This document shows positions 1 through 64,000 of a DNA stretch of 64,000 nucleotides, in pieces; positions within the stretch are counted from its first letter, which is position 1; the number at the start of each line of letters is the position of its first letter. The position numbers and the translations under genes were made by a program. The stretch spans positions 65,102,001 to 65,166,000 of the forward strand of contig OZ076409.1 of assembly GCA_964187785.1 (NCBI GenBank), written 5' to 3'. This DNA comes from Amphiscolops sp. MND2022 (lineage: Eukaryota). The notes under the pieces were generated by a model. That model saw only the letters and a program-made list of their open reading frames with translations, was not told the DNA's origin and ran no database searches.

Positions 1-1365
1 TCTAGTTTCGACTGCTCTATATCAAATCAAATTGTACATATGTATCAAATGTAATTTAATGTAGATTGAGTTTGTTAGTAAACAACTCTAGTATCTAGAT
101 TAGATAGTTTGTAGACCGAATCTCGATAGAGGTTAAATGGTAGTCTGAACCGGTTTGAACCGAATATAACAAGATAGTCAGCTGAGTTCGCTGTTGGTAG
201 CTAAATGTTGAAAAATTGAGCACCCAGGTTATCTGTCATGGCTTGCTCATGAAGTTTCATCCATGATCTTGAATTTTTCGAACAGTACTTCAGGTTCCAT
301 GGAAAAAAGTTAAGTGTTTCTCGAATCGAACAAATGTCTTTAGGACGAAGATTTTGTAACCAACACAGTTGATGACTATAGTTTCAAATCGCCATTAGTT
401 GAGGTTTCAGCTTTCTAGACAATCGTAAAGAAGAATCGTTATTTCTAGCCTAGTTACAATGTTGAGAAAGTTTTAGACGTGTTTTTACACTTGCCCTGCC
501 GTTCGGGAAAAAAATATTGCAGGGACTTTTTTTTTCAAAACAAAACTTTTGCAAGTTGCAGCGACTTTTTTCAATGCGCAGTGAAATGCTGCCAGGAATT
601 TCCATGCTGCAGTGCAATTTTACAAGTTTTTTCCCTGCGCGCAGTCTGAATTTTCTATGTTTTATAAAAAAATTACCCTGCGTGCATGCCTGCAACATGT
701 AAAAAGTCACGGCAGTCTCGACTAGGGTAGGAACTAATTAATTACCAAGTTAAAGACTGTTTAATCTGATCAATAAACACTTTTTAAAACTGTAAACAAC
801 CTTTTTAAAAATTATTGAAATTAATTAGTAATTTTGCTTTCATTCTCTTCACAAAAAACATGAACTACTTCGGTTATAAGGTCGAAAATTCTGATAGAGC
901 GTGCTTTTCTTTCGACTTTTTAAAAAGTTAACATCAAGATTGACAAGACTCCAGCCTCCGCCTCTTTCCGAAAATTACTTCGGAAATGAAAACAAAAATT
1001 AAGGATATTGCGCATTTTTTCCGAACCTTCGTTTCCTTCGCAAAACGCAATTCCATTCGGATACAACGTGAAAACTTCGGACATAGCACTCTGGACCAAA
1101 TGGGAGCGCTTCATTTCGAACACCAGCCCCCACCTTAATGAAACGCGATTTACTTCGGATATAACGTCAAACATTCGGTTGAAGTGTGCTGGGCCGAAAA
1201 GAAATTTCAAGTTTTCAAGGTTTTGTAGAACTATTATGGTCAGTTCGTGTGGATCCAAAGACCACCATAATAGTCGCGCTTTTATTTCATCAAAGCGTAG
1301 ACTAAAATTATCAGTTTACTCGTTTAATGAAATAATATATCTTAAGGTTCTTTCAGTGAGTAGTT

Positions 1366-1970
1366 TTTAGTCGGCGCTTTTCTAGGGAAAATTGCCCGAC
1401 TCTTACAGTGGCTAGTTTTTTTTCTTTTTTTTTCGTCAGACCACAGACCTCATCGCATATGTACCACTTTTTACAGACTTCACTCTCGCTCACATGTACT
1501 TGTCAGTACTTGGTTTACGGTGAACCCAGCGGTCACGGGTTCGAGTCCTTGCTTTAGCCAGAAACTTTGTCGAGCAGTTTTTTCGGCACTGTGCGACTCT
1601 TTCATTTTTTTCGGCACTGTGCGACTTTTTTTCGAAATTTTTTTGTCGCCAAAGGGCCCCACCTTCAAGTTTTTTGATATTTTGCAACAAACTGAAGTTT
1701 CAAAAAATCCAAAGGGTCCCCCCTTTCTAGTTTTTCGGCACTATGAGACTGTTTCAAAAATCTCATTTTTCGTTTTTTTTTTCGAAAATTTTTCCAAAAA
1801 ATTTTTTATATTTTTTAAATGTCTCCAAAGGGCCCCCTCAACTTTTTGTGATATTTTGCAACAGACTGGATTTTCAAAAAGTCGAAAGGGTCCCCCTTTT
1901 AACAAATTTAAAAAATTGCACTTTTTTGAGCCTTAGATATAGCGCCGACTTTAGACGTTCCCGTCTTGTT
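1366..1970 (+). mobile_element. Non-autonomous Helentron-like element (HINE/DINE-1 architecture)
   Basis: 5' subterminal IR TAGTCGGCGCT (~1368) with nearby partial IR GCCCGACT; 3' AGCGCCGACT followed by hairpin AGACG-TTCC-CGTCT and TGTT; T-rich flanks, no TSD. Inverted homolog at ~18990-19405. Confidence 0.7.
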
Positions 1971-2189
1971 TTCTCTAGTTGTCAGTAACAATCCACGTGC
2001 AAATTCTATAATTTTGTCAGAGAGTGCATGGTGGAATGGGTCAAAGGGGTCCGCCTTCACACTATTACATACTTTTAGGTCGATATCGAGACAAAAGGGA
2101 ACCCCTATGGTTTTTGGCACTATGCAAAAACACTAATTTTCCTCATTCAGCGCTTTTGATATTTTCAGGACGGAAAAAACTGAAGGTAT

Positions 2190-2226
2190 ATTTTTCGGGC
2201 GCCGACATTAGACGTTCCGTCTTGCT
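2190..2226 (+). repeat. 3' terminus of another HINE copy (a more decayed one at ~2730-2785)
   Basis: GGCGCCGACATTAGACGTTCCGTCTTG matches the 3' end of the 1366-1970 element. Confidence 0.55.
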
Positions 2227-2932
2227 GACATTCGTGGCAAGTACATGAAAGTGATTTCCATGCAACTGCGGCCTGCATGCTTCAACTACTGAATTTTCGG
2301 TCGGTCTGTTCTGGTGAAATAACACTGTACGCATGAGTCGATTGCACCACTGAAAAGTCGATTAGTGTCGAATTGAATTTGTAGCATTTTAGGCTAAGAG
2401 CATTTTAGGCTGATGGCTTTTCAGGCATAATTCCTTTTCAGCTAATGTTGACAATTTCAGTGTCTTTACGGCTTCAGCCTTTTAGATAAAATTTTGAGAA
2501 ACAATTAAATAGAGGCTGCCGTGGAGTAAAATGGGTAAAGATGCTATGGGCAAGTTTTCCAATTTAGGGTAATACAGATGTAGATGCTAAATGCATTGTA
2601 TATTTTTTGCTTTCCGGTATCGCTGGAGTAATAGTTCACGAGCAATTTTGGAGTCTTAAGGTATTTTTTGGCACTTTTAGGTTCAAGAAAACTTTTCAAT
2701 AAATGTCATTTTTTGGACATATTCAAACGACTCTGCCCTTTTTAAGCTTGAAGCAAGGCACCGATTTGGACAGACCTGGCTTGTTAATCATTCACTCGTG
2801 TCAGAGCTTTCAGTAAAGCATACAAAATATTTTTCGCAGATGCAAGTTGAAGTTTCCAATTTTAAGGAATTGGTCCGTAAGTCTGAGTGAGATCGTTTTG
2901 CAACCATACTACGATATCATCCAAAATCATGC

Positions 2933-4532
2933 TGTAAGAGCCACGTCCCGTGGTGTCTCTCAAATCACCAACGGACCGTGAGTCCTTTTTCAATAATTTT
3001 GTTTTCAAGCCGGATGGATTTTCCCTATTTTCCTGACTGCTAGGGGACATGCTAGTCTCAGTGTCCCTGTTCCCGGAGGAAGACATTGAACTCACAATAT
3101 TTTGAATCTCTGGTAACACCTTTTCTGATATGGCAGTACTGATTGCCCTATTTATTTGACTATGTACCATGGCCATCATGGAATCCATTTCTTGAGACAG
3201 TCTAAGATTAAATTCATTTGAGAAAGTTTCAAAGGACTGCCTAACATCGTTCTGCCTGTACTCACTATTCTCATGGGAGAAGTTTCTATATTCATCCCTT
3301 TGGTACAGATTAGCCTCACTGTCACTACGAACTGAAGATTGTTCAATTGCTTCGGTTAATTCTCTATGGGATTGCTACTCCCATTACCTAGCATCACGTC
3401 CAGATTGTCCATATCGGACATCATGTCCATTTCTCTAGATTTTCTTGCTTTCGCCTTTTGTCTCCTTGTGGAAGGCATAAATGGTTGTACTAGAGGTAAT
3501 ATTTGAATTATTCTAGTAATCGGTTATTAACAGTGAAACAATTAATAATTCGTATCTGAGTATTATCGAAAATAGTGAACTGATAATATTGCAGTTTTCA
3601 AAATTGTGTCCCTGAGGACAGCTAGTCCTGGGTATTTATAATCAGGGCGGGGGTGATGATCTAATTTCAGGGTGTCATGCATCTATTTTTAGAACATTAA
3701 GACTAAAAATAGCACCGTGATGTCATCACCGCACTAAATATATACATCAAAGAGCTAGCGGTGGTTGAATGTTTATGTGGCCCACAAGGCTACAATGACA
3801 ATGACAACCAAGAATTACATATGTTTTCATGTAAAGCAACAATTCATGTAATTGCATTTGATCAACAATAATTTACATGTACTAATACATTACTCCAAAA
3901 ATTCATGCAAAATATTAATTTCAAACATTGAATAATACAAATAGTCCATTTTCCATTAAAAGAAGTACTTATTAAGCACGGTATTTGTATCTTTCATTCA
4001 GCACTGGAAACTGCTTTATTCTAAGTTGGACTCAGAGTCCATTTGCCATAAATAAGCGGAGAATTGCCGCCAGTTGACGGCGCATAGCCGTTGAGTCCTT
4101 TTATTTAGATTACTGCGCAAGTGAATGGTGTGCTGTGATTGGCCGAGAAATTGGACGGACAGCGCGTCTAGCGAGACAGGAGAGGAAACATTTGAACTCG
4201 TTTCCTCTACCTGTACGCCTTGGTGTCCAATTTCTCAATCAATAAATATATACATGCAATACATATGTATTGATATAATACGATCAATTTTGAAACAACT
4301 AAATGTTATTTCTGGTTTACAGTAATACAAAATTTTGTATTTAAAGCCATCACGATTATAAACAAAATGGTAAATGAAATTAAATTACGACAACGTAGGC
4401 TTAAAGTTTTCTGCTAATGGCTGAGAGACATCCGGTCCTCTTCTCTTTAGTTTATTGGCAGGGTACCAGGGAGAGTGTCATAATTATATCCCACTGAGTA
4501 CCAGTTTCCGTCACAGGCGGCAGCCTGCGACA
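2933..4532 (-). repeat. 3' LTR of element A (1600 bp)
   Basis: Copy of 17161-18764; by eye about 11 substitutions and one 4-bp (CTCT) deletion. Confidence 0.95.
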
Positions 4533-5262
4533 CTCCCCCTGGCAAAAGTAGAAGAGCACCTGCATTCATACCGTCTAGAAACGCTCTTCTTCTTGCCTGC
4601 GTCTCAGTCAGAGTTTCTCCTACCATTACCGTCTTGTCCAGGTAGTCATTCACTGTTTCTTCCTGGATTTGCAGCACTGGTTTCCCACAAATTATACAAT
4701 CCGAATAGTTAGATAGAGAGGGCGTCCCAGTCAAGGCCATGCTGCCAAAATGATTTGCCACTGCCTCCATTGATGTTACTGCGGAGGATGACGAGTTGGT
4801 GAGTGAGTCGCAGGTGTAGTGAGGTCTCCTGTCCTTCTCAGGCGGAGATAGTGGAGTGTCCACTTGTTGTACCAAGTTGCGACAAATATTTATAGGGTGA
4901 TTAGTCCTAACCCTATCGTCTCTGCTCACCGGGCCATTTCCCCTCGCTAGGTTGAAATACTTTTCCTCGAAAGTGGGGAAGGGTGGTATATTAGGCCGCG
5001 GAGTCGCAGGCCTCTTCTGCACCAGTCCAGCTGAAGTAGACGGGATCAGGATGGGCTCCGCAAGTTGTCTTTCGACACATTTGGCCATAAGCCTGATATC
5101 TTCAGTTTCGTCCTCTGATGACAGGTACATATCGTCCACGGAACATGAACTGTGGGTATCCATCTCTTCTTCATCGCTAGATATCCAGATGATTGCGGGT
5201 TCCCCTTCCGATTTTGCCGCACCGATGAAGTCCATAGGAAAAGTTTCAGAGAAGTCAGACAT
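4447..5262 (-). CDS. Accessory ORF of element A (271 aa from ATG 5262), unknown function, overlapping the PPT and 3' LTR
   Basis: Open frame 4447-5313; acidic N-terminus, CIICG motif, helical segment ETVNDYLDKT...RRRAFLDGMNAG; TATAAAA on the minus strand at ~5402-5408. Confidence 0.7.
   Translation of the reverse strand: MSDFSETFPMDFIGAAKSEGEPAIIWISSDEEEMDTHSSCSVDDMYLSSEDETEDIRLMAKCVERQLAEPILIPSTSAGLVQKRPATPRPNIPPFPTFEEKYFNLARGNGPVSRDDRVRTNHPINICRNLVQQVDTPLSPPEKDRRPHYTCDSLTNSSSSAVTSMEAVANHFGSMALTGTPSLSNYSDCIICGKPVLQIQEETVNDYLDKTVMVGETLTETQARRRAFLDGMNAGALLLLPGGVSQAAACDGNWYSVGYNYDTLPGTLPIN
4533..4540 (-). promoter_or_regulatory. Polypurine tract of element A
   Basis: AGGGGGAG immediately before the TGTCGC start of the 3' LTR on the minus strand. 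Confidence 0.8.
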
Positions 5263-5732
5263 AGCTCGGATTCTGATGATTTTCTTAGCAATTTTGATTA
5301 GGATTCTGATCAAGAAGCAGCTGATTTTTAGTAGAAAAATTGAGAGAATGGCGGTCTCAGTTTCCTCGGACCGTGAGTCTTTCCGTTTCTCTTTTCCCGG
5401 GTTTTATATTTCCCGGCAAGTAAATCTTCCATAACAAAATTCCACCACTCGAGTTCTTTTATCATGCCGCCAAGTAACTTTGTAGTCACCGACATCGGCT
5501 TTATTGACTATCATCAGCTAAGTTAACACTTCCAAGTTAGGAGAGTTACCTCAAGTGTTTATTAACACTCATCAAGCACTTAAGAGTTTCAAGAGGGTGA
5601 AGATATGGCAGACGGCCACGCCGTCCATCAGCAATTCTGATCAGCCAATAAGAATGCAATATAATTCTTCCTGAATGAAAATGGCTCCTCAAGGTCGTAA
5701 GTCCATATAAGGAGTAACGTAAAAGGACCTTG

Positions 5733-5767
5733 AAAATAAAATAAAATAAAATAAAATAAAATAAAAT
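5733..5767. repeat. (AAAAT)n microsatellite inside element A
   Basis: About 7 tandem AAAAT units. Confidence 0.9.
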
Positions 5768-6076
5768 CATGAAATAATTTGCAAAATAACAAAGTTTTCG
5801 AAATAAATAAGGTAAATGTAGATATTGCTGGCAGACTCTATCCACGTAATGCCGTAAAATGTAAATAACAATAAATTTGACACCAAATTGTATAGCCACG
5901 AACTCCAATCTTGACATCTTGTCACCTTTGCCAATTCGCCTTTCAATTCTTTATCATTCAATTCTTCACTCCATTTTATCCAGTATTTAATCACCATTGT
6001 ATTTATTCAATAGTTAGTCTTTGAGTCTCCTCTTATTTTATATTTTCCATCTAAATACATCCCGTCTTCATCCCAG

Positions 6077-6256
6077 GACTCAGTGTCCGTTCGCCTTCAT
6101 CCCCGTGGATTTTTCTGGATCATCACGGAAAATCGACGTCCAGTCCCTTCTTCGTCTACTTCGCATTTCCATCTTAGGACTCAGTGTCCAATCGCCCTCA
6201 ATCCCGTGGATTCCTTGGATTTTCTCGGACAGCCGACATCCAGTCACTTTTCTTCG
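6077..6256. repeat. Two imperfect ~100-bp direct repeats with shared hairpins
   Basis: AGGACTCAGTGTCC...CCCGTGGAT...TCCAGTC...TTCTTCG occurs at ~6077 and ~6177. Confidence 0.8.
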
Positions 6257-6487
6257 CAGTCCCGCCTGGTTCACAGACACATTTCTTTATTAGACGATTG
6301 TTCGCAGAGATCTCTACTTCAGTTTTCAATTAGGTTAGTAAGCCACAAGGATTTCCTTTTGGTTTCAATTGTGAGTTAATTTGAGACTTGATCAGAGTTC
6401 TCGTTTCATTCACGAACTTCCTGTCCAATAACACAAGCATTCACTTGAGTTCAGATTATCTACTTCCGGAAGACTTTAGGCGCGGTA

Positions 6488-9400
6488 ATGGATTTATTTT
6501 CCGGAAGGTTCCCGCTTGATTTAGTTACCTTGTGTTTAGATATGTCGACTGAAGAGCTGACTGATGTTAGTCCAATCCAGCCTATTGGGGCTTCAGAGGA
6601 AAAGCAACTTGAGTCAACCAATAATTTGATTTCTACTCCTCAAACCATCGCTGGCCTGGTTCCTAACGAGAAAGTCGAGGAATTGAGTCGAACTCCTGCA
6701 TCAGCATCTGACAGTTCCGCCGCCGAAAGTGTGTCCGCTTATGTAGAGAGGACCGTAGAGACCATACTCTCACGAGAAGCGCCCCCAGCTGATTCCATGG
6801 ACTTACATGGTTCCGGACAAATCCCCAATAAGGTAGGACCCCAGCCCAAATCCTCCGTTTCTGAGAGGATCGAGATAAATCCACAGCAGGCGACAGACAA
6901 CGAACAAGCCGTGCAGAAGGGGAAGACTAACCAGAGTTTTGAGGAAGAACAGGCTGCGGACGCAGTCAAGCCAACCGGCACTGGGCTAACTGACCCAATT
7001 GATTATTTTACTGAAACCAGCGAGTTTGAGGATCTTATGGACAGCTCGGGGGTCACAGGGCCTGTTATGTCATGGAATAAAAAGGGGCCCGTGTACGTTC
7101 AGTTCCCCACACGAGGCAATACTAGTTCCAGTGACAATGAATCTGCTGAAGCGCCTGCAGGGGGTGATCCAGGGCCCTCACAAGAGTCGCGTCGCATGTC
7201 AGTAAGTGGACGAACTCTATTGCGACGGTATTTTTGTGAGAAGGACCCCATAGAGTTACCACGGGGCCATCACACGATTGCCCTTACAGAGGACCAGATG
7301 CACACAGTGTTGAAGACGATCTCGGATGAAACTATTTTGTCGTCATTTCACCTCATGAAGTCTTTGCTTTTGCAAGCTACTTCAGGGAAAGTCCTAACCA
7401 AGGAGCGATGTCGACAAGTAAGCCGGTCGTCCCGACCCGTAGTTGGCCACACAAGCAGCTCCGGAGACGAGTCAACTGATATGGGCTCAAATAGTGGAGG
7501 CTATACTAGTGGTGCCTTCAATACTGACGACGAACCTTGCAGTTTGTCGTTTTGTCTGGAGAAAGAAGTAACCCAACCACAAGGAGGGACTGAAGACCTA
7601 GCTGGCCAATGTGCCGGGACCTCTTGTACTGATCTACTTCAAGAGACCGCTCCAAGCCCAGGCAGTGGATACAGTTTAGGGGATTATGCGCCTTTGTCCA
7701 CCTTAATCACCAAACCAGGGAAAACTCCTGCCACCAAAAGCCCTCCCAAGAAACGGCGTAGATACGAGGGTCGCCCCGGTAAGACCATGAAGGAGGCATA
7801 TTTTAAGGGTATACACTGGACAAAAACTTTCGTGACTGGACCTTTGGACCCCTTACACAATCAGTATAAATTCTACTGCAGGATTTGTAAGACCAACGTG
7901 TCGATTCGTTCAAAAGGGGCGCGGGAGATAGTGCGACATTATCAGACGGAGACACATCTAAGAAAAGACCAACTGTGGCGGTACACACATCTCAGCCGCA
8001 AAGACTCCGTCACTGGGTTGGTCACTCATCAGGTCCGAGGGAAAAATGGAGTTTTGCTGACCCCACTTGAATTAGAGAAAGAGAAAGCAAACTTTGAGGG
8101 AGCATTGTTAGTTGACCTTGGAAGCGAGTTCCCCTTCTACGAGGATTACTTAGCTCGACAGGAAGGTCGAAAGACCACTGGGAATGCCCGAGATAGTACC
8201 CAAATTGCATTGATCGCAACTATGGTCCCTCTTAGTGGCAACATTGAACTGTTGCGCACACTCTGGTCTCAAGTCGGGGAGAATATGGACTACCAGGAAG
8301 CTTTTGCTCCTTTTGATTGGAGTCCAGCACGTCTCACCGTAAGTTCTTTCCCTGGTTCTGTTTTTAAACCAGTTCTTAATGGGCGATACATTCCCTTTTT
8401 GTTTAGGCAGTGTTTCATCACCTATTCACCTGTGTCATCGAGGACGTCTCCTCCAGCATATCCACTACTGACATGTACTCCTTGGAGTTTGAGACCTCTG
8501 GGCGCTTCCGTACACTGTCAGTTCGGTTTTGGAAGGGTGAATCTCTGGTACGGGTGCAACTGTACCGATGTCTCATCTCTCTTGGCATCCCCGCAAGCTA
8601 CTTCGCCGGCGCATCACGTTTACTCTCTGTAGTATCTTCCAATCCTAAGCTTGTCAGTGTGTCCGGATGTCCTGCCTCCGTGTTACAAGCCTTTGTTGAT
8701 TGTGAGTTGTTCGTCTATGGCGTACAGTACCCTTTCCGGTTTGACGCCTTCTCTCTACCAACTCTCATGCATCAATCGGACGCAAACGTCTTTGGGACCA
8801 TAGACTTCCACTCGCAGCTCAAATACTTGATCGTGAGCCTCAGTGGCGTCCTAGTTCGTCCGTGGATCTCACAAGCGCCTGAATTGGCTAAGGTCAGTAT
8901 CTTTCACTCCTATCACTTCTAGTGGCTATAGACTTGTGTGCCATCGTTTCTCATGTCCTTTAGGCAATCGAGTCCTGCGAGTTGGAAATTGTGAGCATCC
9001 CAATCATCTGTTCTGAGTTGATTGTCCACTGGCAAGCCGTTCTGGACTACCTCACCCGAATTGCGCCTTCAAATGTCAATCAAGGGGTGCTAGATTCGGT
9101 ATGGCTTATGTTTCCATAATCTCCACACTTTGCTCCTAGACATTCAAACTCTAGGTGTTGTTGAAATTAGAATGACTTGCTCACGTTGCTTTGTTCTGTT
9201 CTAGCCACAAAGCCTGGAGTGGACTATTATTGCTGATGACCTGTTTCCAGTCAAGTTGGAGTTTTTTGGGCGATTGGTCCGAGATTGTTAGTAATCCTCC
9301 ATACTTAAAGCTTAAGTAGTGTTGAATATCGTTTGATTCTTAGTGCAATTGTGTATAACTAGGACTGTACCTAGAGTCTCCTTCAAGTCAGCCTGAAGCA

Positions 9401-10599
9401 GATTATGCTGCCTTTTGGTTCACAGGGGTTTGTCCTATTTAGATACTAAGTGCTTCAGTCGGAGTCTCATGAGACGGCGTGATTCTGGCTTCTTCACGTT
9501 TGGCGAAATGTGTCGCTACATCCGCAAACTGTGCAGTCGTGCCATCCTACCGAAGCATACTCCTGCGGATACTGATTGGTCTGGTCTTCTGCAACTTTCC
9601 CTAGATGAGTGTCGAGAGTTATCTTCCCGCGACTTCCTCAATCGCCTGAAGTTGAAATTTGACCTAGACGGGGCCTCTCGGTCTAAGGCTCGAAAACAGA
9701 ACAGCGGCAAGAAGAATTTGAACACCAACATTGATGGATTAGCGGAGACTGTCAGAGATAACTTCGCTACCCAAGCCCGTAGTTATGTGGTGTTCCTTTT
9801 GGACTCTCTGCTCAAGGATATCAGAGTGAACGCTGGTATTGTTCGAGGGATGGCAAGTTTCGACCTCACTGTGCTGTTGACGCAACCCATGGAGCAGGCT
9901 TTGTTCTGCTTCCGAGCTTTGTACCACAGTTTCCAACTCCGTGGATGGGTTTTGGCTGCTGACGAGACTGAGTACCGCGAGGAGTATGTGGAATTCATTG
10001 ACCATTTTCGGAATTCCTGTGGAAGCTTCCGGACTCCAGAGTTGGTTACGGACGTCGTGGACTTGTTGATGCCAATGCCTGCCCTGCGTAACAGGCCCAG
10101 ATTACTCCATCTTTTTAAGCTCAGTTGTCTTTGTCTGACTGAAAGTAGCGCTAGCCTGCCTCCTATTCAATTCCAAGGGATGGATACCTCAGATCCTGAT
10201 TGCCGTTTATCAAGCATCATGTTGCCAGCTCAATCATATTTGTCAACGATGTCTCGTTTTGTAGATTCTTGTGTAAATGAAGCAGCATTAGCTAAATTCC
10301 ACGAGCTTGAGACACGACTTGATTCTGGAAATGTTCCTGGTGATCCTTGGGCGCATGTCGACTCTTTTGGCCAGGGGAAATTCTACAAGGCGCTCCTAGC
10401 ATCTTTCAAATCACAGATTGCCGATGCTAGTGCTACAAAGCTCGTTCGCAGTCGTTCCTCTTCCGTTGTCAACTCAAATTCTGGGGCTGCCTTCCTTTCG
10501 CCAGGGAAAACAGCTAAATCAGCTCATGAGGGGGTTATCCCGTCCTCAGAGGTCACTAAAGCTGTAAGGGAGTTGCAAGAAGGATCTTCTAAATGCTAA
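6488..10599 (+). CDS. Antisense spliced cargo gene of element A: zinc-finger protein resembling an inactive hAT-family transposase (~1270 codons; one in-frame TGA at 9394-9396 in this copy)
   Basis: Exons 6488-8338, 8407-8892, 8964-9098, 9205-9286, 9344-10599 joined by phase-compatible GT-AG introns of 68, 71, 106 and 57 bp. Motifs: FYCRICK...RHYQTETH zinc finger, YSLEFETSGRFRTLSVRFW, VHWQAVLDYL, DDLFPVKLEFF, RPRLLHLFKLSCLCL. Confidence 0.75.
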
Positions 10600-10830
10600 A
10601 TGTACATAGTGTACATTTGTCTTTAGTCCAAATTCATGTATCTATAGTAGACTGATTTATTTCATTTCTTTTGTTGTGATTTTGTTACATGTTCGTTGTG
10701 GCTTTGTATTGTTCGCCACCTAGTCTGTTTCTATATATACATATGTATTAAAAGAAAGGTCAGCATTAGTGCCAGTAAAGAACATCGATTCAGTCCAAGT
10801 AGTTCTTGGGGCTTTAATTTACATGTCTGG

Positions 10831-13800
10831 CTAATATCTGTATTCATCAGTAAAGTTGGGGGTGGGGTTATGTCGAAGATTATATTTCCCTCCTCTAGGG
10901 CTAGAATTTTCTTCATCTTTTCCATTTTCCGATATTCCGGGCACGGTAATATCTACGCCTCCTTTTGAAGCAATTTCCGCGTTTTCTAAATCATTAGTGA
11001 CGTCATTTTGCTTTTCCGTCCCACGTGGCGTTTCGCTCAGCGGGGACGACGTATCTCGGCTAGTGGCCGGTTGCGTCCTTATTTCATCTTCGGTGACGTT
11101 AGTGTCGTCTCGCAACTGCTTTGGCGTCTCGTCCTGTAGGGACGTTGTTTCGCGGTTATTGGACGTGTTCGGCCTAATTTCATTCTTAATGACGTCATCT
11201 TCATTCTTTGCGCTGCTGCGTTCATCTCCATTCGCGCTGCTATTTTCGTTCTCGGTGACGTAATGGTCCACTTCACCGTTCGTGGCGTCTCGTGGCAGAC
11301 GCGTGGCCGTGTCTGGCCAATCATTTTCCCTCGTCTCAAACAGCTCGTATTCGAAGTCCGCTTCCCATGAAATGGTATACAAATCATCTTGCGGTATTAC
11401 AATTTCTTCATCGGGCTGTAATTTCTCTTCTTCGTATTTGTCCTCTAATGGAGCATTTGGGACAAATTTTTTGAGCCTTATCCGGTGCAAGATTTGCGTT
11501 TTATTCGTATTTAAACGACGCACTATATAATTGTTATTTGGTAGAGTTTTTTGAACGACAAAAGGACCAATCCATCGGAAGTCCCTGAATGGTATTTTAG
11601 ATCCTTGGCTATCCGCTTTCGGTTGGAGAACAAAACAGTAGTCTTTCTCCTGTAGCGGAGCCGCTTTGGCCTTGCGGTCGTAGTACTCCTTGTACTTTAA
11701 ATACGACTGCATAATGTTCCTTTTGGTTTGATCAAAGAGGATTTGCGTCCTCTGCTGCAATTCTTCCGCGAATTCAGTCGTCGGTAGGAAATTTTTGTTA
11801 GGATTATTCCCTAATTTGTGATCCAGGACGTTATAGGGAATTCGGCCATGAAAGACTTTGCTAGGCTCACAACCAATACTAGCGTGATAAGTAGTGTTAT
11901 AGTTAAGCACAGCTAATGGTAAATATTTGTGCCATTGACGACGGTATTCCCCTGAGGCCATCTTTAGGTTGGTTTTTAAAGAGGCGTGTGTCCTTTCAAG
12001 TTTACCAATAGTTTGCGGATGTTTAGTAGTGGCACACTTCAATGTGATCCCCAGTATTGCAGTAATTTCTTCTAAAATTTTTGATGTAAATGCGGATCCC
12101 TTGTCCGTGATGAGTGTTGTTGGCAAATACGAATGTTTCGTCATGATGTCAATTATCACCTTGGCTACGTTTGCGGCTGTTGCCTCAATTAGCGGGTAGG
12201 CGAATAAATATCTTGAAAATACATCTATTGCCGTCATCACCGTTTGGTATCCGCCGCTAGTTGGTAAATTTGGCAGTAAATCGATTTGCATGGCATCTTC
12301 TGGGCCTAGGTCCCATTCAGGTAAATTCAGTAATTCTGGGGTGATTACCGTGTTGGGGACCCTTTTGTCCTTGGCACATGTTTCGCAGCCTTCTACCCAT
12401 TTTTTGACGTGTTTTGCAATTCCGGGGTAGTAGTATTTTTGGCGAATTGCCTGTAGCATCTTAGAAATGCCCGGGTGTCGATGTGCCGTGCCATGTATTG
12501 CTTGTAATAATTCTTTGAGTAAATGCTTTGGCAATAAGATTTGATGATATTTGACCTGTCCGGTTTCATCGTAGTACTGCCGCGTCACTATCTCGTCTTT
12601 GAGGATTATTCGGTCTATGTTGTTCAAGTAATACTTGTACCGAATATCCTGTTGAAGGATTTCTTCAGAGTATTCTTCTTTTTGAAGTTTCGCCCTCAAT
12701 TGGAGGAGAATCGGGTCTCTGGATTGTTCAAGCAGTATCTGATTTGTTCTTCTTAATTTCTGCGTGAAATTAGTAATCTCTTCGACGGTATTTTCTGATA
12801 TAGCGTCAATTTGGATTACTGTCTCAGGGACTATGAGGCCCTTTTTGGATTGTTGTTTCCGTTCCCAAATTTGTTGCTCTGTCTCATCGTCTGCCTCAGT
12901 AAAGAAGACCTGCTCTTCCTCAGATACTCCCGCTGATTGAACATTGACCTCAATCGGTCGGGTTTCTACGTCTTCACGTATTTTCAGGACTAACTTTTCA
13001 GTAGGGTCCATTTCCATACGTGACAGGTAGTCCGCCGCTGTGTTATTTTTGCCTGGAATGTGCGCTATGACAAAGTTGAATTGAATGACAAAATCGCAAG
13101 CATTCCAGAGTGGCGGTGGGTTATTTTCGTCTGGAAGAACCTCGTGACCGATTTGTTATCTGTGAGAATGATCACAGGTTGAGGGGTTCCCCAGAAGATA
13201 TGTCCAAATTCTTTAAACGCATAATATATGGCTAGGAATTCCTTTGCGTATATCGACATTTTGAGCTGAGAGGGAGTAAAGGTTTTTGATCCGTAAGCAA
13301 TTGGCGCATATGATTTCTTGACAGAGGTGTATTTTTGATTTGGGTCATCTTCGGTCAGTATGGCGTAACCGGCTGCCGTAAAACTTGCGTCAGTCATGAG
13401 GACTAGCTGTTTGTTGGGCAGTGGTTGTTTCAGCGCTAGTTGACTGCACCTGTCTAAATCTCTGTTGATTTGATTGAACTGTTCAACTAGTTCGGTTGTC
13501 ACTAGGACTTTCTCATCCTTCTTGAGCAGCTGGAAGAAGGGAACTAATTTTTCCGATAATCTGGGTATATAATTCCTGTAGTAGTTGAGGAAACCAAGAT
13601 AACGTTGTAGGGCCTTCTTACACTTCGGGAATTTCGTCTTTTCCAGGAAATTAGTGATTCTTTCTTTTTGGGGTTTTACGCCTTCAGGTGTAATGGTTCT
13701 CCCAAGAAAGTCAATTTCAGTAGCGCCGAAATGGCACTTGTGCATGGACAATTTCAATCCTGCTTCCCTGATACATTGGAACGTTGCTCTTAAGTTGACG

Positions 13801-16031
13801 ATGAGCTGGTTAGCGTCTATCGCCGCGACACCGATATCGTCCACATATTGAGCACATTGGTCTGCTTTTATAACACGATCCAAGTATTCCCTCATGAAAC
13901 TGGAGAAGGCCGACAGGGCTCTACTGAGTCCTTGGGCAAATCTTCTATATGCAAATGTCCTGCTGGCGAAGTTAAAAGCTAGCATTTCAATCGATTTCTG
14001 GTCTGCCATAGGAAGGCAATGATAAGCTTGGGAACAGTCGAGTTTGCAAAAGAGCTTTTTGCCTGCCATATGTTGCGCCGCATCCGTCAAGGTGCTGACT
14101 GGGTGGTTGTTATTGACGTAGTCATCTGAAATCAGATTATTGATCTTTCGCAAATCCACCAACAGTCTCAGTTTTCCATTGGGTTTTTTCTGCGCAAATA
14201 TTGGACTGGCGTACTTCGAGAATGGTAGTGTTGTTATAATCCCATATTTATGGAGTAACGCCAGTTCAACCAATATGTCTTCTTTGAGGTTGACCGGGGT
14301 AGGTAGGCTCTGACTGTAGGCAGGTGATTCGTCTTTTGAGGTCAGTTTGACCGTAATTTCCTCATTGACGCCAATGTCAAATCTATGGCGTGCAAAGATG
14401 TCATGGAATTCCACTAATAGAGTTTCTATTTGTCTGATTTCATGTTGTTGTAACATTGAGTCCTTCCAATCAAAATTGCTGAGGATTTTTCGACGAGATT
14501 CCGCATCGTCGTGCGGGTTAAGTTGTTCTAAACTTTGCAGGTTTCGTAATTCTTTGAGAATTCTTTGTTGTATTGGGGTATGGGTCGTTTCGTCCCCTGG
14601 GTTTTCAGGCGTCGGGAACCAATATTGTTCGTATTGGTCATTATTTCTGTTAGCTTTAAGAAGGCTACTAATATAATAAATAGCGTCGTCTTCATTTTCA
14701 TTCAGTAAGTGCCAGGTGGACACTGGGTCTATTGGCCTGACGTGTTTCATCTGTTCAGGGGTCATCACTGAAAAGTTTGCAATATGCATCCCTTTCTTTA
14801 TTTTATAGGGTTGATCAGTGAAATTGTTGATGTGTATTCTCATAGCCCCTTCATGTAGTGTGACTATGGCGGCACAGAAGGTTATGTCGCCTTCTTCGTG
14901 CAGAAGATCGCTGGGTTGCAGTATGCCCGTAACTGCATTTTCTGCGTAAATTTGTGATTGAATGGGTATGACCACATGGTCATTGGGCGAGATTGTGACA
15001 TCCTCAGGGTTGAGGATGGGTTCCAAAACATTTGAGTATTTATGGTCAGCCGTCTTGAGTTGCATCGAGAAGTAGGGAAAGTTGAGTATACCTTGGCGCA
15101 TGTCCAGGACAGTGTGGTTCCTTTGAAGGAACATTAGTCCAATTATGGGGCTTGACAGTTTTTCCATTACAATGAAAATTTCGTGAAATTCTATGTCGCC
15201 CACTTCGAATTTTAGTTCGACTGTGCTCTTTGGGGTTTCTAAGTCTCCATTTGCGACCATTATTTGGATGGATGGGGCAGGACCTTCTTTTACATTGGAT
15301 TGGGGGGCCAACAGGCGTATTTTCCTGAGGTCTGCTTCCGGGATTGCACTGGAGTGAGCTCCAGTGTCTATCAGGCCATCTAGAGTTAATTCCCCAAAGT
15401 CCATTGGGAAATAGAGCATTCGTCGTTTGAATTTAAGTCCAAGGTTTGTTGAAAGGGGAACGTATGGTAATTCTCCTTCTTTGGCCACTAGGAGGTGTAA
15501 GAAGGCTGTCTCGTCTAAAAGACTATTAGGAGCCTTGTGGTCCTCCTGTGTGTGTATGGCGTCTACTTCTTGTATAGTTGCCTCAAAGTTCGGCTGCCAA
15601 AGATCAATGAGTGCTCGAGACAGTATATTGTCTTCTACCTCTGGATCATCCTCGTCATCAATTGGCGGGTAATCTTCGTTGCAAAAGTGTAGATTTTTCT
15701 TGTCGTACAAGTCTTCATCCCAGTATGGATCTTTGCCAAATTGGGGGTCATGATATTGAGGGTTATAATCTTCGATGGTTTGTAAGGGTCTAAATTGAGT
15801 TTCGGAGTCGTTGTAATTGCTATTCCGTCGATATAAGTATGGGTGATCACTGTAAATGATATATTGAGTTTCTCTGCGGGCGTCGGCCATCTGCTGCTGC
15901 CAGACAGTCGATGGCATCCCTGTGGTGTCGTTTTGAGTTTGTTTATAAGTAATGTTTGCAGGGTCAGATATGACGTACTGTCGTACTGACATCTTGTTAC
16001 ATATTTGGAGTCGTGGCGAAATTAGTTTTTT
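10831..16031 (-). CDS. pol: pol of element A (protease, RT, RNase H, integrase); 1-nt frameshift lesion near 13120
   Basis: LIDTGA protease; QYVDD RT; TDAS...KEFLA...TDNK RNase H; H-x4-H...CETC zinc site and IDLL...TDKG...KLER integrase core. Restoring 1 nt gives KIIPPPLWNAC...AADYLSR, in frame with the 10831-13017 ORF. Confidence 0.93.
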
Positions 16032-17710
16032 GAGTCGGTTTTACGTGAGTTTGATTGGCCTGAAGATGCAGTTTCAGGGTTAGTTGACTTTTTGGACGAT
16101 TTTTCATCGCCAGAGGTGTCATCAGCCTTATCTTCAGGACGTGTCCTTTTGGGGCGTAAATGTGCTCCAGCCCCTTTCCAGCATCTTTCAACGGGGTGAT
16201 TTTTCTTTCCGCAAGTAGGGCATTCTGGGTATGTAGGACGTTGGGGCTTTTTGCCATTTTTGTCCTCCAGTTCTTTCTTCTTTTTCAATTTGAGGCAGCT
16301 CTTATAAGAGTGGCCTGTGGCTTTACAATAAGAGCATTGTGCGTCCTTATTAGTATTTATGCCATTAGAGAGCAAATTGTTGTTACTGGTGGACGCAGAG
16401 GCCATTGTGGCGATTGGCAAATCGTCTGACTCTTCTAATGCGTTGAGTTCAAGCTCTCTTTCAAGATGAGCGACGATTTCTTCATATGTCCCGTTCTCCA
16501 GGCGGGCCATATTGACAGATCGTTTCAATTTTGGAGGCAGTTTTGCGTATAATAAGCTGTCAATCATGCTTTTTGCATTTTCGCCGAAAGCTTTTTCTGC
16601 CCCCTGGTTCAATTCTTCCAAGAAATCCGGCAATTTCATGGTATTCGGATCGAAAGTCAGCCGATGCCATTTGTGTTTTGCCGTTGCTTGGGATTCCGGT
16701 TTGACGTATTTTCTCCGGAATATGATTAGCACATCCTCGAGTGTTTGACGGTTAATTGAGTTTATGTTCCTGAAGGTCTGCAGGGCCCCTTTTCTGAGCA
16801 ATGAGTGAAAATGGTTTATTTTCATTTGCTCTGTCATGGCCGGTTGCATTTTGATCATTGTGTGGAACAAATCTTCAAAGAGTTCGAATTTCTCACTCTT
16901 TCCGTCAAACGTCATAGGTGTTGTTTGGACAGGCCGGATAGTCATCGTTTGGGGTTTATTTTGCAAATTGACTAGTACAACAGCCAATCTATTGAGCGGG
17001 TCCTGAGGTGGCTCTGTGACCTCTGGTTCTGGCGCTGGCAGAGTGGTGTCCAAAGAGACATTGTGGTTAGATTGCTGTCTCTCTAGGTTCGGGATTGAGT
17101 GGATTCGTCCAGTGAGAAATTCAGGTATAGGCTGTTGGGCTTCGTTAGCTCCTGTCACCATGTAAGAGCCACGTCCCGTGGTGTCTCTCAAATCACCAAC
17201 GGACCGTGAGTCCTTTTTCAATAATTTTGTTTTCCAGCCGGATGGATTTTCCCTATTTTCCTGACTGCTAGGGGACATGCTAGTCTCAGTGTCCCGGTTC
17301 CCGGAGGAAGACATTGAACTCACAATATTTTGAATCTCTGGTAACACCTTTTCTGATATGGCAGTACTGATTGCCCTATTTATTTGACTATGTACCATGG
17401 CCATCATGGAATCCATTTCTTGAGACAGTCTAAGATTAAATTCATTTGAGAAAGTTTCAAAGGACTGCCTAACATCGTTCTGCCTGTACTCACTATTCTC
17501 ATGGGAGAAGTTTCTATATTCATCCCTTTGGTACAGATTAGCCTCACTGTCACTACGAACTGAAGATTGTTCAATTGCTTCGGTTAATTCTCTCTCTATG
17601 GGATTGCTACTCCCATTACCTAGCATCACGTCCAGATTGTCCATATCGGACATCATGTCCATTTCTCCAGATTTTCTTGCTTTCGCCTTTTGTCTCCTTG
17701 TGGAAGGCAT
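16022..17710 (-). CDS. gag: gag of element A (562 aa)
   Basis: Capsid-like FDGKSEKFELFE region; two CCHC knuckles CSYCKATGHSYKSC and CPTCGKKNHPVERC; lies directly upstream of pol. Confidence 0.92.
   Translation of the reverse strand: MPSTRRQKAKARKSGEMDMMSDMDNLDVMLGNGSSNPIERELTEAIEQSSVRSDSEANLYQRDEYRNFSHENSEYRQNDVRQSFETFSNEFNLRLSQEMDSMMAMVHSQINRAISTAISEKVLPEIQNIVSSMSSSGNRDTETSMSPSSQENRENPSGWKTKLLKKDSRSVGDLRDTTGRGSYMVTGANEAQQPIPEFLTGRIHSIPNLERQQSNHNVSLDTTLPAPEPEVTEPPQDPLNRLAVVLVNLQNKPQTMTIRPVQTTPMTFDGKSEKFELFEDLFHTMIKMQPAMTEQMKINHFHSLLRKGALQTFRNINSINRQTLEDVLIIFRRKYVKPESQATAKHKWHRLTFDPNTMKLPDFLEELNQGAEKAFGENAKSMIDSLLYAKLPPKLKRSVNMARLENGTYEEIVAHLERELELNALEESDDLPIATMASASTSNNNLLSNGINTNKDAQCSYCKATGHSYKSCLKLKKKKELEDKNGKKPQRPTYPECPTCGKKNHPVERCWKGAGAHLRPKRTRPEDKADDTSGDEKSSKKSTNPETASSGQSNSRKTDSKN
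16025..16031 (-). promoter_or_regulatory. -1 ribosomal frameshift heptamer A AAA AAC
   Basis: TCA AAA AAC TAA ends gag; the -1 frame (LISPRLQICNK-MSVRQ) is open into pol. Confidence 0.85.
17149..17160 (-). promoter_or_regulatory. Primer-binding site of element A (probably tRNA-Leu)
   Basis: TGGTGACAGGAG directly after the LTR-terminal CA; 11/12 match to the complement of the typical animal tRNA-Leu(CAG) 3' end (TGGTGTCAGGAG, from memory). Confidence 0.7.
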
Positions 17711-18764
17711 AAATGGTTGTACTAGAAGTAATATTTGAATTATTCTAGTAATCGGTTATTAACAGTGAAACAATTAATAATTCGTATCTGAGTATTATCG
17801 AAAATAGTGAACTGATAATATTGCAGTTTTCAAAATTGTGTCCCTGAGGACAGCTAGTCCTGGGTATTTATAATCAGGGCGGGGGTGATGATCTATTTTC
17901 AGGGTGTCATGCATCTATTTTTAGAACATTAAGACTAAAAATAGCACCGTGATGTCATCACCGCACTAAATATATACATCAAAGAGCTAGCGGTGGTTGA
18001 ATGTTTATGTGGCCCACAAGGCTACAATGACAATGACAACCAAGAATTACATATGTTTTCATGTAAAGCAACAATTCATGTAATTGCATTTGATCAACAA
18101 TAATTTACATGTACCAATACATTACTCCAAATATTCATGCAAAATATTAATTTCAAACATTGAATAATACAAATAGTCCATTTTCCATTAAAAGAAGTAC
18201 TTATTAAGCACGGTATTTGTATCTTTCATTCAGCACTGGAAACTGCTTTATTCTAATTTGGACTCAGAGTCCATTTGCCATAAATAAGCGGAGAATTGCC
18301 GCCAGTTGACGGCGCATAGCCGTTGAGTCCTTTTATTTAGATTACTGCGCAAGTGAATGGTGTGCTGTGATTGGCCGAGAAATTGGACGGACAGCGCGTC
18401 TAGCGAGACAGGAGAGGAAACATTTGAACTCGTTTCCTCTACCTGTACGCCTTGGTGTCCAATTTCTCAATCAATAAATATATACATGCAATACATATGT
18501 ATTGATATAATACGATCAATTTTGAAACAACTGAATGTTATTTCTGGTTTACAGTAATACAAAATTTTGTATTTAAAGCCATCACGATTATAAACAAAAT
18601 GGTAATTGAAATTAAATTACGACAACGTAGGGTTAAAGTTTTCTGCTAATGGCTGAGAGACATCCGGTCCTCTTCTCTTTAGTTTATTGGCAGGGTACCA
18701 GGGAGAGTGTCATAATTATATCCCACTGAGTACCAGTTTCCGTCACAGGCGGCAGCCTGCGACA
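17161..18764 (-). repeat. 5' LTR of element A (1604 bp), containing the first 183 gag codons
   Basis: TG...CA ends, followed by the PBS; candidate TATAAAT at ~17866-17872 (minus strand) upstream of gag ATG 17710. Confidence 0.95.
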
Positions 18765-18989
18765 CATGCCTCGAATCGCAATGTGATAGAAAATTGTTCC
18801 ACGAAACGTATGATAGCACAACATGTCGACCCATCATGCAGCTGCGCGTTTTATCGAGCAGCTGCGCATGGAAACGTCATGTACAGTCAACTGAGAAATC
18901 AATTTTAAAAAAACAACAAATTATTAAATTCATCGTTTCTGAATAACTTTTTTTGGAATATCAGAATAGATATCCATTAAAGTAACTGA

Positions 18990-19405
18990 AAACAAGACGA
19001 GAACGTCTTAAGTCGGTGCTATATCTAAGGCTCAAAAAGCGCAAAACATTTTTCGGGAAAAAACTTGACATTTTTGAATTTTTTACTTCAAAATATCAAA
19101 AAACTCCAAAGGGGGACCCTTTTGAGACATTAAAAAATTTTGAAAAAAAGTCGCACAGTGCCGGAAAAAAATCGAAAGTGGGGCCCTTTAGGATTGTCCG
19201 GTTTTGTAGGTTACGTTTTAAAAATAAAAAAATGAAAAGGGACCCTCTGTACTGAGTTTGCTTGGCCGGACTTGGCCTGAGTAGGTTTAGTAGTTTTTGT
19301 AAAACGTAGACCGATCAGTGTGAGGCCTGTGGTCTGACGAAAAAAAGGTCAGTGTAATAGTCGGGAAAACGCGCCGTCTTAAAAAGGAAAACGCGCCGTC
19401 TAAAA
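18990..19405 (-). mobile_element. HINE copy, inverted relative to 1366-1970
   Basis: AACAAGACGAGAACGTCTTAAGTCGGTGCTATATCTAAGGCTC at the left and GTGGTCTGACGAAAA...GCGCCGTCTAAAAA at the right are reverse complements of the two ends of 1366-1970. Confidence 0.7.
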
Positions 19406-19556
19406 ACAGTGAGAAGACGACCACCTGGTAGATGCATGGAAAAACTCAAACTACGATGAAAGAACATTTTGTTTTAACGCAACGAACTGGCGGGCTGATG
19501 TTTTCTCCAAAATCACGAGATACAAACTCTCATGATACAAATTTTGCAGCCACATA

Positions 19557-20208
19557 CAAAAGTGTAAGAAAAGAACTGAACCCTTTTTTGTAAGAACAAA
19601 ATTGGACTGCATGTAAACAAAGCTAGCAATTTACATGGTGATTTGTTTCAATCTCTATTTTACTCATGAACTTAAGGAACTGAAAATACAAATTGACTGT
19701 TGAAAAAATTCGGTACAATCGCATAATATATCAGAATCTCTTGACATTGAAATTATAGTGAAAATAAAACCGAAAACATAATCCACAATCTTCGCGGAAA
19801 ATAGCTGTGTCCCACGTATTAAGATAGTAAATGAAATGGGATAACAGAAAACCAATGATCAGAATCTATAGAAAACCAATTATCTTGATGTAAAATAGCT
19901 GAATGTCTTCAGGAAATGAAGAAGTACTTGCCAAATAAACAAAAGTTAAACATTAGCTTCAAATGTTACAAAATTGTCCAAAATGATGTCCCATGTGCCA
20001 GTTCATTAATAAATACAATCAATGAAAAACGAAACTAGGACTTTTCTTTATTATTTGGAAAACCTACTTTTCAAGTGGCCCACAAATTTTAGAACGTATG
20101 TTTGTTTGATTTTCAAGTAAATGGATTATAGCTGAAATCGGAAGAGGTTTTGTCTTGGTCCAATTCTTTCTTTACAAATAGAAGTTCAGTTTATTTGCTG
20201 AAGTATTG
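19557..20208. mobile_element. Diverged copy of the TA-flanked MITE family seen at 62499-63690
   Basis: Starts TA|CAAAAGTGTAAGAAAAGAACTGAACCC; internal blocks match 62510-62640 and 63350-63670; right TIR decayed. Confidence 0.7.
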
Positions 20209-20268
20209 TGGATGAAAGACATTTTGTGTCGAACAACAAGTTCACCTCACCTATCACAAACTGGTACT

Positions 20269-21033
20269 CAGAGACAGGTGAGCCGGCGGCGGAATTGAGC
20301 GGAATTAGGAGAATTGATTGCGCGTAGCTGAAAACGATTTGACTGGCGGAAAATGCCAGAATTGTCAATATAAAACATCATTGGAAAAACTAAAAATGCT
20401 TCAAAGTGCCTACTAACTCCTTAAGCCCCAGACAATGAATTAGTGAGTTACGTATCATTGTCAAACTCGAAATCTTCTTTTCTTTCATCGTTAGGCTATT
20501 TCACTGAATTTAACACTCAACTGCTCACTGTTAATTTACCGCAATCACCTGTTTTTACTGGAATATTATAGAACCAAATTGCCTGGACCAAGCTGTGCTA
20601 CAACAGTTTATCGCGCACGTGAATATCCCGATACTATATATTGTAACGACGGTATTTCATTTTGCAAGTCTTGTTGTTTATCGGTTGATACAAAACAGTT
20701 GAGTTTTAAAGACCACCTCAGTTCCAAACAACTTTGTGAGAATAATGCTAACAGAAACGTTAGGCAGAGACAAATAACGAGGGAAAGTGAAATTGAAGGC
20801 AATGAAGAGCAATCGAATATTGTTATGGATTTCGTAAAATTGTGAGAAATAAAACCCTTCTTTGTCAAACACACGAAACAAAGTTAGATGATCAGGTACC
20901 TCAAAATATGTCGAGTTTTAAAAAAATTATAATTCTTTCATTTTTTTTCATAGCAAACGGAAAAAAAGCAGAATTTGTCCAATGCTGCAGCGGAAGTATA
21001 AAAATTCGGCAGCAGAATACTGTGCTGTCTCTG
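20269..21033 (+). mobile_element. hAT-like deletion derivative carrying a decayed CGGBP1-type zinc-finger fragment
   Basis: Inverted ends CAGAGACAG/CTGTCTCTG; ORF 20579-20845 reads RAREYPDTIYCNDGISFCKSC...KDHLSSK, resembling the CGGBP1/hAT N-terminal finger; TSD not clean. Confidence 0.5.
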
Positions 21034-21076
21034 GCAGTACCAGTGTGGTAGTACAGCAGATCTTTGAGGACGTATA

Positions 21077-22393
21077 AACTAGTGTAAGAAAAAAACTCAA
21101 CCTTTATATGCAAGAATTAGCTTGAACTGCAGGTAAACAAAGCTAGCTTGTTCCATAGTGATTTCTTGACTCAATAGTTGCTTGAAATCACCAGTTTGAT
21201 AACTCTGTTAAAGCAGAGTTAATTGCCACGTGTTGTATTCTCATCACCCCTTTTGAATCTAAAAGATATTTCAGTATAATTCAAATTCTTGGCCCGACAA
21301 ACTACCACTTTCACCTGAGTGAAATGAGGACCAAGAGAAATAGAAGGCCGAGAAGACCGGAAACTCCATCTCCAGAAAGCGAAGTAGAGAGGACTCAGGT
21401 AGAAACCCCTAAAACAGGTAACACAATTTTAACTAATGTCATTTCTGAGAGTCAAAGAAATATAGGTCAAAGTAACGCTCAATCACAACTAAATGAACCC
21501 AACTTGATCAGTAATGAGATACAAGTTTGCAGGCAAATACTAGAAGAAAAGAAAACGACATAATTGCAAAAATGCGAGAGGAAATTCAGAACAAATTTGA
21601 ATCGACACTAAGAGAGATAAAAACTAGTAAAAGGGCGTCTACTGTAACGAATCCAGGGTCAGACACTAATGATACCCAGAACCTTCAGCCATCGGGATCA
21701 AAAGGGAAGATGTCAATGGGAGTACACACATCAAACACTATAGACTCAGATTTAGATGAAGATCATCATTCCCTTAGAGCCTCTAACATGAATGAACTAA
21801 GGAATCCTGCTAAACTGTTTTGCAAATTTGAATTAGACTTAAACGAGTCAATAGTATCAAATGACTACTCTGAGGAGGAGGATTATCACAAATGTTAAAA
21901 AGGGGTAAAATCACCCTAATTAACAGATTCTGTTCATGAAGATTTTGTCAAAACAAATCTAAAATTGAAAAACGAATTTCCAATCATTGCGAATAAACCA
22001 AACTCCGGATATTTTGACAAGAAATGCACTGAAATCTTAGACAACCAATAATCAAAAGATATCCAATACAAACTTCCCTGATGTAAAACAGTTAAATGTC
22101 TCCAGTAGCTCGACAAAATTTAGAAAATCGACAAATCGGCAAAAGTTAGAAAATAGGAGCCAAGAATAGGTTGAAAAAGTGTCCCACATGCCAAACAGTC
22201 CTAAATACCACCAATGTTAAATAATGTAGGGATGTTTTTCTTTACAAACCTATATTTTAAGTGCCTAACAAAACTGCACTATGTTTGTTTATTTGTTTTT
22301 TGAACAACCTTGATAAAAGCAGAATTCGGAGCTATTTTCTTGGTCTATTTCTTTTTAAATAAATGACGGTTAAGTTCATTTCTAACACTATTG
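21077..22393. mobile_element. Third MITE copy (62499 family), interrupted by an insertion
   Basis: Left end TA|AACTAGTGTAAGAAAA; right end CTAACACTATTG|TA. Confidence 0.6.
21195..21890 (+). mobile_element. Probable solo LTR of an element-A-like family, containing a gag N-terminal remnant
   Basis: Ends T(T)TGATAA...TTATCACA; frameshifted ORF MRTKRNRRPRR...MREEIQNKFE...SEEEDYH runs to the terminal CA, as gag does in element A; interrupts a MITE; TSD not evident. Confidence 0.5.
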
Positions 22394-25300
22394 TATTCCT
22401 TAGTGCGATTAGCAGAACCACCTGCATGATGACTTCCATGGTTGATGAGATTGAAGGACAATCTCTTTCACCTCCCCCTCCATGTTTTCAAAAAACTAAA
22501 TGTGCACCTTATGAATTCCACTAAAATTACTCTCTAACACTACCTAAAACGTTCTGTGTTACTTTAATTGGATGACTACACATAAATGCAGGTAATCAGC
22601 TACTCATTTCTGCAAAATGTGACATGTTTCCACATAATTTTTTTTGCATGTGAGGGGGCTCCTGCAGTACAATCCTAACGCGTTAGTCATGGAAGTGCTT
22701 CAATCTTCCAACTGAGTATCCCTAATAGTGCGTATTGAACCAGATTTCAAGTTTTCCAATGGTGATTATTATCCGTGAAAAGTGATTTGAAACAAAACAT
22801 GCCGAGAAGTGCCCAAGTCGGAGCCCCGTGCAAAGTTCAAAATCCTGAAGTTTCTTGAATATGCAAAAGGACACTATTGTTAAAATTTCATCAGTTTTAC
22901 AGAGCCAAAAATACCCGACGGGATATGCATAAGACTAGAAAACCACTTTTTCCCCAACTGGAGATAACAAAACCTCTCAAAAAAACTAAAAGTTGAGGGA
23001 ACATTTTTTTGGACTTTTTTGAAAACTTTTTCAAATGATGTTTCCGGTAATTTGCACAGTGCCGAAAACCCTCAGGAGTCCTCTATGCTCGCAAAACTCG
23101 ATGTTTCGTTGCTAGTAAAAATCGGGAGGGGGGTTTCAATAGAAAGAAGTCTGAAAAAAAGTTTAATGGAGAAAACGCCGGAAAAAAAAAACAAAATTCG
23201 GATATAGCGTACTGAAAAAAAAACAATTTCAAAACAAAATATTATTTTGAAAAATCTTACGATACCGAAACTTGTTAAAAAGGGGGGCTTTGGGCTTTTT
23301 GAAAGTCCACTTTGATGTCAAGTATCAAAAACTTGAAAGAGTGACCCTTTGGAGACAATGAAAAATTTATGAAAAAAAAATAGAAATGAGAATATAGTGC
23401 CAAAAAAAGTAAAAGGTGGCCTCTTTGCAATTTTCTAACATCCATTTAATTGCAAAATATGAAACAATATGGAGGGGGGACCCTTTGGACAGAATAAAAA
23501 ACTTTCGAAAAAATTCTCACAAAGCCGAAATATTAAGCACAGAAAATAAAGTCGAATGGTGCCGAAGAAACCGTAGGTCTTTTTCAAAACTTTTGAGAAA
23601 ATTATCATCCGTCCCAAACGACAAAAAACATCGAGCCCGTTCTTAAGATTCGGAAAGCGGGTTTCCTTACTTGAAAATCCAAAAAAAAACAAAATTGTTT
23701 TCACAAATTTTTTTCGAAAGTTTTTTCAAAATGTCGCAAAGTGCCAAATAAAATAAAGTGTCCTTCCATGATTGCAAAACGCTTTGTTTCTGCGAAACTC
23801 ACAGGGTTACTTCAGTTGAGAACTTCAGAAAAAAGCGCATATTGCTGGAAAACCCTGAAGAAGGACTTTTTTTGACTATTTACTATAATCTGCTCTTTCC
23901 ACGAAAGCACCGGCTAAGTCATTGCAATAGCAGTGTACTTTTCTCTTTTCTTTTCGATCAGCGCTGACGAAAAAGAGCATTTCAACTCCTCGACTTTTAC
24001 CTTTGAGAACTAGTGAGAATGGTAATTTTTAATTGAAAATCGACGAGTTTTCATTCTGTAGATTTAAGGAAAGTGCCAACAATTCCTTGTTATTGAATGT
24101 TTTTAAGTCTTTACTATCATCTGCTCTTTTTACGAAAGCGCTGACGAAGTCACTGCAATAGTAGTGTACTTTTCTCTTTTCGATAAGCGCTGACGAAAAA
24201 GAGCAATTCAAGTTCTTGACTTTCACCTCTGAGAACCAATGAGAATGGTGATTTTCAATTGAAAATCGACGAGTTTTTATTTTGTAGATTAAAAACAAGT
24301 TCCAACAACTCCTTGTCATTGAATATTCACTTCTGTTTCTCATAAGTTTTTCGAGCTGTTTCGCAAAGAGCTCCTGCACCCTAAGAAAGACATGAATTAA
24401 TTCAGCCAATTGAGAGTTTTTCTAAGGACATTTATAGTTTGCTCCCCTACTGGAAACATTAAAAAAATTCCAAAGGGTTTTTCTTTCAATTTTTTCCTTT
24501 CAGTGGCAAACGTGTGCTTCAATCTAGCAAAACACCGAAAACATTCATGAAATCAAAGAGCTTCCATTTGAACAATTGGAAGATTTCCGGAAAAAAGTCG
24601 AATAGTGCCGAAGAAACAGTAGGTCTTTTTCAAATTTTTTGAGAAAATTATCATCCGTCCCAAAGGACAAAAAAACATCGAGCCCGTTCTTAAGATTCGG
24701 AAAGCCGGTTTCCTTGCCTGAAAATCCAGAAAAAGCAAAGTTATATTTACCAATTTTCTTCGAAAGTTTTTTCAAACTGTCGCAAAGTGCCGAATAAAAT
24801 AAAGTGTTCCTCCATGCTTGCAAAACGCTTTGTTTCTGCGAAAATCACAGGGGATACTCCAGTTGAGAACTTCAGAAAAAAGCGCAGAATGCTGAAAAAC
24901 CCTGACGAAGGACTTCCGTTAAGTCTTTACTATATTCTGCTCTTTCCACAAAACCACCGACTAAGTCACTGCAATAGCAGTGTACTTTTCTCTTTTTGAT
25001 TAGCGCTGACAAAAAGAGCATTTCAACTCCTCGACTTTTACCTTTGAGAACTAGTGAGAATGGTAACTTTCAATTGGAAATCGACGAGTTTTCATTCTGT
25101 AGAATTAAGGAAAGTGCCAACAATTCCTATTTATTGAGTGTTCCCCGACATCACTTCTGTTTTTCATGAGGTTTTCGAGCCGTTTCGCAAAGAGATCATG
25201 CACCCCTAGAAAGACATGAATTAATTCAGCCAATCGAGAGTTGTTTCAAAAACACTTATAGCTTCCTCCCGTACTGGAAACATAAAAAAATCCAAATGTT

Positions 25301-28300
25301 TTTTCTTTCAAATTTTTCCTTTCAGTGGCAAAAGTGTGCTTCAATCTAGCAAAACGCCGAAAACATTCACGAAATCAAAGGGCTACCATTTGAACAAGTG
25401 AAAGATTTCCGGAAAAAAGTCGAATAGTGCCGAAGAAACGGTAGGTCTTTTCTCAAATTTTTTGAGAAAATTATTATCTGTCCCACAGGACAAAAAACAT
25501 TGAGCCCGTTCTTAAGATTCGGAAAGCGGATTTCCTTGCCTGAAAATCCAAAAAAAGCAAAGTTGTTTTCACAAATTATCTTCGAAAGTTTTTTCGAATT
25601 GTCGCAAAGTGTCGAATAAAACAAAGTGTCCCACCATGCATGCAAAACGCTCTGTTTCTGCGAAAATCATAGGGGTTACTCCAGTCGAGAACTTCAGAAA
25701 CAAAAGCGCATAATGCTGAAAAAACCCTGAAGAAGGACTTTTTTAGGTCTTTACTATAATCTGCTCTTTTTACGAAAGCGCTGACGAAGTCACTGCAATA
25801 GCAGTGTTTTTTTCTCTCTTCGATTAGCGCTGACAAAAAAAGCATTTCAACTTCTCAACTTTCACCTCTGAGAACCAATGAGAATGGTGATTGTCAATTG
25901 AAAATCGACGAGTTTTTATTTTGTAGATTAAAAAAAGTTCCAACAACTCCTTGTTATTGAATATTCCCCGACATCACTTCTGTTTCTCATGAGTTTTTCG
26001 AGCTGCTTCGCAAAGAACTTCTGCACCCCTAGAAAGACATTAATTTATTCAGCTATTTGGGAGTTTTTCTGATGACATTTATAGCTTCCTCCCCTACCGG
26101 AAAGATCAAAACGATTCCAAATGTTTTTTGTCATTTTTTCCTTTCAGTGGCAAACGTGTGCTTCAATCTAGCAAAACGCCGAAAACATTCATGAATTCAA
26201 AGGGCTTCAATTTGAACAAGTGGAAGATTTCCGGAAAAAAAGTCGAACGGTGCCGAAGAAACGGTAGGTCTTTTTCAATTTTTTTGAGAAAATTATTATC
26301 TGTCCCACAGGACAAAAAACATTGAGCCCGTTCTTAAGATTCGGAAAGCGGATTTTCTTGCCTGAAAGTCTAAAAAAAGCAAAGTTGTTTTCACAAATTA
26401 TCTCCAAAAGTTTTTTCGAATTGTCGAAAAGTGTCGAATAAAACAAAGTGTCCCTCCATGCATGCAAAACGCTCTGTTTCTGCGAAAATCATAGGGGTTA
26501 CTCCAGTCGAGAACTTCAGAAACAAAAGCGCATAATGCTGAAAAAACCCTGAAGAAGGACTTTTTTAGGTCTTTACTATAATCTGCTCTTTTTACGAAAG
26601 CGCTGACGAAGTCACTGCAGTAGCAGTGTACTTTTCTCTTTTCCCATAGCGCTGACAAAAAGGAGCATTTCAACTTCTCGACTTTCACCTCTGAGAACCA
26701 AAGAGAATGGCGATTTTCAATGGAAAATCGACGAGTTTTTGTTTTGTAGATTAAAAAAAAGTTCCAACAACTCTTTGTTATTGAATATTCCCCGACATCA
26801 TTTCTGTTTCTCATGAGTTTTTCGAGCTGCTTCGCAAAGAACTTCTGCACCCCTAGAAAGACATGAATTAATTCAGCTATTTGGGAGTTTTTCTGATGAC
26901 ATTTATAGCTTCCTCCCCTACCGGAAAAATCAAAACGATTCCAAATGTTTTTTGTCATTTTTTCCTTTCAGTGGCAAACGTGTGCTTCAATCTAGCAAAA
27001 CGCCGAAAACATTCACGAAATCAAAGGGCTATCATTTGAACAAGTGGAAGATTTCCGGAAAAAAGTCGAATAGTGCCGAAGAAACGGTAGGTCTTTTTTC
27101 AAATTTTTTGAGAAAATTATTATCTGTCCCACAGGACAAAAAACATTGAGCCCGTTCTTAAGATTCGGAAAGCGGATTTCCTTGCCTGAAAGTCCAAAAA
27201 ACGCAAAATTGTTTTCACAAATTATCTTCGAAAGTTTTTTCGAATTGTCGCAAAGTGTCGAATAAAACAAAGTGTCCCTCCATGCATGCAAAACGCTCTG
27301 TTTCTGCGAAAATCATAGGGGTTACTCCAGTCGAGAACTTCAGAAACAAAAGCGCATAATGCTGAAAAAACCCTGAAGAAGGACTTTTTTAGGTCTTTAC
27401 TATAATCTGCTCTTTTTACGAAAGCGCTGACGAAGTCACTGCAATAGCAGTGTTTTTTTCTCTCTTCGATTAGCGCTGACAAAAAAAGCATTTCAACTTC
27501 TCAACTTTCACCTCTGAGAACCAATGAGAATGGTGATTGTCAATTGAAAATCGACGAGTTTTTATTTTGTAGATTAAAAAAAGTTCCAACAACTCCTTGT
27601 TATTGAATATTCCCCGACATCACTTCTGTTTCTCATGAGTTTTTCGAGCTGCTTCGCAAAGAACTTCTGCACCCCTAGAAAGACATTAATTTATTCAGCT
27701 ATTTGGGAGTTTTTCTGATGACATTTATAGCTTCCTCCCCTACCGGAAAGATCAAAACGATTCCAAATGTTTTTTGTCATTTTTTCCTTTCAGTGGCAAA
27801 CGTGTGCTTCAATCTAGCAAAACGCCGAAAACATTCATGAATTCAAAGGGCTTCAATTTGAACAAGTGGAAGATTTCCGGAAAAAAAGTCGAACGGTGCC
27901 GAAGAAACGGTAGGTCTTTTTCAAATTTTTTGAGAAAATTATTATCTGTCCCACAGGACAAAAAACATTGAGCCCGTTCTTAAGATTCGGAAAGCGGATT
28001 TTCTTGCCTGAAAGTCTAAAAAAAGCAAAGTTGTTTTCACAAATTATCTCCAAAAGTTTTTTCGAATTGTCGAAAAGTGTCGAATAAAACAAAGTGTCCC
28101 TCCATGCATGCAAAACGCTCTGTTTCTGCGAAAATCATAGGGGTTACTCCAGTCGAGAACTTCAGAAACAAAAGCGCATAATGCTGAAAAAACCCTGAAG
28201 AAGGACTTTTTTAGGTCTTTACTATAATCTGCTCTTTTTACGAAAGCGCTGACGAATGCACTGCAGTAGCAGTGTACTTTTCTCTTTTCCCATAGCGCTG

Positions 28301-31300
28301 ACAAAAAGGAGCATTTCAACTTCTCGACTTTCACCTCTGAGAACCAATGAGAATGGCGATTTTCAATGGAAAATCGACGAGTTTTTGTTTTGTAGATTAA
28401 AAAAAAGTTCCAACAACTCTTTGTTATTGAATATTCCCCGACATCATTTCTGTTTCTCATGAGTTTTTCGAGCTGCTTCGCAAAGAACTTCTGCACCCCT
28501 AGAAAGACATGAATTAATTCAGCTATTTGGGAGTTTTTCTGATGACATTTATAGCTTCCTCCCCTACCGGAAAAATCAAAACGATTCCGAATGTTTTTTG
28601 TCATTTTTTCCTTTCAGTGGCAAACGTGTGCTTCAATCTAGCAAAACGCCGAAAACATTCACGAAATCAAAGGGCTATCATTTGAACAAGTGGAAGATTT
28701 CCGGAAAAAAGTCGAATAGTGCCGAAGAAACGGTAGGTCTTTTTTCAAATTTTTTGAGAAAATTATTATCTGTCCCACAGGACAAAAAACATTGAGCCCG
28801 TTCTTAAGATTCGGAAAGCGGATTTCCTTGCCTGAAAGTCCAAAAAACGCAAAGTTGTTTTCACAAATTATCTTCGAAAGTTTTTTCGAATTGTCGCAAA
28901 GTGTCGAATAAAACAAAGTGTCCCTCCATGCATGCAAAACGCTCTGTTTCTGCGAAAATCATAGGGGTTACTCCAGTCGAGAACTTCAGAAACAAAAGCG
29001 CATAATGCTGAAAAAACCCTGAAGAAGGACTTTTTTAGGTCTTTACTATAATCTGCTCTTTTTACGAAAGCGCTGACGAAGTCACTGCAATAGCAGTGTA
29101 CTTTTCTCTTTTCCCATAGCGCTGACAAAAAGGAGCATTTCAACTTCTCGACTTTCACCTCTGAGAACCAATGAGAATGGTGATTTTCAATGGAAAATCG
29201 ACGAGTTTTTGTTTTGTAGATTAAAAACAAAGTTCCAACAACTCTTTGTTATTGAATATTCCCCGACATCATTTCTGTTTCTCATGAGTTTTTCGAGCTG
29301 CTTCGCAAAGAACTTCTGCACCCCTAGAAAGACATTAATTTATTCAGCTATTTGGGAGTTTTTCTGATGACATTTATAGCTTCCTCCCCTACCGGAAAGA
29401 TCAAAACGATTCCAAATGTTTTTTTGTCATTTTTCCTTTCAGTGGCAAACGTGTGCTTCAATCTAGCAAACCGTCGAAAACATTCATGAAATCAAAGGGC
29501 TTCCATTTGAACAAGTGGAAGATTTCCGGAAAAAAGTCGAATAGTGCCGAAGAAACAGTATGTATTTTTCAAATTTTTTGAGAAAATTTTTATCTGTCCC
29601 ACAGGACAAAAAACATCGCGCCCGTTCTTAAGATTCGGAAAGCGGGTTTCCTTGCCTGAAAATTAAGAAAAGGCAAACCTTTTCTCACAAATTTTCTTCG
29701 AAAGTGTTTTCGAATTGTCGCAACGTGCCGAATAAAATAAAGTGTCCCTCCATGCTTGCAAAACGCTTTGTTTCTGCGAAAATCACATGGGATACTTCAG
29801 TTGAGAACTTCAGAAAAAAAGCGCATAATGCTGAAAAAACCCTGACGAAGGACTTTCTTTAAGTCTTTACTATAATCTGCTCTTTCCACGAAACACACGA
29901 CTAAGTAACTGCAATAGCAGTGTACTTTTCTCTTTTCGATTAGCGCTGACAAAAAAAAACATTTCAACTTCTCGACTTTCACCTTTGAGAACCAATGAGA
30001 ATGGTGATTTTCAATTGAAAATCGACGAGTTTTCATTTTGTATATTTTAAAAAAGTGCCAACAATTCCTTGTTAGTGAATGTTCCCCGACATCACTTCTG
30101 TTTCTCATTAGGTTTTCGAGCTGTTTCGCAAGGAGCTCCTGCACCCCTAGAAAGACATGAATTAATTCAGCCAATTGAGTTTCTCTGAAGACATTTATAG
30201 CTTCCTCACCTACTGGAAACATCAAAAAAATTTCAATGGTTTTCTCTTTCAATTTTTTCCTTTCAGTGGCAAAAGTGTGCTTCAACCTAGCAAAACGCCG
30301 AAAAATTCATCAATATAAAGGGGTACAATTTGAACAACTGGAAGTTTTTTTGGAAAAAATCGAATAGTGCCAAAGAAATTGTATGTCTTTTTTCAAAAGT
30401 TTTGAGAAACTTAACATCCGTCTCAAAGGACAAAAAATATCGAGCCCGTTCTTAAGATTCGGAAAGCGGGTTTCCTTGCCTGAAAATTAAGAAAAAGCAA
30501 ACTTACTCTCACAAATTTTCTTCGAAAGTGTTTTCGAATTGTCGCAACGTGCCAAATAAAATAAAGTGTCCCTCCATGCTTGCAAAACGCTTTGTTTCTG
30601 CGAAAATCACATGGGATACTTCAGTTGAGAACTTCAGAAAAAAAGCGCATAATGCTGAAAAAACCCTGACGAAGGACTTTCTTTAAGTCTTTACTATAAT
30701 CTGCTCTTTCCACTAAACCACCGACTAAGTCAATGCAATAGCAGTGTTTTTTCTCTTTTCGATTAGCGGTGACAAAAAAGAGCATTTCAACTTCTCGACT
30801 TTCACATTTGAGTTTTTCAATTGAAAATTTACAATTTTAAGTGCCTAACAAAACTGCACTATGTTTGTTTATTTGTTTTTTGAACAACCTTGATAAAAGC
30901 AGAATTCGGAGCTATTTTCTTGGTCTATTTCTTTTTAAATAAATGACGGTTAAGTTCATTTCTAACACTATTGTATTCCTTAGTGCGATTAGCAGAACCA
31001 CCTGCATGATGACTTCCATGGTTGATGAGATTGAAGGACAATCTCTTTCACCTCCCCCTCCATGTTTTCAAAAAACTAAATGTGCACCTTATGAATTCCA
31101 CTAAAATTACTCTCTAACACTACCTAAAACGTTCTGTGTTACTTTAATTGGATGACTACACATAAATGCAGGTAATCAGCTACTCATTTCTGCAAAATGT
31201 GACATGTTTCCACATAATTTTTTTTGCATGTGAGGGGTCTCCTGCAGTACAATCCTAACGCGTTAGTCATGGAAGTGCTTCAATCTTCCAACTGGGTATC

Positions 31301-34300
31301 CCTAATAGTGCGTATTGAACCAGATTTCAAGTTTTCCAATGGTGATTATTATCCGTGAAAAGTGATTTGAAACAAAACATGCCGAGAAGTGCCCAAGTCG
31401 GAGCCCCGTGCAAAGTTCAAAATCCTGAAGTTTCTTGAATATGCAAAAGGACACTATTGTTAAAATTTCATCAGTTTTACAGAGCCAAAAAATACCCGAC
31501 GGGATATGCATAAGACTAGAAAACCACTTTTTCCCCAACTGGAGACAACAAAACCTCTCAAAAAAACTAAAAGTTGAGGGAACATTTTTTTGGACTTTTT
31601 TGAAAACTTTTTCAAATGATGTTTCCGGTAATTTGCACAGTGCCGAAAACCCTCAGGAGTCCTCTATGCTCGCAAAACTCGATGTTTCGTTGCTAGTAAA
31701 AATCGGGAGGGGGGTTTCAATAGAAAAAAGTCTGAAAAAAAGTTTAATGGAGAAAACGCCGGAAAAAAAACAAAATTCGGATATAGCGTACTGAAAAAAA
31801 AACAATTTCAAAACAAAATAATATTTTGAAAAATCTTACGATACCGAAACTTGTTAAAAAGGGGGGCTTTGGGCTTTTTGAAAGTCCACTTTGATGTCAA
31901 GTATCAAAAATTTGAAAGAGTGACCCTTTGGAGACAATGAAAAATTTTCGAAAAAAAATAGAAATGAGAATATAGGGCCAAAAAAAGTAAAAGGTGGCCT
32001 CTTTGCAATTTTCTAACATCCATTTAATTGCAAAATATGAAACAATATGGAGGGGGGACCCTTTGGACAGAATAAAAAACTTTCGAAAAAATTCTCACAA
32101 AGCCGAAATATTAAGAACAGAAAATAAAGTCGAATGGTGCCGAAGAAACCGTAGGTCTTTTTCAAAACTTTTGAGAAAATTATCATCCGTCCCAAACGAC
32201 AAAAAACATCGAGCCCGTTCTTAAGATTCGGAAAGCGGGTTTCCTTACTTGAAAATCCAAAAAAAAAAACAAAATTGTTTTCACAAATTTTTTTCGAAAG
32301 TTTTTTCAAAATGTCGCAAAGTGCCAAATAAAATAAAGTGTCCTTCCATGATTGCAAAACGCTTTGTTTCTGCGAAACTCACAGGGTTACTTCAGTTGAG
32401 AACTTCAGAAAAAAGCGCATATTGCTGGAAAACCCTGAAGAAGGACTTTTTTTGACTATTTACTATAATCTGCTCTTTCCACGAAAGCACCGGCTAAGTC
32501 ATTGCAATAGCAGTGTACTTTTCTCTTTTCTTTTCGATCAGCGCTGACGAAAAAGAGCATTTCAACTCCTCGACTTTTACCTTTGAGAACTAGTGAGAAT
32601 GGTAATTTTTAATTGAAAATCGACGAGTTTTCATTCTGTAGATTTAAGGAAAGTGCCAACAATTCCTTGTTATTGAGTGTTCCCCGACATCACTTCTGTT
32701 TTTCATGAGGTTTTCGAGCCGTTTCGCAAAGAGATCATGCACCCCTAGAAAGACATGAATTAATTCAGCCAATCGAGAGTTGTTTCAAAAACATTTATAG
32801 CTTCCTCCCGTACTGGAAACATAAAAAAATCCAAAGGTTTTTTCTTTCAAATTTTTCCTTTCAGTGGCAAAAGTGTGCTTCAATCTAGCAAAACGCCGAA
32901 AACATTCACGAAATCAAAGGGCTACCATTTGAACAATTGGAAGATTTCCGGAAAAAAGTCGAATAGTGCCGAAGAAACAGTAGGTCTTTTTTCAAATTTT
33001 TTGAGAAAATTATTATCTGTCCCACAGGACAAAAAACATTGAGCCCGTTCTTAAGATTCGGAAAGCGGATTTCCTTGCCTGAAAATCCAGAAAAAGCAAA
33101 GTTATACTTACAAATTTTCTTCGAAAGTTTTTTCAAACTGTCGCAAAGTGCCGAATAAAACAAAGTGTCCCACCATGCATGCAAAACGCTCTGTTTCTGC
33201 GAAAATCATAGGGGTTACTCCAGTCGAGAACTTCAGAAACAAAAGCGCATAATGCTGAAAAAACCCTGAAGAAGGACTTTTTTAGGTCTTTACTATCATC
33301 TGCTCTTTTTACGAAAGCGCTGACGAAGTCACTGCAATAGTAGTGTACTTTTCTCTTTTCGATAAGCGCTGACGAAAAAGAGCAATTCAAGTTCTTGACT
33401 TTCACCTCTGAGAACCAATGAGAATGGTGATTTTCAATTGAAAATCGACGAGTTTTTATTTTGTAGATTAAAAAAAAGTTCCAACAACTCCTTGTCATTG
33501 AATATTCCCCGACATCACTTCTGTTTCTCATAAGTTTTTCGAGCTGTTTCGCAAAGAGCTCCTGCACCCTAAGAAAGACATGAATTAACTCAGCCAATTG
33601 AGAGTTTTTCTAAGGACATTTATAGTTTGCTCCCCTACTGGAAACATTAAAAAAATTCCAAAGGGTTTTTCTTTCAATTTTTTCCTTTCAGTGGCAAACG
33701 TGTGCTTCAATCTAGCAAAACGCCGAAAACATTCATGAAATCAAAGAGCTTCCATTTGAACAATTGGAAGATTTCCGGAAAAAAGTCGAATAGTGCCGAA
33801 GAAACAGTAGGTCTTTTTCAAATTTTTTGAGAAAATTATCATCCGTCCCAAAGGACAAAAAAACATCGAGCCCGTTCTTAAGATTCGGAAAGCCGGTTTC
33901 CTTGCCTGAAAATCCAGAAAAAGCAAAGTTATACTTACAAATTTTCTTCGAAAGTTTTTTCAAACTGTCGCAAAGTGCCGAATAAAATAAAGTGTCCCTC
34001 CATGCTTGCAAAACGCTTTGTTTCTGCGAAAATCACAGGGGATACTCCAGTTGAGAACTTCAGAAAAAAAGCGCAGAATGCTGAAAAACCCTGACGAAGG
34101 ACTTCCGTTAAGTCTTTACTATATTCTGCTCTTTCCACAAAACCACCGACTAAGTCACTGCAATAGCAGTGTACTTTTCTCTTTTTGATTAGCGCTGACA
34201 AAAAGAGCATTTCAGCTCCTCGACTTTTACCTTTGAGAACTAGTGAGAATGGTAACTTTCAATTGGAAATCGACGAGTTTTCATTCTGTAGAATTAAGGA

Positions 34301-37300
34301 AAGTGCCAACAATTCCTAGTTATTGAGTGTTCCCCGACATCACTTCTGTTTTTCATGAGGTTTTCGAGCCGTTTCGCAAAGAGATCATGCACCCCTAGAA
34401 AGACATGAATTAATTCAGCCAATCGAGAGTTGTTTCAAAAACATTTATAGCTTCCTCCCGTACTGGAAACATAAAAAAATCCAAAGGTTTTTTCTTTCAA
34501 ATTTTTCCTTTCAGTGGCAAAAGTGTGCTTCAATCTAGCAAAACGCCGAAAACATTCACGAAATCAAAGGGCTACCATTTGAACAAGTGAAAGATTTCCG
34601 GAAAAAAGTCGAATAGTGCCGAAGAAACGGTTGGTCTTTTCTCAAATTTTTTGAGAAAATTATTATCTGTCCCACAGGACAAAAAACATTGAGCCCGTTC
34701 TTAAGATTCGGAAAGCGGATTTCCTTGCCTGAAAATCCAAAAAAGCAAAGTTGTTTTCACAAATTATCTTCGAAAGTTTTTTCGAATTGTCGCAAAGTGT
34801 CGAATAAAACAAAGTGTCCCACCATGCATGCAAAACGCTCTGTTTCTGCGAAAATCATAGGGGTTACTCCAGTCGAGAACTTCAGAAACAAAAGCGCATA
34901 ATGCTGAAAAAACCCTGAAGAAGGACTTTTTTAGGTCTTTACTATAATCTGCTCTTTTTACGAAAGCGCTGACGAAGTCACTGCAATAGCAGTGTACTTT
35001 TCTCTTTTCGATTAGCGCTGACAAAAAAAGCATTTCAACTTCTCGACTTTCACCTCTGAGAACCAATGAGAATGGTGATTTTCAATTGAAAATCGACGAG
35101 TTTTTATTTTGTAGATTAAAAAAAAGTTCCAACAACTCCTTGTTATTGAATATTCCCCGACATCACTTCTGTTTCTCATGAGTTTTTCGAGCTGCTTCGC
35201 AAAGAACTTCTGCACCCCTAGAAAGACATTAATTTATTCAGCTATTTGGGAGTTTTTCTGATGACATTTATAGCTTCCTCCCCTACCGGAAAGATCAAAA
35301 CGATTCCAAATGTTTTTTGTCATTTTTTCCTTTCAGTGGCAAACGTGTGCTTCAATCTAGCAAAACGCGAAAACATTCATGAATTCAAAGGGCTTCAATT
35401 TGAACAAGTGGAAGATTTCCGGAAAAAAAAGTCGAACGGTGCCGAAGAAACGGTAGGTCTTTTTCAAATTTTTTGAGAAAATTATTATCTGTCCCACAGG
35501 ACAAAAAACATTGAGCCCGTTCTTAAGATTCGGAAAGCGGATTTTCTTGCCTGAAAGTCTAAAAAAAGCAAAGTTGTTTTCACAAATTATCTCCAAAAGT
35601 TTTTTCGAATTGTCGAAAAGTGTCGAATAAAACAAAGTGTCCCTCCATGCATGCAAAACGCTCTGTTTCTGCGAAAATCATAGGGGTTACTCCAGTCGAG
35701 AACTTCAGAAACAAAAGCGCATAATGCTGAAAAAACCCTGAAGAAGGACTTTTTTAGGTCTTTACTATAATCTGCTCTTTTTACGAAAGCGCTGACGAAG
35801 TCACTGCAGTAGCAGTGTACTTTTCTCTTTTCCCATAGCGCTGACAAAAAGGAGCATTTCAACTTCTCGACTTTCACCTCTGAGAACCAATGAGAATGGC
35901 GATTTTCAATGGAAAATCGACGAGTTTTTGTTTTGTAGATTAAAAAAAAGTTCCAACAACTCTTTGTTATTGAATAATCCCCGACATCATTTCTGTTTCT
36001 CATGAGTTTTTCGAGCTGCTTCGCAAAGAACTTCTGCACCCCTAGAAAGACATGAATTAATTCAGCTATTTGGGAGTTTTTCTGATGACATTTATAGCTT
36101 CCTCCCCTACCGGAAAAATCAAAACGATTCCAAATGTTTTTTGTCATTTTTTCCTTTCAGTGGCAAACGTGTGCTTCAATCTAGCAAAACGCCGAAAACA
36201 TTCACGAAATCAAAGGGCTATCATTTGAACAAGTGGAAGATTTCCGGAAAAAAGTCGAATAGTGCCGAAGAAACGGTAGGTCTTTTTTCAAATTTTTTGA
36301 GAAAATTATTATCTGTCCCACAGGACAAAAAACATTGAGCCCGTTCTTAAGATTCGGAAAGCGGATTTCCTTGCCTGAAAGTCCAAAAAACGCAAAGTTG
36401 TTTTCACAAATTATCTTCGAAAGTTTTTTCGAATTGTCGCAAAGTGTCGAATAAAACAAAGTGTCCCTCCATGCATGCAAAACGCTCTGTTTCTGCGAAA
36501 ATCATAGGGGTTACTCCAGTCGAGAACTTCAGAAACAAAAGCGCATAATGCTGAAAAAACCCTGAAGAAGGACTTTTTTAGGTCTTTACTATCATCTGCT
36601 CTTTTTACGAAAGCGCTGACGAAGTCACTGCAATAGTAGTGTACTTTTCTCTTTTCGATAAGCGCTGACGAAAAAGAGCAATTCAAGTTCTTGACTTTCA
36701 CCTCTGAGAACCAATGAGAATGGTGATTTTCAATTGAAAATCGACGAGTTTTTATTTTGTAGATTAAAAAAAAGTTCCAACAACTCCTTGTCATTGAATA
36801 TTCCCCGACATCACTTCTGTTTCTCATAAGTTTTTCGAGCTGTTTCGCAAAGAGCTCCTGCACCCTAAGAAAGACATGAATTAACTCAGCCAATTGAGAG
36901 TTTTTCTAAGGACATTTATAGTTTGCTCCCCTACTGGAAACATTAAAAAAATTCCAAAGGGTTTTTCTTTCAATTTTTTCCTTTCAGTGGCAAACGTGTG
37001 CTTCAATCTAGCAAAACGCCTAAAACATTCATGAAATCAAAGAGCTTCCATTTGAACAATTGGAAGATTTCCGGAAAAAAGTCGAATAGTGCCGAAGAAA
37101 CAGTAGGTCTTTTTCAAATTTTTTGAGAAAATTATCATCCGTCCCAAAGGACAAAAAAACATCGAGCCCGTTCTTAAGATTCGGAAAGCCGGTTTCCTTG
37201 CCTGAAAATTAAGAAAAAGCAAACCTTTTCTCACAAATTTTCTTCGAAAGTGTTTTCGAATTGTCGCAACGTGCCGAATAAAATAAAGTGACCCTCCATG

Positions 37301-40029
37301 CTTGCAAAACGCTTTGTTTCTGCGAAAATCACATGGGATACTTCAGTTGAGAACTTCAGAAAAAAAGCGCATAATGCTGAAAAAACCCTGGCGAAGGACT
37401 TTCTTTAAGTCTTTACTATAATCTGCTCTTTCCACGAAACACACGACTAAGTCACTGCAATAGCAGTGTACTTTTCTCTTTTCGATTAGCGCTGACAAAA
37501 AAAACATTTCAACTTCTCGACTTTCACCTTTGAGAACCAATGAGAATGGTGATTTTCAATTGAAAATCGACGAGTTTTCATTTTGTATATTTTAAAAAAG
37601 TGCCAACAATTCTTTGTTAGTGAATGTTCCCCGACATCACTTCTGTTTCTCATTAGGTTTTCGAGCTGTTTCGCAAGGAGCTCCTGCACCCCTAGAAAGA
37701 CATGAATTAATTCAGCCAATTGAGTTTCTCTGAAGACATTTATAGCTTCCTCACCTATTGGAAACATCAAAAAAATTTCAAAGGTTTTCTCTTTCAATTT
37801 TTTCCTTTCAGTGGCAAAAGTGTGCTTCAACCTAGCAAAACGCCGAAAAATTCATCAATATAAAGGGGTACAATTTGAACAACTGGAAGTTTTTTTGGAA
37901 AAAATCGAATAGTGCCAAAGAAATTGTATGTCTTTTTTCAAAAGTTTTGAGAAACTTAACATCCGTCTCAAAGGACAAAAAATATCGAGCCCGTTCTTAA
38001 GATTCGGAAAGCGGGTTTCCTTGCCTGAAAATTAAGAAAAAGCAAACTTACTCTCACAAATTTTCTTCGAAAGTGTTTTCGAATTGTCGCAACGTGCCAA
38101 ATAAAATAAAGTGTCCCTCCATGCTTGCAAAACGCTTTGTTTCTGCGAAAATCACATGGGATACTTCAGTTGAGAACTTCAGAAAAAAAAGCGCATAATG
38201 CTGAAAAAACCCTGACGAAGGACTTTCTTTAAGTCTTTACTATAATCTGCTCTTTCCACGAAACCACCGACTAAGTCAATGCAATAGCAGTGTTTTTTCT
38301 CTTTTCGATTAGCGGTGACAAAAAGGAGCATTTCAACTTCTCGACTTTCACCTCTGAGAACCAATGAGAATGGTGATTTTCAATGGAAAATCGACGAGTT
38401 TTTGTTTTGTAGATTAAAAACAAAGTTCCAACAACTCTTTGTTATTGAATATTCCCCGACATCATTTCTGTTTCTCATGAGTTTTTCGAGCTGCTTCGCA
38501 AAGAACTTCTGCACCCCTAGAAAGACATTAATTTATTCAGCTATTTGGGAGTTTTTCTGATGACATTTATAGCTTCCTCCCCTACCGGAAAGATCAAAAC
38601 GATTCCAAATGTTTTTTTGTCATTTTTCCTTTCAGTGGCAAACGTGTGCTTCAATCTAGCAAACCGCCGAAAACATTCATGAAATCAAAGGGCTTCCATT
38701 TGAACAAGTGGAAGATTTCCGGAAAAAAGTCGAATAGTGCCGAAGAAACAGTATGTTTTTTTCAAATTTTTTGAGAAAATTTTTATCTGTCCCACAGGAC
38801 AAAAAACATCGAGCCCGTTCTTAAGATTCGGAAAGCGGGTTTCCTTGCCTGAAAATTAAGAAAAAGCAAACCTTTTCTCACAAATTTTCTTCGAAAGTGT
38901 TTTCGAATTGTCGCAACGTGCCGAATAAAATAAAGTGTCCCTCCATGCTTGCAAAACGCTTTGTTTCTGCGAAAATCACATGGGATACTTCAGTTGAGAA
39001 CTTCAGAAAAAAAGCGCATAATGCTGAAAAAACCCTGGCGAAGGACTTTCTTTAAGTCTTTACTATAATCTGCTCTTTCCACGAAACACACGACTAAGTC
39101 ACTGCAATAGCAGTGTACTTTTCTCTTTTCGATTAGCGCTGACAAAAAAAAAACATTTCAACTTCTCGACTTTCACCTTTGAGAACCAATGAGAATGGTG
39201 ATTTTCAATTGAAAATCGACGAGTTTTCATTTTGTATATTTTACAAAAGTGCCAACAATTCTTTGTTAGTGAATGTTCCCCGACATCACTTCTGTTTCTC
39301 ATTAGGTTTTCGAGCTGTTTCGCAAGGAGCTCCTGCACCCCTAGAAAGACATGAATTAATTCAGCCAATTGAGTTTCTCTGAAGACATTTATAGCTTCCT
39401 CACCTATTGGAAACATCAAAAAAATTTCAAAGGTTTTCTCTTTCAATTTTTTCCTTTCAGTGGCAAAAGTGTGCTTCAACCTAGCAAAACGCCGAAAAAT
39501 TCATCAATATAAAGGGGTACAATTTGAACAACTGGAAATTTTTTTGGAAAAAATCGAATAGTGCCAAAGAAATTGTATGTCTTTTTTCAAAAGTTTTGAG
39601 AAACTTAACATCCGTCTCAAAGGACAAAAAATATCGAGCCCGTTCTTAAGATTCGGAAAGCGGGTTTCCTTGCCTGAAAATTAAGAAAAAGCAAACTTAC
39701 TCTCACAAATTTTCTTCGAAAGTGTTTTCGAATTGTCGCAACGTGCCAAATAAAATAAAGTGTCCCTCCATGCTTGCAAAACGCTTTGTTTCTGCGAAAA
39801 TCACATGGGATACTTCAGTTGAGAACTTCAGAAAAAAAAGCGCATAATGCTGAAAAAACCCTGACGAAGGACTTTCTTTAAGTCTTTACTATAATCTGCT
39901 CTTTCCACGAAACCACCGACTAAGTCAATGCAATAGCAGTGTTTTTTCTCTTTTCGATTAGCGGTGACAAAAAAGAGCATTTCAACTTCTCGACTTTCAC
40001 ATTTGAGTTTTTCAATTGAAAATTTACAA
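22254..40029. repeat. Tandem segmental duplication (22254-30833 and 30834-40029)
   Basis: Non-satellite sequence 22254-~23550 recurs almost exactly 8580 bp later; both blocks end at the same satellite variant CACATTTGAGTTTTTCAATTGAAAATTTACAA. Confidence 0.88.
23550..30833. repeat. ~823-bp satellite, block 1 (~9 monomers)
   Basis: Anchor TTCAGTGGCAAA recurs at ~24499, 25321, 26143, 26967, 27789, 28613, 29438, 30262. Confidence 0.95.
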
Positions 40030-40649
40030 GTTTTTATTTTGTAGATTTAAAAAAAGTTCCAAAAATTGTTATTGAATATTCCTCGACATCACTTTTGTTT
40101 CTCATGCGTTTTTCGAGCTGTTTCGCAAAGAACTCCTGCACCCCTAGAAAAACATTAATTTATTCAGCTATTTGGGAGTTTTTCTGATGACATTTATAGC
40201 TTCCTCCCCTACCAGAAACATCAAAACGATTCCAAATGTTTTTTGTCATTTTTCTCTTTTCAGTGTCAAACGTGTGCTTCAATCTAGCAAAACGCCGAAA
40301 ATTCATGAAATCAAAGGGGTACCATTTGAACAAGTGGAAGTGTTTCGGAAAAAAAGTCGAATAGTGCCGAAGAAACCGTAGGTCTTTCTCAAAATTTTGA
40401 GAAAAATATCATCGGTCCCAAAGAACAAAAAACATCGAGCCCGTTTTTAAGATTCGGGAAGCGGATTTCCTTGCCTGAAAGTCCAGAAAAAGTAAAGTTG
40501 TTTTCACAAATTATCTTCGAAAGTTTTTTCGAATTGTCGCAAAGTGTCGAATGAAACAAAGTGTCCTTCCATGCATGCAAAACGCTCTGTTTCTGCGAAA
40601 ATCATAGGTGTTACTCCAGTCGAGAACTTCAGAAACAAAAGCGCATAAT
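32128..40649. repeat. ~823-bp satellite, block 2 (~10 monomers)
   Basis: Same anchor every ~823-826 bp from ~32860 to ~40259. Confidence 0.95.
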
Positions 40650-41050
40650 TGTGATGCCATGATGCATGTCCTCAAAGATTCTATAAATCTGAAATACTCT
40701 GAACTCTTAACCAAAGCAATTAGTAAATGTAATCTAATTTAGAAGCTAAGAAACTTCATTTAATAGATCCTGTATCAAGCTCCCCTGCTTCATCCTGTTG
40801 CTGTCACATTGTTAATTGATGTAACCTACCCTAGTTAATAGAATATATCTACTCGGAGAAATTGAGAAATCATCCTAGCAATCGGTCTTCCTCCCATACT
40901 TCAAGAACTGAGATCTCAGAAATAGATTGTACTCAGAAATAGCTAGCTACAAGATATAAGACAAGACGACTCTGCTGTTAAAATCTTAGACTTCTTATGT
41001 CAGTACTAACACTTCTAAAAGAAACCACCACACAACTTTTTAACAGCTCA
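40650..41050 (+). repeat. 5' LTR of element B
   Basis: TGTGATGCC...AACAGCTCA; about 7 differences from 58129-58529. Confidence 0.95.
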
Positions 41051-41052
41051 AT

Positions 41053-41062
41053 TGGTGCGACC
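41053..41062 (+). promoter_or_regulatory. Putative PBS of element B
   Basis: TGGTGCGACC after LTR CA plus a 2-nt AT spacer; primer tRNA not identified (only the first 7 nt fit tRNA-Gly(TCC)). Confidence 0.6.
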
Positions 41063-41243
41063 AAGAAAATTCTTCTTTCTCTCCCATTCATTTCACACAT
41101 CTACAATTGTTGTACCTCCTTCCTCGACTTTCTCATACGCTATCTCTTTGTTCGACACACAATTTCTCCACCTCTCAATATCGCCTATCGTTACTAACTT
41201 CAACGTTGCAACCAATTTCTATTTAAAATTGATCTGTGTTGCT

Positions 41244-41500
41244 ATGGTTCTGACTGCGTTTCTCACCGTAATTCCTGTCAGTCATATTTCTTGGTTCTGA
41301 CTACGTTTTTTGACGTAATTCCTGTCAGTAAATTTTTCGTTCCAACCACATCTGAGTGAATTCGTGTTGGCTTTCTCTCTTTCTTCCGTTCCAACCGCAG
41401 ACGTGCGATACGTGTTGGCCCTTCTACAGTGCTATCCAGCGATTCCTGCTAGTGGAAATCTCTTTGGTTCTAGCCGCTTGGATCAACTTTAAAAGTTGGC
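41244..41500 (+). other. Array of 4 (+1 degenerate) structurally conserved RNA hairpins in the element B leader
   Basis: GTT + 5-bp outer stem (CTGAC/GTCAG x2, CCAAC/GTTGG x2) + inner stem-loop + 6-7-nt 3' bulge. Confidence 0.7.
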
Positions 41501-41734
41501 ACACCTATATAACACATATTTTCTACATAACATAATTACAATACCTTTCTTGTTCTCTCTTTTCTAATACACACAACATACAAAACTCTTTTAAAACTAG
41601 CTTACGGATCCAAATACATAACAATTAAAATATATAACACATACATCACATATTTCTTTATATAACTTTCACTTTTCATTCACCTATATAAAACAAATTT
41701 TAATGCAACCTATTGGACTTATTCTTCATGGTAC

Positions 41735-41857
41735 ATGCCGCCTTCAGTAGACACTATAGTTAAACTCATTGTCTGCTTTTGGTTCTTTGTTGCTATCATT
41801 GCCGGTCTTGCACTTTTTCTGGACAAATTCTTAATTTCATTCATACCAAAACTTTAA
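41735..41857 (+). CDS. Small ORF, 40 aa, single predicted TM helix
   Basis: MPPSVDTIVKLIVCFWFFVAIIAGLALFLDKFLISFIPKL; below the ORF-track size cutoff. Confidence 0.4.
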   Translation: MPPSVDTIVKLIVCFWFFVAIIAGLALFLDKFLISFIPKL

Positions 41858-41876
41858 AGTACAACCTTTTTCTTCT

Positions 41877-42116
41877 ATGTTAACAAGTATAGTACTACCT
41901 CTTTTTGGACTACTTAGTATCTACCACACTTTCCATACACTTATCCAATATATACAAAACCCACTCCTTCTTTTTATAAGTACTGTACTTACTATTTTCT
42001 TACAAGTTGTTTTCATAGATCAAATTTTACCATATAATTCACAATTCAATACAAAATATCTTCTTTTCCGATACATCTATCCTTTATGGCAATCTTATTG
42101 TACTAATCAAACTTAA
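41877..42116 (+). CDS. Small hydrophobic ORF, 79 aa, just upstream of gag
   Basis: Two hydrophobic stretches; packed between the 40-aa ORF and gag ATG 42126. Confidence 0.35.
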   Translation: MLTSIVLPLFGLLSIYHTFHTLIQYIQNPLLLFISTVLTIFLQVVFIDQILPYNSQFNTKYLLFRYIYPLWQSYCTNQT

Positions 42117-42125
42117 TATCAAATA

Positions 42126-45100
42126 ATGCTTCCCACTCCATTTACAGTCACTACTGACAAAAGACAAAATCGATCTCTTATACAAGATGTAACACCTTTT
42201 CTACAAAACATTATCTTTCAGTACACAGACCCACTTCCATTTGAAACAGAACCCCATATATTACATACTATTTCATTAGTACGAGAATATTGTGATTCTT
42301 ATCTATATTATATCCACTATAAAACACTTGACATTACACCATCACAAATCCCTTTTCAAGTTATTTTTAACCCTGTTAAAGGAATAAACCTTGGAACATT
42401 TTATAGAACTATACACCCACAAAATATTACACTTTCTATACAAGATGTTTTTCACACATACATGCAAAAACTCATTGAATTCAATGAAAACCAAGACACA
42501 CCACCTTATCGTCCTTCTCATTTACAAGAACTATAACACAGATCTGAATATTTTGAGGTCCCAGATCTTGACACGAAAGTCCAACGACATGATAATCCTC
42601 ATTATTGGTTACAACGAGATATCTTACAAATAAAACATTTTCAGTACAGATTCTTTAACAACATTATCCTTACAGATGACACTATACCTCAAGTCAAAAT
42701 TTTTACACAATTCTTATTAAAGTTTCTTAGATTTAACTACCAACTAATTTGGGAACAAAAAGATCAACAAGCCTATGTTAACTTCCCTCAAATATTAACA
42801 CATATAGAACTCTTACCATACATCATAAAAAATGAAAACAGACATTTACATTACCGAGATCTTACTTCATTAAAGGTTACACATTTTGAACAAATAAACT
42901 TAGATCACAACTTTGTACTTGAACATTCTGAAACATCAGATAACAGACCCTTTACTACACCTGATACTTCCCATGAAACAATTCCTGAAGAACAAACCTC
43001 TAGTGTTGAACCTTCATATACAAGACAACAATCAGAACAATCAGAACAAGAATCTCCAGAACAAGAAGCCCTTGTTAATCTTTTTCAAAATCCTGATCCT
43101 CCTCAAGAACAACCATCAGACCCACCATTATCACAAATCTCAGATATGCAACAACCAAATCCTTCTGAAACAAATACAATTCACAATACATCAGAATTTT
43201 CTGAAGGAACAGTACAAAATACACGAAGTTTTACAATAACCGATGATTCAAATCTTATAATAATTCCTACCCACAATATCACACAAAATGAATTTACAAA
43301 CCAACATCAAGACAACACTTCAAATACAAACCCAGACAATACCTCTATTTTATCTACATCTAATACTAATATTACTCAATCCTCTCAGACACAAATACTA
43401 TCTCCTCGAAATTATAATCCACCTTCTGTTCCACCTCAATTCTCATGACTCCTCTCAACAAAGCTCATCAAATACACCCTACATTGCACAAAACAATAAT
43501 ACAGTACATTTTCAAACACCAACTCCACCATCATCTTCTGAAATAAAAACTTCGAATTATACTCCAGCTCAAACCAATTCAGTACAAACTACACAAACTA
43601 CCTTAAACATTAACACCATCCATTCCAACCCATCTACAAATTATACCACTGCCAGACATCTTTCTCGACCTCCATTACAACCTATATTAACTAATCCATT
43701 ATCATACAGTCTCACGAGTACTAATCCAAGTCATACACAACAATCTCAGATAATTTACAACACACCCAACCCAATAAATACTCTTTCTTCTCAACATACA
43801 TCCAATACAATCATTCCTACATTACAAACTTCTCAATTTCAAATACCAAATCCTCCTTCAACAACAATTAGAACTAACCCTCACTTTAATAATACTTCAA
43901 CTACTTCTTTACCTAATATTTCAAATAATCCTACGTACAATACAACACCCCCATCTACTACATCTTATAACACTATGTCACACCCAACATATATTAACTC
44001 TTCTACTTCTATATCAGAACCCATTAAACCTTTTGATGGACTCGATCACAACTATACACCTGAAGAATATTTACAACATATTGAGGCACGTGTTACATTT
44101 TCCTTAGGTTTACAACCTACATCAGAACATGAATATAAATTTTGGCACGCCCGTCGCATGGCTTTCATACAATGCTCTTTAACAGGTACAGCACTCAGCT
44201 GGTACATTCGTTTAAACGACACTTATAAACATGATTGGCACGCTTTTGTACAAGCTTTCAAAAAACAATTTTCTTCACAAAAGAACGCTTACTATGCTCA
44301 AGTTGAAGCCCTTAATTTAACTAAAAAAGATAATGAAACAGTACGTCATTTTGCACTCAAAGTTCAACAGCTGGTTGAAAAAGGCTTGTGTAATGAGAAT
44401 GCATCCACAATAAACCTCAAATGTAATGAAATCTTTACAAAAGGACTTCCAAAAAATCTTAAAGACTTTGCAAATAAAAGGCAAGTAAAACACACCTCCA
44501 CTGTTCTAGAACCTTCAATTCCTTTTCATACATTAGTAAAACTTGTTGACGCTGAAGATATAGCAAACGACAAAATCAGAACACATGATCTTGCACTTGA
44601 AATTAATAATATTACAAAACAATTGAACACTCAAACTCTTGATCACTCATCTCAAGAACAACTTATGTATACACAACCCAAAGACCCAAACAACAAAAAT
44701 AAACCTGCATATAAAAAATATTGCTCATACTGTCATAGAACAAATCACTCCATTTCTGCTTGTTTCAAAAAACAACGAGATGATGAAGATAAACGAGAAG
44801 CATATGCTCGATCAAAATCTCCACAAAAATCATTCGTTCAGTACTCCCGTTCTCCTTCCAATGATAGAACAAAACACTATGATAATCGATACCGAAGTCG
44901 AAGTACCTCACGAGACAACTCTTACAACAAAAATTATTCACAAAACCGATACCGTTCAGCATCTCGAGATAGAGATAGATTTTGTTATGACAAAAGTACT
45001 ACTCCTCCACACTACTCTAGATCAAGATATGATACATACAAACGTGATTCTCGATCTTACCGTTGTCCCTACTGATCTTCTTATAGATCCCCATATCGAC

Positions 45101-45249
45101 AAAACTCTCGTCCTAGATACAGATCACGCTCCTATTCAAGAGACAACAAATTCACAAAGTACACAAATTCATATAGACCACCTTCAAAACCAAGAGACTC
45201 TAGATTTTCTAGATCTCGCTCACACTCCAATTCTAGAAATAAAGTCAAT
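42126..45249 (+). pseudogene. gag: gag region of element B (~1040 codons; TAA at 42534, frameshift ~43445, TGA at 45073)
   Basis: IKPFDGLD capsid-like motif, CSYCHRTNHSISAC knuckle, RS/Y-rich tail; the frame continues into pol after 45075. Confidence 0.85.
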
Positions 45250-48200
45250 ATGATACAACAACAAGACCAAACTGACCCTATCAAATTTGAAGTACACATG
45301 TATCACCCAACAGCAATGGCAAATGCTGTCACACCTACAAGTTGGTTTTATACACTATATGTACACACCCCATCAAGTATAGTACAAAGAGACAACCCAT
45401 CTAGATTAGAAATTGCATTCCTTCTAGATAGCGGTGCTTCCATATCTGTACTCAATTACCCAACATACATAACTCCTACAAAACTTCTAGATATTAGATC
45501 AAATCACACCTCTGATGTTGGACCAACTCGCAATTCCAAAACATTAACCATTGCAAACCAAACTGATGTTCCTATTTTACATTATGCCAATATAATTTTC
45601 AACACCACTATTGATGAAGACTCTCGTTTCTTTTCAGTACCTTTCGCCGTAGCTGACATCAAATACAACATCCTTGGCACACCATTCTTTGAAGACAATA
45701 TACAAAACAAAAACATACAAGACTTTACACTCGAATTTAAATACCAATCAAAAACACACCCAAATTATGCAAAATTTACAACACTCCTATCTAAAGATTA
45801 TCCCTACTTCTCTTACATTTATAGAATTAACTCAAAAACTCAGATACGTCTAAAACCCAAAATTTCAAAAATTGCACACTTTCCGATCAAAAATTATCAT
45901 AATCTTCATTTTACAACTACACCACGAAACCACTTCTTTCCTTCAGTACCTCATACCTATTTTGCTACCAATTTCCGTACAAATTTCAATTTCATTGAAG
46001 TATTTACAGACGACAAGCCAGATATTTGTGCAACTATTATTCAGAACACTTCAAAACATATTGCAACCCTACCTCCAGGACATATTGGATACATTGAAGT
46101 TCCAATTACTAATGAAAAACCTAAATTCTTCCAAGTTAACGACATTAATACTTTAATACATAACGTTACCCATACTTATCATCCTGATATTACTGAACCA
46201 CTTCCACAGACCAACTATATTGTACAATATGATGATCCTACAACCCCTGCTCCTCAATTTTCTCTACATCAAATTTGTATGACAAATAAAGACGTTGCAA
46301 ATCAAACTTCTCCTTTATATAACGTTCAGCCTACTTCTCATACTTCCGAAAAACGCAATTTCCCTTCTCTACCATATACTTCTGAAAATCTGAAATTTAT
46401 TAATGAATTTAACTTCCAATTTTCTGACCTTACAGATTCAGAAGACATTACTCTTTGCGATATGTTACTCAAGTATAAGACATGCTATGCAACTCATAAA
46501 AACGATGTTGGAAAAATTTCAACACCATTTCGTATACGACTTAAACCAAATGCTCAACTTATGACACAACGTCCTTCCAAAGTCCCTATCCACTACCGAG
46601 ACAAACTTAACGTACTTCTCAAAGAACTCGAAAACTATAACATTATTAAACAAATTGGTTCTTCTCCTCAAGACAAACCCGTTTATGGCACAACTTATTT
46701 AAACCCCCTTATTATAATTCCCAAGGGAGATACAATAAAATGTGTATTAGACGCTCGACATCTTAACTCCAATACAGAACAATCCGATGAATCTTGGCCT
46801 ATTGAACCTCTTGCTCCACAACTAGCACGCGCAAATAAAAAGTACAAATCGGCTATTGACCTTATGTATGCCTATGCACATACACCTCTTGACGAAGATA
46901 CTATAAAACTCACTAGTTTCTCTTCCGGAGATAAACTTTTCGCTTTTATTCGAGGCTTTTATGGTCTCAAAGGACTACCAAACTTCTTTACAAAACAAAT
47001 GTCTACTTTCTTTAAAACTCTTATAGAACAAGGTTTCGCTCTTGTCTACATTGACGATATATTACTTTTATCTGATTCAAAAGAACACATGTTCCAACTC
47101 ATAGAACAACTACACATTATTAGTACAAAAAACAATCTTAAACTAGCCCCTGAAAAATCCTTTTTCATGCTTCTTAAAGTCAAATTCCTTGGACATGAAA
47201 TTGGTTACAATACAATTAAACCAAATCATTCAAAAATTGCAGCTATTCATAAGATCCCTTCTCCAACTGGCAAAGTTGCCCTAATGAGTTTCATTGGCGC
47301 ACTCAATTTTTACACCAAATTTATTGAAAAACTACATATTAACCTCAAACCATTTTACGATCTTTTACATGAGAACACTCCTTGGAAATGGACAGACGAA
47401 CACGAAAGTCTATTCCAAAAACTTAAAATGTCTCTCACTTCTGAAACAGAATTAACAATACCAAATACAAAACATCCATTTTTCATTACAGTTGACGCTT
47501 CCCTTATTGGATTAGGCGCTGTCTTATTCCAATTAAATGAACAAAACAAAATGAAAGTCATATCATACAACTCTCGTATACTTAATCCACAAGAACAAAA
47601 ACTCTCCACACTTGATAGAGAACTTCTTGGTATAGTACACGCACTTCAAATCTATGAATTTCTCATTATAGGTTCTCCCCATCCAATACACATTTTTACT
47701 GATCACAAACCTTTATCACATTGTTTTACAAAGAAAGGTAATCTCAGTCCTCGTTTCTACAGAGCTCAAATGCAATTGACAAAATTTTCAAAACTCAAAA
47801 TAATTCACACTCCTGGAAAAAATCTCTCTGTTGCCGATATGTTGAGTCGCTCCTTCACAAAAGCTGAATTACAACTAAACCAGTTAAAACATAAACACCT
47901 CCCACCACAAATCGATTTTGCACTTTTACAAGATAACACTCTTAAACCTGTACATTACTTAATAAAACATGAAGAAATTTTACCTCATCAAAAACATGAC
48001 TCTCATCCAATTCTCGCTGATTATGGTACAGATCAATTCTCTATTCGTATCAATGATAAAGGAAATGACATTGTTGTCAAACCGTTACAATCCTTCTCAT
48101 TCAAATCCATAACTCCTTTTCAAACTAAGTTCAAGACACCTACAAAAAAGAACAACAAAACCCTCCATCAACAGTCTCTCTTACTTAATGATACTGACGT

Positions 48201-50296
48201 TACAAGTGATGACGAAGATCATATTTACACCAGAATTCCAAAATCTGACTCTTCCTTCTTACAAGACACAACATTACAAACAGAAAATTATTCTACTCTT
48301 AAACAACCAACTCACACTACCTCACAAAAATCAATTTCTGCAATAAATGTACAACCAAATTTACCATCTCTCACACACTGTCAACAAATCATACCTTTCT
48401 ATGATACATCATTTTTTAAGTACAAAAACTATTTTCAAGGTTTCTTCCTTCCAGATGATTACTCATTAGACATAAAAACTCTTCAACAACAACAATCCCA
48501 AGATCCGGTACTTAGAATTGTTTATTCTTGGTTATTAAACAATGAAAAACCCGAATTTGTAACACCTCTTATTACTGGTACTCCATTTTTACATGTATAT
48601 TACAAAAGAGTTTCACAACTTTTCATTGACGAATCCACAAATTTTATTAGTCTATATATTACAAACCCTACTGTTATAAACCAATCCTCTACTCCAAACT
48701 TTGTACAAGACACTATTCGTATATGCCTTCCTTTTCGACTGTTCAAAACTGTCTTTAACAAACTCCATGAACACTCTCATACTGGTATGAAAATTACATA
48801 CAATACATTCAAACAATATTACTACATTCCATTCCTTGAAAAATGGCTTTCCATTTTCATACATGATTGTATTGAATGTCAACGAAACAAACACTTTAAT
48901 ATGAAAATTCAAACTGCTCCTACACAATCTTTTTCAGAACATGCTCCATCTTTTAACTATCGAATTTCAATGGACACTAAAGGACCTATTAATCCTCCTT
49001 CTCGCAATAAATCCTATATACATGTAATTATTGACGCTTTTAGTCACTTTGTTGTTACAGTACCCATTAAATCAAACAACGCAAAGACTGCTATCAAAGT
49101 TCTCCTACACCATTGGATTATTAAATTTGGACCACCAATATATCTTGTCACTGATCGTGGATCAGAATACGTTAATAATGAAATGGCACACCTTTGCACA
49201 CTTATGGGAATTCGTCATTCTCCTAGAACAGCTTACTCTCCTTGGACAAATGGCCTTGTTGAAGTACAAAACAGAAATCTTGGTACCCATTTACGAATGT
49301 TCTTACATGACACACCTAAGGATTAAGCATTCCAAGTCCATATGTACGCTTATGCACATAACTCACAACCACTTTCAGAACTCAACATTTCACCTCACGA
49401 AATTGTTTTCCACACCCGACCCAGAATACCCCTTACATTTGATTTGAACCTTATCCGAGACACCTCTAAAACATGTATTTCTCCCAACTTCCAGCACACT
49501 CCCATTATGATAAATCAGATTTAAACCCATTTTTCTATAAAACACTTTAAAACCCATCCCACATTGGTTTCTCGCTGTAGAAACTGCTATGTTACAAATT
49601 TTTTCTACAGTATACGAAAACACTCTAAGAAAAATCAATTCACACGCATATATTACAAAAACTTACCATGAAGGTAAACCCCTTCCTATTGGTACTTTTA
49701 ATTTAAAACGTAATTTTACACACAATCACTTTTCTGACAAACTAAAACCCCTTCGGATTGGACCATACAAAATTCTTGACAGATTATCAGACGTCACATA
49801 TGAACTACTTGCACAAGATGGCTCTACAGTACACGTCCACAGAAATCATTTAATTCCATATTATCCAAAAGAACCACTCTTGTATCCACACCTGCGTAAA
49901 TTTATGCGCTTTTCAGACACAACTCAATTTCAAATTCCACAACCTACCAAATATGCAAACAGTGATTCTTCTCCTTTTAACTCAGACGAATCGTTGTCAG
50001 AAGAAGATTCCCAAACATTTGTAACACCATCATCATTTAGTACATCCAATCAAAATACACCATCTATAGCATCCAATGACAAGTTTTTGACTCCCTCAAC
50101 CAATGACAACTCCTTATATAGACATATAATTAATACCCCTCACACTAATGTCTCTAGTGACAGATCAAGACACTCATCTAATAACCAAACAACTTCACTT
50201 CCTTCTCTAATTGACAGAACCACAAAAACTACTTATAAACTACGACAACAACCCAAATTAGATTATAGACTTTTTATTACACCTTCAAAACTGTAA
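45250..50296 (+). pseudogene. pol: pol of element B (PR, RT, RNase H, IN); stop at 49324 and frameshifts in the integrase C-terminus
   Basis: LLDSGAS; YIDD; VDAS...RELL...TDHKPL...ADMLSR; HEHSH...CIEC; SMD...TDRGSE...GLVE; IGPY (GPY/F) motif in 49589-50296. Confidence 0.93.
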
Positions 50297-50382
50297 TCCA
50301 GTCATTCTATCCGTTGGCTCACTCAAAACTAGTCACTCCAGTTGAATGAAATATAACCCATAACAAGTTATCTCAAAGATAA

Positions 50383-51624
50383 CCTGTTGAAAACACTTCA
50401 ACAACCCTGGATCCTCCCTCTGATATATCTCCATCAGCTCCAAGTATTCCTTCCCCACCTGAATCTTCAGTATCTAGCACTACAAACTCTAGTAATGTAA
50501 CTCCTACTACTCCTTCTAAAAGATCAAGATCATACATCTCTGAAACCACCTCTTCTTCCCTTCTTCACAGACCACCTATAACTGAAATTCCTATAAACAC
50601 TCGTCCTCAACAAACTCCTATTAACACTCCTATTATACATATAATAAACCCTGAAAGTGTTGAACAATACTTAACATACAAACATCCTACAGCTATCAAA
50701 ACTGTTAGACTACAACCTCAACTTAATCTTGTACAAATCCCTGCTACTGAATATACAAAGCTACCTTCACTAAAATTACCTTCAGAACTTAGCACTACTT
50801 CTTCAAAACTTTATCCACCATTAAAACCCCTTCGAAAACCCTCTACATCACTCTCAAATCTTTTAGACAATAATACTTCAGATTACGCTCCATCACAAGA
50901 CACACGCTCCCTTTTTGTACCTAAACATAGATATAACCTTCGTGACCTCCCTTCACGTAGACTTAGTACAGACACTTCAACACTCAATTTTTCTGCTCTT
51001 TCTAGCAATTCTGCACTACGACTTGTAAGACAACACGCTCAACCATTGTCCTCTGACGCATCATCTTCAGAACTCTTTCAATCTCCTTATTTTACTTCTG
51101 GTTTTGAAACCGCTTCATTACTCTCATCTAACCCTCAGACTGCATTTTTATCAGGAGACCTTTTTTCACAAGTAGTAATCCCTACTCCCGTTCCTGCACA
51201 AATTAGACTATCCGAATACTATACTGCAGAACACTCTAGACCCCCAACTCAAAATTTTGCTGACTATCCACTTAGAGTCGATGGTATTACCATCTACGAC
51301 CCACAAAACGACCCCCGATTTCCAATTCTTGCAGAACGTTTCATTAATAACAACGACCTCTTATCTCACAAACGCAAAGAAACAGAACTAAAACGCCTTC
51401 AGACACCAAATCTAGAACTTAAATTTGAAGTCAAAGTCAAATTTCAAGGATTAAATCCACACCCAATATTTCACGTTTCTAAAATAGAACATAAAACCTC
51501 TCCTGCTCCTTTTGAAGTAGTACATATTGAATTTGAACGCGATCTTAATATACCCACTATCACATATGGCAACATTGTCTTCTGTAACCCATATTCCGGT
51601 CTTAAATATACAACATCTTTTTAA
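50383..51624 (+). CDS. ORF between pol and env, 413 stop-free codons without ATG; S/T/P-rich N-half, globular-looking C-half
   Basis: Frame of track ORF 51046-51624 read manually and found open back to 50383. Confidence 0.6.
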   Translation, partial: PVENTSTTLDPPSDISPSAPSIPSPPESSVSSTTNSSNVTPTTPSKRSRSYISETTSSSLLHRPPITEIPINTRPQQTPINTPIIHIINPESVEQYLTYKHPTAIKTVRLQPQLNLVQIPATEYTKLPSLKLPSELSTTSSKLYPPLKPLRKPSTSLSNLLDNNTSDYAPSQDTRSLFVPKHRYNLRDLPSRRLSTDTSTLNFSALSSNSALRLVRQHAQPLSSDASSSELFQSPYFTSGFETASLLSSNPQTAFLSGDLFSQVVIPTPVPAQIRLSEYYTAEHSRPPTQNFADYPLRVDGITIYDPQNDPRFPILAERFINNNDLLSHKRKETELKRLQTPNLELKFEVKVKFQGLNPHPIFHVSKIEHKTSPAPFEVVHIEFERDLNIPTITYGNIVFCNPYSGLKYTTSF

Positions 51625-54273
51625 ACCTTACACAACCTTTTACATAACAAATCTAATACTTTATTTACATTTATTTAACTCTACCTTTGCCATACCCACA
51701 ACACCCTCTGACACAGAAAACTATCTTCCATTGGATGACCCGAATATTACAAATCTCATGGTTTCTCATTATGACTGTGCAAAACAACACAATCTGAGAC
51801 AATTTAACCTACTCAATGTAAAACAATGCACTGAAGCTCCTTCCGACATTAAGCATGCAAGTGTTAAAGCCCGTGTATATGTCCGAGCAAAAGCTAAACG
51901 CATCAAAGCTTTCAAATGTGTTGCTCATGCAAAAAAGGAAAGGAAAATATGCTTTCAAGGTTCCGTAAAATACCGTCGTGTTGATAGAACCGTATGGAAT
52001 CATAATACATTACCACTCCCTGTTACTCTTGATCCAGTAGAATGTAAAAACATTATAAGACATTTAAATGGTACAAATGATAAAATACTGAACAACCTTC
52101 AATACAACAAAACTTTTACACTCTTAGAAGATCATTATTTTCAAGAACGTTTAGAACAATATCAAACCCTTTTCACTGTATATCAATTGAACAAAATGTA
52201 TACAGGTACATTTAAATTTATGCCTGCTGATAAAAACTGGATATATGACCCTACTCAAAACCCTTATCATAACTGTCCTGCTCATCACCAATTCGAAGTC
52301 AACTTAGTTAGTTGGCGACTAGAAATTTCTGAAGTAGAACTTACATATGATGACACATCTAATGACATGATAATCGATGGACATACATTACCCTGCTACT
52401 TTGCAGATGGTTTCTGTAAACCCACTACAAAAACTCCTTTTACTCTTGTTTGGTTCAATGATGATTATTGTCTAATTTTTACCTTACAAGACTTTATTGG
52501 ACGTATGACTAAAATTGAAGATAGATATTGGATTGAAACAGACTCTTTTGTACATTCTCCACATCCAATAAAATCTAAAACAGCTTCTGGTATCAAAGGT
52601 ACAGAACATCCCTATGTTTATGCTCCTCATACACAACATCCAAATAATCCAAGTCTTTCAAGATTTGAAGTTTTTCCTACAGCACAAACCTTTTGTGGTA
52701 AACCAGACCCTCTTTATTCTACACAATATTCAGACCTTTTTGTTACATACACTGATGGTTTCAATATGCATACAGGACAACCCAATCCTCATTCCATGAT
52801 TGATGATTATATTTCTGGTAAAATAGTATTGGACACTTCAAATAACAAATTTGTATTCCCTGCATTAAATGTATCAAACAATTTTGCTACCATTGATTAT
52901 GATGCACATATAAACACCAAAATCGATTATACTATTAATCATGTTTTCCGATCAATGACAGTACAAGAACTAAATACTCTTCATACAATATGTGAACTAG
53001 AACGAAACCAATTCCTTACAATACTCGCAATGTCAGTACAAAACCCTCAACTTGCTGGTTTCCTCTTAACCGGTAATAGAAGTAACTTCTTATACGTTGA
53101 AGGCTCAACCGCCTGGCTTTACGACTGTCTTCATTTTTTATCTCCTTTATACAAAGCAGATAGATGCTTTGACCGTATACCCATACATTTTAAAGATACC
53201 TTAATGTACGTTGATCCTATTACAAGACAAACTTATGATTATGCTACACCAATTACATGTGATAATAATCCACGTAACATTATTGAACTAGATCCTGATT
53301 CAGACGACCAAGACTTTTACATTCTTGGACCTGAACCTATTAAACGCAAACCTCCACTAATGTTTACACCTTCGCAAATCAAAACTACAATACGCCCTAA
53401 TACTTTTACAGCCCAAGATGCTGGTATATATTCAAATGCAGAACTTGATCAATTTTGGAACCGTATTTTATTTTCTAAACATTCTGACTCTACACTCCAA
53501 TTACTAGGCAAAGCTCTTAGTTATTCCTTCATTTCATCTAATACTCCAAAATACGATGCAGATTCCCCTCAAGACTTTGGTAATCCTTACAATACATTAC
53601 GTATAGGACTCCATGATAAATTCTTGAATTTAACTCCTCTTTTTACACCTACATGGTTTTCAGATGCTTTTATTGCACTTTTTGGATACCCTTGTTACAT
53701 TCTCACACAATGTGGTATATACTTTCCTACATTTCTTTTCGCACAAGCTACATTAACACTCATAGTCAAACTTTACAAAACAATATCTATTAAATATAAT
53801 CTCAAAAATAATATTACTTGATTTAGTTCTATGGCACATGGTTTTTTTAATGTTCTTACAGCACGAATGGTCAGTGACCTCCATGAGACTCAAAACAAAA
53901 AACCCAAAAGTACACTTTTAAAATCCAAATCTTTAGATAATTTTATTGACACTTCTCCAAATCTAATTAACCATTCTACAGATGTTACTTCCCCTCCACT
54001 TTTCTACACTAAACGTCCTAACAAATTAAATTTCCTAAATTTAAATTGTTTCCGAAACTACACCACAATTCTCACCATAAAACAGCTCCACTTCCTTTCT
54101 CTCCTGTTCAACATCCTCCACTTCCTAATTATACTCAAAAAAACTTTCACTCGAATGACAATCTAACTACTCAACATGACACTTTAATTAACAATCCTGT
54201 CACTTCTACTACGGATACACCAAATAAAATCTATTCGCGGATAAACTATCCTTTCCCTCCTCCATCTTCTTGA
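51566..54273 (+). CDS. env: env: class III (herpesvirus gB / chuvirus G-like) fusion glycoprotein; premature TGA at 53819 and a frameshift in the tail
   Basis: Signal-like N-terminus; Cys pattern YDC..., LPC...GFC...TLVW, FCG...LYST, ICELERNQ...NPQLAGFLL, CFDRIPI...VDPITR...C; N-glycosylation sequons; C-terminal hydrophobic anchor. Confidence 0.8.
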
Positions 54274-54536
54274 ACTTTCTCTCAGTTTTTCTGTAACTCT
54301 CTTTCAGTACACTTGCCTACGATCTCTTCACAATTGCTACTCCTCCACCGCTCAAAACTCTTGCAGAAGTTCATCTTCCTCAGCCCAACAATACTTCTCT
54401 AATAATAACCGTCTTCAAAAACTCTTCAACTAAAGTTGATAAATCCACTCGTTAGTGTAATTTATAGTACTTTCACTTTAAAGTGCTAAGGCCTCTTGGA
54501 ATAGATAACACTGTGATTGTTGATGTTTTTAAAACA

Positions 54537-55656
54537 ATGACACAAGCACAAATTGACCTACGAACACAGCTTGAACAAGCAACCCCAACAGATCTTATAA
54601 CTAGACCTCTTTCAAATGATTCTCCTGTTCTCTATATCGAAACTTCAGAACAAACACCTCCAACTTTTCTTGAACCAATGGAACACACAAAAGTTGGAAA
54701 CGAAAATTCAAAACCTACTCCTCCACAAGATGATACTGATCATACACAATCGACACCACCTCCTCCAAAAAAACGATATGCAATAATGAAAGATCCAATC
54801 TTTCTTTCATCACCAATATATCCTCCTTCAATACCTTCAAAAATTTCACTTTGCACGAATCGCGACGATCATTTGATCTCAATTCTTTCTACTGACGATT
54901 TCGTCTTCAAAGCACAGCTAACTTCTCTATATATGCATCCTACTGACTACTCATTTCGATTATATGACAAAAATCAAGACTTCTTCACATCCATTGCTTC
55001 CAAAATAATGGGTCTATACCAATATTGGCTCGAAAATGGAGTTAAAATTTTCTCTCTCCAATTCAATTTTCTTCGACCTTCAATATACGATCTCAAAACA
55101 GATGAATCTGATCCATCTTTTCTCTCTATAGCACAAAAGCTACTCATCATCAAACATATACTAAACTCCTGCAATACACGAAACCACAAAATCACATTTT
55201 TGTCAATTACAAATATACATCACCGTTCACAATGACAAATATGTACACTCTGGACCACTCCTGTATAACAGGCTACCTTCGAAACTATGACCCTATAAAA
55301 CAATACTTCTGTTTGCTTCCATACAACAATACTTCACCCCCACTTATTGTACCTCAAGAATATCTCATACATTACGATGATTTTTGTTGCCTTGCAACAT
55401 TCCTACTCAAATTGTCAAACCTCTTACTGTTATTAAACACCTAGTATCTTCTCCACTTGACGATAAAGATAGAACATACTATACAGCACTCTACAAGCAA
55501 ACGTATTCCTACAACGAACTTCTCTTTATCTCTGCCAAAACTATCTCTTTCATGGTACAAGCTGAACAAAAAACTGAACATAAATCACACGCTTCACCTA
55601 TAAAAAACGCTCCTGACAAATTTTCCTCTGTATTAAACAACCGAACACCGACATAA
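54537..55656 (+). pseudogene. Post-env accessory ORF, apparently broken by frameshifts
   Basis: Overlapping ORFs 54483-55235, 55232-55444 and 55384-55656 tile continuously; PPPKKR NLS-like motif. Confidence 0.5.
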
Positions 55657-56276
55657 CAAATTTACTTGAACCCTATAAACGAAACTCCTCTGAAACACCT
55701 ATCACAACACTCACACATATACTACACTGCTACGACAGAACACACAAACTCCTTCAGACACTCGATTTAGACTCCCAACGCATCACTCAATCATCCCAAG
55801 CAATCCAATCTGCTTTGGAAACTATAACTACTCTTTTTAACTCAACTAATCTTCATTAAACTCTTCTACAGGTAATATAAAGTTCTTAATTTTTCTTCTT
55901 TGGTACACTTTATGATACATCTGTGGCATATTTTAAAAGGTATTTTCATTTTTACCTACTTATTTAAAGTAAATTCTTGCTTTTGAATGAAATCTCAGGA
56001 CTATTTTTCAAGTACACTATTTTTTCCTACAGTACATGTCAAAAAGCTAACTATTTCTATCAAAAAACTACAATACAAGACATACAAGACAATATAACAC
56101 AACACTACATATGATACATTATAGCACCCAATTTTGTTGTACATCTTTGCCCTGATATTGTCATTCTTCTTACACTTCCTTTGTTTTAGAAACATCCATT
56201 CTTCTTCCTCCTCCTTCCATTCTCTTTCAGAACATCTCCACTTCTCCTTTTTCGTCCTCTACAGGACTCTCTCGTC

Positions 56277-56729
56277 ATGGCCCCCAACGCTGAAATACAA
56301 GATATAATAACAATGACTTCCAGCCACTCAAAAGTTCATAGCCTAAAAGCAGCTATTTTTCACACAATGGCCTACAAACTTTCCCTGGAGATCAACAACA
56401 ATAAAATAACGCCAAAATCTCTTATCGCCTTTCTGAAAGTCTTATATAATGTCGCCCAAATCAAAAAGGAACACATTACATTTGAACAATATTCAAGGAT
56501 TCATGTCGCCGGACCAAAAATTGCCATTTGTGAAACGGCTTCTAACGTCGTTTTTGTGTTAAACTCGGCGTTCACGTCTAAAGACCAATATTTTCAAGCT
56601 GCCCTACACGAAGCCACAAACGCATTTAACGAGATGCTTCATAGTTTTGGATATACCCAGAAACTAGAACACTATGACCCTCATCAACATCAGGCACATC
56701 CACCTCAACAACATCCTCTCTACAACTAA
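56277..56729 (+). CDS. Accessory ORF, 150 aa, unknown function
   Basis: GTCATGG start preceded by a long pyrimidine tract and CTACAG acceptor at 56264; protein-like composition. Confidence 0.6.
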   Translation: MAPNAEIQDIITMTSSHSKVHSLKAAIFHTMAYKLSLEINNNKITPKSLIAFLKVLYNVAQIKKEHITFEQYSRIHVAGPKIAICETASNVVFVLNSAFTSKDQYFQAALHEATNAFNEMLHSFGYTQKLEHYDPHQHQAHPPQQHPLYN

Positions 56730-58128
56730 AACAATGTTCTACTTACTTTTATCACTCTTCAACTCCAACTCTTCTTGAATCCATCATTCTTTTTCAATGA
56801 TGTTTGAGATGTAGCTGTCGATCACTCCTTCAAAGAACTCCTACACATGCTGAAACTCTTCACTTCACCCATCCACGATGGTCAACAACATCCATCTCCA
56901 ATTTGGGTTCATCGACGTTGCCAAACTTTGTCCTCGTCACTGGTCTTCACACTCCACGATGACTTCTTAACTGGTCTTCCCACCTCAAATGCTGACTTCT
57001 TGACTGGTTTTCAAACTCTAATGGACTGTACTCCACTCCAAATTTCAAACATTATAATCAAAACTTGACTCAATTTTCAAACTGAACTGTATAATCAATT
57101 TTAACCAATATACCTTGTACCTTATTTTAATCAAATTATAACTTTAACATAGTATAGTGCTATATACCCTTATCTAATCTTTAATGCTATATACTCTTAT
57201 CTAATCTTAATCTTCTGTAATCGCATTATGATTACCCCATTATAGTAAAATCCCTTCAAAATTCTACCGATAATTATCTTTGTAACCACAATATTATCTG
57301 CTCCTATTGTCTTGTGTATAGTACATTGACTTAATCTTATCTCATTATGTTGTTACATCTATAATACACTTCAAAAATATATCTCCAATACCCATCTTTT
57401 ACAGAACACAAGTCCTACTTACAGTACAAGAAATTTTCTAAGATTTTTGGACAAAAATTTTACTTTTACAAAACATGTTCTACATTTTTGTTTTAATCCC
57501 CAAAAGCATTCCCAAAAATTTTCCAAATTTTTCATTAGAACTCTTGAAAAATGTCACTTCTAGTTTTCCAATGTTTGAAACTTGAAATAGCCAAAGTTTT
57601 ATTTCAACTTTTGCTTCTGCTCTACTCTTTACTTTTGTTGAAAATGAACTCTCACTAGAACCTTGACTTTTCGAAACTTCTTCACTTTTGGTTCACATAC
57701 CCGCTAATGTTGGTTCACAACTCATTGACAACTTCACGCTTTAATTCTTCAACTTGGAAAGTTTTCAATGCTGATTAACTCATGTTGATGCAAGAATTTT
57801 TTCAAACAAGCCGATGGCTGATACAAAAAAAGAAACATGAAATGATAAATAGTTGTCAACAATAACTTCAAAGAGCTTGTCAGTCGAAGAAACTGAAAGA
57901 ACTTGAACCTTGCTTGAACCTTTTTGCACCAATTGAATCGTCTATGACGTAAGAAGTCAAATCGTCTTACGTTGTTCTCACTCCTTAAGTATGGTACTCT
58001 ACAAAACGAAACTCATGCAACTCTAGTACAACACATATGAAACAAACCCATGCATATAACAAAAACTTCTAGAACTCCTCAAACCCAAAGTGCATATAAG
58101 TAATTTTATTTTTAAATTCCCGGTTGAT

Positions 58129-58529
58129 TGTGATGCCATGATGCATGTCCTCAAAGATTCTATAAATCTGAAATACTCTGAACTCTTAACCAAAGCAATT
58201 AGTAAATGTAATCTAATTTAGAAGCTAAGAAACTTCATTTAATAGATCCTGTATCAAGCTCCCCTGCTTCATCCTGTTGCTGTCACATTGTTAATTGATG
58301 TAACCTACCCTAGTTAATAGAATATATCTACTCGGAGAAATTGAGAATTCATCCAAACAATCGGTCTTCCTTCCATACTTCAAGAACTGAGATCTCAGAA
58401 ATAGATTGTACTCAGAACTAGCTAGCTACAAGATATAGGATAAGACGACTCTGCTGTTAAAATCTTAGACTTCTTATGTCAGTACTAACACTTCTAAAAG
58501 AAACCACCACACAACTTTTTAACAGCTCA
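58129..58529 (+). repeat. 3' LTR of element B
   Basis: Copy of 40650-41050, followed by the TSD TAAT. Confidence 0.95.
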
Positions 58530-59391
58530 TAATGCTGAAAAAAACCCTGAAGAAGGACTTTTTTTTAGACTTTACTATCATCTGCTCTTTTTACGAAAGC
58601 GCTGACGAAGTCACTGCAATAGCAGTGTACTTTTCTCTTTTCGATAAGCGCTGACGAAAAAGAGCTATTCAAGTTCTCGACTTTCACTTTTGAGAACCAA
58701 TGAGAATGGTAACTTTCAATTGAAAATCAATGAGTTTTCATTTTGTAGATTTGGAAAAGTGCCAAAAATTCCTTGTTCTTGAATGTTCCCCGACATCACT
58801 TCTGTTTCTCATGAGGTTTTCGATCTGTTTCGCAAAGAGCTCCTGCACCCCTAGAAAGACATAAATCAAATTCAGCCAATTGAGAGTTTTTCTGATGACA
58901 TATATAGCTCCCTCCCCTACTGGAAACATCAAAAAATCCAAAGGATTTTCCTTCAATGTTTTCCTCTCAGTGGCAAAGGTGTGCTTTAAGCTAGCAAAAC
59001 GCCGAAAACATTCATGAAATCAAAGGGCTACTGTTTGAACAAGTGGATGTTTTTTCGGAAAAAAAGTCGAATAGTGCCGACGAAACCGTAGGTCTTTTTC
59101 GAAATTTTTGAGAAAATTATCATCCTATCATCCGTCCCAAAGGACAAAAACATCGAGCCCGTTCTCAAGATTCGGAAAGCGGGTCTCCTTACCTGAAACT
59201 CCAAAAAAAAGCTAAATTGGTTTCACAAATTTTCTTGGAAAGTTTTTTCAAAATGTCGCAAAGTGCCGATTGAAATAAAGTGTCCCTCCGTGCATGCAAA
59301 ACGCTTTGTATCTGCGGAAATCACAGGGGTTACTCCAGTTGAGAACTTCGGAAAAAACGCATAATGCTGAAAAAACCCTGAAGAAGGACTC
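58530..59391. repeat. Remainder of the satellite (~1 monomer, more diverged)
   Basis: Resumes at TAATGCTGAAAAAA, exactly where block 2 was interrupted. Confidence 0.9.
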
Positions 59392-61269
59392 TTTTGTCTC
59401 GCCTCTACTTTTGCAATGATAAAACACTTTTGGTTCAGTGCAAGAATTGGACGTATGTACTCCTGCTTCTCAGACCTTAAAAAATCCGGGTTGAACGATA
59501 AGCCACGTGGCAGTGAGGAGTTACAATTCATTGTTTTAGAAATGTTTATAGAAATCTGTCAGTTCGCTAGTCTCAAAAAACCTTCCATTGTCGTGTTTTT
59601 TCTTACGAAAAGAGTAGACTAATTGTCATGTTTAGTCATTGTTTTATAAACGACTGCTAAAAGGCCTATTCTTTAATTTTTTCTCAATCCAATCGAAGTT
59701 TTTACAGAAGTTCTACAATACGCCTGAGATCTGAAGGATGTCAAGTTTTGACATTTTCATTTGGATTGCAAAGACATTTGTAGTTTTTTACGGTGCGCTA
59801 TTATCGCTTGGAAATTTTTTCATCTCACAAAAAGTTCTCGCGTTGCTTTTTAATGTTTTCCAGTTCAATAAAAAAGTTTTAAAACCCAGAGGTTCCCCGC
59901 CTCTGCGTTATTTGCACTGTTCATTTTCCCCACTTTTTTTCCGGAGTTTTTGCCAAGAGTCCCTTTTTGAAATTTTCGTGCGAATCAAGTCGAAAAGAAT
60001 AATGCGGACTTTGTAGGTTTATTTATTTCCAGAGAACTGAACGGAATTGATTGAATGGATAATTATAACAAATGAGTTTGACCCGATTGGAACTTAAAAG
60101 TTTGGCTTCCATTGTCACGGTATATTGCATTTAACTTTATATCTAATCTGTACCCGTGTTATTCGCTAAATTGGTAAATGAAAGATACTCTTGTATTTTG
60201 ATCCAAATGTCGGACACTTTAGTTCTTGAGACTTGTAAAACTTAGATTTCAAAACGAAATTTTCGCATCTTTTCCAATGAATATTTAAGCAAATATTTAA
60301 ATTAGGGGAAAAGTTGCCAGATATTTCACTTAAAATTGGTTCGGATTTAAATGATTGCCCGGTGCAGTTGTATTTTGCAATCTGGCTGATTTCACCGCGC
60401 TTTATGATCGTCCACAAAGGTAAAAAATTCCAAAAGTTACCGGTATGTCTTTCCATTGATTCAAAAAAACCAATTTTCAAAAAACATATTTTAAATATCA
60501 AGAAGTAAAATTTACATAAAAGCAAAAAAAAATGTATTGAGCTATACGGTACCCTATGAATATCCTGTAGTAAAATTTCAGAAATAGCTGGTATTCGGTT
60601 ACAACCTTAGTTAAGATCTTGCCATGGTATGCAAGTTTTCAATGTAAGATGTGTTCTCTAGACAGCCAAACTCTTGGATGCAGCTAGTTAACAAATACAA
60701 ATTTAAATACATTTACTTCTTATGAGCCCGGAAACGCCCCTTCTAAATTCTTGTCCCAAAGTCAAGTTCACGCCTAGTCTACTCGAATTTTGAAGTTCTT
60801 GTTCAAACGTTTGCAATAGTTATTCTCTTCTGTGTCTATATTTGGACCGTTTTTCGACAACCTTTTTTGATGCCAAGTACTCACCTTTTTGTTTGCTTGT
60901 TTTGATATCATTGACTTTGTTTATTTTCGTAGCTCGATCCCATCTGCGGCTTTTGTTGTGTAATCAGTTAATTTGTTGTTTTCTTTGGGTACTTGTCCAA
61001 GTAAAGAAGTAGAAGGTTTCTAGCTCCTTTGACGAATAAATTGACCCGGGGCAAAGTACATCGCCCAATTGTTGGCCTACTTATTTGATTCAAATACGTA
61101 ATTCTTATTTCATGATGAATAGACTTGAATAAATGTTCTATCTATCGAACGACCGTCTTAAATAGATGACTGAAATATCTGTCATTCCGAACGATCTTCG
61201 GACTTTTTGTTTTAATTTCAGGCTGGAACTTCAACTAACAAACTTAATATCCATAACTTTGCTTTTCAG

Positions 61270-61908
61270 TTTACCCGAAAGTTGCAGTCACAAATTCTAC
61301 TCTCGCCAATCCTCTTCTGAACAACTCGCACACAGGGTTGTCTCATATGCACCCTGTTCAAAAATGGTGTACGGTCGTATTCTATACAACAGTCTCGGCA
61401 AGTATTTGCTGTCGAAAACGAACCAACTTTTAGACTATGTCGAAGTGCAATTAGACGAGGGTGGATTGACCCCAGCCCTTGATGGTCACAATCACTGTCA
61501 CGACCTGACCTCTCATTCGAGTTCTAGTTGTGGGTCAATCAGCAGTGGGCGCTCGACCCCAAATGCCTCCTGCTCAGAAGCCAGTGACTCAGATGACCTC
61601 ACACCCACCAATTCGATGACCTTTATACCCCAATCATCAGATTTTACAGATGAAGGCGAGGAGGAAACGATGGAGCAAAAAGTTCTGCGTAGATGTCCAT
61701 GCACTAGCTACCACTGCTGTGGGAAGACTGGCTACTCAACAACTGCCAGGGTTTCCAAGAAGGGTGACCAAATAAGGATATCCACCATCCACACCTTACG
61801 TTCCAGAAACAGGCCGAACAGTTTAGTGACAGACTATTTCACCTCCAAAGCCATAGTCGACTCAGACAGCGAATCGGGGTTTTCAGAAGCGTCCGACTGC
61901 AGTGGAAG
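61270..61908 (+). CDS. Possible host-gene coding exon (Ser/acidic-rich), unidentified
   Basis: Higher-GC core of ORF 61166-62113, bounded by TTTTCAG and AAG|GT; in-frame ATG at 61364; no recognisable domain. Confidence 0.35.
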
Positions 61909-62498
61909 GTCTGTACTTCTTTTTCATTCGTTAAGGTTGAAAACACAATTTGAAAAGTTATCATTATTATCATCATTATTAATACTGAATCTATTATTAA
62001 TCAGCAGCAGAGAGCATAAAACAACACGAAAACCCTCTGAATTTACCGATGATCGATCACTAGGTTCAAATATCAAATCTTCATTTCCTGACTTCAAGAA
62101 CTTTATTTGGTGACTTATTTGTTAGTCCTCTTTTATAAATTTTTCAACTGTTTCCGGGGGGCTGATCCATAAAGGAAAATTCCAATCTCAAGCAATATTA
62201 AATCTAATTGTTTGTCTCCCCGAACCGAAACATTTTAGAAACGATATTTGTATTCTGAAAATCTTGACCAATCAGCGATCATCATTTGTGTGCACCAGAG
62301 TTTGAAACCATTTTGACGAAGTCTTTGGAAGAATATACATGTACAGTAGTAAGAACCTAAATATTTGTTGCTTTAAGAACCTGTATAATGCTTTAACTCT
62401 TCTCGGGCCGAAACTGAAGAGGACGTAGCGCAGCCGGCGCCGCCGCATCGGAAATAAGAGTAAGTTTACAGTATACAATAGTTGTAATTGTAGAAGTA

Positions 62499-63690
62499 CA
62501 ATAGTGTAAGAAAAGAACTGAACCCTTATTTGTAAGAAATAATTTGGACTGCATGTAAACAGAGCTACATTAGCATTTCGCATGGGGATTTCGTTCATTC
62601 TCTATTTTACCCATGAATTTAAGGGATTGGAAGGACAAATTGAATGTCTAAGATAATGGGCATAACCCCTTTCAAAAACTACAGTACTGTGATTAAGAAA
62701 TCGTCCCCCTATGCGCGTTATCAACCAATAAGAATTGCTTATTTGCTCTCACTTTCAATTCTGATTGGCGCATCAAGTGAAATCTCATGCGCAGAAAGAA
62801 ACTTCTGCTATTTTCCCAGTTTTAGGAAGGTTTTTGAATTTTTTTCGAGATATTTTAAATTCATCAAATTGTGCAGATTGTTTAGAATTCAATGATACAT
62901 TTTTTGTTTCAAAAACATTCTAAATGAAAAAATAATCGCAGTTTTTCGCCGCGAAACCTCCAATTCTTATCTCAATACATAGAAGTCGATGAAATTTTAC
63001 CTTTCGAGCATGATATTTCGAAAACGGTTGATAATTTTTGAATTAAAAAAATATCCATAGATTCAGTAGATTTGTGCGAGTTATTTGAGCATAAAACTTG
63101 CCAAAAAACATGTGGGTAACCGGGTCAAAAATTGGAAAAACGGAAAAATGTCCCAAATTTGCTCAAAATTAGCTATATGTAACTTTCTCAATTTTTGTCC
63201 CACAAAAATTATAAAATCACTAATATAAACTAGTTAAAATTCTAAGAAACTTTTGTTTCTGAAGTTTTTCAAAATTCTCAACAGATTTCGAGAAAATTGA
63301 GCCTGAAATCGCCCCGGGGGACGTTTTCTTAATCACAGTACTGTATATAATACCAATTATCTTGATGTAAAATAGTTGAATGGCTTCAGTAAATGAAGAA
63401 AGTACCTGACAAATAAACACAAGTTCCAAATTAGGTGCCAAATGTTACAAAATTGTCCAAAATGATGTCCCATATGCCAATTCAGTAGTAAATTTACTTC
63501 TTGCAATTCAGTACTTGCAAATAATTAGGAAGTTTCTTCATTATTTGCAAACCTACAAGTGCCCAACAAAATCTTAGAATGTTTGTTTATTTGATTTTCA
63601 AATAACTTGGATGATGGCAGGAATCAGAGCTAGTTTTGTTTTGGTCCAATTTTTTTTGTACAAATAAAGGTTTTTTTTCTTACACTATTG
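62499..63690. mobile_element. Tc1/mariner-type MITE (outer)
   Basis: TIRs CAATAGTGTAAGAAAA / TTTTCTTACACTATTG flanked by TA on both sides; homologs at 19557 and 21077. Confidence 0.85.
62682..63343. mobile_element. Tc1/mariner-type MITE nested in the former
   Basis: TIRs CAGTACTGTGATTAAGAAA.CGTCCCC / GGGGACG.TTTCTTAATCACAGTACTG; TA flanks. Confidence 0.88.
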
Positions 63691-64000
63691 TACGGAATTA
63701 AGAAATAGCCTTTAAATTTCACGAGCAGACAATAGTTCACTGCCTCAGATCTCATATTCTAATACTTTTTCCCCAAACACGTTTTCCGCGAAATTAATAG
63801 AATGAAAGACGGGTAGATCAAAACAATCCTTTTTAATACTTCTGCTTTAGCAGGAATATTATTGAAATCTGGAAACGTGTACTTTTTTTTCAGAACAATT
63901 TTTCGGACGATCTGAATGTTTCGGATATTTTGTTTGGCAGTGAGTGTAAGCGAGAGAGCTGCCGAAGACAATTCAATTCTAGTGCGATGGAACGAGCGAG

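Follow-up and report, generated by a model that had tools for sequence, protein, structure and literature searches.

The window, a 64,000-nucleotide stretch of contig OZ076409.1 from Amphiscolops sp. MND2022, holds a 17.9-kb LTR element on its forward strand (positions 40650-58529), set in an 824-bp satellite. An initial annotation, made from this copy alone, took it for an undescribed infectious-type metavirus lineage that should be compared with foamy viruses, lokiretroviruses and Odin elements. Where does such an element belong, are its extra reading frames genes, and by what route might it leave the cell? It is an open question whether env-bearing Gypsy elements beyond insects are truly infectious, and another how retrotransposons gain cell exit. 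A candidate solution can be read from the sequence, with late-domain motifs placed on Env in distant relatives, and in this host on Env and a separate, putatively non-AUG protein, rather than on Gag.

The element and its copies

Boundaries. The LTRs and the 4-bp target site duplication (TSD) described initially are both present (Table 1), and the empty insertion site is visible in other units of the surrounding satellite. The LTR pair of the window copy differs by 7 substitutions in 400 aligned bases and has TG...CA termini (TG...TA in family S4, below). A perfect 4-bp TSD was found in 25 of 29 other full-length copies and a 5-bp TSD in none of the 29.

Frame map. For the family of the window copy (S1), 39 regions were fetched, 10 were dropped (one LTR absent or rearranged), and 30 copies were aligned, including that of the window. 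Mapping of shared stops gave one frame map common to the 30 copies: u1, u2, gag-pol, ORF X, env, ORF Y and ORF Z. The layout first read from a single copy is borne out: a pair of short hydrophobic ORFs (40 and 79 aa) ahead of gag-pol, then ORF X and env, and past env two further ORFs and a 3′ UTR of about 1.4 kb. The "very long gag-pol" holds as a property of the family on this map but not for the window copy, which is decayed: its stops at 42534, 45073, 49324 and 53819 are private to it (each in 1/30 copies), and deletions shift the frame of gag-pol, env and ORF Y; its env is broken by a stop and a frameshift, and the motif there is not intact. Of the identity and layout of the element we are nearly certain.

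Families. Three further families in the genome, S2-S4, keep the gene order, with env 53-77% identical and lengths of 17.7-18.8 kb. Recent activity is seen in LTR pairs that are 98.9-100% identical in S2-S4, and env was free of stops in 48 of the 50 best S2 matches. Copy number is very high, with 3948 env and 2771 LTR candidates (40 scored of each).

Table 1. Features of the S1 element in the window
Feature	Position	Strand	Basis or remark
Left TSD, TAAT	40646..40649	+	same TAAT flanks the right side; empty site in other satellite units
5′ LTR, 401 bp	40650..41050	+	LTR pair alignment
Primer binding site (PBS), TGGTGCGACCA	41053-41063	+	complementary to the 3′ end common to host tRNA-Met(CAT), tRNA-Leu(TAA) and tRNA-Val(TAC) genes
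Leader with short tandem repeats	41225..41500	+	folding compared with shuffles
u1, 40-aa single-pass membrane peptide	41735..41857	+	intact in 23/30 copies
u2, 79-aa hydrophobic ORF	41877..42116	+	stop 9 nt before gag ATG
gag-pol, single 2732-aa frame in family, broken in window copy	42126..50296	+	30-copy frame map, domain searches
ORF X, 405 aa, intact in window copy	50407..51624	+	read from conserved A-N-N-CTG-G; overlaps env start
PSAP motif of ORF X	50431-50442	+	motif scan
env, 902 aa in family	51566..54273	+	signal peptide, predicted class III-like fusogen ectodomain, TM, ~170-aa tail with PPxY
ORF Y, 442 aa in family, frameshifted in window copy	54537..55859	+	no known homologue
Predicted intron, Y stop to Z start	55872..56264	+	donor rank 3, acceptor rank 1 of 527 in window copy; generic weight matrices
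ORF Z, 150 aa	56277..56729	+	common to S1 and S2; unrelated ORFs in its place in S3 and S4
3′ UTR, 1399 nt	56730..58128	+	3′ end is a non-canonical plus-strand primer region (A-run followed by CCGG)
3′ LTR, 401 bp	58129..58529	+	LTR pair alignment
Right TSD, TAAT	58530..58533	+	matches left TAAT

Selection on the reading frames

In C/A-rich sequence, extra ORFs could be open by chance or consist of captured junk. The strand skew is strong, complexity is low, and X, Y and Z match nothing in Pfam, the atlas or PDB, all of which suits such an origin. Variants shared by at least 3 copies of S1 were tallied by codon position 1/2/3. They fell 11/0/41 in ORF X, 3/3/41 in ORF Y, 28/12/100 in ORF Z, 97/65/372 in gag-pol and 20/6/78 in env (register corrected), whereas the 3′ UTR gave 28/41/41 and the leader 13/19/16; singleton variants were flat over codon positions. 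Between S1 and S2 dN/dS was 0.15 for X, 0.12 for Y, 0.07 for env and 0.03 for RT-RH, and X and Y are homologous across the four families at 35-71% identity. Since changes favour the third codon position and dN/dS lies far below 1, a chance origin is refuted for X, Y and Z and is left only for u2; overall we give it next to no credence. The extra ORFs, on whose conservation the initial proposal had been made to depend, are under purifying selection.

The u2 proteins of S1 and S2 are 41% identical with dN/dS 0.17, and the selection signal inside the family is weak; a u1-like peptide lies upstream of gag in all four families. The predicted structure of ORF Y is of low confidence (pLDDT 43), and an atlas search with ORF Y gave no usable match, the atlas matches of RT being generic.

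Placement among LTR retroelements

The gag-pol frame runs from a novel 270-aa N-terminal domain, without significant match in Pfam or PDB profiles, through a P/T/Q linker, capsid, zinc knuckle and R/S-rich tract to protease, RT, a single RNase H, a bridge of about 300 aa, integrase and SH3. The atypical RT motifs quoted initially (LDARHLN, KKYKSAIDL, RGFYGL) were located in a 1416-aa frame. Ty3/Gypsy features present are the pol order PR-RT-RH-IN, LTRs, a PBS and the 4-bp TSD (4-6 bp being the range for the group). Against reference structures RT-RH scored 194 bits with Ty3, 134 with the next, 114 with foamy virus and 64-66 with gammaretrovirus, and the PDB ranking Ty3 > caulimovirus-type > foamy > gammaretrovirus is also that of a control Gypsy element. 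The RNase H belongs to the Gypsy-type families PF17917/PF17919; as first noted it is single and adjoins RT, it retains D-E-D-D, and Pfam finds no other. For a second RNase H in the bridge the profile probability was below 1% (row P0349 mis-cut). In quick unrooted RT trees of unnamed rows a 16-row clade (SH-aLRT 99-100) stood on a long branch apart from other Gypsy-like rows.

As in this element, accessory ORFs follow env in foamy viruses, and Gag contains a long R/S-rich tract. Foamy-like fish ERVs and complex retroviruses further resemble it in layout and in size, up to 17 kb, as described in PMC6431247. Lokiretroviruses and Odin are likewise LTR elements, and the loki env derives from negative-strand RNA viruses of the Mononegavirales (PMC9040795, as far as its available text goes). 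These likenesses and the long RT branch might place the element with foamy viruses, lokiretroviruses or Odin instead of Metaviridae. However, that same text defines all three by a tether and a new RNase H, whereas here the RNase H next to RT keeps its catalytic residues, the tether and the second RNase H are absent, and Ty3 ranks first among structures. Gag-Pol is moreover one frame, unlike that of foamy-like ERVs, and Env is of class III type, not a retroviral Env. The comparison first recommended was thus negative, and we consider membership in these groups very improbable. Odin differs further in having no env. Troyka was also rejected: it needs CG...CG termini and a 3-bp TSD in the description available from PMC12440569. 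What stands of the proposed lineage is a Ty3/Gypsy-type element with a conserved multi-ORF layout, for which no description was found in the literature searched; its infectious part is weighed below.

Env

Env matches PF24664 (E 1e-23 to 1e-27), and its fold matches are class III fusogens, from a poor model (mean pLDDT 41, TM-scores 0.1-0.2). The env profile had no match in PDB by sequence, and no env relatives were found among viral contigs. We take Env to be a class III-like fusogen whose nearest counterparts appear to be xinmo-, qin- and chuvirus glycoproteins. It is a separate ORF that keeps the signal peptide, 16 cysteines and the TM. PPxY occurs in the Env tails of 5/5 families and in 47/52 homologues; the tails of L137 and L140 carry LYPxL, and that of L137 also PSAP. 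In unrelated metagenome contigs, RT relatives were found that carry the same env together with extra ORFs; those of L137, L139 and L140 showed no detectable homology to X or Y.

ORF X: start codon and motifs

Start codon. ORF X contains no Met and ends in a conserved 130-aa C-terminal domain. Among the copies listed, A-N-N-CTG-G stands at its start in 28/28 ungapped S1, 4/4 S2, 3/4 S3 and 3/3 S4 copies, although CTG accounts for less than 2% of gag-pol Leu codons and synonymous sites are close to saturation. Internal Met occurs at 0.0004 per residue in 119 X homologues versus 0.015 in Y and env, though it is also missing from other S/T/P-rich tracts (0 in 185 in the S4 Gag linker). The ratio of observed to expected AUG is lowest in the X region among all 1.1-kb windows in all four families. 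With the protein held fixed, depletion of out-of-frame AUGs is modest, with 8 seen where 18.6 would be expected in the four families together, which are not independent; single families give P 0.04-0.61, and S4 shows no depletion. Between the CUG and env 1-3 AUGs are left, whose frames run for 1-17 codons, or 36 in the window copy, and S4 has one in good context. These data fit the pattern of non-AUG start with leaky scanning reviewed in PMC3542737 (in the portion available), and ORF X is likely to start at the CUG.

Other routes to X. ORF X begins at least 86 nt past the gag-pol stop and behind a stop of its own, so frameshifting or readthrough from pol is excluded. X might still be a real protein made through recoding or from a message that splices its frame to an AUG exon further upstream, with env on its own spliced or internal-promoter message, as for the Oikopleura Tor elements, whose env mRNAs are described in PMC4402516 as arising by either means. 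In S1 and S4 acceptor-like sites do precede the CUG by 190-211 nt; in S1-S3 others lie shortly upstream of env, because of which env is perhaps on a message of its own. One genomic copy joins the u2 start to X. That copy, however, is a microhomology deletion without GT-AG ends and was rejected as a reverse-transcribed spliced RNA; a scan of the four families with generic matrices found neither a conserved acceptor where X begins nor a strong or conserved donor in the leader; and splicing leaves the invariant rare CTG with -3A/+4G unexplained. We rate this route as quite unlikely beside initiation at the CUG.

Budding motifs. [LI]YPxL is found in X of 4/4 families (expected 0.02-0.03 each) and 61/74 homologues, and PSAP in 3/4 families (S4 lacks it) and 14/46 long X homologues, counts that are not independent because the families share ancestry. 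Neither motif was found in any of the 6 Gag regions examined; PPxY is also in Gag of S2 and S3. Taking the meaning of such motifs (TSG101-, ALIX- and NEDD4-type) from what is accessible of PMC5217368, we think that those of X and of the Env tail probably act as late domains.

Proposed life cycle

Genomic RNA would yield u1 and u2 and, through leaky scanning or restart after a stop, a single Gag-Pol polyprotein. A subgenomic RNA that starts downstream of pol, made by splicing or from an internal promoter, would give X from the weak CUG, most ribosomes scanning on or reinitiating at the env AUG. ESCRT would be recruited for release through the TSG101- and ALIX-type motifs of X and the NEDD4-type motif in the Env tail, X behaving like a matrix or budding adaptor, and Env would fuse the particle with a neighbouring cell, giving access to the germ line. 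Y and Z would come from further subgenomic RNAs, Z being an exchangeable cassette that probably faces host defence. It is likely that the family spreads as an enveloped particle, with X, predicted to be CUG-initiated on the env message, supplying budding signals that Gag lacks.

The element might instead move only inside cells, with env and the extra ORFs kept for capsid transfer between cells, RNA export or anti-silencing, and the late-domain-like motifs serving trafficking. Its very high copy number is that of intracellular retrotransposons, and in Drosophila MDG1 elements small membrane ORFs upstream of gag give env-independent transfer (PMC11952523). That source, in its available part, describes MDG1/412 sORF1 and sORF2 as two short ORFs before gag, one with a TM, but MDG1 elements have no env, and neither the myristoylation motif nor the basic patch of sORF2 is present in u1 and u2; the likeness is one of layout, and a sORF2/FAST-like fusogen identity of u1/u2, which would call for a TM with that motif, an amphipathic ectodomain and a polybasic tail, was rejected. 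The Env of this element retains signal peptide, cysteines and TM under strong constraint (dN/dS as above). We regard a purely intracellular element as unlikely, and the balance leans slightly towards cell-to-cell infectivity.

Comparison with described elements

Env-bearing Gypsy elements with a gB-type env are a described class, the "ancient errantiviruses" (Chary & Hayashi, PMC13524379). As far as the available description and table go, these share Ty3/Gypsy Pol, the gag-pol-env order, a class III env, a tRNA PBS, multicopy presence in invertebrates and a small domain after RNase H; they are set apart by the seven ORFs, the 18-kb size, the 1.3-1.7-kb pol-env gap with ORF X and the ORFs after env found here. 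The main screen there allowed a pol-env gap of at most 1 kb (some groups extended by hand), and the part of the paper available mentions no extra ORFs and has no Xenacoelomorpha among its groups. The PBS of our element is in none of the 1512 rows of its table, in which Oikopleura elements have an F-type env (5/5 rows). Unlike this element, Oikopleura Tor3b and Tor4b, as shown in PMC4402516, carry no ORF between pol and env or downstream of env. Screens restricted to compact gag-pol-env layouts or to AUG-started ORFs overlook such elements.

Planarian Burro (PMC6431247) is similar in being very large, high-copy and Gypsy-like, with env homology and extra coding capacity; in the account given there env and host-like domains form one 4900-aa polyprotein, whereas here ORFs are separate and host-like domains absent. 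RTBV ORFs I-III (PMC3542737) share a non-AUG start, a long AUG-poor region and leaky scanning, but, as outlined there, on a caulimovirid pregenomic RNA from AUU and not, as predicted here, from CUG on a subgenomic env message.

No description of the seven-ORF layout was found in the literature searched, nor, for Gypsy-type elements, of accessory-gene complexity like that of complex vertebrate retroviruses, which here evolved outside Retroviridae. We tentatively suggest, with the odds somewhat against so broad a reading, a widespread, undescribed invertebrate lineage of reverse-transcribing viruses whose complex organization would be independent of Retroviridae. It would combine a Gypsy core, a fusogen from a xinmo/chu-like RNA virus, budding signals shifted away from Gag to Env and to a CUG-initiated matrix-like protein, and exchangeable accessory genes, would have been recently active at very high copy, and might merit its own genus or family rank. 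Because one genome holds four such families, all young and of high copy number, what is predicted on expression and budding can be tested directly.

Primer site, leader and 3′ region

The PBS noted initially was found, and its first 10 nt are identical across all four families. The priming tRNA may be any of the three candidates of Table 1, which share the matched 3′ end. The leader had been called structured, but it folds no better than shuffles (z 0.19).

The intron between Y and Z is a prediction from generic weight matrices, and its two sites are the only ones to stand out in that scan: the donor, which follows the Y stop, has rank 2-5 in each of the four families, and the acceptor before Z ranks 1-4 in S1, S3 and S4 and 27 in S2. 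A purine-rich polypurine tract was not found before the 3′ LTR (purines make up a fraction of 0.47-0.73 in the final 15 nt); the A-run and CCGG in its place are conserved in 4/4 families.

The window element and its copies

The position first annotated for the element was confirmed, with LTRs at both ends and TAAT on each side (see table); the empty site is present in other units of the satellite array that it splits. A DNA search of the genome with env gave 41 matches at 96-98% identity, from the best 40 of 3948 candidates. Of the 39 regions fetched for this family (S1), 29 have both LTRs, with lengths of 17.5-18.4 kb, and 25 of those 29 have a perfect 4-bp TSD. The window copy has private stops at four sites and a number of deletions that shift the frame; u1, u2, X and Z alone are open in it. 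C-over-G strand skew is strong across the element (-0.25 to -0.70), and its flanks differ. At conserved positions of host cox1, Ser is encoded by AGA/AGG and Lys by AAA, pointing to invertebrate mitochondrial code 5, with which vertebrates, tunicates, cnidarians, flatworms and echinoderms are ruled out as hosts; the host may be an acoel.

Features of the window and shared open frames of family S1
Feature	Window position (strand)	Length	Remark
Window element	40650-58529 (+)		family S1
5' LTR	40650-41050	401 bp	7 substitutions vs 3' LTR
3' LTR	58129-58529	401 bp	7 substitutions vs 5' LTR
u1		40 aa	shared open frame, S1
u2		79 aa	shared open frame, S1
gag-pol		2732 aa	shared open frame, S1; single frame
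X		413 codons	shared open frame, S1; no shared ATG
env		902 aa	shared open frame, S1
Y		442 aa	shared open frame, S1
Z	56277-56729	150 aa	shared open frame, S1
Satellite array	23580-40649, 58530-59400	~20 units of 824 bp	split by element
Second Gypsy-type element	10831-17755 (-)		577-aa gag; two-frame pol
Transposon-like ORFs	6449-10599 (+)		
Inverted repeats	~1.6-2.0 kb, 19.0-19.2 kb		enclose transposon-like ORFs

Frame map and related families

The S1 frame map was made by tallying stop codons per alignment column over 30 copies. Gag-pol is broken in all 30, while 17 copies have an open X, 8 an open env, 13 an open Y and 17 an open Z. Three related families in the same genome, S2, S3 and S4, were reached via lower-identity env homologue clusters (~50 scored env matches per family, 90-100% identical), and their env proteins are 77, 59 and 53% identical to that of S1 over the whole protein. 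Among 12 fetched regions (four per family), nine are elements cleanly delimited by LTRs (17.7-18.8 kb; LTR pairs 98.9-100% identical), and all run from the small ORFs through gag-pol, X and env to Y and Z; every frame is open in two of the four S2 copies.

This order, common to S1-S4, bears out the complex-retrovirus-like organisation claimed in the initial annotation. Sequence comparison clearly shows selection on the frames between families and also within S1, where the shared variants concentrate at third codon positions in coding frames and not in the leader or 3' UTR. Conservation of the extra ORFs, which that reading needed, holds for X and Y, kept in all four families (37-69% and 35-71% identity); Z is common to S1 and S2 only.

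ORF Z holds the densest shared variation in S1. Between two S2 copies otherwise 99% identical (L091 and L100) it has 76% amino acid identity with synonymous sites saturated, and Z alleles seem to have been swapped by recombination. Tandem LTR arrays and head-to-tail elements with a common LTR occur at L049-L050, L095-L097 and L107-L109 in the host genome. An internally deleted copy (L150:246-4230) has no gag-pol, a microhomology joining its u2 to X in the same reading frame, and is possibly a non-autonomous X-env carrier.

Leader, small ORFs and primer sites

U1-like membrane peptides lie upstream of gag in all families, and lack the hallmarks of Drosophila sORF2 (PMC11952523). In every family, no more than 12 nt separate the end of the final small ORF from the ATG of gag, and in S4 the two overlap (TAATG). 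The leader, initially called structured, shows no unusual degree of structure. Three types of host tRNA match the PBS. In the host, genes for tRNA-Met, tRNA-Leu(TAA) and tRNA-Val(TAC) (L125, L129, L135) have identical last 8 nt, and the tRNA-Leu genes form a 270-bp tandem array. No polypurine tract was found before the 3' LTR, where a conserved A-run-CCGG occupies its place.

Placement of Pol and Env

Pfam finds a Gypsy-type RT, one RNase H (as first noted), integrase and SH3. All four acidic RNase H residues are kept, and the 300-aa bridge behind this domain has no match to the RNase H profile. Ranking against solved structures put Ty3 first, likewise for a control Gypsy element. Since dual RNase H defines retroviruses, loki and Odin (PMC9040795), the element is none of these, and the suggested comparison with foamy, loki and Odin elements is negative. 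The atypical RT motifs DAR.LN and GFYGL are common to seven unnamed proteins among 1.84 billion representatives; these and S1-S4 form a long-branch clade, into which five metagenome loci also fall, in quick, unrooted RT trees built without named references.

Env has a signal peptide, 16 cysteines, a TM and a long tail, and matches PF24664 (Pfam). Its structure model is of low confidence (pLDDT 41; best at residues 50-280); the top structural matches are xinmo-, qin- and chuvirus glycoproteins (E 7e-11), and PDB matches are herpes gB and GP64. On this model Env is predicted to be a fusogen of class III, corresponding to the 'HSV/gB type' described in PMC13524379.

In metagenome contigs, 100 pattern matches yielded 12 loci. 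Three (L137, L139, L140) reach past pol and all have the same env, with E values of 1e-58 to 1e-103, the two complete Envs showing 26-31% identity. L137, a 13.2-kb contig, has gag, pol, env and then two paralogous ORFs; L139 and L140 have pol, a 234-aa ORF and env in order, and L140 a further 391-codon ORF beyond env. Extra ORFs are therefore a clade trait; no homology of those in the three loci to X or Y was detected. The post-env ORFs L137:9651-12092 and L140:9158-10330 have in common a beta-rich segment of 75 aa, though the similarity is weak (probability 1.8%).

We regard this as a real lineage, young, very abundant, env-carrying and Gypsy-type, with complex-retrovirus-like organisation. 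In layout it works like a complex ERV, and it falls outside Retroviridae, loki and Odin. By their published description, the gB-type errantiviruses (Chary & Hayashi, PMC13524379) are the group in which we would place it, as a variant. The layout was not found described in the full-text literature, a scope with subscription papers and Repbase outside it.

ORF X

Met is absent from ORF X in every family, and homology sets its predicted start at CTG GAT with A at -3, present in 28/28 ungapped S1, 4/4 S2, 3/4 S3 and 3/3 S4 copies printed. CTG makes up <2% of Leu codons in gag-pol. As reviewed in PMC3542737, a CUG in strong context followed by sequence poor in AUGs marks non-AUG initiation combined with leaky scanning, and the X region is the AUG-poorest stretch of each element. 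With the protein held fixed, out-of-frame AUGs in X show a modest deficit (8 seen, 18.6 expected), and some AUGs opening short frames persist.

In the disordered part of X, LYPxL is retained by all four families and PSAP by three. The Env tails of the host families retain PPxY, and those of L137 and L140 have LYPxL/PSAP. In Gag, PSAP or LYPxL occurs in none of six cases examined and PPxY in two. In enveloped viruses such motifs are the binding sites for ALIX, TSG101 and NEDD4 (PMC5217368). From the motifs we infer that Env would carry budding signals across the clade, as would X in the host families.

Other elements in the window

The second, unrelated Gypsy-type element has a long branch in RT trees, and no env was seen in its ORF list. 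The ORFs at 6449-10599 resemble a zinc-finger DNA transposon, with a putative BED-type finger, and the inverted repeats around them may bound a larger element.

Follow-up and report, generated by a model that had tools for sequence, protein, structure and literature searches.

A selectively conserved array of five small RNA modules, one of them circularly permuted, in the leader of an env-bearing Ty3/gypsy element

The stretch of DNA analysed here, a window of 64 kb to which all coordinates refer, contains a Ty3/gypsy element whose leader carries a run of short hairpins between the PBS and gag. What is this array, and what does it do for the element? The first-pass annotation took it for a motif that acts as RNA and recurs in the leader behind the PBS. 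We find such a motif, and we find it under selection. It consists of five copies of one small module, and we tentatively read the array as a packaging signal.

The array-bearing element is an env-bearing Ty3/gypsy element of 17.9 kb with two LTRs (40650–58529), inserted within an 824-bp satellite. The satellite itself (23500–40649 and 58530–59400) has about 20 copies of several subtypes and is interrupted by an insertion of about 1.8 kb near 31–32.5 kb. The 5' LTR (40650–41050, + strand) is 401 bp long, has TG...CA ends and is immediately preceded by the target-site duplication TAAT; the 3' LTR (58129–58529, + strand) is directly followed by TAAT, and the two LTRs have 7 mismatches over 400 positions. 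Two bases past the 5' LTR lies a PBS-like TGG motif (41053–41062, + strand), read from the sequence, for which the supplements of PMC13524379 offer no matching primer tRNA. The gag region (42126–45075, +) has a capsid-like domain (PF03732, E 5e-9), and its translation reads as one CCHC knuckle plus a basic, RS-rich tract. It is followed by pol, in pieces (45076–50296, +; RT, RNase H and integrase, with PF00078, PF17917, PF17919, PF00665, PF17921 and PF22938), and by an env-like class III fusion glycoprotein (51521–53821, +; PF24664, E 3.5e-24). We assign the element to the env-bearing Ty3/gypsy group on its TG...CA LTR pair, target-site duplication and PBS, and on the order gag, RT-RNase H-integrase, env, the last taken from Pfam matches in frames that are broken here. 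The reading frames of this copy are damaged, gag being disrupted by stops and frameshifts. Close relatives of the element's proteins fall into clusters, the largest of 1758 unnamed ENA proteins, and include subfamilies at 72–79% and 45–49% identity in RT-RNase H; the pol cluster has relatives of up to 2691 aa, and the 113 env relatives are, every one, unnamed ENA records. The type of element suggests an invertebrate animal as its host.

Several features of the element and its surroundings are recorded here in their own right. A TATAAA is found at 40682, just 32 bases or so from the start of the LTR (401 bp), and implies a leader of about 1.4 kb; the LTR contains neither AATAAA nor ATTAAA, which together with the early TATAAA suggests a very short U3 and a long leader. 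The sequence just before the 3' LTR (58100–58128) is T-rich and mixed, with no polypurine tract, and plus-strand priming may therefore be unusual. Between the array and gag there is a 40-codon ORF with one hydrophobic stretch (41735–41857, +), followed by a 79-codon hydrophobic ORF from 41877. The former recalls in its position sORF2 of MDG1-group elements, described as a small transmembrane protein of 63–107 aa, but it is shorter and does not have the myristoylation start described there (PMC11952523). Three further ORFs of the element have no Pfam match (50383–51624, 54468–55235 and 56190–56729, all +). Elsewhere in the window, a second Ty3/gypsy element (10831–17755, − strand) carries, between its protease and RT, a domain resembling dUTPase (PF00692, E 1e-4), and the start of its gag is duplicated at 2862–3374; long ORFs of 727 and 400 codons at 6449–10599 (+) give only a weak zinc finger in Pfam.

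The array begins some 190 nt and ends some 430 nt behind the PBS, upstream of gag and outside the LTR, with about 650 nt left before gag. Its modules are 32–36 nt long, and we refer to their conserved part, as distinct from loops and linkers, as the core. Four modules are linear. They are present exactly as the first-pass annotation wrote them, with their GTT at 41247, 41294, 41339 and 41388, and when each hairpin is folded alone its minimum-energy structure has the proposed one-sided bulge between two stacked stems. Module 1 (41246–41281, +) has a GGTT flank, a P1 of 5 bp, a P2 of 4 bp (one of them G-U) and a 6-nt bulge, and module 2 (41293–41328, +) has an identical P1. Module 3 (41338–41370, +), with a CGTT flank, a second type of P1, a 3-bp P2 and a 7-nt bulge, is the weakest fold, its pair probability in context being below 0.1 whatever the span allowed. 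Module 4 (41387–41418, +) again has a CGTT flank, and its P2 is capped by a GACG tetraloop on an A-U closing pair.

The fifth copy had been set down as degenerate, at about 41466. It is in fact intact and circularly permuted (module 5, 41434–41483, +): the 3' strand comes first, GCG-ATTCCT-GCTAG (41439–41452) preceding GGTT-CTAGC-CGC (41466–41477) across a 13-nt linker, and the whole is closed by an outer stem (41434–41438/41479–41483). All eight core stem pairs of this module are Watson-Crick, and the structure is the minimum-energy fold of the isolated segment 41428–41490. P1 is 5 bp long in every copy, with C-G at its start and end. Three P1 sequence types occur among the five copies, the third being that of module 5, where five of five pairs are Watson-Crick. 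That the array conserves structure but not sequence, as had been proposed, is overstated, given these three types and a set of core letters that is strictly conserved. The linkers between modules are 67–100% pyrimidine.

Within the window, the module is confined to this array. A sequence pattern has four matches in the 64-kb window and none in any of 100 shuffles. Our structure descriptor, which specifies two strands (N-G-T-T + P1 + P2 and P2' + bulge + P1') in either order, returns exactly five modules in the 64 kb with both strands searched; it finds no further site in the rest of the element or window, and none in the second Ty3/gypsy element. Among 5000 shuffles of 41240–41500, one contained a single strict site, five contained a single loose site and none contained two. 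A covariance model built from the four linear copies, with P2 partly out of register, finds those four again, and its best other match in the window has an E-value of 0.44. The folding energy of the region is ordinary (z −0.13 against shuffles; +0.3 to −2.4 for single units), and the in-context pair probability of P1 in modules 1, 2 and 4 ranges from 0.06 to 0.98 depending on the span allowed, in a nearest-neighbour model that is blind to pseudoknots. What speaks for the modules is that they recur, that they pair and that they are selectively conserved; energy is no part of the case.

Selective conservation can be followed in related copies. One public sequencing run, the only one listed and with a small share, contains two contigs of such copies that cover the array; no RNA run is listed as containing the sequence. 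None of the 11 listed array differences in these contigs falls in the core, and all are in loops or linkers. With the core making up 85 of the 154 reportable array positions, P is about 1e-4 for this outcome; four further differences in the contigs are unlisted, and if all four were in the core P would be about 0.008. For a second comparison we used nine proteins called by chance over the leaders of related copies and set them against the window's own translations (sets of six and four proteins with one shared; P0330 and P0333 were left out as unrelated repeat proteins). Mismatches amount to 25 of 304 residues in the core, 33 of 59 in loops, 27 of 131 in linkers and 101 of 396 upstream. Loop residues differ 7 times as often as core residues, in counts that are not independent and are biased towards similarity by the way in which matches were found and trimmed.

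Nine of the 25 core mismatches are most simply explained by an A/G switch opposite U in P2, a change that keeps pairing on the + strand only. The remaining 16 lack clearly kept pairing: eight come from the decayed copy P0332 and eight are scattered, several of them breaking a pair. No new two-sided change is seen in the close relatives. The relatives also show how the array itself varies. Two of them have three type-1 units in place of two, and module 5 is retained, both its strands being identifiable in related gene calls while its closing loop varies. In module 4 the GACG loop is unchanged in six of the seven related gene calls that cover it, while the other loops vary.

Reading each module as a bulged hairpin, as the first-pass annotation did, captures hairpins that are real but leaves out a second regularity. 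In all five copies the invariant TT is preceded by two bases that can pair with two others close to the bulge's end, as GG with CC (modules 1, 2 and 5) or as CG with CG (modules 3 and 4). On account of this complementarity we predict a small pseudoknot, and because the flank complements the bulge in five of five copies and the fifth copy is permuted, the module is probably not a plain bulged hairpin. Across the four linear copies, P1 and the flank-bulge pairs are paired in 28 of 28 cells, with a two-sided change in three of the seven pairs, against 21–43% paired in slid controls; the count covers P1 and the pseudoknot only, as the alignment offsets P2. The two-sided changes are found only between paralogues within the array, at one or two events per pair, and each amounts to about one event because the linear copies are paralogues of two sequence types. 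For the pseudoknot this leaves one two-sided event and an invariant G-C. We consider it very likely that the stems form and fairly likely that the flank-bulge pseudoknot does too.

In textbook H-type pseudoknot geometry, the deep groove separates the 5' end of such a stem from the P1/P2 junction, the point at which the bulge begins. A crude A-form model puts the shortest cross-groove phosphate distance at 10.0–10.4 Å, at 5–6 pairs; it speaks to plausibility only, because the direction was taken from textbook pseudoknot geometry and not from the model. In the predicted fold, P1 and P2 would stack, and the S-G-U-U flank would span the deep groove of the 5-bp P1 to pair with the bulge. The contacts would be S-S', G-C and a reverse-Hoogsteen U-A, as in a T-loop or a type II UA_handle. 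Two bases would be flipped out and a C-G pair would be exposed at the end of P1, comparable to G19-C56 of the tRNA elbow.

The likeness to a T-loop extends to individual letters. In tRNA numbering, the flank and the first P1 base correspond to S52 G53 U54 U55 C56, and the last P2' base and the bulge to R57 A58 W59 W60 C61 S'62. The tRNA invariants are given as G53, T54, Psi55, C56, A58 and C61, and the semi-invariants as R57 and Y60 (PMC10424219); G53, U54, U55, C56, R57, A58 and C61 are matched in all five modules and Y60 in four, a match that was spotted post hoc. As in the G19-C56 pair of the elbow, the module's equivalent of C56 pairs with a G, and the 52-62 pair is present in five of five copies. 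However, a tRNA T-loop is a contiguous loop of 7 nt on a 5-bp stem, whereas in the module two helices interrupt the loop between 56 and 57, and the 'T-stem' has only two pairs. A D-arm, an acceptor stem and a tRNA are all absent. We have not filed the module as a T-loop because its loop is not contiguous, although a split loop of this kind may act like one. The five modules also carry the type II UA_handle signature (G-U / A-N-N-C), in which a G-C goes with a bulge of 2 nt and the C is not preceded by G (PMC2615604). Of the UA_handle signatures in rRNA, only 35% are reported actually to fold so (PMC2615604).

Has the module been described before? The first-pass annotation proposed a search of Rfam, and no family there matches the motif: Rfam 15 gives one chance match (E 7.4) over 40600–42200 and nothing at gathering score over 40600–58600, self-cleaving ribozymes included. 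In the full-text literature searched, which included few subscription papers and supplements only of PMC13524379, no paper on such a motif in a retroelement leader is listed. Scans with the element's RT-RNase H find no relative in the viral contigs and prokaryotic genomes searched; in metagenomes they give two distant matches (26–28% identity), on contigs too short to include a leader. The motif patterns have no match in prokaryotic genomes, nor does the module 5 pattern in viral contigs. Pattern matches in phage contigs (44 distinct ones in 97 loci) are at chance level: five have an all-Watson-Crick P1 where about 5.5 are expected, and none of the five has P2. One phage contig passes the loose descriptor (L001/L060; L001 401–437, −) and has no Rfam match.

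Three simple identities for the array were considered and discarded. A coding repeat was rejected on the ground that there is only an 18-codon ORF, whose AUG is lost in P0331, and extra primer sites on the presence of TGGT in just three of the five copies. A self-cleaving ribozyme, for which Rfam gives no match, was rejected because cleavage here would separate the PBS from the genome.

Our tentative proposal, argued by analogy and with somewhat less than an even chance of being right, is that the array is a multivalent Gag-binding packaging signal for the element's genomic RNA, one that would probably also serve dimerisation. Several Gag molecules would bind the module folds together with the linkers, which are rich in pyrimidine, and two genomes would make a kissing contact through the GACG loop of module 4. 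The array has the position of retroviral packaging signals: it is structured, lies outside the LTR and falls between PBS and gag. On the other hand, no strong splice donor motif that could confine the array to unspliced RNA is seen in 40650–42200. GACG tetraloops are reported to serve packaging and dimerisation in several retroviruses (PMC516450), the single-knuckle NC of Ty3 to be required for packaging (PMC4974528), and HIV-1 matrix to bind the tRNA elbow (PMC10424219). A major Ty1 Gag site is placed in a 5' pseudoknot, for which a packaging role could not be demonstrated (PMC4974528).

A host factor might instead bind the fold for export or translation of the unspliced RNA, in the manner of a CTE or as part of an IRES or shunt past upstream AUGs. 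We consider this rather unlikely, although the leader of about 1.4 kb does contain six AUGs after the PBS and before 42126, where gag probably starts. A CTE also has repeated loops, in opposite orientation. Simple retroviruses use such a structured CTE with NXF1 (PMC12789967), and tRNA-like shapes are known to recruit host factors (PMC10424219). However, the CTE described is at the 3' end (PMC12789967), the array stops well short of gag, with other small ORFs in the intervening 650 nt or so, and no Rfam IRES or export family matches.

The T-loop letters suggest a bolder version of genome selection, which we hold to be doubtful, though conceivable: each module would be a minimal mimic of the tRNA elbow, its split T-loop rebuilt by the pseudoknot and the elbow's C-G pair exposed, and would be self-contained enough to have undergone natural circular permutation; the array would capture an elbow-binding protein and select the genome by mimicry. 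The partner may be a protein of the element, Gag or Gag-Pol, or a host enzyme that exports or modifies tRNA. Box B of BMV resembles a T-loop. It is reported to be needed for template recruitment by protein 1a (PMC5869524).

There is a slim chance that the array is a response element for an accessory protein encoded by the element, in the way that RRE serves Rev and TAR serves Tat. Repeated sites are typical of accessory proteins that multimerise, and the three extra ORFs without a Pfam match could supply one. However, these ORFs have no link to RNA binding; in the ESM Atlas, which covers two of the three here, one has only matches of 0.79 and the other none that is usable.

It is about as improbable that the modules are exoribonuclease-resistant RNAs that stall Xrn1 and shield the coding RNA downstream. 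The 5' end paired back above a short P1 and the tandem copies do resemble PK1 of flavivirus class 1 xrRNAs (PMC8374639), but the bulge has 6–7 nt against a ring of 15–16 nt in that class (PMC8374639). The third helix P3 and the three-way junction are absent. There is no second pseudoknot (PK2) either: the best complement between loop and downstream sequence is 2–3 nt, and the loops are the most variable part. In module 5, moreover, the flank is enclosed by a loop instead of forming a free 5' end. The permuted copy speaks against a directional block and fits a three-dimensional module bound by protein, as the packaging-signal reading would have it.

Finally, it is very unlikely that only the stems are real, or that the repeats act as DNA sites for factors, with the flank-bulge pairing and the T-loop likeness due to chance: tandem repeats in gypsy leaders are often enhancers or insulators, the folding energy is ordinary and independent covariation events are few, but three P1 sequences all pair perfectly, the permuted copy has all core elements in rearranged form, an A/G switch is tolerated opposite U, and loops change far more than the core.

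The choice of RNA for packaging is poorly defined in metazoan Ty3/gypsy elements and invertebrate endogenous retroviruses, and a 2016 review describes Ty3 RNA structure as uncharacterised (PMC4974528). A module of 32–36 nt that is repeated, selected and naturally permuted, and that carries T-loop letters, is a small, testable target. A real pseudoknot would be a compact RNA fold that Rfam lacks, and mimicry of the tRNA elbow, if true, would give a retroelement a new means of labelling its genome.

Among known systems, the element is most readily compared with the gB-type env-carrying Ty3/gypsy elements (errantiviruses in the wide sense), with which it shares the order LTR-PBS-gag-pol-env, a class III fusogen and the occurrence of many similar copies, as described in PMC13524379. 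It differs in being 17.9 kb long with extra ORFs, and its RT-RNase H identity to named relatives is only about 30%. The main text of PMC13524379 mentions neither a UTR nor a stem-loop. Flavivirus class 1 xrRNAs are described as elements of the 3' UTR, whereas the array is in a 5' leader and has one permuted copy. Like retroviral, Ty1 and Ty3 packaging regions, the array lies between PBS and gag, contains several short hairpins and one GACG tetraloop (compare the GACG stem-loops of MLV), and goes with a Gag that has one CCHC knuckle. Unlike the MLV, Ty1 and Ty3 regions as these are described, it consists of five copies of one small module, one of them permuted, in which the 5-bp stem and the core letters are fixed. 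The class of function is one already known, and the fold itself appears to be undescribed.
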